Shown here one piece after another: positions 1 through 64,000 of a stretch of DNA of 64,000 bases. The first letter of the stretch is position 1; every line of letters begins with the position of its first letter. The DNA is taken from positions 4,751 through 68,750 of IMG/VR virus record IMGVR_UViG_3300013131_004609; one strand, 5' to 3'. Both the position numbers and the translations under genes were made by a program. A model generated the notes under the pieces. The model was not told the DNA's origin. It saw nothing but the letters and a program-made list of their open reading frames with translations, and searched no databases. This DNA is from a virus.

Positions 1-64
1 CGTTACAAGTCACCGAGAAAATTTTACCATTTTTACAAACTAAAATTAGAGTCAGGAGGCCACC

Positions 65-460
65 ATGGCGAACGGAATGAAGCAAGTGATACTTGTGCGT
101 AAGGACCTGAAGATGAAGAAATCTCAGGTGGCCTCCCTGGTGGCGAAGGCGTCCACCGAGTTCTTCCTCGCGAACGATGAGTCCGATCGCGGAGATGAGC
201 TGACCGTGAAGTTAACGCCTGAAGAGACGGACTGGATCAACAGTGGGTCCATTCGTGTCGTGCTGGGGGTCAACTCTGAAGATTCGCTGAGGTTGCTCGG
301 GATGCGAGCCGAGATGGCAGGACTTCAGTGTTACCCAGTGCAAGGCAAGATCTTTGAGGACACTGTGGATGACGGCATGTCCGAGACCCTCTGCATCGCC
401 ATCGGACCCGACGTTTCTTCAAGGATCGACAAAATAACAGGCGACTTAAAGCTGTTGTAA
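65..460 (+). CDS. Peptidyl-tRNA hydrolase 2 (PTH2)-fold protein, catalytic residues degenerate
   Basis: KQVILVRKDLKM, W..SG..RVVL and CIAIGP...IDKITGDLKLL match the PTH2 family; the GK, QxxH and DAGxT motifs are replaced. Confidence 0.8.
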   Translation: MANGMKQVILVRKDLKMKKSQVASLVAKASTEFFLANDESDRGDELTVKLTPEETDWINSGSIRVVLGVNSEDSLRLLGMRAEMAGLQCYPVQGKIFEDTVDDGMSETLCIAIGPDVSSRIDKITGDLKLL

Positions 461-484
461 AGTCTCTCCCGCGTGGAGTATAAC
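455..484 (+). promoter_or_regulatory. Sigma70-like promoter upstream of the tRNA/TilS unit
   Basis: TTGTAA (455-460), 18 nt spacer, TATAAC (479-484), just upstream of the tRNA at 496. Confidence 0.45.
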
Positions 485-495
485 ATACACATCAA

Positions 496-577
496 GCCGC
501 TCTGGTGGAACTGGCATACACTCCGGATTCAAATCCCGGCGCCGAGAGGCATGTGGGTTCGACTCCCACGGGCGGCA
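496..577 (+). tRNA. tRNA-Leu(CAA)
   Basis: Acceptor stem GCCGCTC/GGGCGGC, anticodon arm CCGGA-TTCAAAT-CCCGG, long variable arm GCC-GAGA-GGC, T arm GTGGG-TTCGACT-CCCAC, discriminator A, no encoded CCA. Confidence 0.9.
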
Positions 578-600
578 CGAAGAAACAACTTCTTCAACAC

Positions 601-674
601 GGAACGGTAGCGCAATAGGTTAGAGCCCCTGTCTCATAAACAGGTTTGTGTGGGTTCGAGTCCCACCCGTTCCA
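601..674 (+). tRNA. tRNA with CAU anticodon, probably tRNA-Ile2 (lysidine substrate); elongator Met not excluded
   Basis: Acceptor GGAACGG/CCGTTCC (paired 1:72, so not fMet), anticodon arm CCTGT-CTCATAA-ACAGG, T arm GTGGG-TTCGAGT-CCCAC; directly upstream of tilS. Confidence 0.9.
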
Positions 675-694
675 CAAATTCTCTACGAGGCAAC

Positions 695-1288
695 ATGCTG
701 AAGTTCATTGGTGAACTACCACGTAAGTGCACGATCGCCTTCTCAGGCGGCATCGATTCCGTGGTGATCTCAGATTTTCTGATGAACGGTAAGCGCGATG
801 TTCAACTCGCCTTCTTTCACCATGGAACGCTGAACTCGCAGCGCGCTGAGGAGTTCGTGGTGAAGTTCGCATCGGAACGTCGAGTTCCCCTGAGGATTGG
901 ACGGATTAATTCCGAGAAATCCCGCGGCCTTTCCCCTGAGGAGTTTTGGAGGAATGAACGGTATACCTTCCTCGATTCCCTGGGAGGTCCTGTGGTGACC
1001 GGACACCACCTGGGGGACGCGATCGAGACCTGGATCTTCACCTCGCTCCACGGGGAATCGAAGTTGATCCCGTATTCCAGGGGGAACGTGATCCGGCCAT
1101 TCCTCATCACTCCCAAGGAGGAGATTCGGGCCTGGGCATCGCGAAGGAACTTGTCCTGGATCGAGGATGAATCCAACACCGATCCGCGTTACATGCGCAA
1201 CCTCATCCGGATGGAGATCGTCCCGCAGGCCCTGAAGGTGAATCCTGGGATTGGAAAGATTCTTCGCAAGAAGTACTTGGCTTCTTGA
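695..1288 (+). CDS. tilS: tRNA(Ile)-lysidine synthetase, minimal catalytic domain
   Basis: PP-loop SGGIDS, RY.FL, GHHLGDAIET, RPFL, EDESN...YMRNLIR; ATG 695 after GAGG (ORF-track start 650 overlaps the tRNA). Confidence 0.9.
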   Translation: MLKFIGELPRKCTIAFSGGIDSVVISDFLMNGKRDVQLAFFHHGTLNSQRAEEFVVKFASERRVPLRIGRINSEKSRGLSPEEFWRNERYTFLDSLGGPVVTGHHLGDAIETWIFTSLHGESKLIPYSRGNVIRPFLITPKEEIRAWASRRNLSWIEDESNTDPRYMRNLIRMEIVPQALKVNPGIGKILRKKYLAS

Positions 1289-1339
1289 TCCAAAAATCTC
1301 CTCGCTTCGTTGTAGAATACTTACAATGTCGAGGTCAAA

Positions 1340-1861
1340 GTGAAGAAAGTAAGACTCAACCTGAAACGCGGTTCCAAACCGTGGTCATTCACGCTCTACG
1401 ACTCTGCCGAGTCTGCCTTCTACCTCAAAGACGAACCTCCTTATCCGGACGGGTTCGAAGAAGAGTATAGAAAAATAGTCTCCTTGCGCCCCGGTGACAT
1501 ACTCGAAGTTGAGTGGGTCGGGTCCGAGTGGGTCTTCGCGGATGAAGGCGAAGATTTTCTCTTCAACCCGATCACATTGTCGTCAACAGATTACGACAAA
1601 TACGACAAGGTCCGAGTTGGAAAGATCACCCCAGCCAAAGGCGCCGAGGAGAAGATGGGATACCTCGAGGTATACAGCGGTTGGATCTTTGGCGGGGACA
1701 TTCCGTGGCGCCCCAAGGACTCTCGAGACGGTCTTAAAATAACCGAAGTAAAAGACGCCGTTGTATCTAAATTCGATTTCCCGAAGTTATTCTCGGACCC
1801 CTCCATGGGCCTCCTGCAACAGGAGGAAGAGGAACAGCCCCTGTCAGGGGTTCTCAACTAG
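1340..1861 (+). CDS. Hypothetical protein
   Basis: 173 aa ORF with GAGG RBS and upstream ATACTTAC motif; no family recognised. Confidence 0.6.
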   Translation: MKKVRLNLKRGSKPWSFTLYDSAESAFYLKDEPPYPDGFEEEYRKIVSLRPGDILEVEWVGSEWVFADEGEDFLFNPITLSSTDYDKYDKVRVGKITPAKGAEEKMGYLEVYSGWIFGGDIPWRPKDSRDGLKITEVKDAVVSKFDFPKLFSDPSMGLLQQEEEEQPLSGVLN

Positions 1862-2439
1862 ACTTCTTCACGGTGCACGATGTGACGGGAGACGATCTTC
1901 ACACCTGGGTGTTTACCATTGAGGCCCTCCACGGCCTCCACGTTCTTGGGTGAGTCGTCGAAGAACTCGACAAACTTGACACCGTCTTCGACGATTCGAC
2001 GCTCTATGTAGTCCGCTTTCTTCTGCGGGTCGGACGATGCGAGCGCGATCACTTCTATCCTCGGTAGTCCTGCGTCCTCGAGGAACTGATACACAGGCGC
2101 CTGGGCTGCGCGGGCCGTGAGGATGACCACCTCGCCGCCCGTCCTCAGGATGTTTCGAAGTATCTTTCCCACCCAGACGATCTCTCGGGGGTCGATCAAC
2201 TTGGAGAAGTCTGAGTAGTCGAACTCGTCTCCCGGAAGTGGATCATAGACGGCGTATTCTCCCGGTGTGAGGTCGAACTTCTCTCCCCACTCGTTCGTGA
2301 CGTGGATCAAAGAACCTGTCTTCACGAGGGTGTCGTCGAAGTCGAAGACTCGAAGCTTCCTGACTTTGGCGTCCAAAGGTCGTCCCTCGGACAAAACGTC
2401 TCTGACGAATTCTCTGATGAGGTTCTTAAAGTTTTTCAT
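1858..2439 (-). CDS. HAD-superfamily phosphatase
   Basis: VFDFDDTL motif I, ILTAR motif II, K, FFDDS..N motif IV; ATG 2439 after GGAGG RBS. Confidence 0.8.
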   Translation of the reverse strand: MKNFKNLIREFVRDVLSEGRPLDAKVRKLRVFDFDDTLVKTGSLIHVTNEWGEKFDLTPGEYAVYDPLPGDEFDYSDFSKLIDPREIVWVGKILRNILRTGGEVVILTARAAQAPVYQFLEDAGLPRIEVIALASSDPQKKADYIERRIVEDGVKFVEFFDDSPKNVEAVEGLNGKHPGVKIVSRHIVHREEV

Positions 2440-2464
2440 CGTGCCCTCCCGATTTGTCGATCGT

Positions 2465-2746
2465 TTAAGAGTCCCAATAGCTGCCCGTCTCAAGAGCGAC
2501 TATAGTGACGTTGAGCTGTGACGATAGCCACGTGTAGATGTAACTGTCGTCATCCCCCCAGACGACGTAGTCGGATCCTGACAACACGTGTGCACCGGAC
2601 TCATAGTCACGAGAGTCCACACCATTCTCGCCCATTAGTGACCAGTCTATTATCGCTTTTTCTCCGAGATGGACAGAAATTCCTCTGACCACCATGCACT
2701 TTGCATTACCAGTTCTGTAGTTTATGGGTTCTATCTTCGCAAACAT
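2465..2746 (-). CDS. Small phage protein, possibly tail-fibre associated
   Basis: 93 aa; Y..WG.DD.YIY.W...QLN.T pattern typical of small proteins next to tail fibre genes (recalled, not searched). Confidence 0.5.
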   Translation of the reverse strand: MFAKIEPINYRTGNAKCMVVRGISVHLGEKAIIDWSLMGENGVDSRDYESGAHVLSGSDYVVWGDDDSYIYTWLSSQLNVTIVALETGSYWDS

Positions 2747-2823
2747 GAGTCTTCTTTCTAACGATGATTAACTATTTGAATTGATAATTGAAATATAATT
2801 AGCCTTTCTTCTGTCATAATAAT

Positions 2824-3057
2824 CTACAATAATTGACCTTCGGACTTTTTCCTCATTAATACCCTGTTTTTCATCTCTTCGATTCCGATAGAGACGACGT
2901 TGACCACGCTCAAATCAAGAGGTCCCGTCAATTGAAGTTCTGAGGGTGTTCCTTGGATACCTACCTGGCAGTCTGACGCGACAATTGTTCTCTTTGGTTT
3001 TCCATTCTCGTAGACGTATACAATTGACTCAATTTCTTTTTTTTTCGAGATTGCCAT
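2824..3057 (-). CDS. Short hypothetical protein, possibly a truncated virion gene
   Basis: 77 aa ORF at the end of the virion operon, running into an AT-rich segment. Confidence 0.4.
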   Translation of the reverse strand: MAISKKKEIESIVYVYENGKPKRTIVASDCQVGIQGTPSELQLTGPLDLSVVNVVSIGIEEMKNRVLMRKKSEGQLL

Positions 3058-3082
3058 TGAGATAACTTTGCTTTGGTGACTG

Positions 3083-5686
3083 TCAAGAACTTAGACCTAG
3101 TTGCTGAGTTGTAGCACTCACCGATTCAGTGTCTACGAACGACCTTCTATTTATCCCCCTCATCTCTTCTACAGTCCTGTGTTTCGGAACTAAATCGAAA
3201 TATGGCAGTGATGAAGTCACTTCAAAGCTCAAGTTTTGAGAAGTCGTCTCGAAAGGTGGGACGACCTGCGTGGCAATTGTTCCTACACCCCTCTGTGTTA
3301 TGATCGCTGTCTTCCTGACGAATTTGACTTCTACGACGGACTCGAGGAGACCAGATTCACTTACGTTCTGTTTCGGAAGAGTGGTTGTCAAGTCTTTGTT
3401 GAATCCTTCTTCCGATATCGCGTCGAAGTCCATCGGAGACGTGTTGACTTTCACAAACTTTGTGTATTGTCTCTGCTCGAGCATGTCTCTAAACTGTCCG
3501 TACTTGCCTCTCCTGAATATAACCTTAGTGTGTTGAGGCATGCCATTGACTAGTCCGTACTTCCATCCTCTGATCACAGGAGATACTCCAAACACATATG
3601 AGCTGTACATGTCTGATGTTCCTGACAGATGTAGACTTGCAACAGTCGGATTAACAGACCATGGACCGTCATTGAGTGCAGTCGATCTAAAGGTGGGATC
3701 GATCCTTCTATCTGTTAATTTGGCAGAATAGTCAGGAAGATTGTTGCTCCCTATCATTTGGCTTTTCTCAATATCGGCGAATGTATAGAATTTTAAGTTA
3801 TTGATGGCAGCGAAAGAGGGATTTGTAGTAGTGCTTGATCCGCTACTGTATTGCCAAGATATCTGCCACCTACCTGGTGGTAGAGGATAGTTTTTGTTAT
3901 AGATGGACCCTGTCAAAAAACCATCTTCCATGAAATCGTAAGTTTCCATGGCAACTAGTCCTCCGCCTGTTCCGCTTATCTGTTCTATGAAGATCATCGG
4001 AAAACCTGCCGATATTGTCGAAGGTACACCTGGTACGGCCGTAAAGACTACCGTTAATTTGTCAGAAGTAGCCGCACATATGGCCCTGTCGTAGCTAAAA
4101 GACCACGGATAAGAAGATGTTATGTCCAAAAAAAACTGAGAGAATTCTGACGACCCTAGAGCTCCTGAAGGTATTTCAGAAGGACCGTTCAAGTACTTAC
4201 TTGTAGCTGACACAAGTGCTTTAAAGTCCGTAGATCCTGACACCCATTTTATTCCCTTTGACGTGCTGTCGGGTTTTGATCCTGACTTAAAGAAGTAAAT
4301 GTTTCTATCTGACGAAGTTGTGGGTACTAATTCGTCATCTCTAGTACTGACTCTCCACGGTCTTAGTGTGTCTGAAATGCTTGAAAATGCCTGCCAGTTT
4401 AGCTCGATGTATTGGTCTTTGTAATTCGGTATTCCATATGTGTCTGTACCGTCAGAATAATCTTCAAAAGACTCGTTGTATGCAAGTCTCTTTTTCGTTG
4501 CATCATAGGTTCTTCTACCGTACGTTACATTATTCAGGTCTCCAAATCCGAACAAGAATTTTACTAAATCAGACGTGTACATAGAGCCAGTGACGTATTC
4601 GAGTCCGGGATCAGGAGCAGAATAGGGTGCCAGGTAGTCTACATGTGTGATTTTCTTCGATAAGTTTACATCGGACGAAAATAAAAGCGAATATCCTGTT
4701 TCCCTCTCAAGTGACTTATCGGCATATTCACCCACATTTATTGCAACTGTGCCATAACCTCCGTCGAGGAGTGTTTTTTGCCTGAGTCCGTTTATGAAGT
4801 TGTCAGCTGAAGTCTTCTTTTCTAGTAAACCTGGGACGATCGGAATGAAAGAATTTATGATTTTTTGCGGCGAGTTTCTTAAGTTGCTTAGAGAAATGTC
4901 GTCTCTTACTGAACTGGGGATGTCGGTGTCGTATGTCTTGTCAGTGACAGGAAAGCCAAAAAATCCTCCAGAAGCTGTCACTGTATTCAGCAACAGATCG
5001 TCTTTTTTTGGTGAGTCCCAGTTCAAAGTAAGAGTTCTGCTTCCTAGACCCAGTTGACCTTCTACCGACACAAGTCTTTGGACCTCAGAATACCTACTTT
5101 CATACGGAAATGATCTAGTCCAACCATTGAAGACAGTAGGATCTTTTAAGAATCCATCTGAAGACCGGTCTACTTCGATGGAATCAAATAACAAATAGCC
5201 CACACTGCTTGTTGTGACGTTGACATAAGGACTAAAAGCATTGACTTTATTCTCTATAGACCATATCTGTGATTCATTTCTCTTCAATATAGACGACATG
5301 TCGGGAAGACATGAGTCGTAATATCTCTCATTGTTGTCGTGACATTGGAGAATTCTGTAGGCAGTCCTCGAGACTTGCGAATTCAAAGGTTTTAGTCTAA
5401 AAGACAGACTCGGATTCTTGTTGACAGCTTCTGAACCGTATGTAGAGTTGAGAGGTTGTTGATTAGCAGCATAGAATTTGCTAAAGTACCTACCACGAGA
5501 CCCAGTAGTAAAAGTTACTTTAGAACCTCTTCCTACGATCTTATTTAGGAGAGAACCGGTGACGTAATCGTCCTGGGTGGATCCGTAGTACGAAGCCTCG
5601 TAGAAGATATCGAACTGATCTAGGACGGGATCGTTTCCGATGACGTCCGCCAAGGAGTTTGTGTATACAGATTCGTATATGCTCAT
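3083..5686 (-). CDS. Large Ser/Gly/Thr-rich putative virion protein
   Basis: 867 aa, ATGA overlap with the upstream gene, in baseplate operon, repeated [ST]GS. Confidence 0.65.
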   Translation of the reverse strand: MSIYESVYTNSLADVIGNDPVLDQFDIFYEASYYGSTQDDYVTGSLLNKIVGRGSKVTFTTGSRGRYFSKFYAANQQPLNSTYGSEAVNKNPSLSFRLKPLNSQVSRTAYRILQCHDNNERYYDSCLPDMSSILKRNESQIWSIENKVNAFSPYVNVTTSSVGYLLFDSIEVDRSSDGFLKDPTVFNGWTRSFPYESRYSEVQRLVSVEGQLGLGSRTLTLNWDSPKKDDLLLNTVTASGGFFGFPVTDKTYDTDIPSSVRDDISLSNLRNSPQKIINSFIPIVPGLLEKKTSADNFINGLRQKTLLDGGYGTVAINVGEYADKSLERETGYSLLFSSDVNLSKKITHVDYLAPYSAPDPGLEYVTGSMYTSDLVKFLFGFGDLNNVTYGRRTYDATKKRLAYNESFEDYSDGTDTYGIPNYKDQYIELNWQAFSSISDTLRPWRVSTRDDELVPTTSSDRNIYFFKSGSKPDSTSKGIKWVSGSTDFKALVSATSKYLNGPSEIPSGALGSSEFSQFFLDITSSYPWSFSYDRAICAATSDKLTVVFTAVPGVPSTISAGFPMIFIEQISGTGGGLVAMETYDFMEDGFLTGSIYNKNYPLPPGRWQISWQYSSGSSTTTNPSFAAINNLKFYTFADIEKSQMIGSNNLPDYSAKLTDRRIDPTFRSTALNDGPWSVNPTVASLHLSGTSDMYSSYVFGVSPVIRGWKYGLVNGMPQHTKVIFRRGKYGQFRDMLEQRQYTKFVKVNTSPMDFDAISEEGFNKDLTTTLPKQNVSESGLLESVVEVKFVRKTAIITQRGVGTIATQVVPPFETTSQNLSFEVTSSLPYFDLVPKHRTVEEMRGINRRSFVDTESVSATTQQLGLSS

Positions 5687-7389
5687 GGGATGTAACTGTT
5701 TCCTGCTCTTACATATGATCCGTACAAAGTTATGTTTATGGATCCTGTACTGAGCTGAACGTCGTGTCCTTGAAGTCCTCTCATGTCGTTATAGAAAGAA
5801 GAAGATATGAAGGATGGGATGCCGTATATGTCTGCATTTGGATCTGCTACTGTGTCAACATCAATCTTAAATGATCTAAAAGAAGGTCTATTTTTTGAGA
5901 CAGAAAGAATTAGTTTCTCTCCCGGGTAGAGGAGATAGGGAGAAGACTTGCTGGCTCCTAGGAAGATGTCCGATACGAAGTAGAAACTTAGAGGATTAGT
6001 AAAGAAGTTTCTCGTGTCCAGCTGAAGACTTTGCGTGACGTAATCGATCAAGGCTTGTCTATCTAGAACATTCTCTATGTAGAACGGATTTCTCATGGCT
6101 CCATCAAGTCTAAAGGATCCTGTGTTGGCCATCGTGTATTCTCCGCCAAATATAGAGCCACCACTAGGAGAGAAACCTGTCATTCCTCTTCCAAAAGAGT
6201 CAACGCCTATGAGGCCTACTTGATCACTTATGCTATCGTTGCCTGATTTGAAAAATTCTTCACTGAATTTTCTCGTGACCAAGTTTTTAAATTTCTGCTG
6301 GGGGCTCACGATGAAAGAAATAAATCCTCCCGCATAGTCTATTAATTTGCAGCCGTTAGTGATTGAAGCCGTTGATTTTATTTTTATGCTTCCCGTATGA
6401 AATCTTGTTAATCCGGAGTAGCTTGCTGAGACTACAGAGTCATAACTACCTGTGTTGAGTCCGACTGTGTTCGCGTACCAGTAATCTGTGCTGTTGTATC
6501 CATCAAATATTTTATTTAATTTTATTTCAAAAGTTGTGTCTTCTTCGTGCGTGATGACACCTTTGCTAATCATATCTCTAATTTTTCCTGTTCCATAGTT
6601 CTTCTGGGACATTAACGTCACTGTTAGAGCTGGTCCTCCTTGATCATACAGAGAAAAGATGTTCACAGCATTGTTCATTCCTGATGAACCGTTAAGTGTG
6701 TAGTCACCAAGTGAAGAAGTCGCGGTGCATAGAGTAGACTTGTCATAAAACCATCCGCTTCCAAAGCAAAATGGTATTTCTACCACGACTTTTTCAATTA
6801 AGAAAGGGTATTCGTTATTTGCGCTAAAAGTCTCACTAGGAGAAGCATCGAACTTCGAAGATCTCTGAGCACTCAAAGAATAGTTCTGTGAAGAAATTTC
6901 TCCTTGTTTGTCGAGATTAAAATTTTCTCCGCCGAGATTAAAATTTTCTTCCAATAATTTTTGAGTGGGGGTGTTGTCCTGCTCAGGAATTCTGTAGACG
7001 CTTAAGTCTCCTATTGAAAGATTTTGACCTCTAAAGTCGTGCATTAAATGATCTTCCACAAAAAAAGAACCATTCGCAAGACTTGAAGTCTTACCACCAG
7101 TATTCACACTAAAATTTTTGAAAGGACTTAGGCTTCCTGTAAAGTTTATTAGACTCGTCGGCAACGCCCAGGTTCCAGTCGACGAGTTAAAATAGTAAAT
7201 ACTGCTGCTGTTATGAATCATTGAAGTCTTAGAACTGACCGGGAATGTCAGTCTTATTACTTCTTTGTTTCTAAGTGAATTCGAGAATGTCTTTATGCTG
7301 TCTCCAACCGACGCATTCGAGCCTGACGCATAGAATGCGTCGTTTAAGTCTTGATCATGTAGACCATCTTCTACGAAAGATCTCGTCAT
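5683..7389 (-). CDS. Putative virion structural protein
   Basis: 568 aa, beta-rich, coupled by ATGA overlaps, repeated [ST]GS. Confidence 0.65.
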   Translation of the reverse strand: MTRSFVEDGLHDQDLNDAFYASGSNASVGDSIKTFSNSLRNKEVIRLTFPVSSKTSMIHNSSSIYYFNSSTGTWALPTSLINFTGSLSPFKNFSVNTGGKTSSLANGSFFVEDHLMHDFRGQNLSIGDLSVYRIPEQDNTPTQKLLEENFNLGGENFNLDKQGEISSQNYSLSAQRSSKFDASPSETFSANNEYPFLIEKVVVEIPFCFGSGWFYDKSTLCTATSSLGDYTLNGSSGMNNAVNIFSLYDQGGPALTVTLMSQKNYGTGKIRDMISKGVITHEEDTTFEIKLNKIFDGYNSTDYWYANTVGLNTGSYDSVVSASYSGLTRFHTGSIKIKSTASITNGCKLIDYAGGFISFIVSPQQKFKNLVTRKFSEEFFKSGNDSISDQVGLIGVDSFGRGMTGFSPSGGSIFGGEYTMANTGSFRLDGAMRNPFYIENVLDRQALIDYVTQSLQLDTRNFFTNPLSFYFVSDIFLGASKSSPYLLYPGEKLILSVSKNRPSFRSFKIDVDTVADPNADIYGIPSFISSSFYNDMRGLQGHDVQLSTGSINITLYGSYVRAGNSYIP

Positions 7390-8738
7390 AGTGTTCCTAG
7401 CCTTCTCTTTGAGCTCAAGATGCTGTCGCTCAGAGGAGTCTCGTAGAGACCCGATTTCACGCCTCTCGTTACTTTTATGCTTCCATTCTTAAAAAGTTCA
7501 CTCTTTACCGTGCTGTTTAGCTGAAGACTTGAAGTCAGTTCCAGAGGTATCATCACAGGATATTCTACAGTCTGGAAGTTGCTACCTGAACGAAATAGTA
7601 CTGTATTGTTGTCGTTGAATTTTGCGTCGGTCCTCATGTAACTCTCAGACTCCCTCAAGTCAAGCATCGTCTTTCTGTGTCTTCTATTGTCTCTGTTTTT
7701 CGAGTTCCACATGGAGTTTCTATAGGTCACAGAGTCAACACCTTGCTCTATGAACTCACAGTCAAATCCCGCCGTCGCTGACTTTTTCTCTTGGGTGACG
7801 TAGTTCTCGGAAAACCTCGACGCCGTCATGGACATCAGAGCTGCAGTCATCATCGATCCATAAGATGCACTTGGCTCTAAGTTTCTTGGGTAAATAAAGT
7901 CCTTGAAAGGCTTTAAGAAGTTCTCCTCCAAGTTGAAATAACCGTCTGGTGGTCCTACAGGCACAGATCCCGACGTTCCTGTGGAAATTTTTCTTACGTC
8001 GGATGCGTCCAAGAAGAAAGCAGAATTTCTGTCGGTGTCGTAGACGAATACAGACTCTACTGAATCGCTCGATAGTCTCCAATTCGTGTTGCCGTTTCCA
8101 AACTGCCCTTTGGTAGAATGAGGCTCGAAGGGAAAGTAGAGAGAGAAATTTGCTACTACAGGTCTTATGGAGAAAGGCTCTATGATTCCATTTAGAACTT
8201 CGTTCTCACGTTGATTGACGTCAGAAGTCACTATGGGATACTGAAAATTGTTCGACCCAGAAGACTTTTGAATGTATGCTATCGGGTCGAATACGTCTAG
8301 CTCGTAGTACGCGGCCGAAGCCGTGATAGGCATGCTATTGACGCCAAAGAAAGTATTCTCATACAAGTGACCTGCTGTTCCTGCTGTAAACTTTGCAAGT
8401 CCTGCAGTCCAGTGCTTGTTTTGTGTTATTTCTATTCCATTCTTGTAAGCGTCTATGCTTGAAGAAGAAAAGTAGTCAACGTTTGGTGAGAGTATCTTTC
8501 TCTGATTTCCTGACGGGTCTGTGTCTATTGAGCTAACTGCGTATACAGATGAGTTTGCAGAAGATTTATTTCTAAATGAGCTTTTGATAGCAAATAAGTT
8601 TATTGCTTGCGAGCCAGATGCGGCGGCCTCAAACCTGTCTTCGAAAGAGCTTTCATTACTCTTTTTGATTTGGTACGACGTGTTGTAGTAATTGTCGTCT
8701 CCCTGTATCGTTATTACACTGATGGTATTGTTGGACAT
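7386..8738 (-). CDS. Putative virion structural protein
   Basis: 450 aa in baseplate operon, Ser-rich. Confidence 0.6.
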   Translation of the reverse strand: MSNNTISVITIQGDDNYYNTSYQIKKSNESSFEDRFEAAASGSQAINLFAIKSSFRNKSSANSSVYAVSSIDTDPSGNQRKILSPNVDYFSSSSIDAYKNGIEITQNKHWTAGLAKFTAGTAGHLYENTFFGVNSMPITASAAYYELDVFDPIAYIQKSSGSNNFQYPIVTSDVNQRENEVLNGIIEPFSIRPVVANFSLYFPFEPHSTKGQFGNGNTNWRLSSDSVESVFVYDTDRNSAFFLDASDVRKISTGTSGSVPVGPPDGYFNLEENFLKPFKDFIYPRNLEPSASYGSMMTAALMSMTASRFSENYVTQEKKSATAGFDCEFIEQGVDSVTYRNSMWNSKNRDNRRHRKTMLDLRESESYMRTDAKFNDNNTVLFRSGSNFQTVEYPVMIPLELTSSLQLNSTVKSELFKNGSIKVTRGVKSGLYETPLSDSILSSKRRLGTL

Positions 8739-8747
8739 GGCTCTGGC

Positions 8748-11700
8748 TCAGTATTTCTTTACTCTTCCAACTATTTGCTGGACTAAAAATGTGTCGTCTA
8801 TCGCTCTTCTCTCTCCAATGTAGTTGTTCTGATGCTTGTAGAGATGTTTGTGTCTCTCCAGCATGTGTGATTCTATCACGTAGTTTGTTCCTTTGTAGAT
8901 AGTCTTGCTGGGTATCAGCTGCTCCACAAAAGATGATATCGATATGTCGAACCATCTGTAGAACTCCAAGAATTTTCTGAAATCAGGTTTTCCTGACAAA
9001 CGATTGAAATACACGTCTCTCAAGTTTTCTAGGTCCGGGTAGTCTGGAGAGAACGCCATTTCAGGACTGCCCAGAATGTCTCCAAGAAGATCAAATGAGG
9101 AGAACATGTTTACCATATCCTTGTCGAGAGAATCTACCATTGAGAACTCAATGGACAAACGCAAGTCGTCTTGAGGCTCCTCCTGGAGAAAGAATGTGTC
9201 GCTCAGGTAAGTCGCAGAGAGAACAGCTTGTGGATTTTCAAGAACCAAGCTGTTGTCTTCAAAGCTTCTTATCCTTACCTTGTCGCTTATTGAAGATTCA
9301 TCAAAAGTAGGTGACAGATAGGAATAGTTGAAGATGTCACCTCTCAAGACTTGAGTCCCCGATAAGAAACCTGTGCCCCTTGTGACAACATTATTCTGAC
9401 TGAAATCCAAGAATTCTATTTCACCAATACTTGTGGCATTCTTGGTAGGCTGCTTTGTCAGTGTGTCTAGTCTAAGCTTCTGAAAAGATCCTGATATCTT
9501 GTTCACGTAGTTGTAGTTGACTAGGGGATTTGATACTCCTACCGACTTTGGATTTCTTACGTGCTCTTTCCACTCTGATTCGGACAATCCTTTCGACCAA
9601 AATCTAAGATTTGAAGCCCATCCAAAAAACTGTGTGGTTCTCGCTATGGGATCAGATGACGTAGTATCGTTTAGAAACAGGTAAGATCCCATCGGAGTAC
9701 CCGTAGGAATATTTTGGTTTTCGCCCATGCTTATGTAGGTTCCCGACACATTGTGTTGCGTGGATCCACTTCTAAATACGTTGCCCTCAGCGAGAGGCTG
9801 CTCAAAGAAGTAAGACGACGTAGTATAAAGATCGTTCAACTCTCCTGATTCCGTCTTTCCTACTCTCAGGTAGTAAGACGATGACCTAACAGAGTCTATC
9901 TCATCGTTTCTCATGCAGCCAATCGCCACATTCCACTTGTCTCCGTCGAAGATACCCTTTCCTTTCATGTCTAGCGTCAAATGAAGCAGAGGAGAAGACG
10001 TCGACATGCCAGGTCTCACGAAAGCCTGAACTGAAGCGATACTGCGCGGGTAATCATTGAATTGCGTCGCGACGACGTTGACCACAAGACCTGGGTCTGC
10101 TGTCGCAGAGCTGCCTGTGACGATCATTCTCATCAAAGACTGGCCGTTGAGATCAGTTATTAGATCGATTCTCTCATTATTGAATTTGAAAAGTCCTTCC
10201 ATGTTCCAAGAACCAGAAGTGTGCAAACCGTCCCACACGTAGTCCGTGTCTATATTGGCACCAAGAGATGACTTTACAAATGTACCTCTTGGATGTGGGT
10301 AGCCTGGTTCTGGGCGTGAACTTGAAAGAGGCGTCGTTACTACGAGCGACGAACCAGTGAATTCAGCCATTGAACCCACTTCTATTCTGTTTTCTCTCGA
10401 GTCTTTTAATTGCTTTACGGTCGATCCACCGTATTCTCTTATTCTCAGGCTATTTTCCGGGTCTATTCCTATGGACCTCAAAAAAGACCTTATGCTGTGC
10501 TGTGTTCCCTTCGACCTGACGATGTCAGGCATGTTGACCAAAACTCTTCTGAGAAGAATAGACTGTATCTTCTTCAAAGGTGTGTTGATGTTCGTTAGAC
10601 CCGCTATGTTTTGACCTTCGGCGAATTGCTCGACGTTTGCGTTGCTGAAGAACTTGGGAAGGTAGAATCCGTATTGACGTACGAGGTCTTCTAAGAAGTT
10701 GTCTGGTGTTGTTTCGTTCAGCTCGTAGTCGACAGTTTTTAGAGTTCCAAATGCATCTACGTACATCTTAAGTTCGTCAAAAAACTTTGCCCAGATGTAT
10801 AAGAAAGTCAAGATTATCTGAACGGATCCTCTTTTCCCCTGTCCCGGGATGCCTTCACCAGTATAGGGAGAACCACCGTTGCCCTCCACGTCACTGAATC
10901 CGTCTTCGAGCGCTCCTTCGAGAAGATAGTGCTTGGGTACTAGTCTTATGATGTTGTTCGGATTTTTTGCGTCGTAGAGACTTGCTGACGTCAAGAGATC
11001 GATGTTGAGTGAAGTCACATCTGCATATGCAGGAAACAGGACTTTCTTAAATTCATCCCGCTCGTCTGTAAGTGGGCTTTTTGTGTCGTCTTCATTATCA
11101 CTCCTTAAGTCGAACGAAAAGTTACTGACATTAGAGTGCAGGGAGTTGCCTGAGCTGTCGAGAACGACCGAGTCTATAGAAGAATTTCCATTGAACGAGA
11201 GAGAACCTGACGGTTCATTAAATCTATAGTAGAGTTTCAGGTCTGGTGATGAGTATATACCTTTGGAGGCGTACAGTTTTTGAAGTCTCTCGTCTCTCAC
11301 GGAATGAAAGATCCTGACTTCGTCAAGAGAACCACTGAACGTCTGATTGGGAGTGACGAGAGTGTTACTCTTGAAGAAAGAGCTGCCCGATCCTATCACA
11401 AAGTCCGAAGAGTCTATGTTGAGTTTGTCGAATCTTATTCTGCTGACACTCTCAGCAACTAGACCTTCATTTCTATAGAAATCTAGTTTGTGCTCTCGTA
11501 CGTTTTCTTTGTTGAGTATGACGCAGACGTGATTGTATTCACCTTTTCTCAGAGTACCTTCCACGTAGTTTCTACTGGATCCTGAGCATACACTGAAAAC
11601 TGCATTGACGTCCGTCGTCGACGCAGAAGGTTCTAAGTAAAAAGTAAAAGCGTCTTGTTGCGTTGATCTCTTCTGAAAGATTACTTGTGTACTGTTCGCC

Positions 11701-12245
11701 ATTTCCGGTATGTACACAAGAGCCTCGAGGGACAGTGAAGTCTCATCTCCCGGATTCAGCACTACTTCTCCAGAGTTATTCTTCGATAGCTCAGGATACA
11801 GTGTTCCAGACTTATCTTTTACGACGATCCATGAGCCATCTATCTGTGTTGTCCCTGAAGAGCCAGAGAATCTCAGAGAGCCAGTCCACGTCGGGAATCT
11901 GTCGAACACCCATTTCTCGAAACCTGTGAGAGAGTCTAGGAAGGATTCAACTTCTCTTTTAGATCCATCGAAAGGGTAACCGTTGATGATCTTGTTGAAT
12001 GCCTCGTTGACTTTTACTTCAGCAGAAGAGAAGAAGCAGTGATTTTCAAAGAACGACCAGTCCAAGTTTAACTGCTGTGTGCTCTTCAGCGGATAACCAA
12101 GTGGGTCGTACTTGAAAGAGTCATCACTGCCCGTATTTGAATCTGTCAGGTTGAAATCTGAGTAAGAAAGTTGTACGGGCTTGGAGTCCTGTACAGCAGA
12201 CTTCATGAAGGACGGTACGTAAGGTGAGTTGGACCTAGTGCTCAT
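8748..12245 (-). CDS. Baseplate wedge-like protein (tail protein I/gp7-like core) with two LamG/concanavalin-like domains
   Basis: LVRQYGF...RRVLVNMPDIVRSKGTQHSIRSFLRSIGI core; LamG signatures YNHVCVIL..FSGSLDEVRIFH and WNVAIG..NLRFWSKGLSESE. Confidence 0.7.
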   Translation of the reverse strand: MSTRSNSPYVPSFMKSAVQDSKPVQLSYSDFNLTDSNTGSDDSFKYDPLGYPLKSTQQLNLDWSFFENHCFFSSAEVKVNEAFNKIINGYPFDGSKREVESFLDSLTGFEKWVFDRFPTWTGSLRFSGSSGTTQIDGSWIVVKDKSGTLYPELSKNNSGEVVLNPGDETSLSLEALVYIPEMANSTQVIFQKRSTQQDAFTFYLEPSASTTDVNAVFSVCSGSSRNYVEGTLRKGEYNHVCVILNKENVREHKLDFYRNEGLVAESVSRIRFDKLNIDSSDFVIGSGSSFFKSNTLVTPNQTFSGSLDEVRIFHSVRDERLQKLYASKGIYSSPDLKLYYRFNEPSGSLSFNGNSSIDSVVLDSSGNSLHSNVSNFSFDLRSDNEDDTKSPLTDERDEFKKVLFPAYADVTSLNIDLLTSASLYDAKNPNNIIRLVPKHYLLEGALEDGFSDVEGNGGSPYTGEGIPGQGKRGSVQIILTFLYIWAKFFDELKMYVDAFGTLKTVDYELNETTPDNFLEDLVRQYGFYLPKFFSNANVEQFAEGQNIAGLTNINTPLKKIQSILLRRVLVNMPDIVRSKGTQHSIRSFLRSIGIDPENSLRIREYGGSTVKQLKDSRENRIEVGSMAEFTGSSLVVTTPLSSSRPEPGYPHPRGTFVKSSLGANIDTDYVWDGLHTSGSWNMEGLFKFNNERIDLITDLNGQSLMRMIVTGSSATADPGLVVNVVATQFNDYPRSIASVQAFVRPGMSTSSPLLHLTLDMKGKGIFDGDKWNVAIGCMRNDEIDSVRSSSYYLRVGKTESGELNDLYTTSSYFFEQPLAEGNVFRSGSTQHNVSGTYISMGENQNIPTGTPMGSYLFLNDTTSSDPIARTTQFFGWASNLRFWSKGLSESEWKEHVRNPKSVGVSNPLVNYNYVNKISGSFQKLRLDTLTKQPTKNATSIGEIEFLDFSQNNVVTRGTGFLSGTQVLRGDIFNYSYLSPTFDESSISDKVRIRSFEDNSLVLENPQAVLSATYLSDTFFLQEEPQDDLRLSIEFSMVDSLDKDMVNMFSSFDLLGDILGSPEMAFSPDYPDLENLRDVYFNRLSGKPDFRKFLEFYRWFDISISSFVEQLIPSKTIYKGTNYVIESHMLERHKHLYKHQNNYIGERRAIDDTFLVQQIVGRVKKY

Positions 12246-12257
12246 TCTTTGATCCCG

Positions 12258-13766
12258 TTATGATCCGCTCAAGATTCTGAAAGCAGGTGATGAGTTTAGG
12301 TATTTTGTCTTCACGCCGTTGTGGTTTATCATCAAGTCAAAGATGTAAGTTCTTCCTACTATTAGTCCTGATGTGTAGAATTTAAAGAACATTCCTGAGG
12401 CATCGCTTGAAACTTTTGTCGAATTTCTCACGTCGTCGAAAGGAACCACGACTTCATTTGTCACGGCGTCTCTCAACTGGTAGTGTACTTCCCTTATGAC
12501 GACGCCTGCTAGCTCGACTGGGGTTTTTGTAACCTTGATCAGAGGAGAAGTTTGATCAAATATGTTTACTCTGACGTATACTTCTTCGTTGTCGTAGTAT
12601 GTGTTCTTGACGTCATACAAGTTCACCACATACTTCTTCAGTCCTCTAGAAGAAGTCCTAGTTGCCGGTGATGACGTTAAATTACTACCTGTAACATATG
12701 CCACTGTTTGATCGAGCGAAGTCCAAATGGGCGTGAAAACTACAGAACCCGACAAAGCTATCTTTGACTTTATTGTAGCGTCGGACGAAGGTAAAGTCAC
12801 GGACGCTGTGTAAGTTCCGCTAACATAATTCGATCCATAAGAGAATTGCGATCCTGAGAAGTAGAGGCTGTAATAACCACCAGATATTTCAGTCGACATC
12901 TTGAGGAGTAGGCTGTTACTTCCTGTCACTTGAGACAAACTACTTCCTGAGACGATGTTTGTCAGACTACCTCCGACGTAATTGTAGAGTGTTATGTTGC
13001 ACGGAGAGTCAAAGGTTAAATTCTGAGAATCGTCTGTTATAGAATCATCGAATCCGACAATAAGCCTTGGATGCTTAGACTCATCAAAAGCGTTACGTGA
13101 AGCAAATCTTTTTACGAAATAAGTTTGGGTATTGACTTCCAATGACTTTAATAAAGATATTCTAAAACCACTGTCGGGTATCTCTCCTGTCAGTGTTGCT
13201 GACAGGAGAGATGTGACGTCCACCACGAGGTCCTCTGTCCCTTTTACGAAAGTTTGATTTTTCTCTGTTGAAGCTAAGCTCAATGAACTTGTCACGTAGT
13301 CTCCTGGAGAGCTTTGAGCATCGCAATCCTTTTCGCTTCCCGTCACATACCACAGAGTTCCGAGCGACGAAGTAATCCAGTTGCAAGAATCTGTGTCAGA
13401 ATAGTAGGTGACGTCTCGTCCTATTCCTTCGTCAAATGAGGCGGACAATGGAAAGACGCTGACAGAGAAGTTAGCAGGAGTAGGCTGCCCACCATACACG
13501 TCTTTGAGACGAAGTTCACACCAGAAGCTAGAGTCGTTTATGTCGATTTTCCCATCTCGATGGAGTGACTTCAGATCTGTCAAGTCAAAATGAACTAGAA
13601 TCCTTGACACTTCTGTGTTCGGGGAAGAGCCGCTGCTCGTCACGCCGTAAAGCTTGAAGAGATCGAGAGTGCCTGCCGCTCCGACATTGCTCCCCGTCTT
13701 CCTGACTCCCTTCACCACTTTGTTTGTGATGTAAGTGTCTTTGTCTGCTTTAATTAGTTTCAGCAT
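12258..13766 (-). CDS. Putative virion protein with DNRLRE-like N-terminal domain
   Basis: ADKDTYI...SRILVHFDL...LRL...GFRI...FASR...PRLIV pattern; 9 [ST]GS motifs by manual count. Confidence 0.6.
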   Translation of the reverse strand: MLKLIKADKDTYITNKVVKGVRKTGSNVGAAGTLDLFKLYGVTSSGSSPNTEVSRILVHFDLTDLKSLHRDGKIDINDSSFWCELRLKDVYGGQPTPANFSVSVFPLSASFDEGIGRDVTYYSDTDSCNWITSSLGTLWYVTGSEKDCDAQSSPGDYVTSSLSLASTEKNQTFVKGTEDLVVDVTSLLSATLTGEIPDSGFRISLLKSLEVNTQTYFVKRFASRNAFDESKHPRLIVGFDDSITDDSQNLTFDSPCNITLYNYVGGSLTNIVSGSSLSQVTGSNSLLLKMSTEISGGYYSLYFSGSQFSYGSNYVSGTYTASVTLPSSDATIKSKIALSGSVVFTPIWTSLDQTVAYVTGSNLTSSPATRTSSRGLKKYVVNLYDVKNTYYDNEEVYVRVNIFDQTSPLIKVTKTPVELAGVVIREVHYQLRDAVTNEVVVPFDDVRNSTKVSSDASGMFFKFYTSGLIVGRTYIFDLMINHNGVKTKYLNSSPAFRILSGS

Positions 13767-13774
13767 TGGTCCTC

Positions 13775-15646
13775 TTACGTGTTAGACACGCACTTTCCGA
13801 TTATGTTGATGTCAGGATATTTTATCTCAAATATCGATCCCTCTGGTGGGTAGATAATCTGATTCTTTGTGTTTGTGGACACGTCGAAGTTTATTGGTGA
13901 GTACTCTTTGTTCTTCACGGTTCCGTACAGATTATTGAATTTAACTCTGTCCACAGATATCACACCGGGTTTTGAGAATATTGTTGCAATGACATCTGAG
14001 ATCACTATCGGCTGTCCTATGTTGAAGTTGGTTAGCTGAAACTGAGACTTGAGGTCCGTTATTATGCTTTGAAGCAAGAGGCTCTTGTTGAGTGACGGAT
14101 CTACTACTATCTGAAAAAATAGCTCTAGATTGACGATCGAAGCGTCCATGACGTCTATTGCGTCCGACACCATTCTGTACGCATTCAAGTATCTCTTGAG
14201 ATTCAACTTTAAAGCGTCAGGAGAAGTTATCAATTGATTCTGCGAGTTTCTGGAGACTATGTAAAGTCTCGACGCCAGCGGGTTGTTTGGGTTCTTAGTT
14301 ATGGCTGCTCTGAAGACTCTTCCGAAGTTGCTTGGCATCGTGTAGACCCTTGTCAGAAGGTCTTCCTTCGTCACAATTCTCTCTTGCGAGTTCTTGATCG
14401 TCGGAACCAGAGCGAGAAGATCGTCGGCAGTGGGAGCGTCCTCTCCGCCCGATGCAACTTGTGGGTTCGTCGCCTCGACCGTCCTTCTGACTTGTGCCTG
14501 TTCTGACGCAGATGGATTATTAGGAAAAGCTATTCTCAAGTCCGTTATGCTTCTGATCGTATTTACGTTGACGTTGTGGGAGAGTCCGCCGCCGTGTCTG
14601 TAGGTTACCGTGAGAGTAGTGTTTGACGCCGCGATTCCCAATGTTGAAGTCTGCAACATCTTCTGGGGATTCACGGGGACTCTTGAGAAGGTCTGCGAGA
14701 AAGGAAGCGGCAAGGAGAACTCAGATGGGTCAGGTATGACGTCGTCTTCGAGGTTGTCAGCAGTTCCTCCTCCGAACACCAGCGTCGTCTTTCTGTTGCT
14801 AAGAGATACTTCTTTTACAAATCTGTACGGTGCAGGAACTATTTTTAGGTTGTCCTTCACGAGAGAGTTTGTTGTCGAGTTGTCTACGAGGTTGAGGACG
14901 TTCCTGTACACGACGTCATGCGTTAGACTTCCTACTTCATAATAGACGTTGCCCAGTCCATCGACTACTCTCAGGATCTGTGTCACATCAGACTGTGACA
15001 AGGATAATCTTCTAAACTGTATGAACTCTCCTACAGAGAACGTTTCGGTCGTCAGATTTCCTGACGTGCACAGACCGGTCTTCTTCAAGATCTTGCTGAT
15101 TATCTTCCCGCCTATCCGTCTACCATTGACCGGAGGTATGGAAGGATCTAGAATGAGGGCGCCCGTGGAAGAGTCGACTGACCAGAATTTCACGTCCTCT
15201 AGAAGTGTGAACTGTGTGCCGTTGTCTGCCTGAATAATTGTTCCTTCTTGTACGGTAGGAAGGAAGTCGGGGTCTGGTGAGAGATCTGAGTCTGACAGTA
15301 CTGGTACTTCTATGTAGAAGTCTACGTTTGCGAGCGCCGCAGAAGCACCTACCACAGGTACGCCTGCACTTCTCAAGATCTTCTCGACGTTCTGTGTCTC
15401 TACGACCGTCTCGTTGTTTAGCTCTCCGTATAGGTGGTCCAGGTAGAACGATAGATTGTCTCCTACGTATGCCGCCATGTCCAAGAACAATCCTCCCACG
15501 GATGCCTCTGAGAAGTCCTGTATTCTGTCCGGGTAATACTGACGTGCATAGTCGAGCAATACTGTCCTGAAACTGTCAAAGTCTCTGGCCAGGTAGTTTC
15601 TCTGTCTGATTGACTTCAGTGCTGTCTTGTTGTCGTTGATCGCCAT
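13775..15646 (-). CDS. Baseplate wedge subunit (T4 gp6 / baseplate J-like)
   Basis: NYLARDFDSFR..L..YA..YYP..QDFSEASVG..FLDM.AYVGD.LSFY; GGEDAPT; SQERIVTKEDL..R...MP. Confidence 0.85.
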   Translation of the reverse strand: MAINDNKTALKSIRQRNYLARDFDSFRTVLLDYARQYYPDRIQDFSEASVGGLFLDMAAYVGDNLSFYLDHLYGELNNETVVETQNVEKILRSAGVPVVGASAALANVDFYIEVPVLSDSDLSPDPDFLPTVQEGTIIQADNGTQFTLLEDVKFWSVDSSTGALILDPSIPPVNGRRIGGKIISKILKKTGLCTSGNLTTETFSVGEFIQFRRLSLSQSDVTQILRVVDGLGNVYYEVGSLTHDVVYRNVLNLVDNSTTNSLVKDNLKIVPAPYRFVKEVSLSNRKTTLVFGGGTADNLEDDVIPDPSEFSLPLPFSQTFSRVPVNPQKMLQTSTLGIAASNTTLTVTYRHGGGLSHNVNVNTIRSITDLRIAFPNNPSASEQAQVRRTVEATNPQVASGGEDAPTADDLLALVPTIKNSQERIVTKEDLLTRVYTMPSNFGRVFRAAITKNPNNPLASRLYIVSRNSQNQLITSPDALKLNLKRYLNAYRMVSDAIDVMDASIVNLELFFQIVVDPSLNKSLLLQSIITDLKSQFQLTNFNIGQPIVISDVIATIFSKPGVISVDRVKFNNLYGTVKNKEYSPINFDVSTNTKNQIIYPPEGSIFEIKYPDINIIGKCVSNT

Positions 15647-15679
15647 CTTTGGACCTGACTTTTCATAAATAAGAAATCT

Positions 15680-16147
15680 TCATATCACATACAAAACAAT
15701 TTGCAAACCTTTTTTATAGACATCCAAGTTTGGTATGTTGTAAGTTATGTTAACTTTTATGACACCCGTATTTCTGTTGTCCATTCTATCAACTTCTGAA
15801 GAGAAGTCTTCTAAATCTATGAACGGCATCCAAGTGTCGACTGCGTCTTTGATTCTGTTCACTGCCTCGTTGTCAAAGTTGTCCTGAGAGACGAACTCTG
15901 TCGTCAGCGGTCTCAGGTTGGCCCCAAAGTTGTAAAGTCCAAGACGCTCACCCCAGTTTGTTAGGAGTAAATTCCTCAAATTGTCAGCAAACTGCTCCTC
16001 AAGGCTGTAGTTCATCTCGAGGATACCGTCCTTTGCGCCGATCTTCAGAGGCGTCTTTATTCCATAAGGTATCTGGGAAGTCTCGAGACTCTCATCCTCT
16101 ACGTTCTGTTGGGTCTTTCCCACACTCTTGAAGCTATACACTGCCAT
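15680..16147 (-). CDS. Baseplate gp25-like (sheath initiator) protein
   Basis: QFADNLRNLLLTNWGERLG.YNFG..LR...I.DAVDTWMPFI motif; next to gp6-like gene. Confidence 0.85.
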   Translation of the reverse strand: MAVYSFKSVGKTQQNVEDESLETSQIPYGIKTPLKIGAKDGILEMNYSLEEQFADNLRNLLLTNWGERLGLYNFGANLRPLTTEFVSQDNFDNEAVNRIKDAVDTWMPFIDLEDFSSEVDRMDNRNTGVIKVNITYNIPNLDVYKKGLQIVLYVI

Positions 16148-16220
16148 GTGACTAACTATTGACACGAAAATTTAGTCGACCTCGACTTTACTTGTTATCG
16201 TCAAAATCTAATATAGACAA

Positions 16221-16547
16221 ATGCCTTTAACGGATGAATTAGCGGATCAAATTGCTTCTAAAGTGAGCAAAGAAATAGTGAGAAGTACTGTTCCTGCTGC
16301 AAACAGACCACCATCTTTAGGTGCAGCCGAACAAGGTAAAATTGAGAAAAACTGGGAAGAAATAATCAAACTGATAGTGAAAGAAGTTTTCACCCAGATA
16401 AAGGCTCAGGCTGTCATAAAAATAGACAATTTCAGCATTACAGGAGTTCCTTCTGAAAAAGCTACTTTGACGGCCCCACCGGGCGGCGGTCTTGTCGCAG
16501 GAACAATTTCTCCACCTACTAATCCGATTACAGGAAAGATCACTTAA
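16221..16547 (+). CDS. Small protein between gp5-like and gp25-like genes, on the opposite strand
   Basis: 108 aa, helical N-half and Gly/Pro/Thr-rich C-terminus; fills a gap with no comparable minus-strand gene. Confidence 0.6.
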   Translation: MPLTDELADQIASKVSKEIVRSTVPAANRPPSLGAAEQGKIEKNWEEIIKLIVKEVFTQIKAQAVIKIDNFSITGVPSEKATLTAPPGGGLVAGTISPPTNPITGKIT

Positions 16548-18036
16548 TAAGGATCTTTGTGGCAAATTCTCCCGTGGATGCGTTACCCGTTACGCCCATC
16601 GCTCCGCCAATTGTGTCGACGAGCGGCTGACCGATGACTTTACCTGATGTTGCAGTGGTAACTTTAGAACACAAAACTGCGAGGTCAGCATCATCGCCAC
16701 CTAGTTTTACGAAGCCGTCGTTTGATGGGCTAATGACGATGTCACCGTTCTTCTTTATGACGATCGATGCCCAGTCACTTGTAGCAGTTTTCTCTGCTTT
16801 TATCTTCTTTTTTGTCTCTGAAGGTTTGCCAGGTGGGTCGATTAGTGTTTCTTCAAATCCTGTGACAACAATCTCGATGTCAGAACGTGCTATCAGACGA
16901 ACTTTGTCAGACTTTATCACTATTGCTGCATCACCGTCTTTGTCGTCTTCGACCGTTTGCTTGCGATATTTTGGAGTTCCGTCAAATTTTTCTTTGTTAT
17001 AACTTTTTAGTCCAAAATATTCGTCTGTAGAAGTCCTCTGTGATATCAGGACTCTGCTCCTGTCGTTCTTAAAGTCTGGGTCTCCCTCGTTCGGTTTGAG
17101 GACGTCGAGAGATTTATTTAACTCTCTCTTTATCTCTTCGCCTCTGTCTTTACCTTTCTCCTTGAATATGGAGGTCGTCGGAGCTTCAAGTCCAAATGTG
17201 TCGTTTATCTGACCTCTGCCCGCGACTAAGTCTATAGACCCTTGCTCATGTCGAGACTTTTCTATTGATCCGGACCTGTCAGTTCCTAAAACTATGAGGG
17301 TATTATTTGAACCCTCAAAAGCAATGTCACTAGGTCGTTTCCTGAATCTTGGAACAGCTTCATACGTGACATACTGAGCGGCATTAGACTCCAGGACGAG
17401 TCTCTCAAATATGTCTTCTTCCTCGCCCAAGAGAATGGTTCCTTCTGATGCTGTTACTCTCTCTTCTCCTTTTTTGACGACCGGTCCGTTTCTCAACTCG
17501 TGGAAGACGCTCTCGCCGTTGTCTACCTGACCCTTTTGCTGATTGTCCGCCCGCTCCTTTGTTGTGGGTGCGAGAGATATCTCAAACATTCTTCCTGGAT
17601 GAGAATGGTTGACATCGTCAGAAGTGTGAGGCTCTATGACTCTCGACATCCAGAAAGCCATGTCTGAGTTTGGGACTTCAGGTTTCTCGAGCATTGCCCA
17701 CACGCATTCTCCTGGTTTGCACGGAAGAGATATGTGTGACGGAAAGAACGGAAAGACGAACATGGGATTTACTTCTTCACCGACTCTCTTGGCAATTATT
17801 GTATTTCTTGGAAGGAGAGAAGCATACTGCATGTTGGACACACCCATTGAGTGCCAGATGTTTATCTTTTCATCGTCTACTAGATCAACATTGGGGTCGG
17901 TAACAACATCCATCACTATCATTCTTATGAAAGTGGAAGCGTAGGAAGGTGCAGCTTCGTAAGTGTCCCTATTGAGACGACCTTCAGCGACTTTTTGTAG
18001 ATTATTTGCTACGTCTGTAGTGGTTAACTTGGCCAT
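16540..18036 (-). CDS. Baseplate hub / central spike (gp5-like) protein
   Basis: PFFPSHISLPCKPGECVW OB-fold-like motif, DIAFEGSNNTLIVLG and IKSDKVRLIARSDI beta-repeat segments; upstream of gp25/gp6. Confidence 0.65.
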   Translation of the reverse strand: MAKLTTTDVANNLQKVAEGRLNRDTYEAAPSYASTFIRMIVMDVVTDPNVDLVDDEKINIWHSMGVSNMQYASLLPRNTIIAKRVGEEVNPMFVFPFFPSHISLPCKPGECVWAMLEKPEVPNSDMAFWMSRVIEPHTSDDVNHSHPGRMFEISLAPTTKERADNQQKGQVDNGESVFHELRNGPVVKKGEERVTASEGTILLGEEEDIFERLVLESNAAQYVTYEAVPRFRKRPSDIAFEGSNNTLIVLGTDRSGSIEKSRHEQGSIDLVAGRGQINDTFGLEAPTTSIFKEKGKDRGEEIKRELNKSLDVLKPNEGDPDFKNDRSRVLISQRTSTDEYFGLKSYNKEKFDGTPKYRKQTVEDDKDGDAAIVIKSDKVRLIARSDIEIVVTGFEETLIDPPGKPSETKKKIKAEKTATSDWASIVIKKNGDIVISPSNDGFVKLGGDDADLAVLCSKVTTATSGKVIGQPLVDTIGGAMGVTGNASTGEFATKILIK

Positions 18037-18037
18037 T

Positions 18038-18397
18038 CTACGACCCTATCTTCTTAAACATCTCTTCTGGGTCTATGTCTTCTTCTTGCTTCGTTTCAGA
18101 CTTTGAGACAAGTTCTGCTAGTCTTATGATCTGGTCATTTGCCTTGCTCATCCTCTCTATGTAAGTCGCTAGGGTCTTACCGTGGATGGCGTGCTCAGTG
18201 CTCTTATCTTCCACTATCTCTATCAGAGTCGTGAAGAGTATGTAAGCATTCTGCCTGTCTGTGACAGCGTTCTCGTATATCTCTCTCCAGAGCTTCTTCT
18301 TCTTGTCGGAGACGCCGTCTATCTGACCGAGCAAGTCCGAAAAGTCCTTGATCTTGTCATCAATTGTTCCTGTTTTTGTCTTTTGATTCGACTTCAT
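18038..18397 (-). CDS. Hypothetical helical phage protein
   Basis: 119 aa ORF tightly packed between sigma-like and gp5-like genes. Confidence 0.6.
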   Translation of the reverse strand: MKSNQKTKTGTIDDKIKDFSDLLGQIDGVSDKKKKLWREIYENAVTDRQNAYILFTTLIEIVEDKSTEHAIHGKTLATYIERMSKANDQIIRLAELVSKSETKQEEDIDPEEMFKKIGS

Positions 18398-18408
18398 GAC
18401 ATGAAATA

Positions 18409-19248
18409 TTAAGAAATTTTTGAGTCTACCTTCGATTTTTTGTAGTGACGCTTTATGGACTGCATCGCAGTGGTCAACTGTTTCGGAGACAGACCTGACA
18501 GCTCTCTCATGTAAAGCAGAACGGCGCTCTTGTTCAGAAGGTCTATCTCGTCTATGTTTTCAAAGATTGTGATTATAGCATTGATGCAAGTCAATTCGTT
18601 CTCAGTCTTCGCCTTAGAGCGAACTTCGTATAGCATAGTGACAATACTCTCTACAGACGAAGAGGAGTCCATAAAAAAGTCTTGAGGAGGAAGAGTATTG
18701 TGCTCCTCAATCAAGACTGTCTCATGTACGGTCAAACCGCTGGGGTCGTCTAGGCTTACACTCTTTTTGGTCCTCTGAGTCTTCTGTTTTGTCCTGATTA
18801 TCAACCAGTTCTTTGCGACGACGTTGAAGTAGGAGAAAGCGTTTGTGCCTCTCTTGGCGTCGAACTTGTGGATCGTCTCGAACAAGAAATTGACACAGTC
18901 ATTTTTTAGTTCCTCGTACGTGTCGTGCATTCCTGTGAACTTGTGAATGTTGATGAGATTCTCTACGAGCTTCTCAAAAGCTGGCATTATCTGCGTGACA
19001 TAGAGCTTGTCTTTCTCTTTTCTTCTCTCTTCTTCTTGAAATTTGACTATTGCTTCTTGAGTCTCGGCGTTGAAGTAGAGCTTCAAATTGCTCTTCTCTA
19101 CCTTCTTTTCCTTCACTTCAAGCTCTACTGTTACGTCCACACTAATTGACGTCAATTCTAAGGATTCACTTAGAGAATTCTCGACAGACTTTTTGGACTT
19201 CTTCGACTGACGACGTGTCTCCTTTCTTTCTTTTTGCTGTTTCTCCAT
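18409..19248 (-). CDS. RNA polymerase sigma factor, T4 gp55-like (late)
   Basis: YFN..T.EAI..F, DCVNFLFETIHKFDAKRGTNAFSYFNVVAKNWLI = sigma region 2; no canonical region 4.2 motif. Confidence 0.75.
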   Translation of the reverse strand: MEKQQKERKETRRQSKKSKKSVENSLSESLELTSISVDVTVELEVKEKKVEKSNLKLYFNAETQEAIVKFQEEERRKEKDKLYVTQIMPAFEKLVENLINIHKFTGMHDTYEELKNDCVNFLFETIHKFDAKRGTNAFSYFNVVAKNWLIIRTKQKTQRTKKSVSLDDPSGLTVHETVLIEEHNTLPPQDFFMDSSSSVESIVTMLYEVRSKAKTENELTCINAIITIFENIDEIDLLNKSAVLLYMRELSGLSPKQLTTAMQSIKRHYKKSKVDSKIS

Positions 19249-19257
19249 GGCTTAAGT

Positions 19258-19548
19258 CTATTCTATGTTTTCTAAAGTCTCGTCGAGAACTTTTGCTACT
19301 TTCAATACGGAATTTTTTGCGATTACCATGTCTTGTATCAACTCCTTCACGACGGGCTCATCTGAGAAGACTTCTATTTTTGTCTTCTTGTCCATTGCTT
19401 CTATTTGCTCTTCAAGAATGTCAAGAGACTCAGAGAGAGACAGACTTACATCTTCAAGCTTTTCGAACAACTCTATGTTCTTTCTTACACTGAAGAAGGC
19501 AACAGCAGAAGTCGATAGAAGAGTTAATGTTAAGAGAAAAATCGTCAA
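19258..19548 (-). CDS. Small membrane-anchored coiled-coil protein
   Basis: Hydrophobic N-terminus then heptad-rich helix; TTG start overlapping upstream stop. Confidence 0.55.
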   Translation of the reverse strand: MTIFLLTLTLLSTSAVAFFSVRKNIELFEKLEDVSLSLSESLDILEEQIEAMDKKTKIEVFSDEPVVKELIQDMVIAKNSVLKVAKVLDETLENIE

Positions 19549-20741
19549 ATTAGACCTTGTGTGGCTTCATTGTACATTTTTTTGATCGTCTCAATCGAGT
19601 AGATTTCTGTTAATTTCTCTTGAAGCTCTTTAGCCCATTCTCTCGGTATGGAAGAACTATTTTTGAACTTCAAAATTTTTCTCTTGAAATCTTCTTCTTT
19701 CGTCTGAGACCACTTAGCGTCTTTCATGAATATCTTATTGTCTACACGTGACGGGTGTATTTCGTTCAACGCATAGTCCACAGCCACGTACTTTCCATGG
19801 GACAGAAAATCTACATGACCAGACCAGGCAGTTGCAACTACCGGTAGGCCTGACGCAGCAGCTTCTAGTATCGGGAGACCGTAACCTTCTCCTCTTGTAA
19901 GCGACACTAATGCCTTTACTTGACTGTGTCTGTAGAGGCTTGCTACTTCTTCATCACTCATGTCTCCATGAAGCAGGTGTATCCTTGGAAAAGGTCCTCT
20001 TCTAACTTCTTTTACGAGACTTTCGAATGTCTGCCTTACTATCTTCTTGTCTATGTGTGTGTTTCTACCGGAGTTTGTCTTTATGATTATGCCGACATCT
20101 TTATCGTTCTTGAAGACTTCACACAACCACTTGACTGTGTAGAAGATGTTCTTTCTCTCATTCTCCGGATTGTTTCCTGTTAGCTGTCCAAAGATTAGAA
20201 AGTTGAAAGGAGTACCGAAGACGACATCATCAACTTTTGTTTTTATCTCTTTAGCAATAGCTTCACAATATGCTTCTGGTATTACGTGAAGTGGTACATT
20301 TAACTTTCCTGTTTGAGTCAGGCAGTTCTTGGTGTGTTTAGAGGGAACAATCACCATGGACATTCTGTTGCAAGCACTCACCCAATCAGGATTACACCTG
20401 TCTGTCTCAACTCCTGCCGTGATTCCAATGTTAACTTTTGAAAGTCTTGTGTCCCACTCGTTCGGAAGTTGTATCTGAACTGTCGCATCGTAGTGACGTC
20501 CACCTGGGTCGACAGTCTTCTCCATTATCCTACCAATGAATCCATTGTCTGCATCTCTGTTGATTAGCCATGGAGTCTCTCCCCACGGCATGGCCTGATA
20601 TTCAACGTCCAGATCGTCTCTACATGAGAGCCACTTGGCAATTTGTCTTGTGTGGACACCGTAACCAGACTGAGTGAGTACGGGTCCTCGCACAAGGACT
20701 CTCTTCTTGTCATTGTTTAACTTGAATATTTCAGGATTCAT
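19545..20741 (-). CDS. Glycosyltransferase family 4 (GT-B)
   Basis: SGYG N-terminal motif, RKN, TRGEGYGLPILEAAASGLPV (EX7E). Confidence 0.9.
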   Translation of the reverse strand: MNPEIFKLNNDKKRVLVRGPVLTQSGYGVHTRQIAKWLSCRDDLDVEYQAMPWGETPWLINRDADNGFIGRIMEKTVDPGGRHYDATVQIQLPNEWDTRLSKVNIGITAGVETDRCNPDWVSACNRMSMVIVPSKHTKNCLTQTGKLNVPLHVIPEAYCEAIAKEIKTKVDDVVFGTPFNFLIFGQLTGNNPENERKNIFYTVKWLCEVFKNDKDVGIIIKTNSGRNTHIDKKIVRQTFESLVKEVRRGPFPRIHLLHGDMSDEEVASLYRHSQVKALVSLTRGEGYGLPILEAAASGLPVVATAWSGHVDFLSHGKYVAVDYALNEIHPSRVDNKIFMKDAKWSQTKEEDFKRKILKFKNSSSIPREWAKELQEKLTEIYSIETIKKMYNEATQGLI

Positions 20742-21991
20742 ATCTCTTCGATCTTCCATCGTGGTGTATTGCCGCTTTTCCAATCATCTATTGCTTTTTC
20801 AAGGGACTTATCCCATTCAGTAACGACTCTTGTCAGGTCGTACTCCTTCTTGGCTCGCTCCATGGCTCTTTTCCCAAGTTCTTCTCTTGCGTCAGGACCC
20901 ATTTCGTACATCTTCATGAAGGAGTCTCTCAGAGTTTTGTGAGAAACAAAATCTTCATAGATGTAGGGAACCATGTGATTTCCTACCATCGTACGAACTT
21001 CTGGTTCCATTCCTATCCCGAACTGCTCACCTGAATCGGGATCTTCTACTTGTCTTGTCAGACCACCCGTTTTTAGAACTATGATGGGTTTACCGCACAT
21101 CATCATCTCAAGTGTGGGAAGTCCAAATCCTTCATTGCAACTCCTGTTGACGATAGTGTCGCATGCGTTGTATAACAACTTCATCTCATTGAAGCCTATC
21201 CTGTCCTTCGAGAACATCACGTTATTCTTAATACCGAGGACGTCTATGACCTGGAATAGGTTTGTACCTTCTTGGTCCATCGGATCTGTGTGCATCACAA
21301 GAGTTGCATTCTTGTGACCGTGCTTTTTCTCTAGCTCCTCGAGAAACATCTTCCAGGACTGAAGAATGTCACTTGGCATCTTTCTCCTAGCGTTTCTAGA
21401 GACGTACAGGCAAGTAAAATGATCGACTCTGTCTGCTCCTAGAAGCTTCTTTTTGAATGTCAAGGACTCATCCTTGGGCATCGGATAATACAGGTCATTC
21501 GGAACTGCGTGAGGAATGTAGTTAGTCCTCTCTGGGAACCTTTCTTTAACCATCTCGTATGTCGGATAGTTGATGCAGTTGATCAGATCAGTTGACTCGT
21601 ACAGCGGTTTATTGAAGTCTGGCCACGGTGGATTATCCCACAGGTGCCAGTAGACGATCGGGCAAATCTGATGTATCTCATCTTCCATCTCCCACGCCCA
21701 AATGAAAAAACGAGGGTCTGTGAAGAGAAACAAGGCGTCTGGTTTTACCTGGGCCAATGTCTTTCTTAGTAAGGCCTTGTCTCCAAATCCGTTCGTGGGC
21801 TTGATTATGAAGTCAGGATTAACTACGACGGTGTCGTAATTGTCATGCTTGATGGCACCGCCAAAGCATCTAAAAGTATACTTGCCTGTATTGATCAGAC
21901 CACTTATCAGCCACCTAGCTTGTGTCCCCACGCCCGAAGTTGAGAGCGGATGGTCCGACAGAAATAATATCGTCTTCTTTTGATTCTGCAT
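20738..21991 (-). CDS. Glycosyltransferase family 4 (GT-B)
   Basis: SDHPLSTSGVG, RNARRK, SCNEGFGLPTLEMMMCGKP. Confidence 0.9.
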   Translation of the reverse strand: MQNQKKTILFLSDHPLSTSGVGTQARWLISGLINTGKYTFRCFGGAIKHDNYDTVVVNPDFIIKPTNGFGDKALLRKTLAQVKPDALFLFTDPRFFIWAWEMEDEIHQICPIVYWHLWDNPPWPDFNKPLYESTDLINCINYPTYEMVKERFPERTNYIPHAVPNDLYYPMPKDESLTFKKKLLGADRVDHFTCLYVSRNARRKMPSDILQSWKMFLEELEKKHGHKNATLVMHTDPMDQEGTNLFQVIDVLGIKNNVMFSKDRIGFNEMKLLYNACDTIVNRSCNEGFGLPTLEMMMCGKPIIVLKTGGLTRQVEDPDSGEQFGIGMEPEVRTMVGNHMVPYIYEDFVSHKTLRDSFMKMYEMGPDAREELGKRAMERAKKEYDLTRVVTEWDKSLEKAIDDWKSGNTPRWKIEEI

Positions 21992-22036
21992 TGTCCCTAT
22001 ATTACCTAAAAACGAAAAGTTGTAACAAAAGTTTCG

Positions 22037-22855
22037 TTAAGTGCAGTGTTCTGTTCCCTTGTACTCGCAATAGGTACAGGAATCACGATTCTTTAAGGCG
22101 ATTCCTCGCTTAACAGACGTGATCATGTTGCTGACCACCTTGAGTGATTTCTTGATAGGAACTTCACCCATGGAGACAGAGAACAGCTCGCAGTGTTGAC
22201 CTGGTTTCGCTGACTTCTTGAGGATTACGAAGCCACATCGAATATCCTTGAAAGGCACCTGCGGATTCTTCTGGTGCCAGTAGTTCTTGTAGAGGGCCAA
22301 CTGTGCCTTCACCATCTCATCCGAACGTTTCTCTCGGCGCCAGCCATTTGCGGAAGTCTTCCAGTCGATGATCCAGTAGAGATCCTCTCCACGCTTACCT
22401 TTGCACTTGACGACGCCGTCGATGAATCCTTTGAAAGCGTGGGGATGACCTTCCACCGACTCGTATAAGGCGTGCTCAGCATCCACAACGGTCCAGCCAG
22501 GAAACTCCCTGTCCAGGAAGGCAGGAACCTCTAGAAGAATTGCTTCTGACTCTGCCTTGGCAACCTTTAAGGCTTTTTCTGAGAATTCTTCCTGACCGCT
22601 GTGCTTGGCCCAGGCCTCATCGAGGGCATCGTGGCACAGTTTCACATCCATCTCGCGAGTAAGCAGGTACTTTTCACATGATGCGTGAACCGCTGTGCCG
22701 AACTCCAGGACAGGGGATGGTTTGAAGAAATCGATCTTCTTCACGTGAGTGAGATTGTGTCTGTAGGAGCAGTCCTTCCAGGTCTTCACCTCAGAAAAAG
22801 AAACGTGAGGTTTGCCGGTGGGAAGCTCCTCATAAGAAGTCTTTTGATCTTGCAT
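22037..22855 (-). CDS. Cas4/RecB-like PD-(D/E)XK exonuclease
   Basis: S.S....W..C, G..VH, GFIDG, IDWKT, QLALY, C-terminal CTYCEYKGTEHC (Fe-S ligands). Confidence 0.85.
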   Translation of the reverse strand: MQDQKTSYEELPTGKPHVSFSEVKTWKDCSYRHNLTHVKKIDFFKPSPVLEFGTAVHASCEKYLLTREMDVKLCHDALDEAWAKHSGQEEFSEKALKVAKAESEAILLEVPAFLDREFPGWTVVDAEHALYESVEGHPHAFKGFIDGVVKCKGKRGEDLYWIIDWKTSANGWRREKRSDEMVKAQLALYKNYWHQKNPQVPFKDIRCGFVILKKSAKPGQHCELFSVSMGEVPIKKSLKVVSNMITSVKRGIALKNRDSCTYCEYKGTEHCT

Positions 22856-22956
22856 TGCAAGATAGTACTATCTAAAATTTCTTTAGTTTACTTGCTGTTT
22901 CTAGAAACAGCACTATAGATCACTCTCAATAACTGCTATGGTTTTTTGCTCATGTT

Positions 22957-23625
22957 TTAATCCTTCCAGGTCGCGCCTTTTTCAGTCCAAAAATGTCGAC
23001 ATTGTAGTGAAGGTTCTAGCAAAAAATGCTTCCCTAGTTCTACTTGATAGAGTGCCCAGTGTCTATCTTCTTTTCCGGCTAATGTCTCGTCAAACTTTAA
23101 CTGATCCCAATGTGATATTTTTATAAAAGAAAAAGCGTTGTGTAAAAAATACCTTGTTTCGTCCAATAAGGTATTTTCTTTTGGATTAACAACCAAATTT
23201 TCATATTGAAAATTAGCCCAAATATAACGTGGTGTAATCTTTTTTCCGTGCCTTACTGGTATCTGTTTTCCCATGACAGCAAAGCACTCTTCGTTAGAAA
23301 AATGAAATTGAAGAAGTTTATAATCAAATTTCGTAATTTCGCAGTGTGACGAAAGAATACCCGCAATATCACAACCTGACTCTTTTAGAAAAGAAATACC
23401 CATGTTTAAAGACTTACCAGGAGTATATTCTTTTTCTTCTAAATTTAGAATACTGATGTTGAAAAACTTTTTTGGAAAGCTTTTTACTACTTTTAGAGTA
23501 TCGTCTGTAGAATCGTTATCGATTACTACCACGGGTGTTTCGTTTCCAAAACAATCAAAAATTGATTGTAAAGAAAAACCTATATATTGTTCTTCATTGC
23601 GAGCTCGAACGACGAAGCCTAACAT
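22957..23625 (-). CDS. Glycosyltransferase family 2
   Basis: VVRARNEE, VIDNDSTDDT, LNMG, FDE...KED. Confidence 0.85.
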   Translation of the reverse strand: MLGFVVRARNEEQYIGFSLQSIFDCFGNETPVVVIDNDSTDDTLKVVKSFPKKFFNISILNLEEKEYTPGKSLNMGISFLKESGCDIAGILSSHCEITKFDYKLLQFHFSNEECFAVMGKQIPVRHGKKITPRYIWANFQYENLVVNPKENTLLDETRYFLHNAFSFIKISHWDQLKFDETLAGKEDRHWALYQVELGKHFLLEPSLQCRHFWTEKGATWKD

Positions 23626-23658
23626 GTAGCACAATATAACATGAAAGTATGTTGATGT

Positions 23659-24480
23659 TTATGCTTTATTGTCCCACCGTCCCCTGTATTTTTCTCTCAT
23701 TTCTTTTTCATTTTGAAGAAAATCAAGACCGTGATATTTCATCATCTTTTGCCTTATGCTTATGAAATCAGCAAGTTTTTTGAGGTCCGCCGGGAGAAGA
23801 GCAAACTTGTTGTCTCTTCCAGGTAGTTCTCTATCTATAGTGAAATGTTTTTCAATTACAGTTGCACCCAATTCCGCGGCCACTACTGCATCTTCTATTC
23901 CGAAGAAATGCCCGCTATATCCAATGACATTGTGTAAATTTTTTAGCTCAATAATTTTTTGCATGTTGCAAAACTCAGCGGGTGTTGGGTAGCTTGAAAC
24001 ACAATGCAAAAGAGAAAAATCGACTTTTTCATCTTTGAGCATATCAACAGCGCTAGAAATTTCTTCCCAAGTACACGTACCAGTAGATGCGTAAACATGG
24101 TGTGTACTTTTTCTTGAAAAATTTTGAATGATGGATCGAATCAAATCGCCGTTGGTTAACTCTGTGCTTGGTATCTTTATTTCGTTTGAAATTTGAGAAA
24201 CAAATTCAACGTCTGCCGAAGAAAAACAAGATGTAAAGAAAACAACATTGTTTTTCTTACAAACATCAAGAAGAAACAAATGATCTTCTTTGCTTAATTC
24301 TGCTTTTTGATAGATTTCTTTTCTTCCGTCGTAGTCCCACGGACCATTCTTTAATCTTTTTGTCGACCAAGTTTGAAACTTTACGTGAGTTGCTCCACTG
24401 GTTGCAGCTTCTTCAATCATCCTTTGAGCCAACTGCATATCTCCCATATGATTCCATCCAATTTCCGCTATTATTTTCAT
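23659..24480 (-). CDS. neuB: N-acylneuraminate (nonulosonate) synthase family, lacking C-terminal SAF domain
   Basis: IIAEIGWNHMGD, VKFQ, KIPS, STG, LHCVSSYPT, GYSGH, IEKHFTIDR.LPG.D. Confidence 0.9.
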   Translation of the reverse strand: MKIIAEIGWNHMGDMQLAQRMIEEAATSGATHVKFQTWSTKRLKNGPWDYDGRKEIYQKAELSKEDHLFLLDVCKKNNVVFFTSCFSSADVEFVSQISNEIKIPSTELTNGDLIRSIIQNFSRKSTHHVYASTGTCTWEEISSAVDMLKDEKVDFSLLHCVSSYPTPAEFCNMQKIIELKNLHNVIGYSGHFFGIEDAVVAAELGATVIEKHFTIDRELPGRDNKFALLPADLKKLADFISIRQKMMKYHGLDFLQNEKEMREKYRGRWDNKA

Positions 24481-24481
24481 T

Positions 24482-25429
24482 TTAACTTTCCGTCTGCTGT
24501 AACAATAATTCAAAAGCTCGTTTATATGCAATTTTTTGTGCGTCTACGGAACATCCGCCAATGTGAGGTGTGATAGTAACTTTTGATGAATCAAGATTAA
24601 AAAGAGGAGAAGTTACGTGAATTGAAAATTCATTTTCTAAAACATCACAAGCGTAATGAGAGATTTTCCCGTCTTGCAGTGATTCAAAAATAACTCTCTC
24701 GTCCACGATTTCACCTCTAGATGTGTTTATCAAAACGCAATTTGGTTTTGCATGCACGATATTTTCTTGATTAATCAAGTGATACGTCTTGGAGTTGACG
24801 TGCACATGCAAACTTATAGCATCGCTAATACTAAGAATTTTTTCTAATGAATCAACCTGATGTATCTCCGGATCATCGACTCTTACATAAGGATCGTATA
24901 CAAATACTTTTGAACCAAAAGATTTGGCGTAATTGCAAAACATGGTTCCAAGTCTTCCGTAGCCAACAACACCAACTTTTAAGTCTTTTACTTGTCTGCC
25001 TAAGTAAGACTGCCAACTCCACTCGCCTCTCCTGGCTGATTCACAGGCAGGTATTACATGCCTAATTGAATTCAACAGTAAACAAAAAGCTAATTCTGCC
25101 GTAGAAGTTATTGATTTTAAAGTTTCTAGCTCTTTGGTTATTGATATGACTTTTATACTTTTTTTCTGACAGTAATTCGTGTCAATATGGTTTAATCCTG
25201 TTGAAGCTGTGCAGATATAAGCAACGTTTGTACCTTCCAGCAGAGACTCGTCTATCACAAACCCTTGTTGATTTGGATTTGTGAATACTATTTTGAAATT
25301 ACTTTCTAGCAGTCGACGTCTAAGATCGATTTTTGAGATAGTCGGTGAGTATTCAACTTCATATTCTGAATCTAATAAGCTTTTAAAGCCTTCAATTTGT
25401 TCGATTGGCGTTATGCAGATTAACTTCAT
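24482..25429 (-). CDS. D-isomer-specific 2-hydroxyacid dehydrogenase
   Basis: TASTGLNHID, TAE, GVVGYGRLG, INTSRGEIVDE, DV..NE, TPHIGG. Confidence 0.9.
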   Translation of the reverse strand: MKLICITPIEQIEGFKSLLDSEYEVEYSPTISKIDLRRRLLESNFKIVFTNPNQQGFVIDESLLEGTNVAYICTASTGLNHIDTNYCQKKSIKVISITKELETLKSITSTAELAFCLLLNSIRHVIPACESARRGEWSWQSYLGRQVKDLKVGVVGYGRLGTMFCNYAKSFGSKVFVYDPYVRVDDPEIHQVDSLEKILSISDAISLHVHVNSKTYHLINQENIVHAKPNCVLINTSRGEIVDERVIFESLQDGKISHYACDVLENEFSIHVTSPLFNLDSSKVTITPHIGGCSVDAQKIAYKRAFELLLQQTES

Positions 25430-26114
25430 TTTTTTTCCTAATCATGATTCTGGCTAACTCTAGGTCTATTTCTTCATCTATATTTATAGATCTATTTTCC
25501 GGCATGATATAAGGGCGGCATATGCCACATGTCCTCTTTTTTTCTCTTAAGAAAGCAACTCTATCAAAAGCATAGATCGAACCATTTCTAACATAAGCAG
25601 GGGGAGATAAATCCTGTCTCCTAGATTCCGGTATTTCTGGATATACATCTACAAGCAGGTCATTTTCAATAAATTTTATCCTGCTGGGATGATGATCCCA
25701 AACTCTTACGACAGACACCGCCGAATCGGCATTTGATTCAATTAATTTCGAAATTACGCCATCAATGTCTTCTGCGGTTTTCAAAGGATTCGTACACATT
25801 ATTTCGACAACTATAGAATAGTCATTGTCTGTATTTTGCAATGTTTCCAATATTGCGGCGGCTGATGTTGAAGTATCGGTAGAATTTTGCTTCGATCTTT
25901 TGAAAGACTTTACGTGTTCCTTGCTAGCAAGTTTAATCACATCTTCATCATCGGTTGAAATTACATAATCATCGATATAATTGCTTTTCTTTACTTCATC
26001 TATGGTGTACTGAAGAAGTGGTTTGCCGCAAACATCAATAACGTTTTTCTTTTTTACTCTTTTTGATCCGCCACGTGCTAAAGTAATTGCTAAAACTCTT
26101 TTGTCTTTTATCAT
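25392..26114 (-). CDS. neuA: Acylneuraminate cytidylyltransferase (CMP-nonulosonate synthetase)
   Basis: LARGGSKRVKKKN...GKPL, STDD, TNPL, NGSIY, SINIDEEIDL. Confidence 0.9.
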   Translation of the reverse strand: MIKDKRVLAITLARGGSKRVKKKNVIDVCGKPLLQYTIDEVKKSNYIDDYVISTDDEDVIKLASKEHVKSFKRSKQNSTDTSTSAAAILETLQNTDNDYSIVVEIMCTNPLKTAEDIDGVISKLIESNADSAVSVVRVWDHHPSRIKFIENDLLVDVYPEIPESRRQDLSPPAYVRNGSIYAFDRVAFLREKKRTCGICRPYIMPENRSINIDEEIDLELARIMIRKKNEVNLHNANRTN

Positions 26115-26716
26115 TTTTTAAACCAAAGATAATCGTTTTTACCAATCTTTGCTTTTGAATAAAAACCAAGATTGGTCAGCGCTTCAGTCACTTTTAGATT
26201 CATCCCAAAGCTATCGTTATAAAGTAGTTCCACTAATACTGCTTTTGTTTCACTAAAAAAATCTGCACATTGCAAGATATAAAATTCGGAACCTTCTACA
26301 TCAATTTTCACAATGTGCGGTCTAATCTTTTCTTCATTTGCGTTCTTGAATTCAACTTCTATAGAGTCTTGTTTGTCGAAGATTCCAAACGTACCATTAT
26401 TGAACTTACCATCACTTCTCATACCGATAGTAAAAGTCCCATTTGAATTGAATAGACCGTATGGATGTAATACTAGCCTTGAATTATTTAACTTGTCAAG
26501 TTCTTGAAAATGTAATGGATGAGGCTCGTATGCATGAACTATTGAGTTAGGATAATGCTCCAAAAAACTTTCTGAAAAGTAACCGATATTTGCGCCGATG
26601 TCTGCTATAATCAATTTATCGCTATTTACATCATCAATCATGTTTTTGAGAAATATGATTTGATTTGATGCACTCTGCTTCAACGCATCTTTCTTTTTTA
26701 GAGTTAGTAATTCCAT
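26111..26716 (-). CDS. FkbM-family methyltransferase
   Basis: DIGANIGYFS, AYEP, KIDVEGSEF. Confidence 0.85.
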   Translation of the reverse strand: MELLTLKKKDALKQSASNQIIFLKNMIDDVNSDKLIIADIGANIGYFSESFLEHYPNSIVHAYEPHPLHFQELDKLNNSRLVLHPYGLFNSNGTFTIGMRSDGKFNNGTFGIFDKQDSIEVEFKNANEEKIRPHIVKIDVEGSEFYILQCADFFSETKAVLVELLYNDSFGMNLKVTEALTNLGFYSKAKIGKNDYLWFKK

Positions 26717-26727
26717 GTTGTTAACTT

Positions 26728-27852
26728 TTATAGAATCAAATTCTTAATATGATTTTTTATAGATTTACAAGAGTTGGTTGAAATGAAAAATTGATTGTCG
26801 ACATGATGAATTTTTTCATCGACTTTGATATCTGTAATTTTTTCTATATGAGTATCGTATAGTTCATCAGGAAAAATGACATCTTTCAAATAAGAAACTT
26901 TTGAATAATAAAGTTTATCCCTATAATTCATCGAATAACTTTTGATTTTCGAAAAATGAGTTTCCCATGCAACATGAGAACCAGACATATTAAACATTGC
27001 GTCTGAAAACATCATAGCTAAATAATGATCTTGGCTTTCAATTATAGTAGCATTCGGTATTACTTCTTTTAGAATTTGATATTGCGGTTTATGTGAATAT
27101 ATTCTCTTATAAATTCCCGTGAATTGAGATTCTAATTCATGAAAAATATAATCATGTGGGTACGTTTTTATCAACAGGTTGACATTATTATTGTTACAAT
27201 GCTCGGATAGTAATTTCAATTGCAACATATTTTGTTGAAATTGTTCTTTGTGCGAACCTGGGTTTGAAGGGCACACAAGAATAGACTTCGAGTCCATTTT
27301 TAGATCGTACTTGGCAAAAAAGCTCTTCTTACACTCTAGATCATAGACACCTGTAATGTAAGGATCATAATGAGGAGATCCAGTAACATATATTTTTTTC
27401 TCATCTATGCCTTTATTTTGTAACCATTGTTTCCAAATAGGAGCTTTAGCAAAGTAAATGGTAGCAAACATAGTTGCATTAGTCAGAATGTCAGCTCCAC
27501 CAACGTCCCACGCTGCCATAGGACAATGCATCATATTTCTTATTTCTTTAGGATAACGAGTTTTTGGAGCTATATGAGTTGATGTAACTACAATAGAATA
27601 ATCTTTAGAAATGTTGTAAAGATCACCCCAGTTCTTAATAGTTCTTAAGTTTTTTTCTTTTGTAAAGACATCAGTATTAAAATAATACTTTTCATTGCCT
27701 TGAAATTTTTTGTTGAGTCTAATGTCTTTTTCAAACATCAAGAGATCAACTTGATCTTCAAGTTCTTCTTTCAAAATCTTTAAAAGACTGATTCCATCGT
27801 AAGGAATGCTGCTCCAAAAAAAGTCTCCCAGTAAAATTGCTACTTTCTTCAT
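26728..27852 (-). CDS. GT-B fold transferase, candidate nonulosonate or polyol-phosphate transferase
   Basis: VTGSPHYD, LLIKTYPHD and S.VAWE patterns as in KpsS/TagF-like transferases; inside the NeuA/NeuB cassette. Confidence 0.55.
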   Translation of the reverse strand: MKKVAILLGDFFWSSIPYDGISLLKILKEELEDQVDLLMFEKDIRLNKKFQGNEKYYFNTDVFTKEKNLRTIKNWGDLYNISKDYSIVVTSTHIAPKTRYPKEIRNMMHCPMAAWDVGGADILTNATMFATIYFAKAPIWKQWLQNKGIDEKKIYVTGSPHYDPYITGVYDLECKKSFFAKYDLKMDSKSILVCPSNPGSHKEQFQQNMLQLKLLSEHCNNNNVNLLIKTYPHDYIFHELESQFTGIYKRIYSHKPQYQILKEVIPNATIIESQDHYLAMMFSDAMFNMSGSHVAWETHFSKIKSYSMNYRDKLYYSKVSYLKDVIFPDELYDTHIEKITDIKVDEKIHHVDNQFFISTNSCKSIKNHIKNLIL

Positions 27853-28589
27853 TTCTTTACTATGAGCCATCTTTCGAAATCGCCCGTTAGATGCATTTTT
27901 AATTCAAATGTATTGGTGTCCAAAGAGCTAAGAAACTCGTCAACAGCTATTCGAGCGCCTGGATACTTTAAGGAATAGTATTCATCAAGTACTATTATAC
28001 CGCCTTTAAGGACATTAGAAAATTGTGTCTCTAAGCAAATTTTGTAAGGATCGTATAAGTCACAGTCTATGTGAAGAACAGCTATTTCTTCTTTAAGATA
28101 AGGAAGTGTGTCTGCAAAATTACCTTTTACCAAAGTTATCTTTCTATCTTTTGACTCAGTGAATACTACTTCTTCTGGATTTGAAAAGTACTGTGTTGTG
28201 AGATGTTCTTGACTAGATAAAGAAACTAGCCTTTTCTTGCTTAATTCATAGTGAATTTTTGTTATTCTTCCTTCACTATGTAACTTTTCAAACATCTCGG
28301 GCTTGTCATTTTTGTTGACTTCTTCTGACTCAGGAAAACCTGAAAAAGTGTCATAACCGATAAAATTCCTGTCTATCTTTCTTAGTCTGCAAAATTCATT
28401 TGCTGTTAAAAGAGTGGTTCCCTTAAAAACACCACACTCAACGTAAGACCCTTTCAAATTTTTTGTTTTTTCAAGAGCATAGCATATTGTGAATACGTTG
28501 TCTCCAACTGAGAGACCCATATTTCTAACTGTCTCTCTTGACTTTAGAATATCTTTAGAAATCAAGTCGTATAATCTATCTTTTGACAT
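27849..28589 (-). CDS. TylF/MycF-family O-methyltransferase
   Basis: GSYVECGVFKG, YDTFSGFP, KGNFADTLP, LHIDCDLY, GGIIVLDEY, AVDEF. Confidence 0.9.
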   Translation of the reverse strand: MSKDRLYDLISKDILKSRETVRNMGLSVGDNVFTICYALEKTKNLKGSYVECGVFKGTTLLTANEFCRLRKIDRNFIGYDTFSGFPESEEVNKNDKPEMFEKLHSEGRITKIHYELSKKRLVSLSSQEHLTTQYFSNPEEVVFTESKDRKITLVKGNFADTLPYLKEEIAVLHIDCDLYDPYKICLETQFSNVLKGGIIVLDEYYSLKYPGARIAVDEFLSSLDTNTFELKMHLTGDFERWLIVKK

Positions 28590-28631
28590 CTCTGATAATT
28601 CTTGTTCTGAGTATTGATTTGGTTAAAATTT

Positions 28632-29546
28632 CTATTCTCTTCTTTTAGAGACGGCCCGACCTATTTGCTCTTCCCAATCTCTCTCTTCTTTTCTTCTCAC
28701 TTCAAGATTCTTTTCCCAAGCTGCAGTGAGGACTTTTGGGTCTACGCCGTTCTTCTTGGCAACATCGATCATTGCATTGATGTCCTTTGGGAAGCAGTGT
28801 CCTCCATAGCCTCTCGCACCATCAGGTCCTGGTACATTCCAGTGACTGTCTCCAAGACGTCTATCATACTTGGCATATTCTATCACCTTGTCGTAGTCTA
28901 CGTTGAGGCCCGATGCATCCAGAGCTTCACAGATCTGTGCCATCTCGTTGGCGAACGCAACTTTGACAGTTAGAAAGTTGTTTGTGAGGTACTTCACCAT
29001 CTCAGCTGTCGTAGAAGACGTCTTGACAATGGGAACTTTAGGAAAAGCCGACTGAAATACCTGCTTTACGACATTTATCCAAGGTCTTGGACCGCCTAGA
29101 ACTATTCTATTCTGATTTCTCATGTCGTCTAGCGCGTTGGCTTCAGTAAGAAATTCGGGGTTAAAGATCACGTGTAGTCCACGTTGAGAAAACTTTCTAT
29201 TCCAGGCTTCTGTCGATCCAGGCGGTACAGTTGATTTTACTACTGCTATCCGCTCTCCTGGGATCAGAGATAGCTTTTCTAAAACTTCTTCAACGATGCT
29301 AAGGTCTGCCGATCCATCTTCGTACATGGGGGTCGGAAGACACACGAAATACACATTCGAGAAGTCATCTACGCTTTCTGCATATGACACTAAATCACTC
29401 AGATTTTCTGTTCTGTACTCGTGAGACTCTTTCACGTACTTTCCGGCCTTGTCATATGCTAGAACTCTGAATCCGTGCTCAGAAAATACTGTCGTAAGAG
29501 ATCCACCTACAAAACCTTGTCCTATAACAGAGATGCTTTTGTACAT
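28632..29546 (-). CDS. UDP-glucose/GDP-mannose dehydrogenase family (short form)
   Basis: GQGFVG, VCLPTP, KSTVPPGST, NPEFLTE, AEMVKY..N, GYGGHCFPKD. Confidence 0.9.
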   Translation of the reverse strand: MYKSISVIGQGFVGGSLTTVFSEHGFRVLAYDKAGKYVKESHEYRTENLSDLVSYAESVDDFSNVYFVCLPTPMYEDGSADLSIVEEVLEKLSLIPGERIAVVKSTVPPGSTEAWNRKFSQRGLHVIFNPEFLTEANALDDMRNQNRIVLGGPRPWINVVKQVFQSAFPKVPIVKTSSTTAEMVKYLTNNFLTVKVAFANEMAQICEALDASGLNVDYDKVIEYAKYDRRLGDSHWNVPGPDGARGYGGHCFPKDINAMIDVAKKNGVDPKVLTAAWEKNLEVRRKEERDWEEQIGRAVSKRRE

Positions 29547-29554
29547 TTTTATCT

Positions 29555-30109
29555 TTAGACGTTTCTGTTCTTCAATAAGAGACAGTATATGTCGTCTTTT
29601 ATGAAGGATTTAACAATTAGGCCGCTGAAAATTTCATCAATCCTTTCAACTGTCGCATCTTTCCAAAAATCTTTGCCGAAGAGTCTGACGTCGTCTATCA
29701 GAACAAGACAACTAGTGTTCTTTGTTCTGCAAAAATTAGAAACTATCAGGCATTCTTCGATCAAGGGACAGTCCTTTTCACCTCTGCCCGTATCTCCCAT
29801 GGACCAATGACCGTCAAGCCAGAAAACAGTTTTCTTTTCTATGTTTTCTAAAATAGAAGACAGAACTTTAATGCTATCTCCAAGGTACTGTTTGGCGTTC
29901 TTGATGTTACACGCCAAAAAGTTCTGTCGAGTTATGTTGTAATACTTTTCAGAAATTTCTATTGTGTGCATCTCATCGAACAGAGAAGATACTTTTACGC
30001 ACGTTTCGCCTACATGACTTCCTGTCTCTACAAAAGACTTGTAATCTTCTAAAGAAACTTCTAATTCCTCAGAAACTATTTTTAAGTAATCTACGTTGAG
30101 TCTTCCCAT
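29555..30109 (-). CDS. SAM-dependent methyltransferase
   Basis: FVETGSHVG, TIEIS, GDS, FWLDGHWS, LIDDVRLF. Confidence 0.75.
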   Translation of the reverse strand: MGRLNVDYLKIVSEELEVSLEDYKSFVETGSHVGETCVKVSSLFDEMHTIEISEKYYNITRQNFLACNIKNAKQYLGDSIKVLSSILENIEKKTVFWLDGHWSMGDTGRGEKDCPLIEECLIVSNFCRTKNTSCLVLIDDVRLFGKDFWKDATVERIDEIFSGLIVKSFIKDDIYCLLLKNRNV

Positions 30110-30134
30110 GTTTCCCTCTATTAATTTAATTAAT

Positions 30135-31094
30135 TTAATCTGACTTTGTCGAGTGTAAAAGATCAGTCCAGTCGCCTGGTTTTGCTTCATTTGGTCGAAT
30201 GGGATTTTTCAACCATACGCCATCACTCCCTATAAACTTGGAGAATCCAATAGGATTTGCCACTGTTTCTATTGAGTTTGGATAGTCCAGTTCGTAATCC
30301 GACTCTTTAATGTAAGAGTAGTACTTCCACCCAGTATCATCTTTTGCTTGCCAATAATCACCATACCTTTTGTTTCCTCTGACTCTTCCCTGAGTCCCTC
30401 GAGGATCTGTGTATATTGCAATTGACTGAGGAACCGATGACAAAGCTAAAACATAGTTCCTCAAGTACCCATTCTTGATCATATTTCGAACTCTGTATCT
30501 CATCTCATTCTCGGAGTCCATTCCTCCTTCGTGATTTAAATTATTTTCAGACCACGGAAGAACTTTTTCAAGAATGGATCTTTTGAAAATTACGTCGGCA
30601 GCTGGGCTTATTGGGTCTCTTGAAAGATCTGCAAAGAACTTGTTCTTTTTCGACAAAGGTTGTCTCTCTTCTGGGAAAGATCGAATGTCGTGCCCCTTAT
30701 GTGTGGTTTTTCTCTGTGCGTCGAGCATGACACATCCGACTATGTCATCATTCTTTTCATAGAAGTTTATGACATCTTCGAGCCAGCCAGGTAGCACAAA
30801 TTGCATGTCACCCTGCAAGAGGCACAAATACTCTCCAGACGAGTTTGCAACGATCGTATTGAGACCTCTAGCATATTCATTAGAAGGGTCTCTCTGACCA
30901 ATTCTAATGACCTTTATTTCTCTTTCTTCTAGATTCCTTAGGTACTCTTCGAGACCTGGTTCTACCGAAGCATTATCTACCACTATTATTTCTTTGTCTG
31001 TGTAAGTCTCTGTGGTGTCTAAGAGAGACTCGAGACAGCTTTTCAAGTAAAACAGTCTATTACAAGAAACTATGCCAAACGTTACCTTTTTCAT
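30135..31094 (-). CDS. Glycosyltransferase family 2
   Basis: IVSCNR..YLK.CL.SL, IVVDNAS, GLN, GEYL..LQGD. Confidence 0.85.
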   Translation of the reverse strand: MKKVTFGIVSCNRLFYLKSCLESLLDTTETYTDKEIIVVDNASVEPGLEEYLRNLEEREIKVIRIGQRDPSNEYARGLNTIVANSSGEYLCLLQGDMQFVLPGWLEDVINFYEKNDDIVGCVMLDAQRKTTHKGHDIRSFPEERQPLSKKNKFFADLSRDPISPAADVIFKRSILEKVLPWSENNLNHEGGMDSENEMRYRVRNMIKNGYLRNYVLALSSVPQSIAIYTDPRGTQGRVRGNKRYGDYWQAKDDTGWKYYSYIKESDYELDYPNSIETVANPIGFSKFIGSDGVWLKNPIRPNEAKPGDWTDLLHSTKSD

Positions 31095-32134
31095 GTCGTT
31101 AGACAAGATTCTATAATCTCATTCAGTATTGTATTCAAGTCTCTCGTGATAGTCCAATTTGGATAATGAGTCTTGAATTTTGTCATATCACTGATGTAAC
31201 AGATGTGATCACCAATCCTCGATACAGGATTGTAAGAATAATTCAATTTATACCCCAGGTTACTAAGAAGGTCAATTATCTCAATTAAAGATGCGCTGTT
31301 TCTTCTGCACCCGCCTATGTTATAGACCTCACCGGGCCTCGGAGCTTTCATAAATTCATGGAACGCTGTGCAGACATCGTATGAGTGAATTTGGTCTCTT
31401 ACCTGCTTTCCTTTGTAGCCAAAGATAGTGTAGTTTTTATTTTTGACTGCGCACTTGGTTATGTAAGACAAAAATCCGTGCAATTCGACACCTGCGTGTT
31501 GAGGACCAGTTAGACAACCACCTCTAAACACTCCAACAGGCATGCCGAAATATCTGCCGTACTCTTGGGCTAATACGTCTCCCGAAGTCTTTGATGCTCC
31601 AAAAAGAGAGTGGGTCGTTTGGTCAATGGACATGGATTCGCTTATGCCATTCTTGTAAGAGACATCTTCGTATTCGTATCTCTTTTCCATCTCTATCAAA
31701 CCAACTTTATTGGGAGTGTCACCGTAGACTTTGTTTGTACTCACGTGAATGAATGGAGACTCTGGGCAGTTATTTCTTGCTGCTTCAAGGACGTTTAGAG
31801 TTCCTACTGCGTTTGTGCTAAAATCTTCGAAAGGAATTTTTGCAGCAAGATCGTGTGATGGCTGTGCAGCTGAATGGATGACAAAATGAGGTCTATGGAT
31901 GCTGAATAACTCATCCATCTTTTTTGCGTCTCTGATGTCACAATTTTCATGATGGTAGTTTCTGTTTTTTGTCAACTTCTCTGTTACTGACGAAGTGTCA
32001 CCTCCCTCTCCGAAAAATACTTTTCTCATGTTGTTATCGATTCCGACAACTTCATGTCCTAGAGACAAGAAATATGAAGATACTTCTGACCCAATTAGTC
32101 CTGACGCACCTGTAACTAATATTTTTTTCATCAT
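31091..32134 (-). CDS. NAD-dependent sugar epimerase/dehydratase, CDP-paratose 2-epimerase-like
   Basis: TGASGLIG, HSAAQPSH, STNKVYG, FGASK, GYKGKQVRD, R.GD..CYISD. Confidence 0.85.
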   Translation of the reverse strand: MMKKILVTGASGLIGSEVSSYFLSLGHEVVGIDNNMRKVFFGEGGDTSSVTEKLTKNRNYHHENCDIRDAKKMDELFSIHRPHFVIHSAAQPSHDLAAKIPFEDFSTNAVGTLNVLEAARNNCPESPFIHVSTNKVYGDTPNKVGLIEMEKRYEYEDVSYKNGISESMSIDQTTHSLFGASKTSGDVLAQEYGRYFGMPVGVFRGGCLTGPQHAGVELHGFLSYITKCAVKNKNYTIFGYKGKQVRDQIHSYDVCTAFHEFMKAPRPGEVYNIGGCRRNSASLIEIIDLLSNLGYKLNYSYNPVSRIGDHICYISDMTKFKTHYPNWTITRDLNTILNEIIESCLTT

Positions 32135-32146
32135 ATTGAACAACTG

Positions 32147-32788
32147 TTAGTCTTTCTTTTTTACTAAAGTCATGATATACAATTGTGGTCTATCAGGCCA
32201 CAAAAATTTTGTTCTCATTTTGTCGACCGGGTAGTCTATTAGACAAGGTACTTCTAAAGAAACAACATTTTCAATGTTGTCGTTGTTGTTGTAACCAAAA
32301 CTGGGTTCGGACTTTACTGCCAACCAAAATTTTTTTGTTTCTTCGTCTTTCTTGAGATTATCATTCCAATAACAAGAATAAAGAAGATTATCTTCAGCAT
32401 ATGCGTGCTCATGCTCTCCATTCCTTACCCAACCAACTTTATAGTCTCTAAATCGCCAATGGTCTCCGAGACCCCAGTCTACTAATAGACGACCTCCTGC
32501 TTGAAGACTATTCATGCATCTATAGAAAAAGTCCTGTGGGTCTTTAGAGAAGTATGCACACCTAGTGCATACGATTAAGTCATAACTTTTCTGCAAAGTC
32601 CATGGAGAATTGATTTCCCAATTATCGATCGAACGATCGTAGAAGTGTCTCGTTCTACCGTTAATATGCCGTGTGAGATTGTTCTCACACGGAAATCCTA
32701 AGAAGGCAACTGAGTTCACAGAAGTGTCGTTGTAATCTCTTAAAACACTCAAATATTCTTCGAATATGAACGGATCAGACTTACCCAT
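32147..32788 (-). CDS. Class I SAM-dependent methyltransferase-like protein
   Basis: YDLIVC and L..GGRLLVD motifs; in glycan cluster. Confidence 0.55.
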   Translation of the reverse strand: MGKSDPFIFEEYLSVLRDYNDTSVNSVAFLGFPCENNLTRHINGRTRHFYDRSIDNWEINSPWTLQKSYDLIVCTRCAYFSKDPQDFFYRCMNSLQAGGRLLVDWGLGDHWRFRDYKVGWVRNGEHEHAYAEDNLLYSCYWNDNLKKDEETKKFWLAVKSEPSFGYNNNDNIENVVSLEVPCLIDYPVDKMRTKFLWPDRPQLYIMTLVKKKD

Positions 32789-32815
32789 TTGATCTTACTT
32801 CTTGGTATGACTCTA

Positions 32816-33517
32816 TCATAAATTTCCTATAAATTCAAATTCGACTACTTCTTGTGAGCCTATCCAAAATTGTAGTTGCTCACTTAGCGATTTGCTTAAG
32901 TAATTTTTGTCCCACTCGCATGCGTGATAAACAATTTCATTCTTTTCATAAGCAGCTAGATCTTCGAAAGGAGGCGCCGAAGTATAATAGACAACTTTAT
33001 GAAAGTTATTCTCCTCTCCAGCATAAGTGGATTTTGCGTACTCTTTTGGAGACAATGCTAAAACTTGTATGCCGGCATCTTTAGCAGCAAGGATAGACCC
33101 AGGAGACATTCTCCATGCCGGAGGTCTAAACACTGGGGAGAAGACATCTTCTAATCCACTTTCTACCACTACTCTGTTGATTTCTTTAAACTTTGCATAT
33201 GCTTCTTCGTACGACAAAAAATGAAACTCGTCGTTGTCGTTTTTTCCTGGTATTCCATGAAAGTGGCCGTGAAAACCTACTTCGAAGTTTTTCTTAGATA
33301 GACTTTTCAAAGCTTGACAAAAATGTGGGTGTTCGTACAAGTACAAGGGTTTCTCTGTTTTTACTCCTTCTCTAATAGACCTCCAGTAAGCTGTAGGAAC
33401 GAAAAGCGTAAATTTAATGTCAGGAAACTTATCGATTAACTCATGACATCTATCGAGTACATTTATGGAGGAATAAGGGTGTGGAGATACGTCGTCAATG
33501 CTTATGTTGATTTTCAT
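32816..33517 (-). CDS. Polysaccharide deacetylase-like (NodB fold)
   Basis: ISIDDVSP, TLFVP, HGHFH, FRPPAW. Confidence 0.8.
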   Translation of the reverse strand: MKINISIDDVSPHPYSSINVLDRCHELIDKFPDIKFTLFVPTAYWRSIREGVKTEKPLYLYEHPHFCQALKSLSKKNFEVGFHGHFHGIPGKNDNDEFHFLSYEEAYAKFKEINRVVVESGLEDVFSPVFRPPAWRMSPGSILAAKDAGIQVLALSPKEYAKSTYAGEENNFHKVVYYTSAPPFEDLAAYEKNEIVYHACEWDKNYLSKSLSEQLQFWIGSQEVVEFEFIGNL

Positions 33518-34427
33518 GTGCCCACCTTTCAAAAAAGTCCACGTACTCTCTTGCCATGTCCAAAGAAGTCCTTTCATATGAGACATTTTGCAAGTCTCTT
33601 ATTCTTGATTTATCCGACAAAATCTCTATCAGATGATCAAAATCTTCGTATTCAATTCCTCTACTCTGGCAGTACTCATTGATGCTTCCACCATCTTTAT
33701 GATATAGGATTGGTAGACCTAATGCCATGGCTTCCAAGACGTGGTTCGCTCCGGCTTCTTTCTTAGATGCTGTAACATACACGTGATTTTGTGCTAGAAG
33801 TCTAGACAAACTCTCTACGTCTTGTGGACCTATGCTGTTCTTTAGAAAGACTCCCGAAGGTTTTCTTCCGATGTATGTGAATGTTGTGTCACCTTTCGAC
33901 TCACAAAATTTGTCGAGTTTTTCGTAGACGTCAAATCCTTTCATGTTGTTGTCAGACCAGTGGTGAGTCACCAACTTCATCGTTCCACCAGAATATTTTG
34001 TTGACTTCTTTGAATCAATAAATTTTTTCAGAGGAGCATTTGGAATAACAACTGAGTCTTTGATTCCGCTGATGTTGGTGAGATAATTTTTCGCCCATTC
34101 GCTGGGGAATATTACTTTGTCCACAACGCTAGAAGTCCTCTTTAGCACTTCTAGCAAGTCAGGTTTCCCATGCGTCCCTAAATCACCTACTCTCTGTACA
34201 AAAATGTTACCGGAATTCTTTTTTGACATCAAGTCATAGAAATTCGATGCATGATTAGGTCTAGGATCCATACAAAAAATGACATCAAAATCTAAGCTAA
34301 GCTTTATATCTTCTTCAAAAAATAACTCATGACTCCTAGACTTGCATTCTTCAACTATTTCGTTTAAGACTTTAGACCCACCTCCCCAAGGACCAAGAAT
34401 AGGTCTTCTGTTAAAATAGATTTTCAT
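33495..34427 (-). CDS. Glycosyltransferase family 4-like
   Basis: GPWGGG, IFPS, KG, ASKKEAGANHVLEAMALGLP. Confidence 0.85.
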   Translation of the reverse strand: MKIYFNRRPILGPWGGGSKVLNEIVEECKSRSHELFFEEDIKLSLDFDVIFCMDPRPNHASNFYDLMSKKNSGNIFVQRVGDLGTHGKPDLLEVLKRTSSVVDKVIFPSEWAKNYLTNISGIKDSVVIPNAPLKKFIDSKKSTKYSGGTMKLVTHHWSDNNMKGFDVYEKLDKFCESKGDTTFTYIGRKPSGVFLKNSIGPQDVESLSRLLAQNHVYVTASKKEAGANHVLEAMALGLPILYHKDGGSINEYCQSRGIEYEDFDHLIEILSDKSRIRDLQNVSYERTSLDMAREYVDFFERWAHENQHKH

Positions 34428-34515
34428 TAAAAATTTTGCTCTTTTCTTTAATGTGTGTTATTTCATCTTAGAGTGATAGTAACAAATTTCTATAAGACAG
34501 ACGAATAACCTGCTA

Positions 34516-34623
34516 TCAACTTAAGAGATCAGTGATGTCAAACCAATTTTGAAACTTGACCATGTCGTCTCTAAAGTTTCCTGGTGTGGATCTCCAGTTA
34601 TCGTAAATTTCACTTTCGTTCAT
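34516..34623 (-). pseudogene. 35-codon ORF, possible remnant of a deleted gene
   Basis: ATG 2 nt after the upstream stop, MNESEIYDNWRSTPGNFRDDMVKFQNWFDITDLLS*, followed by an ~90 nt non-coding gap in an otherwise gap-poor operon. Confidence 0.3.
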
Positions 34624-34625
34624 TC

Positions 34626-35558
34626 TCAAATCTTTTCTATTAGATGTCTATAGGACTCGTATCCTCGAGGTATCAACCATCGATCGTCTATCCGAGGTAT
34701 TTCGGGAAGTGAAAAATAAACGTCGTCGTTGATCGATTCTTCAGGAAGTACTTGACTTGCAATTCCTACGTCTCGGGACACTACAGGAATTTTTAGCAAG
34801 CCACACTCTATTAGTGACTGTGGTCCACCTTCGTCTCTTGAAGTGACTGGGTATAAATCTAAAGTCTGATAGAGATCTTTAAGTACAGACTGATTTGGTC
34901 TCTCAAAATACGTGTAGCTTACACCGATTTCTTTTAGTCTCGATATGACGTACTGGCGCCGCCATCCCGCCAAGACAACGTGAACTTCACGTGGATTAAC
35001 CTTGGTATCTCCGTAATCTTTTCCCTCTTTGAATAACTTTTCAACGAAGTCTGCAAAGAGATCAGGACCCTTTTCCAGTTTTGGTGACCTAAGATCAAAT
35101 CCTTCGGTGTCTCTCTGAAATGAACCTACGAGGAAAGAATCTACCGGAAGAGAATACTTCCTTCTCAACTGAATTCTGTCTCCTGTGGAGGTCCACAGTC
35201 TTTGGTTCGCCCAGTACGGGATGAGAATCACAGGTTTCTTTGTGTGTAACTCTACGATATCTTTCGTCTTTTTGTTGTAGACGTGATACTCGGTGACGTA
35301 CTGGTCTCTTTCCCTAAAGTCTTTCTTCTTTGATTCGTCGAATTTTTCAGGTACAATGTGATGAACCGTCGCTATCACTTTTTTCTTGGAGAGAACATCG
35401 TGAGGAACGTGTCTCCAGCACCAGCTTGCAAGCAACCAGATAACGTCTGCGTCTCTTGGGTCAGCAGTTGTAATGTCGGAGTTATCTTCAGACCACTCTT
35501 TGACGAATCTATCGACTATCCAATCCTCATTTGCTGTCAATAGAAAAACTTTTCTCAT
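34626..35558 (-). CDS. Glycosyltransferase family 4-like
   Basis: KGPD, DLY...DLY.VTSRDEGGPQSLIECG...PVVSRDVG. Confidence 0.85.
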   Translation of the reverse strand: MRKVFLLTANEDWIVDRFVKEWSEDNSDITTADPRDADVIWLLASWCWRHVPHDVLSKKKVIATVHHIVPEKFDESKKKDFRERDQYVTEYHVYNKKTKDIVELHTKKPVILIPYWANQRLWTSTGDRIQLRRKYSLPVDSFLVGSFQRDTEGFDLRSPKLEKGPDLFADFVEKLFKEGKDYGDTKVNPREVHVVLAGWRRQYVISRLKEIGVSYTYFERPNQSVLKDLYQTLDLYPVTSRDEGGPQSLIECGLLKIPVVSRDVGIASQVLPEESINDDVYFSLPEIPRIDDRWLIPRGYESYRHLIEKI

Positions 35559-35914
35559 GATCGCTTCTTGACTTCATGAACAAAAATTGGAGAGAACGCA
35601 GTTCCATTGAACATCGTAGCGAGCATCGCCAGTTCTTTTGTCGTTATGTTTTCTAGCTTGGCCCTCTTGTCAAAGATGTTCGGATCGAGATCTTCATTTC
35701 CGTTGATGTTGACGGAATCGTAGTACATCTGTGCGAGTAAATTGACTGCCTCGTTTGTGATAGGTATCTGCGACTCCTGAAAGACCTCAACGAGACAATT
35801 GAATATGTCGGTGTAGATGGAGATACACGTGGAGGAGTTGAGCTTCTCCTCCTTGTAACCTTCTAGTTTATTGATTAAAAGTTTGCTTAATGACTCATGT
35901 ATTTGTTTCTTCAT
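35555..35914 (-). CDS. Hypothetical protein in glycan operon
   Basis: 119 aa ORF overlapping both neighbours. Confidence 0.6.
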   Translation of the reverse strand: MKKQIHESLSKLLINKLEGYKEEKLNSSTCISIYTDIFNCLVEVFQESQIPITNEAVNLLAQMYYDSVNINGNEDLDPNIFDKRAKLENITTKELAMLATMFNGTAFSPIFVHEVKKRS

Positions 35915-36809
35915 TTTTGCCTGACGTCTCCCAGAGGCAATCGATGTACTTCTTTGCTACCTCTTTTATGTCCACCGTAGATTCTAATCCATTCCTATTC
36001 GACTTGGACAAATCGAGTTTGGGAGGTCTGTACAGGTCGAGAGGTCTCATGTCCCACTCAACATCTTGTATCACTGTGGAGTCAGGACCTGATATCTCTC
36101 TTGTTCCTCCCGAAGACGAGACGACTATGTCACAACCGGATGCTCTTGCGTCCACCACGACATTTGGGCAGTGATCTAAGAATGCGAGGTGGATGAAAAC
36201 TTTCGATCTCTTGTAGAGAGATATGCACTTCTCCCAGGGAAGGTGGCCTGTGTAGAGTATTCTCGGATCGTTCACGTAGTGATCGGGATTCTCACCTGCA
36301 ACTACGAGACAGGCATCGCTCGGAGCTTTCTCGAGGAAATACCTGATGTTCTCGCTCAAACGCTTGTGAGGACGCCAGGAAGACGAGCAGGTCCACACCT
36401 CTGAGAACTTATCGAGTATTGGATCCTCGAGCGGCTCGATTCTCGTCACACAGTCCAGACAAGTTCCATTGCCTATCACGACGGACTTTTTGACTCCGAA
36501 GTACTTCTCTGTGAGATTCCTGTTGAATTCAGACTGGTACACTATGAGATCTGCAGCTTCGAAAGACTTCTTGATCGGAGCATTATTAAACTCCCAGTCT
36601 TGTCTTGTGTTGAAGTAGATGCCATCGAGTCTAAGAGCAAGTGGTGCAATTTTTCTCGATGCCGTTATGAAAGAGAGCTGTACATCGGCCTCTGAGTCGA
36701 CGAACCTGAACTTATCTCCCATCTTCATGATCTGAGTCTTGAGTCTCTTGCCAAAAGAATTAGGACCGGACGAAGAATTCAGATCGACATTGTCTAGAAA
36801 TATCTTCAA
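35895..36809 (-). CDS. Glycosyltransferase family 4-like
   Basis: SGP..F, VYQS, WRPHKR, DHCPNVVVDARASG. Confidence 0.85.
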   Translation of the reverse strand: MKIFLDNVDLNSSSGPNSFGKRLKTQIMKMGDKFRFVDSEADVQLSFITASRKIAPLALRLDGIYFNTRQDWEFNNAPIKKSFEAADLIVYQSEFNRNLTEKYFGVKKSVVIGNGTCLDCVTRIEPLEDPILDKFSEVWTCSSSWRPHKRLSENIRYFLEKAPSDACLVVAGENPDHYVNDPRILYTGHLPWEKCISLYKRSKVFIHLAFLDHCPNVVVDARASGCDIVVSSSGGTREISGPDSTVIQDVEWDMRPLDLYRPPKLDLSKSNRNGLESTVDIKEVAKKYIDCLWETSGKNEETNT

Positions 36810-37549
36810 GGAATGTACCCTCTTGCTCTTATTGTCTCAGCTGACATCTTCTGTTTGATCGATCTCTCGTTCGTGAACAGATTCTTGTTGGACAGGTCTA
36901 TGTTGTAATGGTATCCTAATATGGGAACGAATTGCAATTTCTTCCCTTCGAGGTGGGAGAGGTACATCATAGGCAGGAATACAGCTTGATCGCATGCGAT
37001 CATGATGTAGTCACCATTTTCGTCCCGAAAGTTTGCATCAGGGACTTTCTTGAGTTGTCCGCATCGAAAAGTCTTTAGATGACTGGACACCCATGGATGT
37101 TGGTATACCGTCTGTCCTGCCTTTAAGTTCATGTGTCCCGATATGTTTTGTGTAGTGTAGCTCCAACGATGTGCAGTCCATGCAACTGCAACTGAATTAT
37201 CTCGATAGACATCATTTAGTACGTAGAGAAGGTCGTTCTCTGTCAACCAATCTCCGCCGTCAAGTCTACATACCACATCTCCGTCATCAATGGATTTGAC
37301 AGACTCGAGTGTGTTTCTTACCTCTCCGTGTTTTTCTCTGTTGTCTATCAGAGTGAACCTATCTCTAAATTTCTTGGGTAGAGATCCACATGTCTCTCTC
37401 ACAAGTTGATCAGTTCCATCGGTCGACATGTCATTTATGAGAACAGCTCTCCAGTTGTCATAACTCTGAGACAGCATGGAAAATATTGTTTTTTCCATGT
37501 CTTCTATGCAATTGAAGTATGGAATTATGAAAACGAATTTATTGATCAC
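36806..37549 (-). CDS. Glycosyltransferase family 2
   Basis: IIPYFN, Q.Y.NW, INDMSTDGT, RLDGGDWL. Confidence 0.85.
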   Translation of the reverse strand: MINKFVFIIPYFNCIEDMEKTIFSMLSQSYDNWRAVLINDMSTDGTDQLVRETCGSLPKKFRDRFTLIDNREKHGEVRNTLESVKSIDDGDVVCRLDGGDWLTENDLLYVLNDVYRDNSVAVAWTAHRWSYTTQNISGHMNLKAGQTVYQHPWVSSHLKTFRCGQLKKVPDANFRDENGDYIMIACDQAVFLPMMYLSHLEGKKLQFVPILGYHYNIDLSNKNLFTNERSIKQKMSAETIRARGYIP

Positions 37550-39483
37550 GATTCTGCTTTCTTGAAAAGAAACAGCTGAGTCATGTAAGAAGGTTCATTC
37601 TTCTTCAACTTCACCCAAGGCGTGGGTTTATTGAAGTCTATTCTGTCATGAAAGATCCAGCCACCCATTTCATTTTTCATCCTAGCAGCAATGTTTCTAA
37701 TCTCGTCGTCACTGACGTCCGACCATTTCTTGTCGAAGAACTTGTTGTTTTCAGGAACATCTTCTTGCACTTGATTATAGAGACTAGTCCAATGTTTTGA
37801 CCAGAAATTCTTGTATGTGTGAATCTTTCTCTCTAGATCGTACCAAGAATAGTGATAAACGCCTGGTATGTTCTCGACGACATTATTCATCCAATTTTCG
37901 TATGACACTAGAGCATCCTTGTTACCCATGAGAGCATGCCGGCGAGTATTCTCCACTTCATTGTTGTAAAAAGTAACATATGGAACGTTCTCTAGAGTAT
38001 CGGAGTAGATGTAGTCGTCTCCGTCAGATCCAGCAGAGTACATCGTACCTTCAGCGTCAAATCTTCTATGACTTTTTGGAAGACCATGAGTTATCTTTGG
38101 ATTATTTCTGCTGAGACGCCATTTCCATGGATTGACGTCGACTCTAATTTTGTCACTTCCACCCCAATACTCTATTACAGGAAGAGCTATGAGATCGACT
38201 CCCTTTGGGAAATTTTTTGCAAGATCTATTATCTTCAGTGCGTCGTCCTCATGGACAACTTCGTCAATGTCTACTTGCCAACAGAATTCTCCTGTGCACT
38301 TCTTTCTCGCTTCTGCTTTTTGCTGACCGTTGAAGAGAGCAAATCTCTTGTCATCCCAGTCTCTGGTGAACTGGAATGGTTTTACTCTTGGATCTATCAA
38401 CTGTATCTCTAGAAGACGCTCCCATGTACCGTCTGTAGAACCTCCGTCTACAACTACAACTTCATTACAGAAAGCTAAGATAGACTTAATAGACTGTTCC
38501 CAAGGATATTTCTGCTCTATGCAATTTCTGGTCTGTGTATAACCGCTTATTGTAGGTTTGTAGTCCATTATTTTACTAATTGCCTTCCAAAAAAGATCAG
38601 GTGTCGTCGACAGATAGTCTTCTATCAAAGATACGTCATCTGTCGAGAACCATTCTTCATCTTTGTGTTGAACATGTTCATTTATATGAAGCTTGCATCC
38701 AAGAAGTTTAGCTTCTATTACCATCCTGGGGCAAGTGTCTCCTCCTGCTGGCAGGTATACAAATCCTTCAGCTGCAGACATCTTCGCAAGTAATTTGTCA
38801 TAAGGAATATTCCAAACTACTTCATATTCTTTCTTGTTATCTTCGCACCACTTCTTTGCAGACTCAAAGCCTTTGACCCAAGACTGAGAGCCAAGAACTA
38901 TCCAACCTTTCTTCTCTTCTGACTTTATAGACTCGCGCAAGATTCTGAGAGTTGATAAAGTCTTTTTTGAGAACACAGAAGAAAGAACTATGTTGTCTTT
39001 CTCTGACAAGAACGGGAATAAACAATGATACTTATCTTTTTGCTTCTCAGACATCCACCAAAGAGCTTGAGCACCGTAGTAGAAAGCTGATATCAACTTT
39101 CCATTGATCTGTTCATGGCAGTCACAAATACTTCCTGTTGCAAATTTATGTTTTTCTGGGGACCTAAACTTACAGTATTTGTAGTCGTATTCCAGGACAG
39201 TGTACTTCAAATTTGCTACGATGCTTGGAATCAACTCGGGATTCATTTGTGAAAAATTACCAAAGATCCAAAATTTCTTTACACCTTGACTTAGAGTTGC
39301 CAAGTTTACATCTCTTGAATGTAACTTCTGAACCTTGTAAGGTGAAGAAGAGATGATTGACTCTGAAGTCATCTCTGCTCCTCCTGCATAGTCTTCTTCA
39401 AAGAGATCTGCCACAAAAACTACGTCGACATCTTCTCTTATTATTTTATTTGGGTTCACAAATATCTGATCAGCAAAATTCAT
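37546..39483 (-). CDS. Bifunctional glycosyltransferase (GT4-like N-terminal + GT2 C-terminal)
   Basis: GGAE..S, KG, DTCPRMVIEAKLLG then VVVDGGSTDGT, QVDIDE. Confidence 0.8.
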   Translation of the reverse strand: MNFADQIFVNPNKIIREDVDVVFVADLFEEDYAGGAEMTSESIISSSPYKVQKLHSRDVNLATLSQGVKKFWIFGNFSQMNPELIPSIVANLKYTVLEYDYKYCKFRSPEKHKFATGSICDCHEQINGKLISAFYYGAQALWWMSEKQKDKYHCLFPFLSEKDNIVLSSVFSKKTLSTLRILRESIKSEEKKGWIVLGSQSWVKGFESAKKWCEDNKKEYEVVWNIPYDKLLAKMSAAEGFVYLPAGGDTCPRMVIEAKLLGCKLHINEHVQHKDEEWFSTDDVSLIEDYLSTTPDLFWKAISKIMDYKPTISGYTQTRNCIEQKYPWEQSIKSILAFCNEVVVVDGGSTDGTWERLLEIQLIDPRVKPFQFTRDWDDKRFALFNGQQKAEARKKCTGEFCWQVDIDEVVHEDDALKIIDLAKNFPKGVDLIALPVIEYWGGSDKIRVDVNPWKWRLSRNNPKITHGLPKSHRRFDAEGTMYSAGSDGDDYIYSDTLENVPYVTFYNNEVENTRRHALMGNKDALVSYENWMNNVVENIPGVYHYSWYDLERKIHTYKNFWSKHWTSLYNQVQEDVPENNKFFDKKWSDVSDDEIRNIAARMKNEMGGWIFHDRIDFNKPTPWVKLKKNEPSYMTQLFLFKKAES

Positions 39484-39540
39484 CTAAATTTTCTCTATTC
39501 TGATTTATTTACACTCTAGAAAGTACTGACAGCTGAGGAA

Positions 39541-40056
39541 ATGTATATGAAGAAAAAGCCATCATCCACCGCTTTGTCTGTTCAGAGATCACTAAAAAAA
39601 ACAGACGCTCTTGATGAGATTAGTAAGAAACTATCATCAAGCTCGGCTCTCAACGGTGGATTTGAGACTCTTCTCTTCAAGATCGACAAGATTGAGCAGA
39701 GTCAAGGGCAGCTGGTCTCTAAAGTCGATAAGATTCATGATGCAATCTACGATCCTTCTGATGGAATATTTTCTAAGCTAGGTGAATACAAATTAGAGAA
39801 TGCAAGTAAAGTAAATGAGATAGAACAGAGTATAAATGAGCTTAGTCTTTGGAAAGAAACTAAGAGTAAAGAAGAAGACAAAGCTGAGAAGATAGAAGAC
39901 AAGACAAAAGAAAAACTGTCAAACTTAGAAAAATCTGTCGACTCTCTTGTGAGGAACAAAAATAACATTTGGGACATCTTAAAGTGGCTTTTTGTTGCAA
40001 TTGGAGGAGGAATTATAACTTTGACAGTGAAATGGATAGAGTCGAAGATTCATTGA
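39541..40056 (+). CDS. Coiled-coil protein with C-terminal transmembrane helix (possible holin/XhlA-like)
   Basis: Long heptad helix ending ILKWLFVAIGGGIITLTVKW. Confidence 0.5.
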   Translation: MYMKKKPSSTALSVQRSLKKTDALDEISKKLSSSSALNGGFETLLFKIDKIEQSQGQLVSKVDKIHDAIYDPSDGIFSKLGEYKLENASKVNEIEQSINELSLWKETKSKEEDKAEKIEDKTKEKLSNLEKSVDSLVRNKNNIWDILKWLFVAIGGGIITLTVKWIESKIH

Positions 40057-40087
40057 ACATTTCTGTCTAGTATGTGTATAAGTTATT

Positions 40088-41215
40088 GTGGAAACGGAAG
40101 CTATAATAACAACACTCAAAAACTTCTTACATAAGAACGTAGACATTGAGTTTTCTTTAGAAAACATTTCTGGGCTTCTTCGTTCTAGAAGAAGACTACA
40201 GCATGTCATGCTCATGAAGCACCACGATATTGAAGTTCAAAAGTTTTTTGAGCTACTTTTAACTTACGCAATAAACGCTGAGAAAAGAACTCCTAGCGCA
40301 GGATTAACTTTTTTGAAGCTCTTCTTGACGAATAAAAAAGATGAACAAAAGACAATCCGGACCAGAAAAGAACTAGAAGTCCTTCTCCGGAGTCTAGGTC
40401 ACGAAAATTTCGTCTCTCATATGTTGCTAGAGAGCTTAGACCTAGTCGACTCCAATACAAGATTTTCTGTAAGAAAATCTTCCAATCAAAAGTCGTACAT
40501 CGAAAAAACTGATGGATACAAGTTTTCTGTAAAGAGTCTTCTAAAATCAAAAAATTTGTCTTTAAAAGTCTGCAGAGTTTTGTGTGTGGACGGCTACATA
40601 GAAAACGTTTCCGAGATACACCATTTACTCACTGAGCTGAGCGAAAAAAAAGTACCTTGTCTATTTTTTACTAGGGGCATGTCTGACGACGTTCTTCACA
40701 CAGTTAAAGTCAACAATGACAGAAAGACCGTGCATGTAGTTCCTTTTTCAGTGCCTTTCGATGCTGAGAATGTCAATACGATAGTAGACATTGCTGTTTC
40801 AACTGGTACGGATGTAGTATCTTCTCTCAAGGGAGAATTGATATCTTCTTGCAAGTACGAAAATCTGGGGCGTTGTGAAGAAGCAATTATCGATGGAGGA
40901 AACGTCGTAATCAAGAACGCTAAAATTTCTAACAGGGTCGATCTTCATATTTCTTCTCTAAAAGAACAATTAGAATCGAAGAAAGGTCTGGAAGAGATAC
41001 TCAGTAAACGTTTGCAGAGCCTATCTTCTTCTTGTGTCGACGTCTATATCCCTGACGACTTCTCTTACTTCCACAGAAGTAGTCAATTCGACGAAGGAAT
41101 AAGGATCATATCGTCTGTTCTCAACAACACTTTCTCCCCAGAAAAAGTTGCGAGAGATACTCTAGAATCTTTTGAAAAATTTGTAAGTAGCGTCGCTTTG
41201 TTTACTGTTTCTTGA
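40088..41215 (+). CDS. Degenerate GroEL-like chaperonin (apical and intermediate domains retained)
   Basis: Colinear with E. coli GroEL ~140-410: EKTDGYKF, VLCVDGYIENVSEIHHLL, DIAVSTGTDVVS..GE, LGRC, KRLQSL; no GDGTTT. Confidence 0.75.
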   Translation: METEAIITTLKNFLHKNVDIEFSLENISGLLRSRRRLQHVMLMKHHDIEVQKFFELLLTYAINAEKRTPSAGLTFLKLFLTNKKDEQKTIRTRKELEVLLRSLGHENFVSHMLLESLDLVDSNTRFSVRKSSNQKSYIEKTDGYKFSVKSLLKSKNLSLKVCRVLCVDGYIENVSEIHHLLTELSEKKVPCLFFTRGMSDDVLHTVKVNNDRKTVHVVPFSVPFDAENVNTIVDIAVSTGTDVVSSLKGELISSCKYENLGRCEEAIIDGGNVVIKNAKISNRVDLHISSLKEQLESKKGLEEILSKRLQSLSSSCVDVYIPDDFSYFHRSSQFDEGIRIISSVLNNTFSPEKVARDTLESFEKFVSSVALFTVS

Positions 41216-41235
41216 AACTTTCTAATGTAGATTAC

Positions 41236-41457
41236 ATGAATACGATAGACAAGATTTCACGGGATGCAAAATTACTTTTTGTCGACAGCATGAAGGATGC
41301 TGTCAGTTCTAACTTGGTCACAGCTGCTAAGAACGGAGACATTAGCTTAACAGAAGATCAGCTTCGACATTTAATCAATGTCTTTATTCTTTCTGTAGAT
41401 CAGACGTATCAAAAAACTCTTCCGAACTTTCAAAACACAATCAAGAAGTACTTCTAA
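41236..41457 (+). CDS. Hypothetical protein
   Basis: Short ORF, TAATG overlap with next gene. Confidence 0.55.
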   Translation: MNTIDKISRDAKLLFVDSMKDAVSSNLVTAAKNGDISLTEDQLRHLINVFILSVDQTYQKTLPNFQNTIKKYF

Positions 41458-41930
41458 TGAGAGGTCAGAGACATCTCATTAAGTGTAGGTGCGTCCTACC
41501 TCAATACAAAGTCTTTCCTAACCCACCAGTCCATCAGTTTTTGGTATTTTCTGTCATAGGAGATGACGAAAGTGTGAAGGTGAAGTTTGCTCAGTGCAAT
41601 AACTGCGGTATCATCCATAAGGTGACAGATATATGCACTTCTGAGATCCTTCCTGGCAAAGAAGCCATGGGTTCCATTGTCAAGATTGAAGACGTGAAGA
41701 CATCTCTTCCTCCCAACCTCTCTGACATCCTCGAGCGCAACAATTGTGATCTTCCAACGTGGGAACAAGCTCAATTCATCCTCGAGAACAAGCAGTGGGG
41801 AAATTTTGTCGTCCTCGCCGTCGAAGAAGAGGCTGGTATAAAGCAGGGAAAGTATGTTAGGATCATGAGTGAGACTTTCTTCAAGGTGGAACCTTTCACA
41901 AGAGAAGAAGTCGCAGTACCATCGGAGTAA
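41457..41930 (+). CDS. Putative zinc-binding protein
   Basis: CRC, CNNCG, DIC cysteine motifs. Confidence 0.6.
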   Translation: MRGQRHLIKCRCVLPQYKVFPNPPVHQFLVFSVIGDDESVKVKFAQCNNCGIIHKVTDICTSEILPGKEAMGSIVKIEDVKTSLPPNLSDILERNNCDLPTWEQAQFILENKQWGNFVVLAVEEEAGIKQGKYVRIMSETFFKVEPFTREEVAVPSE

Positions 41931-41932
41931 AC

Positions 41933-42181
41933 ATGTCAGAGATATACGGACAACTGGAGTCTGAGAAGCTGGCCGCCGACAACAAGGTGGCCCACGAGAT
42001 AGTTCGTGAGATCAACCACTTCGGAATCAGCGACCGGCAACGGTGGCTCATCATCTACTACCTCGGCCTAGAACTCGAGAACGTGGAAGAGATGAAGGAG
42101 CTCACAGGTTTCGTGAAGGAGTTCAAGGGGTCGGACCTCTTCATCTCCAAGATCTACGGTGCAAACGAAGGAGACGAGTGA
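41933..42181 (+). CDS. Hypothetical protein
   Basis: 82 aa, GGAG RBS, TGATG overlap with clpP. Confidence 0.6.
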   Translation: MSEIYGQLESEKLAADNKVAHEIVREINHFGISDRQRWLIIYYLGLELENVEEMKELTGFVKEFKGSDLFISKIYGANEGDE

Positions 42182-42780
42182 TGGGAAGACAAGTTACAAA
42201 CTCCGCGAGAGTGACCAGCAACAAGAGTAACAGCGATGAATCTTCCACAACCATGGGCATCGCGATGGGAGACTCTCAACGCCTCGTGGTCCTCCACGGT
42301 GAAGTTAACGAGGCGTCCATCTCCTTGGTGGTTGCTCAGTTACTCCACCTCGCATCGCAGAATCATAAGCCCATCCACCTCGTGATCTCTACGTATGGCG
42401 GATCGGTGGACGAGATGTTCACACTGTACGATACCATCAAGTTCCTCCCATGTCCAGTCCACACGATTGCCCTTGGAAAGGTGATGAGTGCAGGAGTACT
42501 CCTCCTCGCAACCGGTGCCAAGGGAAAGAGGATGATCGGTCGGAATGCTCGAGTGATGATTCATCCTATCTCCGGTGGAGTTGGAGGTAATGTGTTCGAG
42601 GTGATCAATGAGTCTAAGGAACACAAGCGCATGCAGGACCAGATGGTGAATGCTATCGTCCGCGAAACAAAGGGCTCCAAGACCGAGATCGAGAAGATCA
42701 TGAAGTCCGGACACGACTTCTACCTCCTGCCAGAACAGGCCGTTAAACTCGGGATCGTGGACAAAATCATCGGTGACTGA
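42181..42780 (+). CDS. clpP: ClpP-family serine protease
   Basis: ISTYGGSV, catalytic VMSAG, MIHP, HDFY...EQAVKLGIVD. Confidence 0.9.
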   Translation: MGRQVTNSARVTSNKSNSDESSTTMGIAMGDSQRLVVLHGEVNEASISLVVAQLLHLASQNHKPIHLVISTYGGSVDEMFTLYDTIKFLPCPVHTIALGKVMSAGVLLLATGAKGKRMIGRNARVMIHPISGGVGGNVFEVINESKEHKRMQDQMVNAIVRETKGSKTEIEKIMKSGHDFYLLPEQAVKLGIVDKIIGD

Positions 42781-42784
42781 CACC

Positions 42785-42813
42785 TGTGCAAACTGTACCT
42801 CACGTGGTATAAT
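42785..42813 (+). promoter_or_regulatory. Sigma70-like extended -10 promoter for DinG-like helicase
   Basis: TGGTATAAT at 42805-42813, 11 nt before ATG 42825. Confidence 0.5.
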
Positions 42814-42824
42814 GTCAGGCCAAC

Positions 42825-44474
42825 ATGCCTAAACATGACTACGTGAGGTATTTTCCATTTGACCGTATCCGTCCCGAACAACGAAAGGCGATTGAATTCG
42901 CTCTCGATGCTTATGAGTCCGGCAAGAAGGCAGTCCTCCTAGAAATGGGAACGGGGACGGGAAAGTCCGCCACAGGTATCTGCATCGCCCGTTACATGGA
43001 GGCCCACGCCCCTGTGATTAAGGATGAGGAGGGAATGCCTCTCACCGGTGCATACGTGATCACCACCCAGAAGGTTCTCCAGGAACAGTACATGGATGAC
43101 TTTGGGCCTCAATCCGGACGAAACCTCATCCGCACCATCAAGTCAGCATCCAACTACCGATGCAAGCACTACTCCGATAATTCTTGTTCTGAATCGAAGC
43201 GGTTGCTTCAGAAACTTGGCAAGCAGGTGGCCGGCACAGACTTCGCGAAGACTTGCAAGAATGAGTGCACGTACTCCCTGGAAAAACAGGACTTTATCGA
43301 GTGTCCAATCTCCATCACGAATTTCTCCTATTTTCTGGCGGAGACCACGTACGCAGGAAAGTTAACTCCTCGAGCCCTCCTGGTAGTTGATGAGTGCCAC
43401 AACACGGAAACAGAGCTGGGTAAGTTCATCGAGGTGAGTTTCTCTGAGAAGTTCGCTAGAGATGTTCTCAAGTGTAAGATACCGAAGCTGGACACACAGG
43501 AGGCAGTTCTCGAGTGGGTGAAGGGCCCGTACCGCAAGGCGGTGAACAAGTACGTTAGAGAGTTGGAGAAGAACCTCGTGAGGCTCTCAGATTCTGAAGG
43601 CCAAGGTGAGTTCTCGAAGCAGTACGAGATGCTCGAGAAGCACACAGGTAAGATTGATCAGTTCATCGAGGTGTACAACCCAACCAATTGGGTGATGAAT
43701 GTGGCCTATCCACAGGAGGGCAATCGCAGGGGAGCCCGTAAGTTCGAATTCAAACCTGTGGATCTGGGACCATACTCACAGAAGGTGTTCCTTCGATCTG
43801 GTGCTCGAACGCTGATGATGAGTGCCACCGTTGTGGACCACGAGGTGTTCTGCAAATCCATCGGCCTAGATCCTGCCGATGTTGCCTACCTCCGCATCGG
43901 ATCTCCCTTCCCCGTGGAGAACAGACCGGCACACTACATTCCCGTGGGTTCCATGGGCAGAGATGCCATCGACAAGACCCTTCCGGTGATGGCCGAGGCG
44001 GTCATGATGATACTCGATAAACATCCGAATGAGAAGGGCATCATCCATACTGCCAACTATAAAGTTGCCAAGTATCTAGTCGAGAACGTAAAGACCAACA
44101 GGTTCCTCACACACGAGTCTGGCAACAGGGACGAGGTGCTTAAATTCCATGTGACCTGCTCCGAACCTACGGTTCTCTTGTCTCCATCGATGATGGAGGG
44201 CGTTGACCTCGCCGATGATGCTTCACGTTTTCAGATACTCTGCAAGGTTCCCTTTCCGTACCTCGGAGACCTCGTGATCAAGAAGCGGATGGAGAAGGAC
44301 AAGATGTGGTATCCCTACACGACTGCGAAGTCAGTGATCCAGGCCTTCGGTCGATCCATCCGAAACGAGAAAGACCACGCAGTCTCCTACATTCTCGATG
44401 CCGATTGGGACAGGTTCTACTCTCGAAACCTCCACATGTTTCCACAGGAGTTCAGGTCATCCTTCGTCAAATAG
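42825..44474 (+). CDS. DinG/XPD-family Fe-S helicase
   Basis: Q motif RPEQ, GTGTGKS, Cys cluster, DECH, SAT, EGVD, KVPFP, QAFGRSIR. Confidence 0.9.
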   Translation: MPKHDYVRYFPFDRIRPEQRKAIEFALDAYESGKKAVLLEMGTGTGKSATGICIARYMEAHAPVIKDEEGMPLTGAYVITTQKVLQEQYMDDFGPQSGRNLIRTIKSASNYRCKHYSDNSCSESKRLLQKLGKQVAGTDFAKTCKNECTYSLEKQDFIECPISITNFSYFLAETTYAGKLTPRALLVVDECHNTETELGKFIEVSFSEKFARDVLKCKIPKLDTQEAVLEWVKGPYRKAVNKYVRELEKNLVRLSDSEGQGEFSKQYEMLEKHTGKIDQFIEVYNPTNWVMNVAYPQEGNRRGARKFEFKPVDLGPYSQKVFLRSGARTLMMSATVVDHEVFCKSIGLDPADVAYLRIGSPFPVENRPAHYIPVGSMGRDAIDKTLPVMAEAVMMILDKHPNEKGIIHTANYKVAKYLVENVKTNRFLTHESGNRDEVLKFHVTCSEPTVLLSPSMMEGVDLADDASRFQILCKVPFPYLGDLVIKKRMEKDKMWYPYTTAKSVIQAFGRSIRNEKDHAVSYILDADWDRFYSRNLHMFPQEFRSSFVK

Positions 44475-44529
44475 GTTTACTTTGTGGAGTGTGGCCATAT
44501 ATTCCTGAATCAGGAGGTCACATTAACAA

Positions 44530-44733
44530 ATGAGTGATAACCCAATTGCATCGAAGTGGAGTGAGTTGAAGTCCCTAGTTGAAGCTCTCGAGGCCGATGT
44601 TGCCAAGAACGCAAAGGGCGTAGCGGCTGCTGGTGTCCGGGCTCGTAAGGGCCTTCGACAACTTCAGACAAGCGCTAAGGAGCTTGTGAAGCTAACGCTC
44701 GATACTGATAAGACGAAGAAGGAAGATAAGTGA
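44530..44733 (+). CDS. Histone H1-like Hc1-family protein
   Basis: LK.LVE.LE.D..K..KG..AAG.RARKGL pattern; GGAGG RBS; own terminator. Confidence 0.7.
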   Translation: MSDNPIASKWSELKSLVEALEADVAKNAKGVAAAGVRARKGLRQLQTSAKELVKLTLDTDKTKKEDK

Positions 44734-44771
44734 AAAAAAGATGAAGCTCCTAACGGAGCTTCATCAGTTTT
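44733..44771. terminator. Intrinsic terminator, probably bidirectional
   Basis: GATGAAGCTCC-TAAC-GGAGCTTCATC perfect 11 bp stem flanked by an A run and a T run. Confidence 0.8.
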
Positions 44772-44780
44772 GAGGTCAAC

Positions 44781-45101
44781 ATGAACATGAGAGCAAGATC
44801 AGTAATACTCAGAGACCTTGCCGATAAAGGTCTTGATACTAGCGTAGCTTATACTGCTGGGAAGAATGGATCCTATGTGCAGAAAAAGAAGTCAGAAGTG
44901 AAGACGGCAAAAGCAGATGTTTCAAAAATAGAAACGACTAACTCTGAAAAAGAGGAATTGGTCGTATCGCAAGAAATTGAAGCTATAAATGTTGTCAAAG
45001 AAGAAACATCTTTAACTGAAAAGTCGATTAAGAAGAAGTCTCCTCCTCCAAAGAAGAAGAAGTCTGAAGAGCCGTCTCCTACTGCTCCTATTGACGAATA
45101 A
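44781..45101 (+). CDS. Lys/Glu-rich low-complexity protein
   Basis: 106 aa, GAGG RBS, C-terminal KKKSPPPKKKKSEE. Confidence 0.55.
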   Translation: MNMRARSVILRDLADKGLDTSVAYTAGKNGSYVQKKKSEVKTAKADVSKIETTNSEKEELVVSQEIEAINVVKEETSLTEKSIKKKSPPPKKKKSEEPSPTAPIDE

Positions 45102-45357
45102 AACTTCTAATCTTCTGATAGATGTTCTTTTCTATCTGACAGATCCTCATCCTCGTCAGGCCGTAGATCTTCCCTATCTCGTTTAGGGTTAAAGGTCCGG
45201 CCTGAGTTGTTATCATTAGACAATTTTTTCCTTGAGGGAAATCTACCCATTGCTTGCACGACTTTCTCTCACACTTGCTGTTGTGCTTGTCAACAGCCTC
45301 ATAGCAAGTCATTCCAACAACAGGTAACTTTATTTTTTTCTCGTGTGTGTTGCTCAT
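45088..45357 (-). CDS. Stand-alone sigma70 region 4 HTH protein with Cys-rich N-terminus
   Basis: TLNEIGKIYGLTRMRICQIEKNIYQKIR matches region 4.2 (TLEEVG..F.VTRERIRQIE.KAL.KLR); four N-terminal Cys. Confidence 0.8.
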   Translation of the reverse strand: MSNTHEKKIKLPVVGMTCYEAVDKHNSKCERKSCKQWVDFPQGKNCLMITTQAGPLTLNEIGKIYGLTRMRICQIEKNIYQKIRSFIRQ

Positions 45358-45417
45358 AGTTCTGTGTATGATATTTTAGCAAGGAACAGCTTTTGTATAA
45401 GTTGCACTTGAAACCAC

Positions 45418-46824
45418 ATGAAGAAAACATATGTCCTCGACACCAACGTCCTTCTGAGCGACCCCAACTGCCTCAATAACTTTCAGGACAACGACCTGAT
45501 CATTCCGATCCTCGTCCTGGAAGAACTTGACAAACACAAGGGGCGCTCCGATGAAGTGGGTCGCGCCGCTCGAGAAGTCAACAGGATCCTCGACAAGATC
45601 AGTGAATCTGGTTCCCTCAGGGACGGTGTGTCTCTTCCTCCCGGTGGTACTCTCAAGGTGATGTCATCTCCTACAGGGTACAGTGCACTTCTTCCACCTG
45701 AACTAGTCCTTGGCTCCTCAGTGGACAATATGATCATTGGTTTTGCACTGATGCTTCGTAAAGAGGTACCAAAGGCAATCCTTGTGTCTAAGGACATCAA
45801 CGTCCGTGTCAAGTGTTCCTCATTAGGACTCGAAGCGCAGGACTATCTGTCCAACAGGGCTACTGATTCTGCCGAACACCTCTACACAGGCGTGAAGGTT
45901 TTTACTGTTCCTTACGAGACTGTGGACATGTTCTACGCCTCTCGTGAATCGATCCACGTGGACAATGTTACTTCTGAAAAGCTATACCCAAACCAGATCG
46001 TGGTGATCAAGTGCGTGGACCCTGATGGCAACACCATCAAGTCTGCGATCGCTCGCGCAAAAGGCGACATGCTCCACCACCTCAGAAAAATCGATCAAGT
46101 CTTTGGTGTGAAACCACGGAATAAAGAACAGACATTTTCCATCGAACTCCTGATGGATCCCAGTGTCAAGCTGGTGACCCTCACAGGTAAGGCCGGCTGC
46201 GGAAAAACTTTAATCGCCATCGCGGCCGGCCTCGAGCAGCTCGAGGCAATGGGCAATGAAGGTCCATACCAGAAACTCATCGTGTCACGCCCAGTTCAAC
46301 CTGTCGGTCGCGACATCGGGTTCCTCCCAGGCACCCTCGCCGAGAAGATGGAGCCGTGGATCGCTCCCATCAGGGACAACCTCGAGTACCTCCTCAACAG
46401 CAAGTCTGGCAAGAAGGGACCAACGAGGGGCAGAAAGAAGGCCGATGAGACGATGGGTGGAAGTGGAACCTCAGGTCTCAGCAAGGATCCATTCCTCGAG
46501 TTGATGCAATCGAAGGGCCTCATCGAGGTGGAGGCGATCACCTTCATCAGAGGACGATCCATACCCAATGCCTTCATCATCATTGATGAGGCCCAGAACC
46601 TCTCGATGCACGAATTAAAAACCATAGTAACTCGTGCCGGTGAAGGCACGAAGATCATACTCACAGGAGATGTGGAACAGATTGACAACAACCATGTCGA
46701 CACGTTCACCAACGGACTCACACATGCAGTTGAGAGGTTCAAGGACTACGATATCTCGGGTCATGTGACTCTCTTGAAGGGAGAGCGCAGCGAATTGGCA
46801 ACATTAGCCTCTAAGATTCTGTAA
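45418..46824 (+). CDS. phoH: PIN domain-PhoH ATPase (PhoH2)
   Basis: YVLDTNVLL PIN, SKDINVR, GKAGCGKT, GFLPG, RGRS, DEAQN, GD..QID. Confidence 0.9.
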   Translation: MKKTYVLDTNVLLSDPNCLNNFQDNDLIIPILVLEELDKHKGRSDEVGRAAREVNRILDKISESGSLRDGVSLPPGGTLKVMSSPTGYSALLPPELVLGSSVDNMIIGFALMLRKEVPKAILVSKDINVRVKCSSLGLEAQDYLSNRATDSAEHLYTGVKVFTVPYETVDMFYASRESIHVDNVTSEKLYPNQIVVIKCVDPDGNTIKSAIARAKGDMLHHLRKIDQVFGVKPRNKEQTFSIELLMDPSVKLVTLTGKAGCGKTLIAIAAGLEQLEAMGNEGPYQKLIVSRPVQPVGRDIGFLPGTLAEKMEPWIAPIRDNLEYLLNSKSGKKGPTRGRKKADETMGGSGTSGLSKDPFLELMQSKGLIEVEAITFIRGRSIPNAFIIIDEAQNLSMHELKTIVTRAGEGTKIILTGDVEQIDNNHVDTFTNGLTHAVERFKDYDISGHVTLLKGERSELATLASKIL

Positions 46825-46868
46825 AATGGTACACAACTACATGTTGCACCATATTTCTACGTAGAACT

Positions 46869-48353
46869 ATGAGCGGAATCTTAGACAAGAAGTCGAGAAT
46901 ACTTGATGCTATTCTGACGGTTGACGGACGTCGTCAGATGGCTGAGGGAACTTTTGAAGTCTCTTATGTCACTTTTACTGACACCGGTGTCTCTTACGTA
47001 CCTGACTCGGTAAATGGTCATGAAGATCCCACAGACAAGCTGTATCTTGAAGCATGTGATCTGCCTCAGGATCAGATAACTTTTGAGGCGAATGATGCTG
47101 GGAAGTTGCTGTCTTTTAGAAAGCAAGACATAACTGTAAACTACGATTTTTTTCCTCCACCGAAAGACGGTGTGCCACCTTCAATCGTGACAGGGAAATT
47201 GGTCAACGGGCAGCTTGTAGTCTATCAGTATAGAAATGGCAGATCAGTCAAGACTTTTGATATAGACAGAGTTTCAACTGACAAAGATTGCGGATTCAAC
47301 TATTCTGACATCACAGGCCTGACAGGAAGCGTTCTAATAGACCCAAACCGAAGTAGCGGCGCCATTGACTTTACAAGCTCCGCTCCTTGGAAAGCCAAGA
47401 TAGGGACCCAAAGCGGCCTTACTTCTGAATCATTTGCAACTGCTATTTCAGGATCCATAGAAGGATTAAGGAGTAGAGGCGGTCCCTCTGTTAGCTGTTA
47501 TAGTGTGGGAAGCATTGCGTATCTTGATAATAATGACATTACACTACCCAACTTAGTCTTGGAGTTCACTGGATCAGCAGACGGTTCGTTTAGAAAAAGT
47601 CTAGGACTGAGACAAATGGCCGCCGGCGGAACATTGATGGTGGACGAAGTTGCAAATGCCAGTTTTGCTTCACAGATAACTGGTACATTGGCATCTTCTT
47701 TAGACAATTTTGTTAATTTGCAAACCATATCGACCATCAACAGGTTATTTGAAGACGACCAGTTCGAATTATCGAACAATGAGTTGAACTTTAGTCTTCA
47801 GAATTCTCTCACGGCCGACCTAGTAGCGGACAGTTACTCTCCTCCGACTGTCAATTCTATTCAATCACTCTTCAATGACAATAAAGTCAGTCATCTCGAC
47901 AATTTTCTCTACCTTCCGCCCATAGTAAAAGCTTCAAGTTCTGAGATACCTGATAAGTCAAAACTAGAAAACTTGAGTGGTTTTCTTCTCGGCGGTCCTG
48001 GTGCATACCCGTCTTGGGGTGACAACGAAAAGAAGCTGACATATGAAAAATTGAAGACAGAGTTGTCCGTTTACAAAGACGTAAAGCCACCGATCATTTT
48101 TACCAAGACTTCTAGGAACAACAGGATCATAGGACAGTTTTTTGAAGTTACTTCAGACCAAGTCAACAAGCTCGATGTGGTAGATTTTGGAGACGTGATG
48201 GATGACGCTCAAGAGCCTACTGCCGTCACCAAGAGAGTTTTCTTTGTGGGGAAAACTTACATAGATGACAGAGGAACTGTGTGTTTTGTCAACATGTTCA
48301 CACTAGTTTTTTCTAGAGTCAGTTCTAATCCCGAGGAGGAAGAATCGAGATGA
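46869..48353 (+). CDS. Putative baseplate/virion protein with tail-collar-like N-terminal motif
   Basis: ILD.K.RILDAILTVDGRRQMA.G.F.VSY.TFTD N-terminus, paralogous to 56815. Confidence 0.6.
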   Translation: MSGILDKKSRILDAILTVDGRRQMAEGTFEVSYVTFTDTGVSYVPDSVNGHEDPTDKLYLEACDLPQDQITFEANDAGKLLSFRKQDITVNYDFFPPPKDGVPPSIVTGKLVNGQLVVYQYRNGRSVKTFDIDRVSTDKDCGFNYSDITGLTGSVLIDPNRSSGAIDFTSSAPWKAKIGTQSGLTSESFATAISGSIEGLRSRGGPSVSCYSVGSIAYLDNNDITLPNLVLEFTGSADGSFRKSLGLRQMAAGGTLMVDEVANASFASQITGTLASSLDNFVNLQTISTINRLFEDDQFELSNNELNFSLQNSLTADLVADSYSPPTVNSIQSLFNDNKVSHLDNFLYLPPIVKASSSEIPDKSKLENLSGFLLGGPGAYPSWGDNEKKLTYEKLKTELSVYKDVKPPIIFTKTSRNNRIIGQFFEVTSDQVNKLDVVDFGDVMDDAQEPTAVTKRVFFVGKTYIDDRGTVCFVNMFTLVFSRVSSNPEEEESR

Positions 48354-50977
48354 TACCTTACTACATTCCTACCCCGAACTTCGATCTCTTAATGAGCGTC
48401 GAAGACAATAATTTTTTTGAGATCGTAGGAACGACTAAGGCTTCCTATGGGCCTAATGACGTGAGGACCTACTACAACTCTGAAGTCAAGGTAAAGATAA
48501 AAAAGTCTTCTGGTACAAAGAACATAAATGACTTCAGCAAAGTTGTAGTCTCCATCAGGAGAAAACCCCTTGCTATCGGTCAAACAAGAGTATCACTTCC
48601 TGAAAATGCCCTTCAAGATTTTTCAGCATCCAGTCAGACTTCTTCAGAAGTGCCTCAGCAGATAAACACAGCGTATCTAAACAGTACTTTTGGCCTAAGC
48701 TTTCCTCCTCTTCCTTCTTCTTTGGAGAAGAAACTTTATTCTGGGATGCAAATAGTTCAGGATGCCGGCAAGAGAGAAGAAATAGTAGCAACAAAAGACA
48801 TAACAATCTCTCTTTCTACGGAAGAGCTAAACCAGTTCTATAACGTTCCTTCTCTTGTTGAGACCGCAAGTTCTCCTCAGCGTTCTTCTTCGCCCCCGTA
48901 CGTCGAAATAGATCCCTCTAATCTATTGCAAAAAATTAATAGAGAGTTGACAGACATAACTGAGCCCGTGACAGAAGAAAATTTGTCCTCCTTATCTTCT
49001 CCAACTGTACCCTCTGTTATTGAGGCTTACACAACCAATACTCTCAAAAAAAGAAGTAGATCACTTTATGGTGGAATAGTCAAGTATTATTTGGACGACG
49101 TTGCAAGAAGACCTGATGAAGACTCGATTAAAAACTACTCTACAAGCAGCGTCATTAGACAATTGACAGATTTTGAGTTCACTACCACATTGAAGATCAA
49201 TAAAACACTGAAAAGTGAAGCACTTGAAGTAGTGTACCAACTCTATCGAATACAGTCAAATGTTCCCGAAGAGACAATAGTCAAACCTCTAGACTTAAAA
49301 AGACACACAGAGGCGTTCGAGAGCATACAAAATCCACCTATTGTTTCTTACACAAGTGTTCTTAGTGGTTTCATTAGGAGCGGATTCATCACCATAGTCG
49401 ACAAAGAACAGAGAGGGAAAGTAGCTAGTTTCAAGGTCTACTCAAAAGACATTACACCGAGTGGAGAGACCACTTCTTACGTTTTGATAGACGAAATAGC
49501 CAACAATGATCAGATATTGTCCGCAGGAATAAGTCCTAATTCCAATCTGTCGGTCATAAGAGTCGTTCCTGTTGCTTCCAATGGAGAAGAGTCCAATGTT
49601 TTCACAAACATAATGATTGGGCCTGGTCATTCTTCTACAGGAAATCTCTCTATAGTCTGTAAGCCGATCCCCTCCGACGCACCCCGAGTAGAAGTTACCG
49701 TCTACAACATTCCTAAAGAAGCCCAGCGTCTAACTTTGTTTAGGAGGGTGGTCAGTGAAGGTTCTCTTGGGAACGATTTTTCGGCGGATGCATCATTAGA
49801 TCTCGGTGCCGACAATAACAATACCGGTAATTTTACTTCAAAGATTACTGATCCGAATCCTGCTCAGTACACCGAGTATTTCGTTCAAGTCGACCTTCCC
49901 TATTCAGAGAAGTTAAATTCTGAAGTAGTTCTGACACAAAATACTCGTGTGTCACAGCAAACTTCAGGTGTAGACGTACGTCTTACTGAACTTAAAAAAA
50001 TCTCCGAAGGAAACGACTATAAAGTTTCGTTCAAGTTAGAAACTGTTGTTCTACCAAACGAGAACGCTAGAGTAGTAGAATTATTAAGGAGCAGACCTGA
50101 ACTGAAAGAAATTTACGATAGTCTACAGAGCCCTGCGAATCAATCGAGCTCCGGCGCCGCCACGCCTTCATATGAAAAGCCGATTTACGCCAATCTCTAC
50201 GTTCATGAAGTAGTAAGAACAGACCTCAACACGGGTGAAAGATCTGTTTTTGACATAATAAGCGATGGAACTTTTATTGATGACCGTAATACTAGGTCAA
50301 AGAAGAACATAAACGATATAAACCCGCAGCATGCCTATGCATATCAAGTCTTTACTTACGAAAAAGATCCCATAACTCTTTTGCGGAGGTACGTCCTGTC
50401 AGTCAAAGATTCCGAGTCAAAGACCTACTACTATGTTCCCTACAAATGGAACAATCCAAGCATCAACGGATACAGAACGATGCCTGCAACGGACAGTGAA
50501 GATCTTCCAATCTTGTCTGAATACTCTAATTTTACAGCCAAACCACTCGGAGAGAAGAACTTAGTGACAATTCAAGGGTCTGGTGAATTCGCGTCTGTCA
50601 CTCGTGTGATTGCGACAAGAATAGACAGAAACACGAACAGAATAGATTGGGATTTTGACATATCAAACTACAGCAGTGTTTATGACTCTTTCGTAGTGAT
50701 GAAGGTCGTCAATGGTTATAGAAGCTTCGTTGGAAGGACAAAAAATAACTACATTTATCATGAATTGTCTTCAAGAGACTTAGGAAGCATTTACTACACA
50801 GTAGTACCAATAACTTCAGAGTTTGACATAGACACACCTGCACACTCGGAACCAATCGTCCTCCGACCAGATGGAATATTGATGCCCCAGGTAACGCAAG
50901 GAGTCATTGAAATTCCTGTTGTTTTCTCAGACCCTCTACTTCCCAGACCAGACGGAGTATTTTTAGGAAATAGATAG
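48350..50977 (+). CDS. Large putative virion protein with Fn3/Ig-like repeats
   Basis: 875 aa; FKVY, IRVVPV..NGEES and Y.VVP-type Fn3 strand patterns. Confidence 0.55.
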   Translation: MIPYYIPTPNFDLLMSVEDNNFFEIVGTTKASYGPNDVRTYYNSEVKVKIKKSSGTKNINDFSKVVVSIRRKPLAIGQTRVSLPENALQDFSASSQTSSEVPQQINTAYLNSTFGLSFPPLPSSLEKKLYSGMQIVQDAGKREEIVATKDITISLSTEELNQFYNVPSLVETASSPQRSSSPPYVEIDPSNLLQKINRELTDITEPVTEENLSSLSSPTVPSVIEAYTTNTLKKRSRSLYGGIVKYYLDDVARRPDEDSIKNYSTSSVIRQLTDFEFTTTLKINKTLKSEALEVVYQLYRIQSNVPEETIVKPLDLKRHTEAFESIQNPPIVSYTSVLSGFIRSGFITIVDKEQRGKVASFKVYSKDITPSGETTSYVLIDEIANNDQILSAGISPNSNLSVIRVVPVASNGEESNVFTNIMIGPGHSSTGNLSIVCKPIPSDAPRVEVTVYNIPKEAQRLTLFRRVVSEGSLGNDFSADASLDLGADNNNTGNFTSKITDPNPAQYTEYFVQVDLPYSEKLNSEVVLTQNTRVSQQTSGVDVRLTELKKISEGNDYKVSFKLETVVLPNENARVVELLRSRPELKEIYDSLQSPANQSSSGAATPSYEKPIYANLYVHEVVRTDLNTGERSVFDIISDGTFIDDRNTRSKKNINDINPQHAYAYQVFTYEKDPITLLRRYVLSVKDSESKTYYYVPYKWNNPSINGYRTMPATDSEDLPILSEYSNFTAKPLGEKNLVTIQGSGEFASVTRVIATRIDRNTNRIDWDFDISNYSSVYDSFVVMKVVNGYRSFVGRTKNNYIYHELSSRDLGSIYYTVVPITSEFDIDTPAHSEPIVLRPDGILMPQVTQGVIEIPVVFSDPLLPRPDGVFLGNR

Positions 50978-51042
50978 ACGTTAAAGACTCCAGACTCACA
51001 GTCGTCTAATCGACTTACACTTGCAATAGTCTCAAGGTAAAA

Positions 51043-54000
51043 ATGCCAACAAAAAATGACCCAAAAGATTTTTTCAAGAGCTCTAGCTCTTCTAGAGTAG
51101 TTGCAGGGACTTCTTTGAAGTCTGTAGTACCTAATGGAGATTTGCACGGCAGTCCCATAATTGCCCCCATAAACCAGACTCTCGACTTGATTGCAAGAGT
51201 TCCTCTTGAGATAAAGCCGATTTTGCCTACACCTTTTCAGCAACAAGACCTCACGGTGCAGAGACTTCCCGTATCGCCTCCACCTGGAAGCGGTCAACCA
51301 CAGGTTGCTAATCAAGGTGATCCTATAGTCCCGCTTAGCTCCCCAGACAGTGACTACTTCTACTTGACCGGTCTCAAAGAGGGGCAGCCTACAATAGTAT
51401 TGACCTCTGAATTCATACCAGTCTATCAGGAATCATCTAATAATTCCACAACTTTTGCCCTTTCATCACAAGGAAGGTCGCTGCAGACAAAAGAAGAAGC
51501 AAAACTTATGACTGCAGCGACTGCAATAACTGCTCTCTCCCAGAGTCTACCCGTCTTGCAACTAGTTCGAGAGAGCAAGTCAGTTCTTAATTCTTTTTTG
51601 CGGTCTTTGAGTCCATCTGGAGAATCTTCTACAAATATAGAAAAATTCACTAAAGACTTTTACGGTCTTGAATACGACATCTTACCGTCTTCTTTTGAAC
51701 ACTCAGTCGCATTCCCCAATGACTTCTTTTCATTCTTGAGTGTTCATGGTCATTCCACGCAAAAAGTACAGAAGTACTCTGAGAGCAAGCTGTGGCTTCA
51801 GACACTAGTCGAGGCGAAGAGAAGTCTACTGTCTTATTCACCTTCTGTGAGAGAATATTCTCGAAGAACAAATCTCAGTGAAGACAATAGTCCTGTTCAA
51901 ATTTCTAAGAATAGTGCCGACCAACCAAGAGTGTACTTAAATCCTTACACGACTGACATTTCTTTCGTCACAGACGTAGAGACTCTTAAAAAAGCGTCCG
52001 ATCTTTATCCACTTATGGAAACGTCCATCTCTGATGCGGACAAGAAACAGTACTCAAGACATTCCAAAGTAGAGAACATACAACAGGACGATTTCAATGC
52101 AAATTATTCTATGGGCGATGATCAATTAAACTGTCTCTTTTCGGTCGTCAATGTAATGAAGGAAATAAGGTACTCCCTGTACTTTTCTAAACCTCAAGCG
52201 ACAGTCGACAATAGAAACATTCTTGGATATGAAAGTCCTGACGACGGTAGAAACTATAAGTTCTGGGACGCCATCTTTGGAAACATACCCGACAGAATTA
52301 CCGACAAGATAGTTCCCTATAGAGCGTCGGCACTCTTCGAGACATCTGCGCTGTGTTCTTTGAGTCAATACTATTATCCTGACTCATTGGTTAAGGGCAC
52401 AAAAGTTTTAACTTTCGAGTCATCACCTCCTGCTGACACGGTCTCTGGATTCCGATATTTCTTCGAGAAAAACATAGAACAGACTATCGATAACGGACTC
52501 ACGACGCCTCCTACAGACGAGTACTTGACGCTTCTCGCTTCTTACTGCGTCAACTATAGAAATGTGCTAGGACTTGCAAGCAGCGCAATAAATGACTCAT
52601 CATTTATCGCCGAGTCACACAGAAATTTCAGCGCCATCGATGAAATGTGCGCCGAGGGGACAGCTCCCGGTAGTGTCTACCTCAAGCTAAAAGATCTCAT
52701 AGGTAAACCTCAATTCTCCTCACAAGGTTCGGTACAAAGGTTTCAGTCGATTCTCTGCAAGTTGGCCTTGAGTGGAGATAATAGAGTAAAGACCTTGAAG
52801 ACCAACTTGTTCCTGTGGTTCATGTCACAGATAATAGAGGCCGACAATCGACCCGGGTCTCTTAGGACTTCCATAGACTTCTACGAGAGCAAGATAGTGG
52901 AGAACGTCTACTCCATTTTTCAAAAGTACACTAAAGAGAGACTAGAAGAGGACAGAAACAAGGGCGCAATCATCAACGTACAAACATACAGCTCATCGAT
53001 CGCGCGAGGCACATACGCAGGGACTGTCCGATTGATGCTAACAGGTTACTTTTTCCCCGTGATCAAGCGTCTTCTAACTGCAGTCTACAAAGATCCGTCG
53101 ATATACAAGATCGTAGCCGGCAAGAAGGTGACTGCATATTCAGGATTGAGCGTCGGTAATTTCTTGTATTCTTATTTCGACATGCTCTTGAGAGTAGTAT
53201 CGATGCAGACACCAGAGACATTTAAGTGCTTCTTTGAGGTGGACATCCATAACAATTCAATGAACAATCCTTTCTCGCAACCAGCAGACGAAGGTAAAAT
53301 TCTAGGGATATCTGTCACGCCTCCCACTGAAGAACAAAAGCTCGAATATTTCAACTTGACTTATCCGGGCACCGGTCCCATAAGGCCTTATTTGGAGAAA
53401 ATCTCATACGTCTACAACAAGTCCTTCGAAGACGCGGGAGAGAAGATCGAATACGTGACGCTCTTGACTCAATTCATAAACAGAATAGACACTCAGGTGT
53501 CTAATGCAAAGAGATTCCTGAAAGATGGACGTCTCTATGGCTACCTTCAGACTTTTGAAAGCATCTTTGTGAAAGAAGTCGACGCAGTTTGGGTGAAATC
53601 AGACTCCAACAGAGTCAAGAAGACACTCATGAAGATGTCACTACACAAGAACCAACTAAAACTTTTAAATCATGCTCACGGTGAACTAAGAGACAGAATC
53701 TTACAAGAAGAGACCAACACCAACAGCCTCAAGTCTTTGGATCCTACTCTAGAAGGTCTTCTTCCCAAAGAAAATTTCACAGACTTGCTTCCCATAGATG
53801 ATTTAGGAATGGTTTCTTTCAAGCTTTTATCCTCCTTCTATAAGAGATCGGAGTTTAGTCCCAACAAAGGAAACAACAAGAGGATCATTTCGGTCGGAAT
53901 TCCTGACGGTCTACTCGAAAAATTACAGTCGAGTCAATCCAGAAAAAACAAAGTCATGTCGAACCACGTAAGACTTAAAGTCTGGAAATTGGACAGGCTT

Positions 54001-54870
54001 TATCCAGACGTACTCTTTAGACCGATAGAGTACGTTTTTGACATGAACAGATTTCCAACGAGATCACTGAGAAATTGGGAATTAAATTCGAGAGATTCTC
54101 AAGGAAGAGAAATTACATCTATACCGACAAAATACTACAGCTCGACACAGAATCGCTTCTATGTCCACAAAAATGTTAACGAAGCAGAACAACTTAGTGG
54201 TCTAGTACCAACAGACGTACAAGAATTTTCTGACTTCATCACAGACCCGCAAGCCAGGAGACAGTTCATCTCTACGGTTTACAACAATCACGTCAAAAGC
54301 TTTCTTTGCGAGGAGTACTTGAAGTGGTACACCGATGTTTCTTTTAATGAGACAGACTTCTACAATTACAACAAATTGAATGACACTGATCTCACAACAT
54401 CGTATCAGAGATTGATTGAAGCACTTCGTCGAGGCAGCACACAATTCGGTAACCTGAACGTTGCCGAATTTATCGATCCACTCAACGGCGATGTTGTTAG
54501 TGTTCCCATACAAAGACCGCAGCCGGCGACAGCGGCAATACCACAGACGAATACTCAGACTACGGTACAGCTTTCAGACACTACAGTTTCCTACTTGAGG
54601 TCCCAGAGTTACTTAACAAGCGCCTTTAGGCAGCAGAAGAAAGTCCTGTATCCTAAGAAATTCGATAGAGTCTTTCATGTCTTAGTAGACCCAGACGATT
54701 TTGTCGTAGAAAGTTCTGTCTTGACACCCAGAAGAAAAGAAGAACTGATAAAAGGACCTTTCATGATGACAAATTCTGGAATAATCGTTAGAGAAGACAC
54801 CCGTCCTGGTGAAGTTTCTTTTCAAGAGTTTTTTGTCTCTATCGAGCCCTACGAGGGCGCCCGCGGCTAA
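51043..54870 (+). CDS. Large hypothetical protein, probably virion-associated
   Basis: 1275 aa uninterrupted ORF within virion block; no family recognised. Confidence 0.55.
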   Translation: MPTKNDPKDFFKSSSSSRVVAGTSLKSVVPNGDLHGSPIIAPINQTLDLIARVPLEIKPILPTPFQQQDLTVQRLPVSPPPGSGQPQVANQGDPIVPLSSPDSDYFYLTGLKEGQPTIVLTSEFIPVYQESSNNSTTFALSSQGRSLQTKEEAKLMTAATAITALSQSLPVLQLVRESKSVLNSFLRSLSPSGESSTNIEKFTKDFYGLEYDILPSSFEHSVAFPNDFFSFLSVHGHSTQKVQKYSESKLWLQTLVEAKRSLLSYSPSVREYSRRTNLSEDNSPVQISKNSADQPRVYLNPYTTDISFVTDVETLKKASDLYPLMETSISDADKKQYSRHSKVENIQQDDFNANYSMGDDQLNCLFSVVNVMKEIRYSLYFSKPQATVDNRNILGYESPDDGRNYKFWDAIFGNIPDRITDKIVPYRASALFETSALCSLSQYYYPDSLVKGTKVLTFESSPPADTVSGFRYFFEKNIEQTIDNGLTTPPTDEYLTLLASYCVNYRNVLGLASSAINDSSFIAESHRNFSAIDEMCAEGTAPGSVYLKLKDLIGKPQFSSQGSVQRFQSILCKLALSGDNRVKTLKTNLFLWFMSQIIEADNRPGSLRTSIDFYESKIVENVYSIFQKYTKERLEEDRNKGAIINVQTYSSSIARGTYAGTVRLMLTGYFFPVIKRLLTAVYKDPSIYKIVAGKKVTAYSGLSVGNFLYSYFDMLLRVVSMQTPETFKCFFEVDIHNNSMNNPFSQPADEGKILGISVTPPTEEQKLEYFNLTYPGTGPIRPYLEKISYVYNKSFEDAGEKIEYVTLLTQFINRIDTQVSNAKRFLKDGRLYGYLQTFESIFVKEVDAVWVKSDSNRVKKTLMKMSLHKNQLKLLNHAHGELRDRILQEETNTNSLKSLDPTLEGLLPKENFTDLLPIDDLGMVSFKLLSSFYKRSEFSPNKGNNKRIISVGIPDGLLEKLQSSQSRKNKVMSNHVRLKVWKLDRLYPDVLFRPIEYVFDMNRFPTRSLRNWELNSRDSQGREITSIPTKYYSSTQNRFYVHKNVNEAEQLSGLVPTDVQEFSDFITDPQARRQFISTVYNNHVKSFLCEEYLKWYTDVSFNETDFYNYNKLNDTDLTTSYQRLIEALRRGSTQFGNLNVAEFIDPLNGDVVSVPIQRPQPATAAIPQTNTQTTVQLSDTTVSYLRSQSYLTSAFRQQKKVLYPKKFDRVFHVLVDPDDFVVESSVLTPRRKEELIKGPFMMTNSGIIVREDTRPGEVSFQEFFVSIEPYEGARG

Positions 54871-54899
54871 GCACTAGTTACGTCAATTAAGGTAAAACT

Positions 54900-56756
54900 A
54901 TGTCTTCAACAAGCTTAAGACTTTCAGATCCTTCAGAATCAATAGATGATGTTGATATACCCGAGGTTACTGGTCAAACTTCAAGTTTTGTGTACAATTA
55001 CTACTTGAAAGACGAGAGAGTATCAGATAACTCGTACGGTTCACTGGGTCCTTCCGCCGGGTTGGATAAAATAGCGAGATACGTCACCGTGTCTTGGAGG
55101 AAGCCACCACTGTCTTTCAATGGCTATCAAGAAAGGACTTTAAGTAGTGGAAAAACTATTGGAATAGTCTCTATTGAAGAAGCAGACTCCAAGGGCCTCA
55201 TAATGTCTGAGGACAACTACTTCAATTTAGGATACCTAAATCACACATTTTCTAACGTGTCTGCGATAGAGCAGGGAGCATCTGACTTAGAAAATTTCAC
55301 AAGAATGTCGAGTTTTGATGCAGAGAGTATGCTGAAGATGGCAAACTTTCAAGTGAGAAGGATTGCGTCCCAAACTAGTAATTCTTCAGTTGAATCGAAA
55401 GCTCAGAGCCTAGTATCCATATCTGATTCTTATAAGACACTTTCCGATTTTCCAAGAACAGCTTTGGGGCTCAGGGTATACAATTCGGAGGGAAAGCTTT
55501 CCGATAATGATGATCTTCTTCGATCGATCATCGAATCTCTAACTTTGAACATAAAGCTCAACAACTCAGTGATATCAGATATTTTTTCGGAGTCTGTTCA
55601 AAAAAGTCAAGAAGATCTTCAGACGATGAGTGTGTCGTACGAGAATTCAGTTCAAGGGATAACTGCTGGGTCTACCCCTGGAAATCCACTTCGCCCGGTC
55701 TTTATAGATTCACCTGGCGGAGAAGATTTCGGCAATTCTGTTGAAATAATTGGTTACACAGTCGACAAATACTTCTACGACAACGGATCGTTCAAAAAAA
55801 TTAATCGTTTTTATCTAGAGGGAGCTGACAATACTGTCGTTAATGACACAGCAGTTTCCTACGGAAAGAACTATGTCTATGTCATAAAAACAATCGCATC
55901 TCTTAAGATGTTTCTTTACGAGTCTAATACAAGTTCTGTAAAAAAAGCCTTAGTGTACGTAAGTTCAAGAGGTTCTGCCACTAAAATACAGACCATAGAG
56001 AATGTCCCACCACCAGAACCATCCGACATAAGATTCTATTTCGACTACAAGAAGAGAAGCTTGTCTGTCACTTGGAAATCTCCTGTCAACCCACAGAGGG
56101 ACATAAAGCAGTTCCAGGTGTTCAGAAGAGCAAGCATAAAACATCCTTTTGAACTGATTGCTCAGTATGGTTTTGACGATACTATACCCGGTCCCGGCGG
56201 CCAGAGGTTCAAGACTTCCGAGGTAGTGGATGCAAACAATCTGCAACAGATGAAGCCTGAACTTCGCTATCTGGTCAAGAATAGCGAAGTCATAGTTAAC
56301 GAACACGTAGACTTAGATTTCGTGGTGGACCCAGAGTTTTACACGTCTTCTGAGTACATCTACGCTATCTGCAGCGTCGACGCACACGGAATGATTTCTA
56401 ACTATTCCACCCAGTACAGAGTTACTTTTGATAGCTACAAAAACAAACTTGTGGTGTCGACAGTTTGTGCTTCAGGGTGCCCCAAGCAGTACCCCAACTT
56501 AAAGTTGAACGTCGACACTTTTAAGGATGTAATCAGCGTTTCGGGAGACAACTCGAGGAGTTTGTCTGTTTACTTTACACCCGAATATTTAAAATTAACT
56601 GACAGCAGAAGAAATGCAACACTCAAGGTAGTTGAAGCAAAGACTCCTATTGACAGAAATCCTTACTACGTCTTGCAGATGATAAATCTCGACAATCAAA
56701 AAATGCAGTTAGTAAAAATAAACATAGAAGACTCTAGCGGTCTTACGACTTTGTAG
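54900..56756 (+). CDS. Putative virion protein with Fn3-like domains
   Basis: IIGY.V.K..D..V.YG..Y.Y; PPPEPSD..VTW...FQVFRR...YIYAICSVDAHG..S.YS. Confidence 0.6.
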   Translation: MSSTSLRLSDPSESIDDVDIPEVTGQTSSFVYNYYLKDERVSDNSYGSLGPSAGLDKIARYVTVSWRKPPLSFNGYQERTLSSGKTIGIVSIEEADSKGLIMSEDNYFNLGYLNHTFSNVSAIEQGASDLENFTRMSSFDAESMLKMANFQVRRIASQTSNSSVESKAQSLVSISDSYKTLSDFPRTALGLRVYNSEGKLSDNDDLLRSIIESLTLNIKLNNSVISDIFSESVQKSQEDLQTMSVSYENSVQGITAGSTPGNPLRPVFIDSPGGEDFGNSVEIIGYTVDKYFYDNGSFKKINRFYLEGADNTVVNDTAVSYGKNYVYVIKTIASLKMFLYESNTSSVKKALVYVSSRGSATKIQTIENVPPPEPSDIRFYFDYKKRSLSVTWKSPVNPQRDIKQFQVFRRASIKHPFELIAQYGFDDTIPGPGGQRFKTSEVVDANNLQQMKPELRYLVKNSEVIVNEHVDLDFVVDPEFYTSSEYIYAICSVDAHGMISNYSTQYRVTFDSYKNKLVVSTVCASGCPKQYPNLKLNVDTFKDVISVSGDNSRSLSVYFTPEYLKLTDSRRNATLKVVEAKTPIDRNPYYVLQMINLDNQKMQLVKINIEDSSGLTTL

Positions 56757-56814
56757 AGAGTCACAAAAAAAAAGACGTTATACTTACAGTGGAGCAGGAG
56801 CAGAACGAAGAAAC

Positions 56815-57567
56815 ATGGGTTACCTCGATCATTCTACAAATAACATAATTCTCGATGCCGTTTTGACTGACTATGGTAGAAGTCAACTTGCTCTCGGTGG
56901 ATCAAATTTCGAAATAGCAAAATTTGCTTTCGGCGACGATGAAGTCGATTATACTATCATAAAGAAATATGGAAGAACAGTCGGGAAAGAGAAGATAGAG
57001 AAAAACACACCTATTTTCGAAGCTTTGACCAATGAGAACATAGCTCTTAAGTTTCCTCTCATTGGAATTAGTAACAATGCAACTCTAAGAACTGTCAGGC
57101 TCCCCGTCATGAGCGCAACTGTAACACCGATTGTTCTAGGACAAGCAACTTCAAATTCAGGAAACGCTACAAGCATTACTACGGCACCTGTCAACATAAC
57201 TGTAAGATACAAAGGAAACACGGCCGACCCAGCAACTTTGCAGACAGATTTTGCAAGTACATTAACAAAGTTTGACATAACTGTCTCTGGAAGATTTTTA
57301 TCAGTTGGAAACAACGGTGGAGGCGCAGTGCCTCTTGTGTCTTCTTCTCCTACCGATGCAAACAGGACAGAGAGATACAAATTAAGTTCTACATCTTCGT
57401 CCACTGTCACTTTTAGCTTGACATCAAAGACCATCGATGCCACTACTCTCCAGATATATGGACAGAGAATAAGCTCGACACAACGTCGGATAACTACGTA
57501 CGTAAAAGTAACCAATGAGTTGGGAACTACTCTTGAGATCCCAGTAACTTACACCGCTCTAGGATGA
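56815..57567 (+). CDS. Putative baseplate protein with tail-collar-like N-terminal motif
   Basis: MGYLD....ILDAVLTDYGR..LA.G...I.KFAFGDDEVDY. Confidence 0.65.
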   Translation: MGYLDHSTNNIILDAVLTDYGRSQLALGGSNFEIAKFAFGDDEVDYTIIKKYGRTVGKEKIEKNTPIFEALTNENIALKFPLIGISNNATLRTVRLPVMSATVTPIVLGQATSNSGNATSITTAPVNITVRYKGNTADPATLQTDFASTLTKFDITVSGRFLSVGNNGGGAVPLVSSSPTDANRTERYKLSSTSSSTVTFSLTSKTIDATTLQIYGQRISSTQRRITTYVKVTNELGTTLEIPVTYTALG

Positions 57568-57584
57568 TTTAAGGATAATCAGAA

Positions 57585-58883
57585 ATGGCAACTACATACA
57601 AAGATCTTTCGGGAGGCAACGGATACAAGAAGACGACTCGTTCCTTTCTAAATCAGCTGATCGACGTCATAGCAGAAGATGTAAGCGGATCCACAACAAG
57701 AAGAAAGTATCAAGTTTTCGTCACAGGCGGCATAGGTCCTGGAGTTACGTCTTCTCTCTTTCAGACAGTCTACGACCAAGATTTCACTCTTCAAACTTCC
57801 AACCCCGTATTCGATGTAACTTTTGGTCTTGCGCCACCGACGTCAAATCCATCAGGATATGCTGACAATGCTAAGTCTGGTGTCGACGACAACGGGAAGT
57901 ATCTGTATCCGAGCAACTCTCTCATGATGAGAGAGAAAACAGACATATACGGACAGTTTGCACAGACTCTCTTAGGCAATAGAAACGGGGTATTTTCTCT
58001 ACCTCAAGACGTGACCTCAGCAGGAGTCAACACAGACAGGGTCGACGCTGCTCTGTTCATTGCTTTCAAGAGGCTCTTCGCAAGAGACCAGATAAAGAGA
58101 GAGACTTTTGCAATGAAATTCTTTCAGTCTGCTTCTTTCCCGACGAAGTCAGGCGGAAGTGACATGCCTCCCGACCTCACCAGCAACGGCGTCACAAACT
58201 TGTACTCAGGGTCCAGGCAAGGACAAGCAATTTTCACTGACATAGGTTCTGCCGAAGCAAGATACTTCTCGCCAGGAGGTCAGTACGGATATCTCGTCAA
58301 CGCTTCTAACACATCCAAGGCAGTCGGACTCTTGTACTACGACTCCGGAATCGTCGTCCTCGACGTCGAAAAATGCATATCTGGTTCTCAGTTCGCATCT
58401 GGGTCCATAAAAGCCATGACTCCAACTGGAGTAATGATGCTCGGCGGCGACGGAACTGCTGGAGCTTTGACAGCAAAATTCATTCCTGATCTCATAGTGT
58501 CAGGGTGCATAGACGACATCGTGGACCACTTCTGTTACTCAAGAATGGGCATGGAAGAAGAGACTTCTATCACATTCCAAAATGTGACAAACATAAACTC
58601 TTCTCTCATATTCTGTAGAGCAACGGCAGATGAGTTCAACTTCTCTTCAAATCCTACTTACATTGATTCTTCTCAGACAGGAACCAATGAAGGAAGACTC
58701 TCAATATACGACCCAGCTCTCGATGATAACAATCAAGAGTCCTTCACGTATATTACTACGATCGGATTGTATGACAACAGCTCATCAGATGCACCAGGTC
58801 TTTTGGCAGTCGCTAAATTGAGCAGACCCGTCGAAAAGAATCCTGGAAGAGATTTGACTTTTAGAGTTAGACTCGACTTCTAA
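57585..58883 (+). CDS. Putative baseplate protein with tail-collar-like C-terminal motif
   Basis: G..YY..GI, EFNFSSNPTY, YITTIGLYD..LLAVAKLSRPV.K...RVRLDF. Confidence 0.65.
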   Translation: MATTYKDLSGGNGYKKTTRSFLNQLIDVIAEDVSGSTTRRKYQVFVTGGIGPGVTSSLFQTVYDQDFTLQTSNPVFDVTFGLAPPTSNPSGYADNAKSGVDDNGKYLYPSNSLMMREKTDIYGQFAQTLLGNRNGVFSLPQDVTSAGVNTDRVDAALFIAFKRLFARDQIKRETFAMKFFQSASFPTKSGGSDMPPDLTSNGVTNLYSGSRQGQAIFTDIGSAEARYFSPGGQYGYLVNASNTSKAVGLLYYDSGIVVLDVEKCISGSQFASGSIKAMTPTGVMMLGGDGTAGALTAKFIPDLIVSGCIDDIVDHFCYSRMGMEEETSITFQNVTNINSSLIFCRATADEFNFSSNPTYIDSSQTGTNEGRLSIYDPALDDNNQESFTYITTIGLYDNSSSDAPGLLAVAKLSRPVEKNPGRDLTFRVRLDF

Positions 58884-58900
58884 TGGACTAAGATGATAAA

Positions 58901-61429
58901 ATGTCTGTCATCAAGGTCACAAGTAATGACGTAGAGTACTTCACAGTAGTAACGACACCTAATCGTCACTATCTGTCAAGTTCTGTGTCAGGAGTAACCG
59001 GCTCAGTAAAAGTCTTTCCGAGACTCTCTAAAACAGAGAAGGACACTTCTGTAGAGTTTAGTGATCTGAGAGTAAACGACACTAATTTCGAAGACACAGC
59101 AGAAAAAATCAAGAGAGCGTCTAGAGGAACTCGTCTGGCGAAAGGGTCCATCTTGGGACTAATTTCTGGGTCAGCGAGTTCATATTTTTCTCTCGTAGAG
59201 AAGTACTCTCCTCGAAAGAAAGTAGTTCTCGACGTCGAGAGGTTTACACCCTCGACTCGTTTTACGGCCTACACACTGATAAAAAACAACATCAAGAACG
59301 TCTTGATGCCATACTACAAGGTCAGTTACCCACAGGCAAATTGGGCATACACCAACTACAACTCCTTGAATTTCTTCACGTCTTTCAATGGATCTACTCA
59401 ATTAGTTCCTACTTCTTCTGTTCTACTCTATCCCAACTCTATCGACCCAGACCTACCAGAACACACAGGTTACATCTCCGGTTCTTACTGTCTTTCAGGA
59501 GCATTTAGTTTTGACTTCTACATGAATCCTCGTTACAAAGAGGACGGAATAGATGCCAGTCACTTTAAGGACGGAACCATATTTCACTTGTCTTCGAGCT
59601 ACGCTCTATCGCTAATCACGGGATCAAGGAAAGACATCAATGGTTATCCTGAAGGATTTAGGCTGAAACTACAGCTAAGTCACAGTGCAGATTACGCTCC
59701 TTCAAAAGCAGTTCCGGGATCATATCCTTATGATCTTGTGTTCATCTCAAACGACAATGTTTTGACGAGAAATAATTGGCATCGTGTGACAGTCCGATGG
59801 GGAACAGACATCTACAATAACGGCACTGGTTCCTTCCTTGTCGACGGAACTACATGTGGCAACTTTGTCATTCCTTCCGGAACGATAATGCCCAAGAGCT
59901 TCTTGGGAAAGAACAATCCCGACGTCTTGTGTGTTGGAAATTTCTATGAAGGAAAAAATCAAGGAACCGACGCACAAAACTTATTTTTTGCAGTAAGACC
60001 CTCCAGGAGAGAAGGACTAGACAGACTCACTTCAGACACAACATACGATCAGCCGGTTTCTGCTTCTTTTAATCATCCTCTCAAAGCTGAAGTACATGAC
60101 CTCACGATTAAGAGATATTTTCTGTCCGACTATGAGATGTCTGTCACGGGATCACGAGGCATAGGTCTAGACGCCCTCAGTAAGAAGAACGTCGCTTTTT
60201 ACGTTCCACCTTTCTTTGTCGAAAACACACAGGTTAGAAGATTCGTTGGAGACTACGGAGGAATTCTGCAGACTCCGTTCTTCGAGATAGACGGAACGAC
60301 GGACGATCCATTCAATGTTGCGATGGCATTCGGTGTCAATGGACACTACATCAATCTTGAGAATTTCACCAAAGACTTTGCGACAGGACGTTTTCCACGC
60401 TTGTTGCACTTGTCGGCCTCTGCGATAGACCACACAACACAGGCAAGAGCTGCAAACGATTTCTTGTACGATAATGGTGCAGTCGCTAAGAGAAACTTGA
60501 CGATATTGCCTTGCGACGACGGCAACTTCACTCCCAATTACGAGTTACTCACCAGAGAGACTCTCACGAACAGATTCACTGACGGCCTCGCTTACGATTA
60601 CAGTTACGTCAATCTGGATCACTTGGTGTCCGAGTCTTCTATAAGAAACGGAGGATTGCCCACAACTGTCAGTTCTACGGGGGAAGACGACAACGACACT
60701 TACATAGAACAGCTGTACGGTCCGACCGACTCCGTCCCAGGACTACCACCGGGAACTGCATATTTGAACTACATGTCAGCAGTCACTTCTTCTCTCGCTG
60801 GAGCCACTGAGGACAGTACATTCGACAGGGGTGTGCAGAGAGGAGCACCACTTGCCATCTACTACCGCACTGGAGACCCTTCTTCAAACCAGATCACCAT
60901 CTTCAACATCAGCAACTTGTACTACGGCAGGAGGATATTGCCTGGTTCTTTTGAGATAAAAGATTCTTCTCTTTCTGGTTCCAATGGATCTGTGAGAATA
61001 ACACTCAGAGACGACAGCCAAGGAAACTTGTATAGAGCCGACGCCAACACACCTCACGACACGAAAAACTCAGTGGGAAATATCTTTTACGACGAGGGAA
61101 TAGTCCTGATAAAGAGTCCTCACCTGTATTTCTTTGGAAAGAATCAGTACGAGATGACGTTCAAGGGAGTCAAGAACGTGTATACGTCGAAGTACGAGAT
61201 CCTCGCAGGACCAGGCCTATTGAATTCTTCTTCCAATCCTAGCTACATAGAAAATGCCTCGAATTTAAGAGCTTCGGGAGACCCTACCGATCTAGACACT
61301 TTCGTCTACATCTCCGGACTCAACTTCCACGACGAGAACATGAATGTGGTGGCGAAGGCCCGGTTGGCACAACCCATCATAAAGCGTGAAGGCGACAAGA
61401 TTTTGTTTAAGGTTGCGTTTGACTGGTAG
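58901..61429 (+). CDS. Putative baseplate protein with LamG-like domain and tail-collar-like C-terminus
   Basis: FSFDFY, WHRVTVRW LamG; VGNIFY.EGI, N.SSNPSY, YISGLNFHD...VAKARLAQPI.K...FKVAFDW, paralogous to 57585. Confidence 0.65.
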   Translation: MSVIKVTSNDVEYFTVVTTPNRHYLSSSVSGVTGSVKVFPRLSKTEKDTSVEFSDLRVNDTNFEDTAEKIKRASRGTRLAKGSILGLISGSASSYFSLVEKYSPRKKVVLDVERFTPSTRFTAYTLIKNNIKNVLMPYYKVSYPQANWAYTNYNSLNFFTSFNGSTQLVPTSSVLLYPNSIDPDLPEHTGYISGSYCLSGAFSFDFYMNPRYKEDGIDASHFKDGTIFHLSSSYALSLITGSRKDINGYPEGFRLKLQLSHSADYAPSKAVPGSYPYDLVFISNDNVLTRNNWHRVTVRWGTDIYNNGTGSFLVDGTTCGNFVIPSGTIMPKSFLGKNNPDVLCVGNFYEGKNQGTDAQNLFFAVRPSRREGLDRLTSDTTYDQPVSASFNHPLKAEVHDLTIKRYFLSDYEMSVTGSRGIGLDALSKKNVAFYVPPFFVENTQVRRFVGDYGGILQTPFFEIDGTTDDPFNVAMAFGVNGHYINLENFTKDFATGRFPRLLHLSASAIDHTTQARAANDFLYDNGAVAKRNLTILPCDDGNFTPNYELLTRETLTNRFTDGLAYDYSYVNLDHLVSESSIRNGGLPTTVSSTGEDDNDTYIEQLYGPTDSVPGLPPGTAYLNYMSAVTSSLAGATEDSTFDRGVQRGAPLAIYYRTGDPSSNQITIFNISNLYYGRRILPGSFEIKDSSLSGSNGSVRITLRDDSQGNLYRADANTPHDTKNSVGNIFYDEGIVLIKSPHLYFFGKNQYEMTFKGVKNVYTSKYEILAGPGLLNSSSNPSYIENASNLRASGDPTDLDTFVYISGLNFHDENMNVVAKARLAQPIIKREGDKILFKVAFDW

Positions 61430-61458
61430 GTTTAGCCCGTTTCTACATACTTATATGC

Positions 61459-62445
61459 ATGTTCGTAGAAATCAAAATTCTTCCCAGGAAGAATGCAGGC
61501 ACAACAAAGAATTCCGGCAATCCACCACGAGCTCTCGTCCTAAAATGCGATGGTTGCGGATCTCTTTTTGAGAAGAAGTGGCTCAAGGAAACTTTTGAGG
61601 CCAATCACCACTATTGCAAAATCCAGTGCCATTATGCAAACAGAGGTGGAATTGGCGGCTATGGTGCTGAAATCCTCGAGACATCCTGTCTCATTTGCGA
61701 CAAACTCATTAAGGTGAGAAAAGTAGGCAATGAGAGGAAGTGGGGCAAGACGTGTTCGAGGAAATGCTACGGAGTCTTTAGGTCAAACAACTCTAACCTA
61801 TACGAGAGCAACACTTCCATGATGCACACGGAAGAATCTTGGAAGAAGATAAGAGAAAGTGTTCAGGAGAGAATGGCGCAGCCTGATTGGGTTCCTGGTT
61901 TCAAGGGCAAGCATCACAGCGAAGAATCAAAAGAGAAACTGAGAGAAGCTAAGAGGATAAACCCACCTGTCGGCGAGAAGAACGGCATGTTTGGAAAGAA
62001 ACACTCGGACGAAACCAGGAATAGAATGTCCGAATTAAGAACTTTAAAGATGATTGACGGTTCCGTCAAGCCTTATGGTAACAACAATCACTTGAACGGC
62101 CACTACATTTCAGAAAAGACCGGTCTGACTCATAGATACCGATCATCGTGGGAGTTGGCAACAATGAGATCCTTAGACTCAGACCATGAAGTTACTTCAT
62201 GGAGCTATGAGAGCATTAGAATACCATACTATTATCAAAGACACAAGCGGTGGTACGTACCAGACTTCTTTGTCGAGTTCTCAGATGGTAGAAAAGAAAT
62301 CTGGGAGATCAAACCAAAGCAGTTTATCGATTCAGAAGCAAATAAACTCAAGTCCGAAGCAGCCTTGAGATTCTGCCCAGAGAATGGAATAGCCAACTAT
62401 CTTGTCTTGACAAGGGACGAACTCGTGACACGAGGAATACTTTAA
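61459..62445 (+). CDS. Homing-endonuclease-like protein: Zn ribbons + 2 NUMOD3 + TnsA-like PD-(D/E)XK domain
   Basis: CDGC, C...C, CLIC, CSRKC; KGKHHSEESKEKL and FGKKHSDETRNRMS; YRSSWE..YE..YVPDF..EIKP. Confidence 0.8.
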   Translation: MFVEIKILPRKNAGTTKNSGNPPRALVLKCDGCGSLFEKKWLKETFEANHHYCKIQCHYANRGGIGGYGAEILETSCLICDKLIKVRKVGNERKWGKTCSRKCYGVFRSNNSNLYESNTSMMHTEESWKKIRESVQERMAQPDWVPGFKGKHHSEESKEKLREAKRINPPVGEKNGMFGKKHSDETRNRMSELRTLKMIDGSVKPYGNNNHLNGHYISEKTGLTHRYRSSWELATMRSLDSDHEVTSWSYESIRIPYYYQRHKRWYVPDFFVEFSDGRKEIWEIKPKQFIDSEANKLKSEAALRFCPENGIANYLVLTRDELVTRGIL

Positions 62446-62447
62446 AC

Positions 62448-62849
62448 ATGGCTACCACCAAGAAGAAGCGAAAGAAGAGGAGGGGACACTACATCCGTGG
62501 AACCTACACCTCTCCGATCGCCGGTGAGTGCCGCTTCCGTTCGGGCTGGGAGCATCGCCTTATGATCCACCTCGATGCGAGTCCCGATGTGGAGTTTTGG
62601 TCCTACGAGAAGACAGTGATCGAGTACGTGTCCAACGTGAAGACCAAGAAGATTCGCAAGTACTACCCAGACTTCCTCGTGAGGTACAAGGACGGTCGGA
62701 CCGAACTCATCGAGGTTAAACCTAAGAGGAAATTAGAGCAGGCCGTGATCAAGAAGAAGATGGCCGCCGCCCTCCTGTGGTGTGCTGAACACGGGATGAC
62801 ATATAGAATAGTCACCGAAATACAGTTAAAGGAACTAGGTTTACTATAG
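62448..62849 (+). CDS. TnsA-like endonuclease, probable T4 gp4-like head completion nuclease
   Basis: FRSGWE...WSYE..I.Y...YYPDF...EVKP...K..AA..WC...G..Y.I.TE. Confidence 0.8.
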   Translation: MATTKKKRKKRRGHYIRGTYTSPIAGECRFRSGWEHRLMIHLDASPDVEFWSYEKTVIEYVSNVKTKKIRKYYPDFLVRYKDGRTELIEVKPKRKLEQAVIKKKMAAALLWCAEHGMTYRIVTEIQLKELGLL

Positions 62850-62879
62850 AATGATTTTTTATCTTCAGTTTTCGAACAA

Positions 62880-63593
62880 ATGACGGAGAAAAATTATCCC
62901 TCGGGGTCAGTTTATCCAAATATTTGGTTTCAGGGTGGCGGTTATGCCTGCATCTGGTCATTCGGCGTCGCGCAGGCAATAAAAGAGTCAAAATTTAATT
63001 TCAGTAACGTTGGTGGGTATTCTGCCGGAGCTTTGGTCGCAACTTTTCTCTGCAACCCCCACACAAGTGTAGAAAATTGTCTTGATTCTTGTTTTGATGG
63101 TCCTTACGGTCCAAAGAAAAGCATTTTTGCGCCCATAGGTCGACACCAAAGAAACATGACATACATGGCAGAAGCCTGTGCAGGTCATCCCCACGACTGG
63201 AATTGTAATTTTTACAATCAAAAACTGTGGATACCGATCAGGGGCTTGATGTCTTTCACAGGATCGTGGAGATCTCGATATAGAAACTATGATGATTTAG
63301 TAGATGTCGTAGTTTCTTCAGGATGCATACCTGGCATGTCCGGCGAGCTTTCAAATTGTTACTATCAAGACAATAGTGAAAAAAGAGGACCCACCATTGA
63401 CGGAGGTTTATTTTCATCAACACCACCAGAATTCTGGAAAGGAGATACTATCATTGTATCTCCCTGGGGAAGCGGAGACATAAACATGAATCCGTCAGCT
63501 CGATTTTTAGATATCATAATACCAAGAATTGATAGACTTTGGATGTATTATCAACTTGGAGTAACGCAGGGGAGAAAATTTTTCTCGTCTTGA
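62880..63593 (+). CDS. Patatin-like phospholipase
   Basis: Oxyanion GGG, nucleophile GYSAG, SGCIPG, catalytic DGG. Confidence 0.8.
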   Translation: MTEKNYPSGSVYPNIWFQGGGYACIWSFGVAQAIKESKFNFSNVGGYSAGALVATFLCNPHTSVENCLDSCFDGPYGPKKSIFAPIGRHQRNMTYMAEACAGHPHDWNCNFYNQKLWIPIRGLMSFTGSWRSRYRNYDDLVDVVVSSGCIPGMSGELSNCYYQDNSEKRGPTIDGGLFSSTPPEFWKGDTIIVSPWGSGDINMNPSARFLDIIIPRIDRLWMYYQLGVTQGRKFFSS

Positions 63594-63604
63594 AATAAAA
63601 TATT

Positions 63605-64000
63605 ATGTCAAACCTCATTCTAGGCCTCGATGTGTCCACCTCCGTCACGGGAGTGTGCGTTGTGGATCCTGAATTGGAACCTGTTAACGGTGCCAACATC
63701 GCGTATCTCGATCGGATTGAATTCAAGAAGTGTGTGACTCTCTGGGACAAAGCAGATCGGATAAAGACTGAACTGCTCCTCCTCAAGGCTAGATTCCCAT
63801 CTGTTACAATCTTCGCCCTCGAGGAGCCCCTTCTTGGATTTTCTAAGGGCATGAGTTCTGCGGCAACCATCACCACGTTGATGCGATTCAACGGCATCGT
63901 CTCATACATCGGACGAGAAGTGTTCGGTCTCGAACCCACATACATACCTGCAGCATCGGCTCGAAAGCTGTGCGGAGTGAAGTTGCAAAAGACCTCGGTG
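63605..64000 (+). CDS. RuvC-like Holliday junction resolvase (runs off window end)
   Basis: Read by hand: MSNLILGLDVSTSVTG...FALEEP...LMRFNGIV...ARK; absent from ORF track because it has no stop in the window. Confidence 0.75.
   Translation, partial: MSNLILGLDVSTSVTGVCVVDPELEPVNGANIAYLDRIEFKKCVTLWDKADRIKTELLLLKARFPSVTIFALEEPLLGFSKGMSSAATITTLMRFNGIVSYIGREVFGLEPTYIPAASARKLCGVKLQKTSV

Follow-up and report, generated by a model that had tools for sequence, protein, structure and literature searches.

The tRNA(CAU)–tilS locus of a freshwater jumbo phage of roughly 300 kb is probably a translation-support operon, in which PTH2, tRNA-Leu(CAA), tRNA-Ile2(CAU) and a TilS with the catalytic domain only would serve a phage with graded dependence on AUA decoding and no on/off gate. 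The window analyzed here is the whole 64-kb stretch of this genome. ATA is the commonest Ile codon of the phage (562 of 1385 Ile codons), as counted over 66 ORFs of the 68.75-kb record; the genes are ORF calls and not curated annotations.

Table 1. Features of the window, with coordinates, strand and the evidence or codon counts for each
Feature	Position	Strand	Evidence or counts
PTH2-type peptidyl-tRNA hydrolase gene, heads same-strand run	65..460	+	PF01981 4.1e-19; GC3 0.71; ATA 2/8
tRNA-Leu(CAA), UUG reader	496..578	+	ARAGORN; Rfam tRNA 42.3 bits at 496-577
Ile2-type tRNA(CAU)	601..675	+	ARAGORN; Rfam tRNA 63.4 bits at 601-674
Spacer, 19 nt; GAGG at 687-690, 4 nt ahead of tilS ATG	676..694	+	Sequence
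tilS, 197 aa, catalytic N-terminal PP-loop domain only	695..1288	+	PF01171, TIGR02432; GC3 0.70
173-aa ORF, 51 nt past tilS	1340..1861	+	No Pfam family at E <= 1
Tail and baseplate block (gp25-like, baseplate wedge genes), ATA-/AGA-rich	3083..18397	-	ATA 46-69% of Ile, genes >= 100 codons
Cas4-like PD-(D/E)XK nuclease, ATA-avoiding	22037..22855	-	ATA 0/10; G001 orthologue 1/11 at GC3 0.29
Mostly ATA-avoiding block	42043..46824	+	ClpP 0/16, DinG-like helicase 3/27, Hc1 0/1, PhoH-PIN 3/35
Large proteins without family match, ATA-/AGA-rich	46869..61429	+	ATA 41-61%; contains 56815-57567

The PTH2 ORF scored 69.3 bits against TIGR00283, whose cut-off of 82 was not reached. The two tRNA genes are separated by 22 nt, and the same Leu(CAA)–CAU pair precedes tilS in the related loci L020, L021, L031, L032 and L033. 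The preliminary description had placed tRNA(CAU) 20 nt upstream of tilS. This distance holds when counted to the tilS ATG at 695 from the discriminator A674, and it is 19 nt from the tRNA end called by ARAGORN. In a scan of positions 1-2600 no terminator-like site was found between tRNA(CAU) and tilS, the sole plus-strand match being the anticodon stem of the tRNA itself, and we therefore infer that tRNA and tilS are co-transcribed. The 173-aa ORF has a counterpart behind tilS in L002, L003 and L004; no TilS C-domain was found in it with Pfam at E <= 1.

The product of ORF 695-1288 matched PF01171 (3.6e-31) and scored 108.6 bits against TIGR02432 lysidine_TilS_N, above the cut-off of 93.6. Its PP-loop S17-G18-G19-x-D21-S22 (motif SGGxDS) does not vary among 22 family members, nor do other columns, and the alignment with the Aquifex aeolicus and Escherichia coli enzymes includes the HHLxDxxET and DxSNxxxxxxRNxIR blocks. 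In the profile alignment, the A. aeolicus TilS (317 aa; 1wy5) is covered at residues 25-227 and the E. coli TilS (433 aa) at residues 14-199, and the PDB profile matches are to TilS N-domains. An AF2 model of the 197-aa protein has a pLDDT of 93.5; in Foldseek, ranks 1-6 were all TilS structures (2e21, 1ni5, 1wy5, 2e89, 3a2k) with TMq of 0.79-0.85.

Bacterial TilS is described as NTD, CTD1 and CTD2 in type I and as NTD and CTD1 in type II (PMC11947777, PMC12514573). CTD1, the tRNA-body-binding domain of both types, is absent from the 197-aa protein, which gave no match to PF09179. CTD2, with which type I enzymes read the acceptor stem, is likewise missing, with no match to PF11734 and a TMt of only 0.36-0.39 against type I structures. 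A split TilS was also considered, and no substrate or C domain was found in 15 neighboring ORFs of 12 loci (E <= 1). Efficient and specific catalysis by the described enzymes requires CTD1 and CTD2 (PMC11947777); because both are missing here, the activity and specificity of the phage TilS are assumed.

The phage TilS belongs to a large phage-specific family with roughly 900 mini-TilS clusters, relatives being encoded on at least 566 IMG/VR contigs. Cellular TilS proteins share no more than 35% identity with it, and in a scan of genome contigs only two MAG contigs, which may be mis-binned phage, reached 43-46%. Five relatives are longer than 345 aa, all at 35% identity or less. No PHROGs family matched at 1e-4.

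ARAGORN labels the tRNA(CAU) as Met. Its acceptor stem, GGAACGG/CCGTTCC, has A3:U70, A4:U69 and C5:G68, the anticodon loop is CUCAUAA (7 nt; U33, A37, A38), and CCA is not encoded. G1:C72 is paired and the anticodon stem, CCUGU/ACAGG, is without the three closing G-C pairs, so that the tRNA is a non-initiator. According to Silva et al. (2006, PMC1635315), A3, G3, C70 or T70 rule out Met and fMet tRNAs. Among 12 distinct tilS-linked tRNA(CAU) sequences, A3(:U70) is found in 11, C3:G70 in none and C5:G68 in all. Pair 4:69 is A:U in nine and C:G in three; C4:G69 is frequent, but not universal, in Ile2. The alignment of this family shows compensatory changes at 17 of 19 stem pairs. In the 278-kb relative G001, tRNA-Ile(GAU) has an acceptor stem (GGAACGT...ACGTTCC, with A73) nearly the same as that of the window tRNA(CAU), and it was the top G001 match of a covariance model of the tilS-linked family, by a small margin (63 bits, the next two 60 and 58). 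The AUA-type assignment made in the preliminary description is thus borne out by A3:U70, C5:G68, the non-initiator features and this common acceptor stem. The window tRNA has a single D-stem mismatch, G12.A23; this mismatch and A4:U69 in place of the frequent C4:G69 were counted against the translation-support reading.

ATA is read as Ile in the phage. In orthologue alignments, I stands opposite 55% of ATA, 53% of ATT and 56% of ATC codons, and M opposite 2% of ATA compared with 43% of ATG codons.

It is very improbable that the tRNA is an elongator tRNA-Met, or that the PP-loop protein carries out a reaction such as thiolation, with no role in AUA decoding. The Met label, an A4:U69 pair that is not the commonest in Ile2 and the loss of the TilS specificity domains would agree with such a role, as would the TtuA-type thiolases that come next after TilS in the structural ranking; TtuA profile matches, however, were weaker by 12 to 32 orders of magnitude, and the TilS HMM score lies above its cut-off. 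A3:U70 is reported as never occurring in Met or fMet tRNAs (PMC1635315), the acceptor stem is common to the tRNA-Ile(GAU) of the clade, and the close linkage of tRNA(CAU) and tilS is conserved. Moreover, the demand for AUA is far above that for AUG (380 ATG codons). An Ile2-type tRNA(CAU) at 601-675, functionally tied to TilS, is supported.

A same-strand tRNA(CAU) was found upstream of tilS, within the examined flank, in 14 of the 84 loci scanned, and in five of these it is 15-21 nt away. Leu(CAA) is the single further tRNA seen in such flanks, with the exception of L017. Two more relatives have an intron-split tRNA(CAU), about 150 nt upstream of tilS in L022 and 7.9 kb upstream in G001, where it was seen by the covariance model and Rfam and missed by ARAGORN without intron search. 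A covariance-model search of the 70 loci without an ARAGORN tRNA(CAU) gave matches in L022 only. A large clade at 50-56% TilS identity has no tRNA within 6 kb of tilS, and the sole tRNA(CAU) of the relative G003 lies about 210 kb from tilS and has U3:A70, outside the published discriminator; both observations were counted against the translation-support reading.

The tRNA sets of the relatives are broad, with 14 tRNAs and the intron-split tRNA(CAU) in G001 and 11 tRNAs and a tmRNA in G003. Together with the PTH2 gene beside tilS in the window and a SpoU methylase beside it in G001, they would suit a cassette that restores an AUA decoder lost through degradation of host DNA or tRNAs by the phage or through defensive tRNA cleavage by the host; TilS would then be required since the host enzyme is no longer made. 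For phage Sf14, too, a published analysis favors the view that late infection relies on the tRNAs of the phage (PMC12482277). Such a replacement is compatible with a translation-support operon. Nevertheless, nothing in the window indicates that host DNA or tRNAs are degraded, the codon-class pattern described below is accounted for without such a replacement, and we regard it as quite unlikely.

The counts of ATA among Ile codons in the preliminary description were reproduced exactly: 0/17 in tilS, 0/16 in clpP (42043-42780), 0/10 in the Cas4-like gene and 10/19 in the gene at 56815-57567. Its remark that some genes have a few ATA also holds for PTH2 (2/8), the DinG-like gene (3/27) and a TnsA/resolvase-like gene (62448-62849, there called RuvC-like; 2/9). 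For pooled comparisons the gene classes were set by overall GC >= 0.495, not by expression time. The GC-rich class A uses ATA at 22 of 227 Ile codons (0.097), compared with 0.236 expected from its own four-fold sites. The remaining genes, mostly virion, use it at 380 of 775 (0.49 vs 0.378 expected), and the glycan genes at 160 of 383 (0.418 vs 0.401). When the four-fold-site logit and GC3 were entered as covariates into a binomial model, the class odds ratio was 0.09 (quasi-F p 1.6e-9), and within the GC3 band 0.52-0.63 the avoiding class had 10 of 95 ATA compared with 79 of 150 (gene-level Mann-Whitney p 0.004). The ATA difference therefore persists after correction for GC3. The impression that AGA behaves like ATA was also correct, as AGA splits the gene classes and is not a GC3 artefact. 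These two codons discriminate the classes most strongly (log2 OR 3.73 for AGA and 3.14 for ATA; the next 2.35), and AGA is 0/19 in tilS. The TTG share of Leu codons is 21% in class B and 11% in class A. Two small ATA-using ORFs lie inside the block 42043..46824, and the block 46869..61429 is syntenic with G001 103977-117921.

The ATA-poor genes have a GC of 0.50-0.59, compared with 0.31-0.47 for the rest, and they are host-like auxiliary genes (ClpP, PhoH, DinG, Cas4, PTH2). Both observations would be expected if these genes were GC-rich recent arrivals and the split, as an artefact of composition or horizontal transfer, were silent on translation. The G001 orthologues of the ATA-avoiding genes are not GC-rich (mean GC3 0.40), which indicates that composition changed in the window lineage. 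The GC-rich state is special to that lineage, and part of the sharpness of the split in the window is therefore compositional. Nevertheless, an artefact is very improbable as the whole explanation. The class effect persists with the four-fold and GC3 covariates and in the matched GC3 band, and the G001 orthologues keep the split at equal four-fold composition (ATA 41/194 vs 398/999; expectation 0.38 vs 0.39; Spearman 0.47, p 0.002). The genes are syntenic orthologues of G001 genes with 53-76% identity, so they are not new arrivals. The TilS family itself is phage-specific, and tilS is ATA-poor even at a GC3 of 0.22-0.30. The covariate model and the G001 comparison largely refute this reading.

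Across 20 lineages, in which the GC3 of tilS ranges from 0.22 to 0.70, tilS has 17 ATA in 254 compared with 69.7 expected (z -7.9), and its ATA share is below that of its neighbors in all 20. At the gene level, 36 of 214 neighbor genes have an ATA fraction as low as that of tilS or lower (combined p 0.014); that tilS is not unique in this respect was counted against the translation-support reading. In the near-complete relatives G001 and G003, the ATA-free class consists of replication and transcription genes and also of head proteins. The G001 counts are 3/82 for the DNA polymerase III alpha subunit, 1/29 for DnaB, 2/39 for RNR, 0/13 for gp32 and 0/19 for a sigma-70-like protein. The major capsid protein has 0/32 in G001 and 0/19 in G003; for the prohead protease the count is 1/13. 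In the Pseudomonas phage PA5oct, the genes around tilS are ATA-rich (182/321), compared with 2/15 in tilS. From the gp numbering, this region would be the early-transcribed DTR region (PMC6892783, PMC7318152).

In the preliminary description the split was taken as an early-to-late gate, in which early genes use the host tRNA pool and ATA-rich late genes wait for phage TilS and tRNA-Ile2, the cassette thereby timing the early-to-late switch. Part of this description stood: the split survives correction for composition and is conserved, and tilS is ATA-poor. A strict gate would also agree with the nearly ATA-free replication and transcription genes of G001, the ATA-rich tail, baseplate and glycan genes, the conservation of the split in G001 orthologues and the low ATA of tilS in 20 of 20 lineages. 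The tilS transcript of chloroviruses is reported to be present by 7 min (PMC7589089), and the PA5oct tilS would lie in an early-transcribed region. Nevertheless, the strict gate is unlikely. The major capsid protein and prohead protease shun ATA as strongly as early genes, and dependence of late genes on AUA is not a clean rule because these capsid and prohead genes of relatives avoid the codon. The PA5oct genes around tilS, presumed early, are ATA-rich. With a gate the codon would be absent before its decoder and confined to later genes, and 22 ATA codons persist in class A. As AUA is decoded by hosts anyway, any effect would be limited to rate.

Motif scans gave no promoter classes. The T4-type late promoter motif TATAAATA had one match compared with 1.22 expected, and the counts from a sigma-70 and terminator scan of positions 1-2600 were not above those of shuffles. 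A k-mer search upstream of 152 G001 genes found two enriched, AT-rich motifs, ATAATTA at 19 genes and ATATTTA at 14. Neither motif told the ATA-poor genes from the ATA-rich ones, the pooled ATA share being 0.25 and 0.36, respectively, vs 0.23 for the rest. The observations are better described by a graded effect on efficiency than by a gate.

Most bacteria have a single minor tRNA for AUA. In a translation-support operon, the cassette genes would be transcribed together and the tRNAs then excised. The mini-TilS is predicted to turn C34 of the phage tRNA into lysidine, host tRNA-Ile2 being perhaps another substrate, and host IleRS would charge the modified tRNA, which would then decode AUA. The result would be more AUA-decoding capacity for a genome with ATA as its most used Ile codon. 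One conserved gene set, tilS included, strongly shuns ATA and AGA; in the near-complete relatives it comprises replication and transcription genes and those of the most abundant head proteins. Tail, baseplate and glycan genes use ATA freely. Selection for translation speed and for independence from the supplement may have acted on genes made first or in bulk, and the remaining genes would depend in a graded manner on phage-supplied AUA decoding. E. coli TilS is reported to exceed the TilS of a GC-rich, AUA-poor bacterium about 1000-fold in efficiency (PMC11947777, PMC12514573).

Recent work on TilS holds that the C-terminal domains solve the problem of two tRNAs with one anticodon, and leaves discrimination by enzymes with fewer domains as a question (PMC11947777, PMC12514573). 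A natural and abundant TilS with the catalytic domain only, and with its presumed substrate 19 nt upstream, would be a ready-made minimal system for this question. It may represent a third TilS class that is either safe through a private tRNA or promiscuous and that acts as a translational timer, although this joint reading is doubtful. If true, the enzyme works without either domain by which cellular TilS tells tRNA-Ile2 from tRNA-Met. Safety could have arisen by co-evolution with the private tRNA. In the tilS-linked tRNA, hardly any change is seen in the acceptor stem, T arm and anticodon loop, while the other stems drift. Alternatively, promiscuity could be deliberate, host CAU tRNAs being lysidinylated too. 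As a timer, the build-up of TilS, from an ATA-avoiding gene, and of the tRNA would delay the ATA-/AGA-rich tail, baseplate and glycan genes.

The translation-support reading extends the idea that phage tRNAs offset codon mismatch, as the phage would bring the modification enzyme as well. The avoidance by tilS of its own codon in 20 lineages may be a clean evolutionary signature of limiting AUA decoding in infected cells, and the cassette could serve as a compact part where expression hosts need more AUA decoding.

Viral TilS and phage tRNA-Ile(CAU) have already been published. Chlorovirus TilS was proposed to relieve a codon-usage mismatch and serve AUA decoding, and it is transcribed very early (Duncan et al. 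2020, PMC7589089). As with the window phage, chloroviruses are large dsDNA viruses with TilS, and many isolates also have an AUA-reading tRNA (PMC7589089). Chloroviruses use AUA far more often than their GC-rich hosts do (PMC7589089). In contrast, their hosts are eukaryotic algae, and the available sections of that report describe no tRNA–tilS cassette, gene-class split or avoidance of ATA in tilS (PMC7589089).

In T4-like phages a CAU tRNA with IleRS signatures was likewise mislabeled Met by software and presumed to be lysidine-modified to read AUA (Nolan et al. 2006, PMC1524935). There the host was presumed to supply lysidine, with no phage TilS mentioned in the available text (PMC1524935), whereas the window encodes the enzyme beside the tRNA.

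A further likeness is with the AT-rich Pseudomonas jumbo phages MIJ3 and PA5oct, which encode the same TilS family (98% of the query aligned at 44% identity; annotated CDS 612 nt) and three tRNA(CAT), one of them Ile2-like by the 3:70 rule (G3:C70). Unlike in the window, tilS is separated from the tRNAs by about 9 kb. In the MIJ3 paper the function of tilS is given as unknown, and "AUA" does not occur in the main text (PMC6892783); the available sections of the MIJ3 and PA5oct papers leave the missing C-terminal domains unmentioned (PMC6892783, PMC7318152).

The phage protein resembles bacterial TilS in the PP-loop N-domain, by motifs and predicted fold, and differs in that it stops at the end of this domain.

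A scarce decoder is known to gate development in Streptomyces, through the tRNA bldA, and recoding of stop codons occurs in late genes of phages. Differences in codon usage between early and late genes of phages have reportedly been observed as well. What these systems have in common with the window is the idea of a scarce decoder through which genes are partitioned, either in time or by expression level. Unlike in these systems, the decoder of the window needs enzymatic activation encoded by the phage itself, and the gene of the enzyme shuns its own codon.

ATA is the most used isoleucine codon of the virus record (562 of 1385 Ile codons in 66 ORFs, next to 380 ATG codons), with gene sets taken from ORF calls. 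It is absent from tilS (0/17), clpP (0/16) and the Cas4-like gene (0/10), and accounts for 2/8 Ile codons in PTH2, 3/27 in DinG, 2/9 in a TnsA/resolvase-like gene and 10/19 in gene 56815-57567. Between-gene GC in the record ranges from 0.31 to 0.59. Window genes were assigned to classes by GC, the ATA-avoiding set having an overall GC of at least 0.495, and the expected ATA share was calculated as A/(A+T+C) at each gene's own four-fold sites. The 16 GC-rich genes used ATA for 22 of 227 Ile codons (0.097; expectation 0.236), the 31 other genes, mostly virion, for 380 of 775 (0.49; 0.378) and the 19 glycan genes for 160 of 383 (0.418; 0.401).

Features of the window discussed in the text
Feature	Position	Strand	Support or remark
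tRNA-Leu(CAA)	496-578		ARAGORN and Rfam
tRNA(CAU)	601-675		ARAGORN and Rfam
tilS ORF	ATG at 695, end 1288		GAGG at 687-690 ahead of start
Glycan-biosynthesis island	22957-39483	minus	about 16 kb
Hc1 gene	44530-44733	plus	67 aa; PF07432, 5e-11
AAAATTT(T)-containing motif	20-60, 15660-16220, 22860-22900, 39485-39540, 63560-63600		just 5' of several genes, such as PTH2, 15680-16165, 16221-16547, 22037-22855, 37546-39483 and 63605

A binomial regression with the four-fold expectation and GC3 as covariates gave a class odds ratio of 0.09 (likelihood-ratio chi-square 67; quasi-F p 1.6e-9, allowing for an overdispersion of 1.34). Within the overlapping GC3 band of 0.52-0.63, ATA counts were 10/95 versus 79/150 (gene-level p 0.004). 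The four-fold expectation, the regression and the matched band rule out a GC3 artefact. The preliminary description gave checkable numbers for the tRNA-tilS locus and for Ile codons that were all correct, and the difference between gene classes to which it drew attention persists after GC3 correction. Among all codons, the A- or T-ending ones separating the classes most strongly were AGA (log2 odds ratio 3.73) and ATA (3.14), followed by GTA (2.35).

The source record, an IMG/VR virus entry of 68,750 bases, was estimated by CheckV to be 21% complete; the window spans its positions 4751-68750 and so represents part of a jumbo phage genome of about 300 kb. Pfam and PHROG scans identified baseplate and tail genes (gp25-like, baseplate wedge), a large glycan-biosynthesis island (NeuB, a cytidylyltransferase, many glycosyltransferases) and host-like auxiliary genes (PTH2, TilS, Cas4-like nuclease, ClpP, DinG-like helicase, Hc1, PhoH-PIN, patatins and NADAR). 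A 278-kb relative, G001 (84% complete), follows the window's gene order, at 21-76% identity between gene products, and encodes a T4-type gp23 capsid protein, DNA polymerase III alpha, DnaB and RNR. The island, whose cytidylyltransferase is of the CMP-sugar type, also encodes UDP-glucose dehydrogenase, an epimerase, FkbM and TylF methyltransferases and at least eight glycosyltransferases; it has the lowest GC in the window (0.31-0.47) and orthologues in G001 for only part of its length. The histone-H1-like Hc1 protein is conserved in G001. The AAAATTT(T) motif, found ahead of genes from either codon class, could serve as a promoter or operator.

In G001, the counterparts of the ATA-avoiding genes lack the high GC (mean GC3 0.40, versus 0.65 in the window), and their four-fold expectation is 0.38, versus 0.39 for other orthologues. 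Nevertheless, ATA made up 41/194 Ile codons in the former and 398/999 in the latter (Fisher p 4e-7), and the split remained significant after removal of tilS and one very GC-rich gene (41/158, p 8e-4). ATA fractions in the two phages were correlated over 41 orthologue pairs (Spearman 0.47, p 0.002). By these counts the split is conserved in direction in G001. Because the orthologues keep low ATA at equal four-fold expectation, we infer that the ATA-avoiding class is an old, selected property; the high GC of its members in the window's lineage is best read as a later accentuation.

Among G001 genes with at least eight Ile codons, 35/232 had less than 8% ATA. By Pfam assignment these include DNA polymerase III alpha (3/82), DnaB (1/29), RNR (2/39), gp32 (0/13), ligase (1/31), a 5'-3' exonuclease (0/18), a sigma-70-like factor (0/19) and TilS (0/11), together with UvdE, PrkA, a MoxR-VWA pair, SIR2 and a second ClpP. 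Also in the set is gp23, the major capsid protein (0/32; four-fold expectation 0.41). In G003, a 303-kb relative, 23/243 genes of that size were ATA-low, among them gp23 (0/19), the prohead protease (1/13) and its neighbors, a ClpB-like ATPase (3/56), a MoxR-VWA pair and an exonuclease. Since gp23 and the prohead protease belong to it, the class is not simply one of 'early' genes; its members point to genes needed first plus those made in the largest amounts. The preliminary description had suggested that the tRNA(CAU)-tilS cassette could be an early-to-late translational gate acting through AUA. The gene-class split on which that idea drew is real, but the avoiding class is not simply early and includes capsid genes. 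A true on/off gate set by TilS and tRNA-Ile2 is possible but unsupported, as AUA is already decoded by the host and capsid genes avoid ATA.

A DUF2201 metallopeptidase/VWA gene in the record bases before the window (L118:742-2073) is ATA-free in all three phages (0/28 in the window's record, 0/25 in G001, 0/27 in G003). Its GC3 is 0.77, 0.87 and 0.38, respectively, among the highest in the first two; the codon signature is strikingly constant, and in G001 and G003 the gene is paired with a MoxR-type AAA ATPase. G003 also carries a tmRNA (L128:162886-163259; ARAGORN tag ANDELYSLAA) and 11 tRNAs at the contig end.

The avoidance extends to tilS across phages. The 85 tilS genes fell into 20 clusters at 80% identity; with one locus per cluster, 17/254 Ile codons were ATA, compared with 69.7 expected from each locus's pooled frequency (z = -7.9; lineages not fully independent) and about 97 expected from the genes' own four-fold sites. 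The ATA fraction was below that of the neighbors in 20/20 clusters, with tilS GC3 spanning 0.22 to 0.70; in PA5oct, a Pseudomonas jumbo phage, it was 2/15 in tilS versus 182/321 in neighbors. Because 36/214 neighboring genes were as low or lower (combined gene-level p 0.014), tilS is a constant member of the ATA-avoiding class and not a lone exception.

The paired G1:C72 and the anticodon stem CCUGU/ACAGG of the window tRNA(CAU) rule out an initiator. In a survey of 234 genomes, Met and fMet tRNAs carry C3:G70, A3, G3, C70 or T70 marks tRNA-Ile(CAT), and C4:G69 and C5:G68 are frequent in the latter (Silva et al. 2006, PMC1635315). The window tRNA has A3:U70, A4:U69 and C5:G68. Among 12 distinct tRNA(CAU) sequences upstream of phage tilS genes, A3:U70 was found in 11, U3:A70 in one and C3:G70 in none, with C5:G68 in all 12. 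Their alignment showed compensatory changes at 17 of 19 cloverleaf pairs; the anticodon loop did not vary and most copies differed little in acceptor stem and T arm, with drift in the D arm, anticodon stem and variable region. Some copies (L026:5825-5910, L027, L029, L034) are 83-86 nt with a variable arm of some 13-16 nt, which is unusual in a tRNA of this anticodon, since long arms in bacteria are typical of tRNAs for Leu, Ser and Tyr.

A covariance model built from the tilS-linked tRNAs scored tRNA-Ile(GAU) best in G001 (63 bits), by a small margin over the next two (60 and 58). Its acceptor stem, GGAACGT with A73, is nearly that of the window tRNA, as expected if one IleRS charges both. 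In orthologue alignments of at least 45% identity, 196 ATA positions faced I in 55%, V in 18%, L in 12% and M in 2%; ATT and ATC aligned likewise, and ATG faced M in 43%. Judged by these alignments, ATA is isoleucine in the phage genes. Weak points of the window tRNA as Ile2 are A4:U69 and a G12.A23 D-stem mismatch, the latter in the window copy only. Rfam RF04354 (Plastid-ycf2 5'UTR) matched its minus strand over full length at 31.9 bits, below the gathering threshold of 65.7. Plastid trnI-CAU adjoins ycf2, and we presume that RF04354 may in effect be antisense trnI(CAU), in which case the match is a weak hint of Ile2 likeness.

A same-strand tRNA(CAU) lay upstream of tilS, within the flank scanned, in 14/84 loci (80 from the IMG/VR scan, L016-L018 and the window's own record), at 15-21 nt in five, 87-90 nt in two, 677-1027 nt in six and 5.1 kb in one. 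The only other tRNA in these flanks was Leu(CAA), except in L017, which has a tRNA cluster. All linked loci but L017 fall within 17 loci whose TilS is at least 55% identical to the window's. In two more of this group, G001 and L022, the tRNA(CAU) is split by a group I intron and was not reported by ARAGORN. The G001 copy, 7.9 kb upstream of tilS, contains an RF00028 intron (93.6 bits, gathering 50; L104:9253-9562) of about 236 nt directly after the anticodon (…CUCAU / AAACCG…), a site that we take to resemble the classic Azoarcus tRNA-Ile(CAU) intron position; once spliced, it would closely match the intron-less tRNAs of L007 and L021. At L022:225-528, some 150 nt ahead of tilS, a GGAAC-type tRNA contains a group-I-like insert at 284-470 (39.2 bits, below gathering). 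The insert apparently separates U33 from C34, and the spliced tRNA would have G37, a strange base for Ile2. With intron-split copies included, tRNA(CAU) is upstream in 15/17 loci of the group. None was found within the flank scanned in L023, L025 or L028, and a large clade at 50-56% TilS identity had no tRNA within 6 kb of tilS. G003, of that clade, has one tRNA(CAU) (U3:A70) in a tRNA cluster about 210 kb from tilS.

In PA5oct, three tRNA(CAT) genes lie some 9 kb away from tilS. Under the published rules, one of them is initiator-like (C1xA72) and one Met-like (C3:G70); the third shares the Met-like body and has an Ile2-like G3:C70 acceptor stem. The identical-body pair (L119:9559-9632 and 10040-10113; acceptors CCCTCGG and GGGACTT) is annotated as tRNA-Met in both cases and looks as if it arose by duplication and an acceptor-stem swap.

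The 197-aa tilS product scored 108.6 bits against the NCBIfam equivalog-domain model of the TilS N-domain (cut-off 93.6) and keeps the PP-loop and other conserved TilS blocks. Its predicted fold (pLDDT 93.5) had TilS structures from A. aeolicus, E. coli and G. kaustophilus as its six best PDB neighbors (TMq 0.79-0.85). The protein ends with the N-domain, at residue 227/317 of A. aeolicus TilS and about 200/433 of E. coli TilS, and neither CTD1 nor CTD2 was found in it or in 15 neighboring ORFs of 12 loci. The only enzymes described in the accessible text of PMC11947777 and PMC12514573 are type I, with two C-domains, and type II, with one, and no description of a catalytic-domain-only TilS was found in the TilS literature searched. 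Among database proteins of 108-345 aa, 898 clusters matched at E <= 1e-10; the 120 clusters listed were 184-230 aa and 60-100% identical to the window TilS. Proteins above 345 aa gave only five matches, at no more than 35% identity, those of named source being annotated as ordinary cellular TilS (weak evidence). In an IMG/VR profile scan, at least 566 of the 597 candidate stretches were confirmed; the contigs bearing them reach 303 kb. Among 185,579 species genomes, two MAG contigs reached 43-46% identity and may be mis-binned phage; other cellular matches, among the best 80 kept, were at most 35% identical. Named relatives are the PA5oct/MIJ3 group of Pseudomonas jumbo phages (44% identity, annotated tilS) and two uncultured phages of 635-642 kb.

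In infected cells, AUA decoding appears to be a limiting step. On this reading the phage would tolerate, or drift into, frequent ATA and AGA codons in most of its genes because it supplies both decoder and activating enzyme, and would keep ATA out of genes needing fast translation or translation before the decoder is supplemented. Relatives also supply tRNA-Arg(UCU). G001 has a SpoU-family RNA 2'-O-methylase gene (L104:18518-19096; ATA 0/12) 470 nt downstream of tilS, a candidate for a second tRNA-modifying enzyme of phage origin, with no counterpart seen in the window. Minigenes that contain AUA tie up tRNA-Ile2 in the form of peptidyl-tRNA, and solely through this effect PTH2 upstream of the cassette would fit the AUA-decoding theme; the PTH2-tilS adjacency is not kept in G001. 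The TilS of one GC-rich bacterium with little AUA falls about 1000-fold short of the E. coli enzyme in efficiency (PMC11947777); a burst of phage tRNA-Ile2 could thus outrun host TilS, and a need for phage TilS is plausible. Judging from gp numbers in PMC6892783 and from statements in PMC7318152, the early-transcribed terminal-repeat region of PA5oct seems to hold tilS; the region so placed is very ATA-rich apart from tilS.

Several elements have precedents. Differences in codon usage between early and late phage genes have been published, as has the reliance of late genes on phage tRNAs (PMC5683454; PMC12482277), and a phage tRNA-Ile(CAU) is already known from T4-like phages (PMC1524935). For chloroviruses, a viral TilS was proposed to serve AUA decoding (PMC7589089). 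The accessible text of PMC6892783 notes tilS in MIJ3 and PA5oct without proposing a link to AUA. As far as our searches show, four findings are new: a TilS consisting of the catalytic domain alone, together with how abundant it is; tRNA and tilS in one tight cassette; a split between gene classes in ATA and AGA use that is conserved and independent of composition; and avoidance of ATA by tilS itself.
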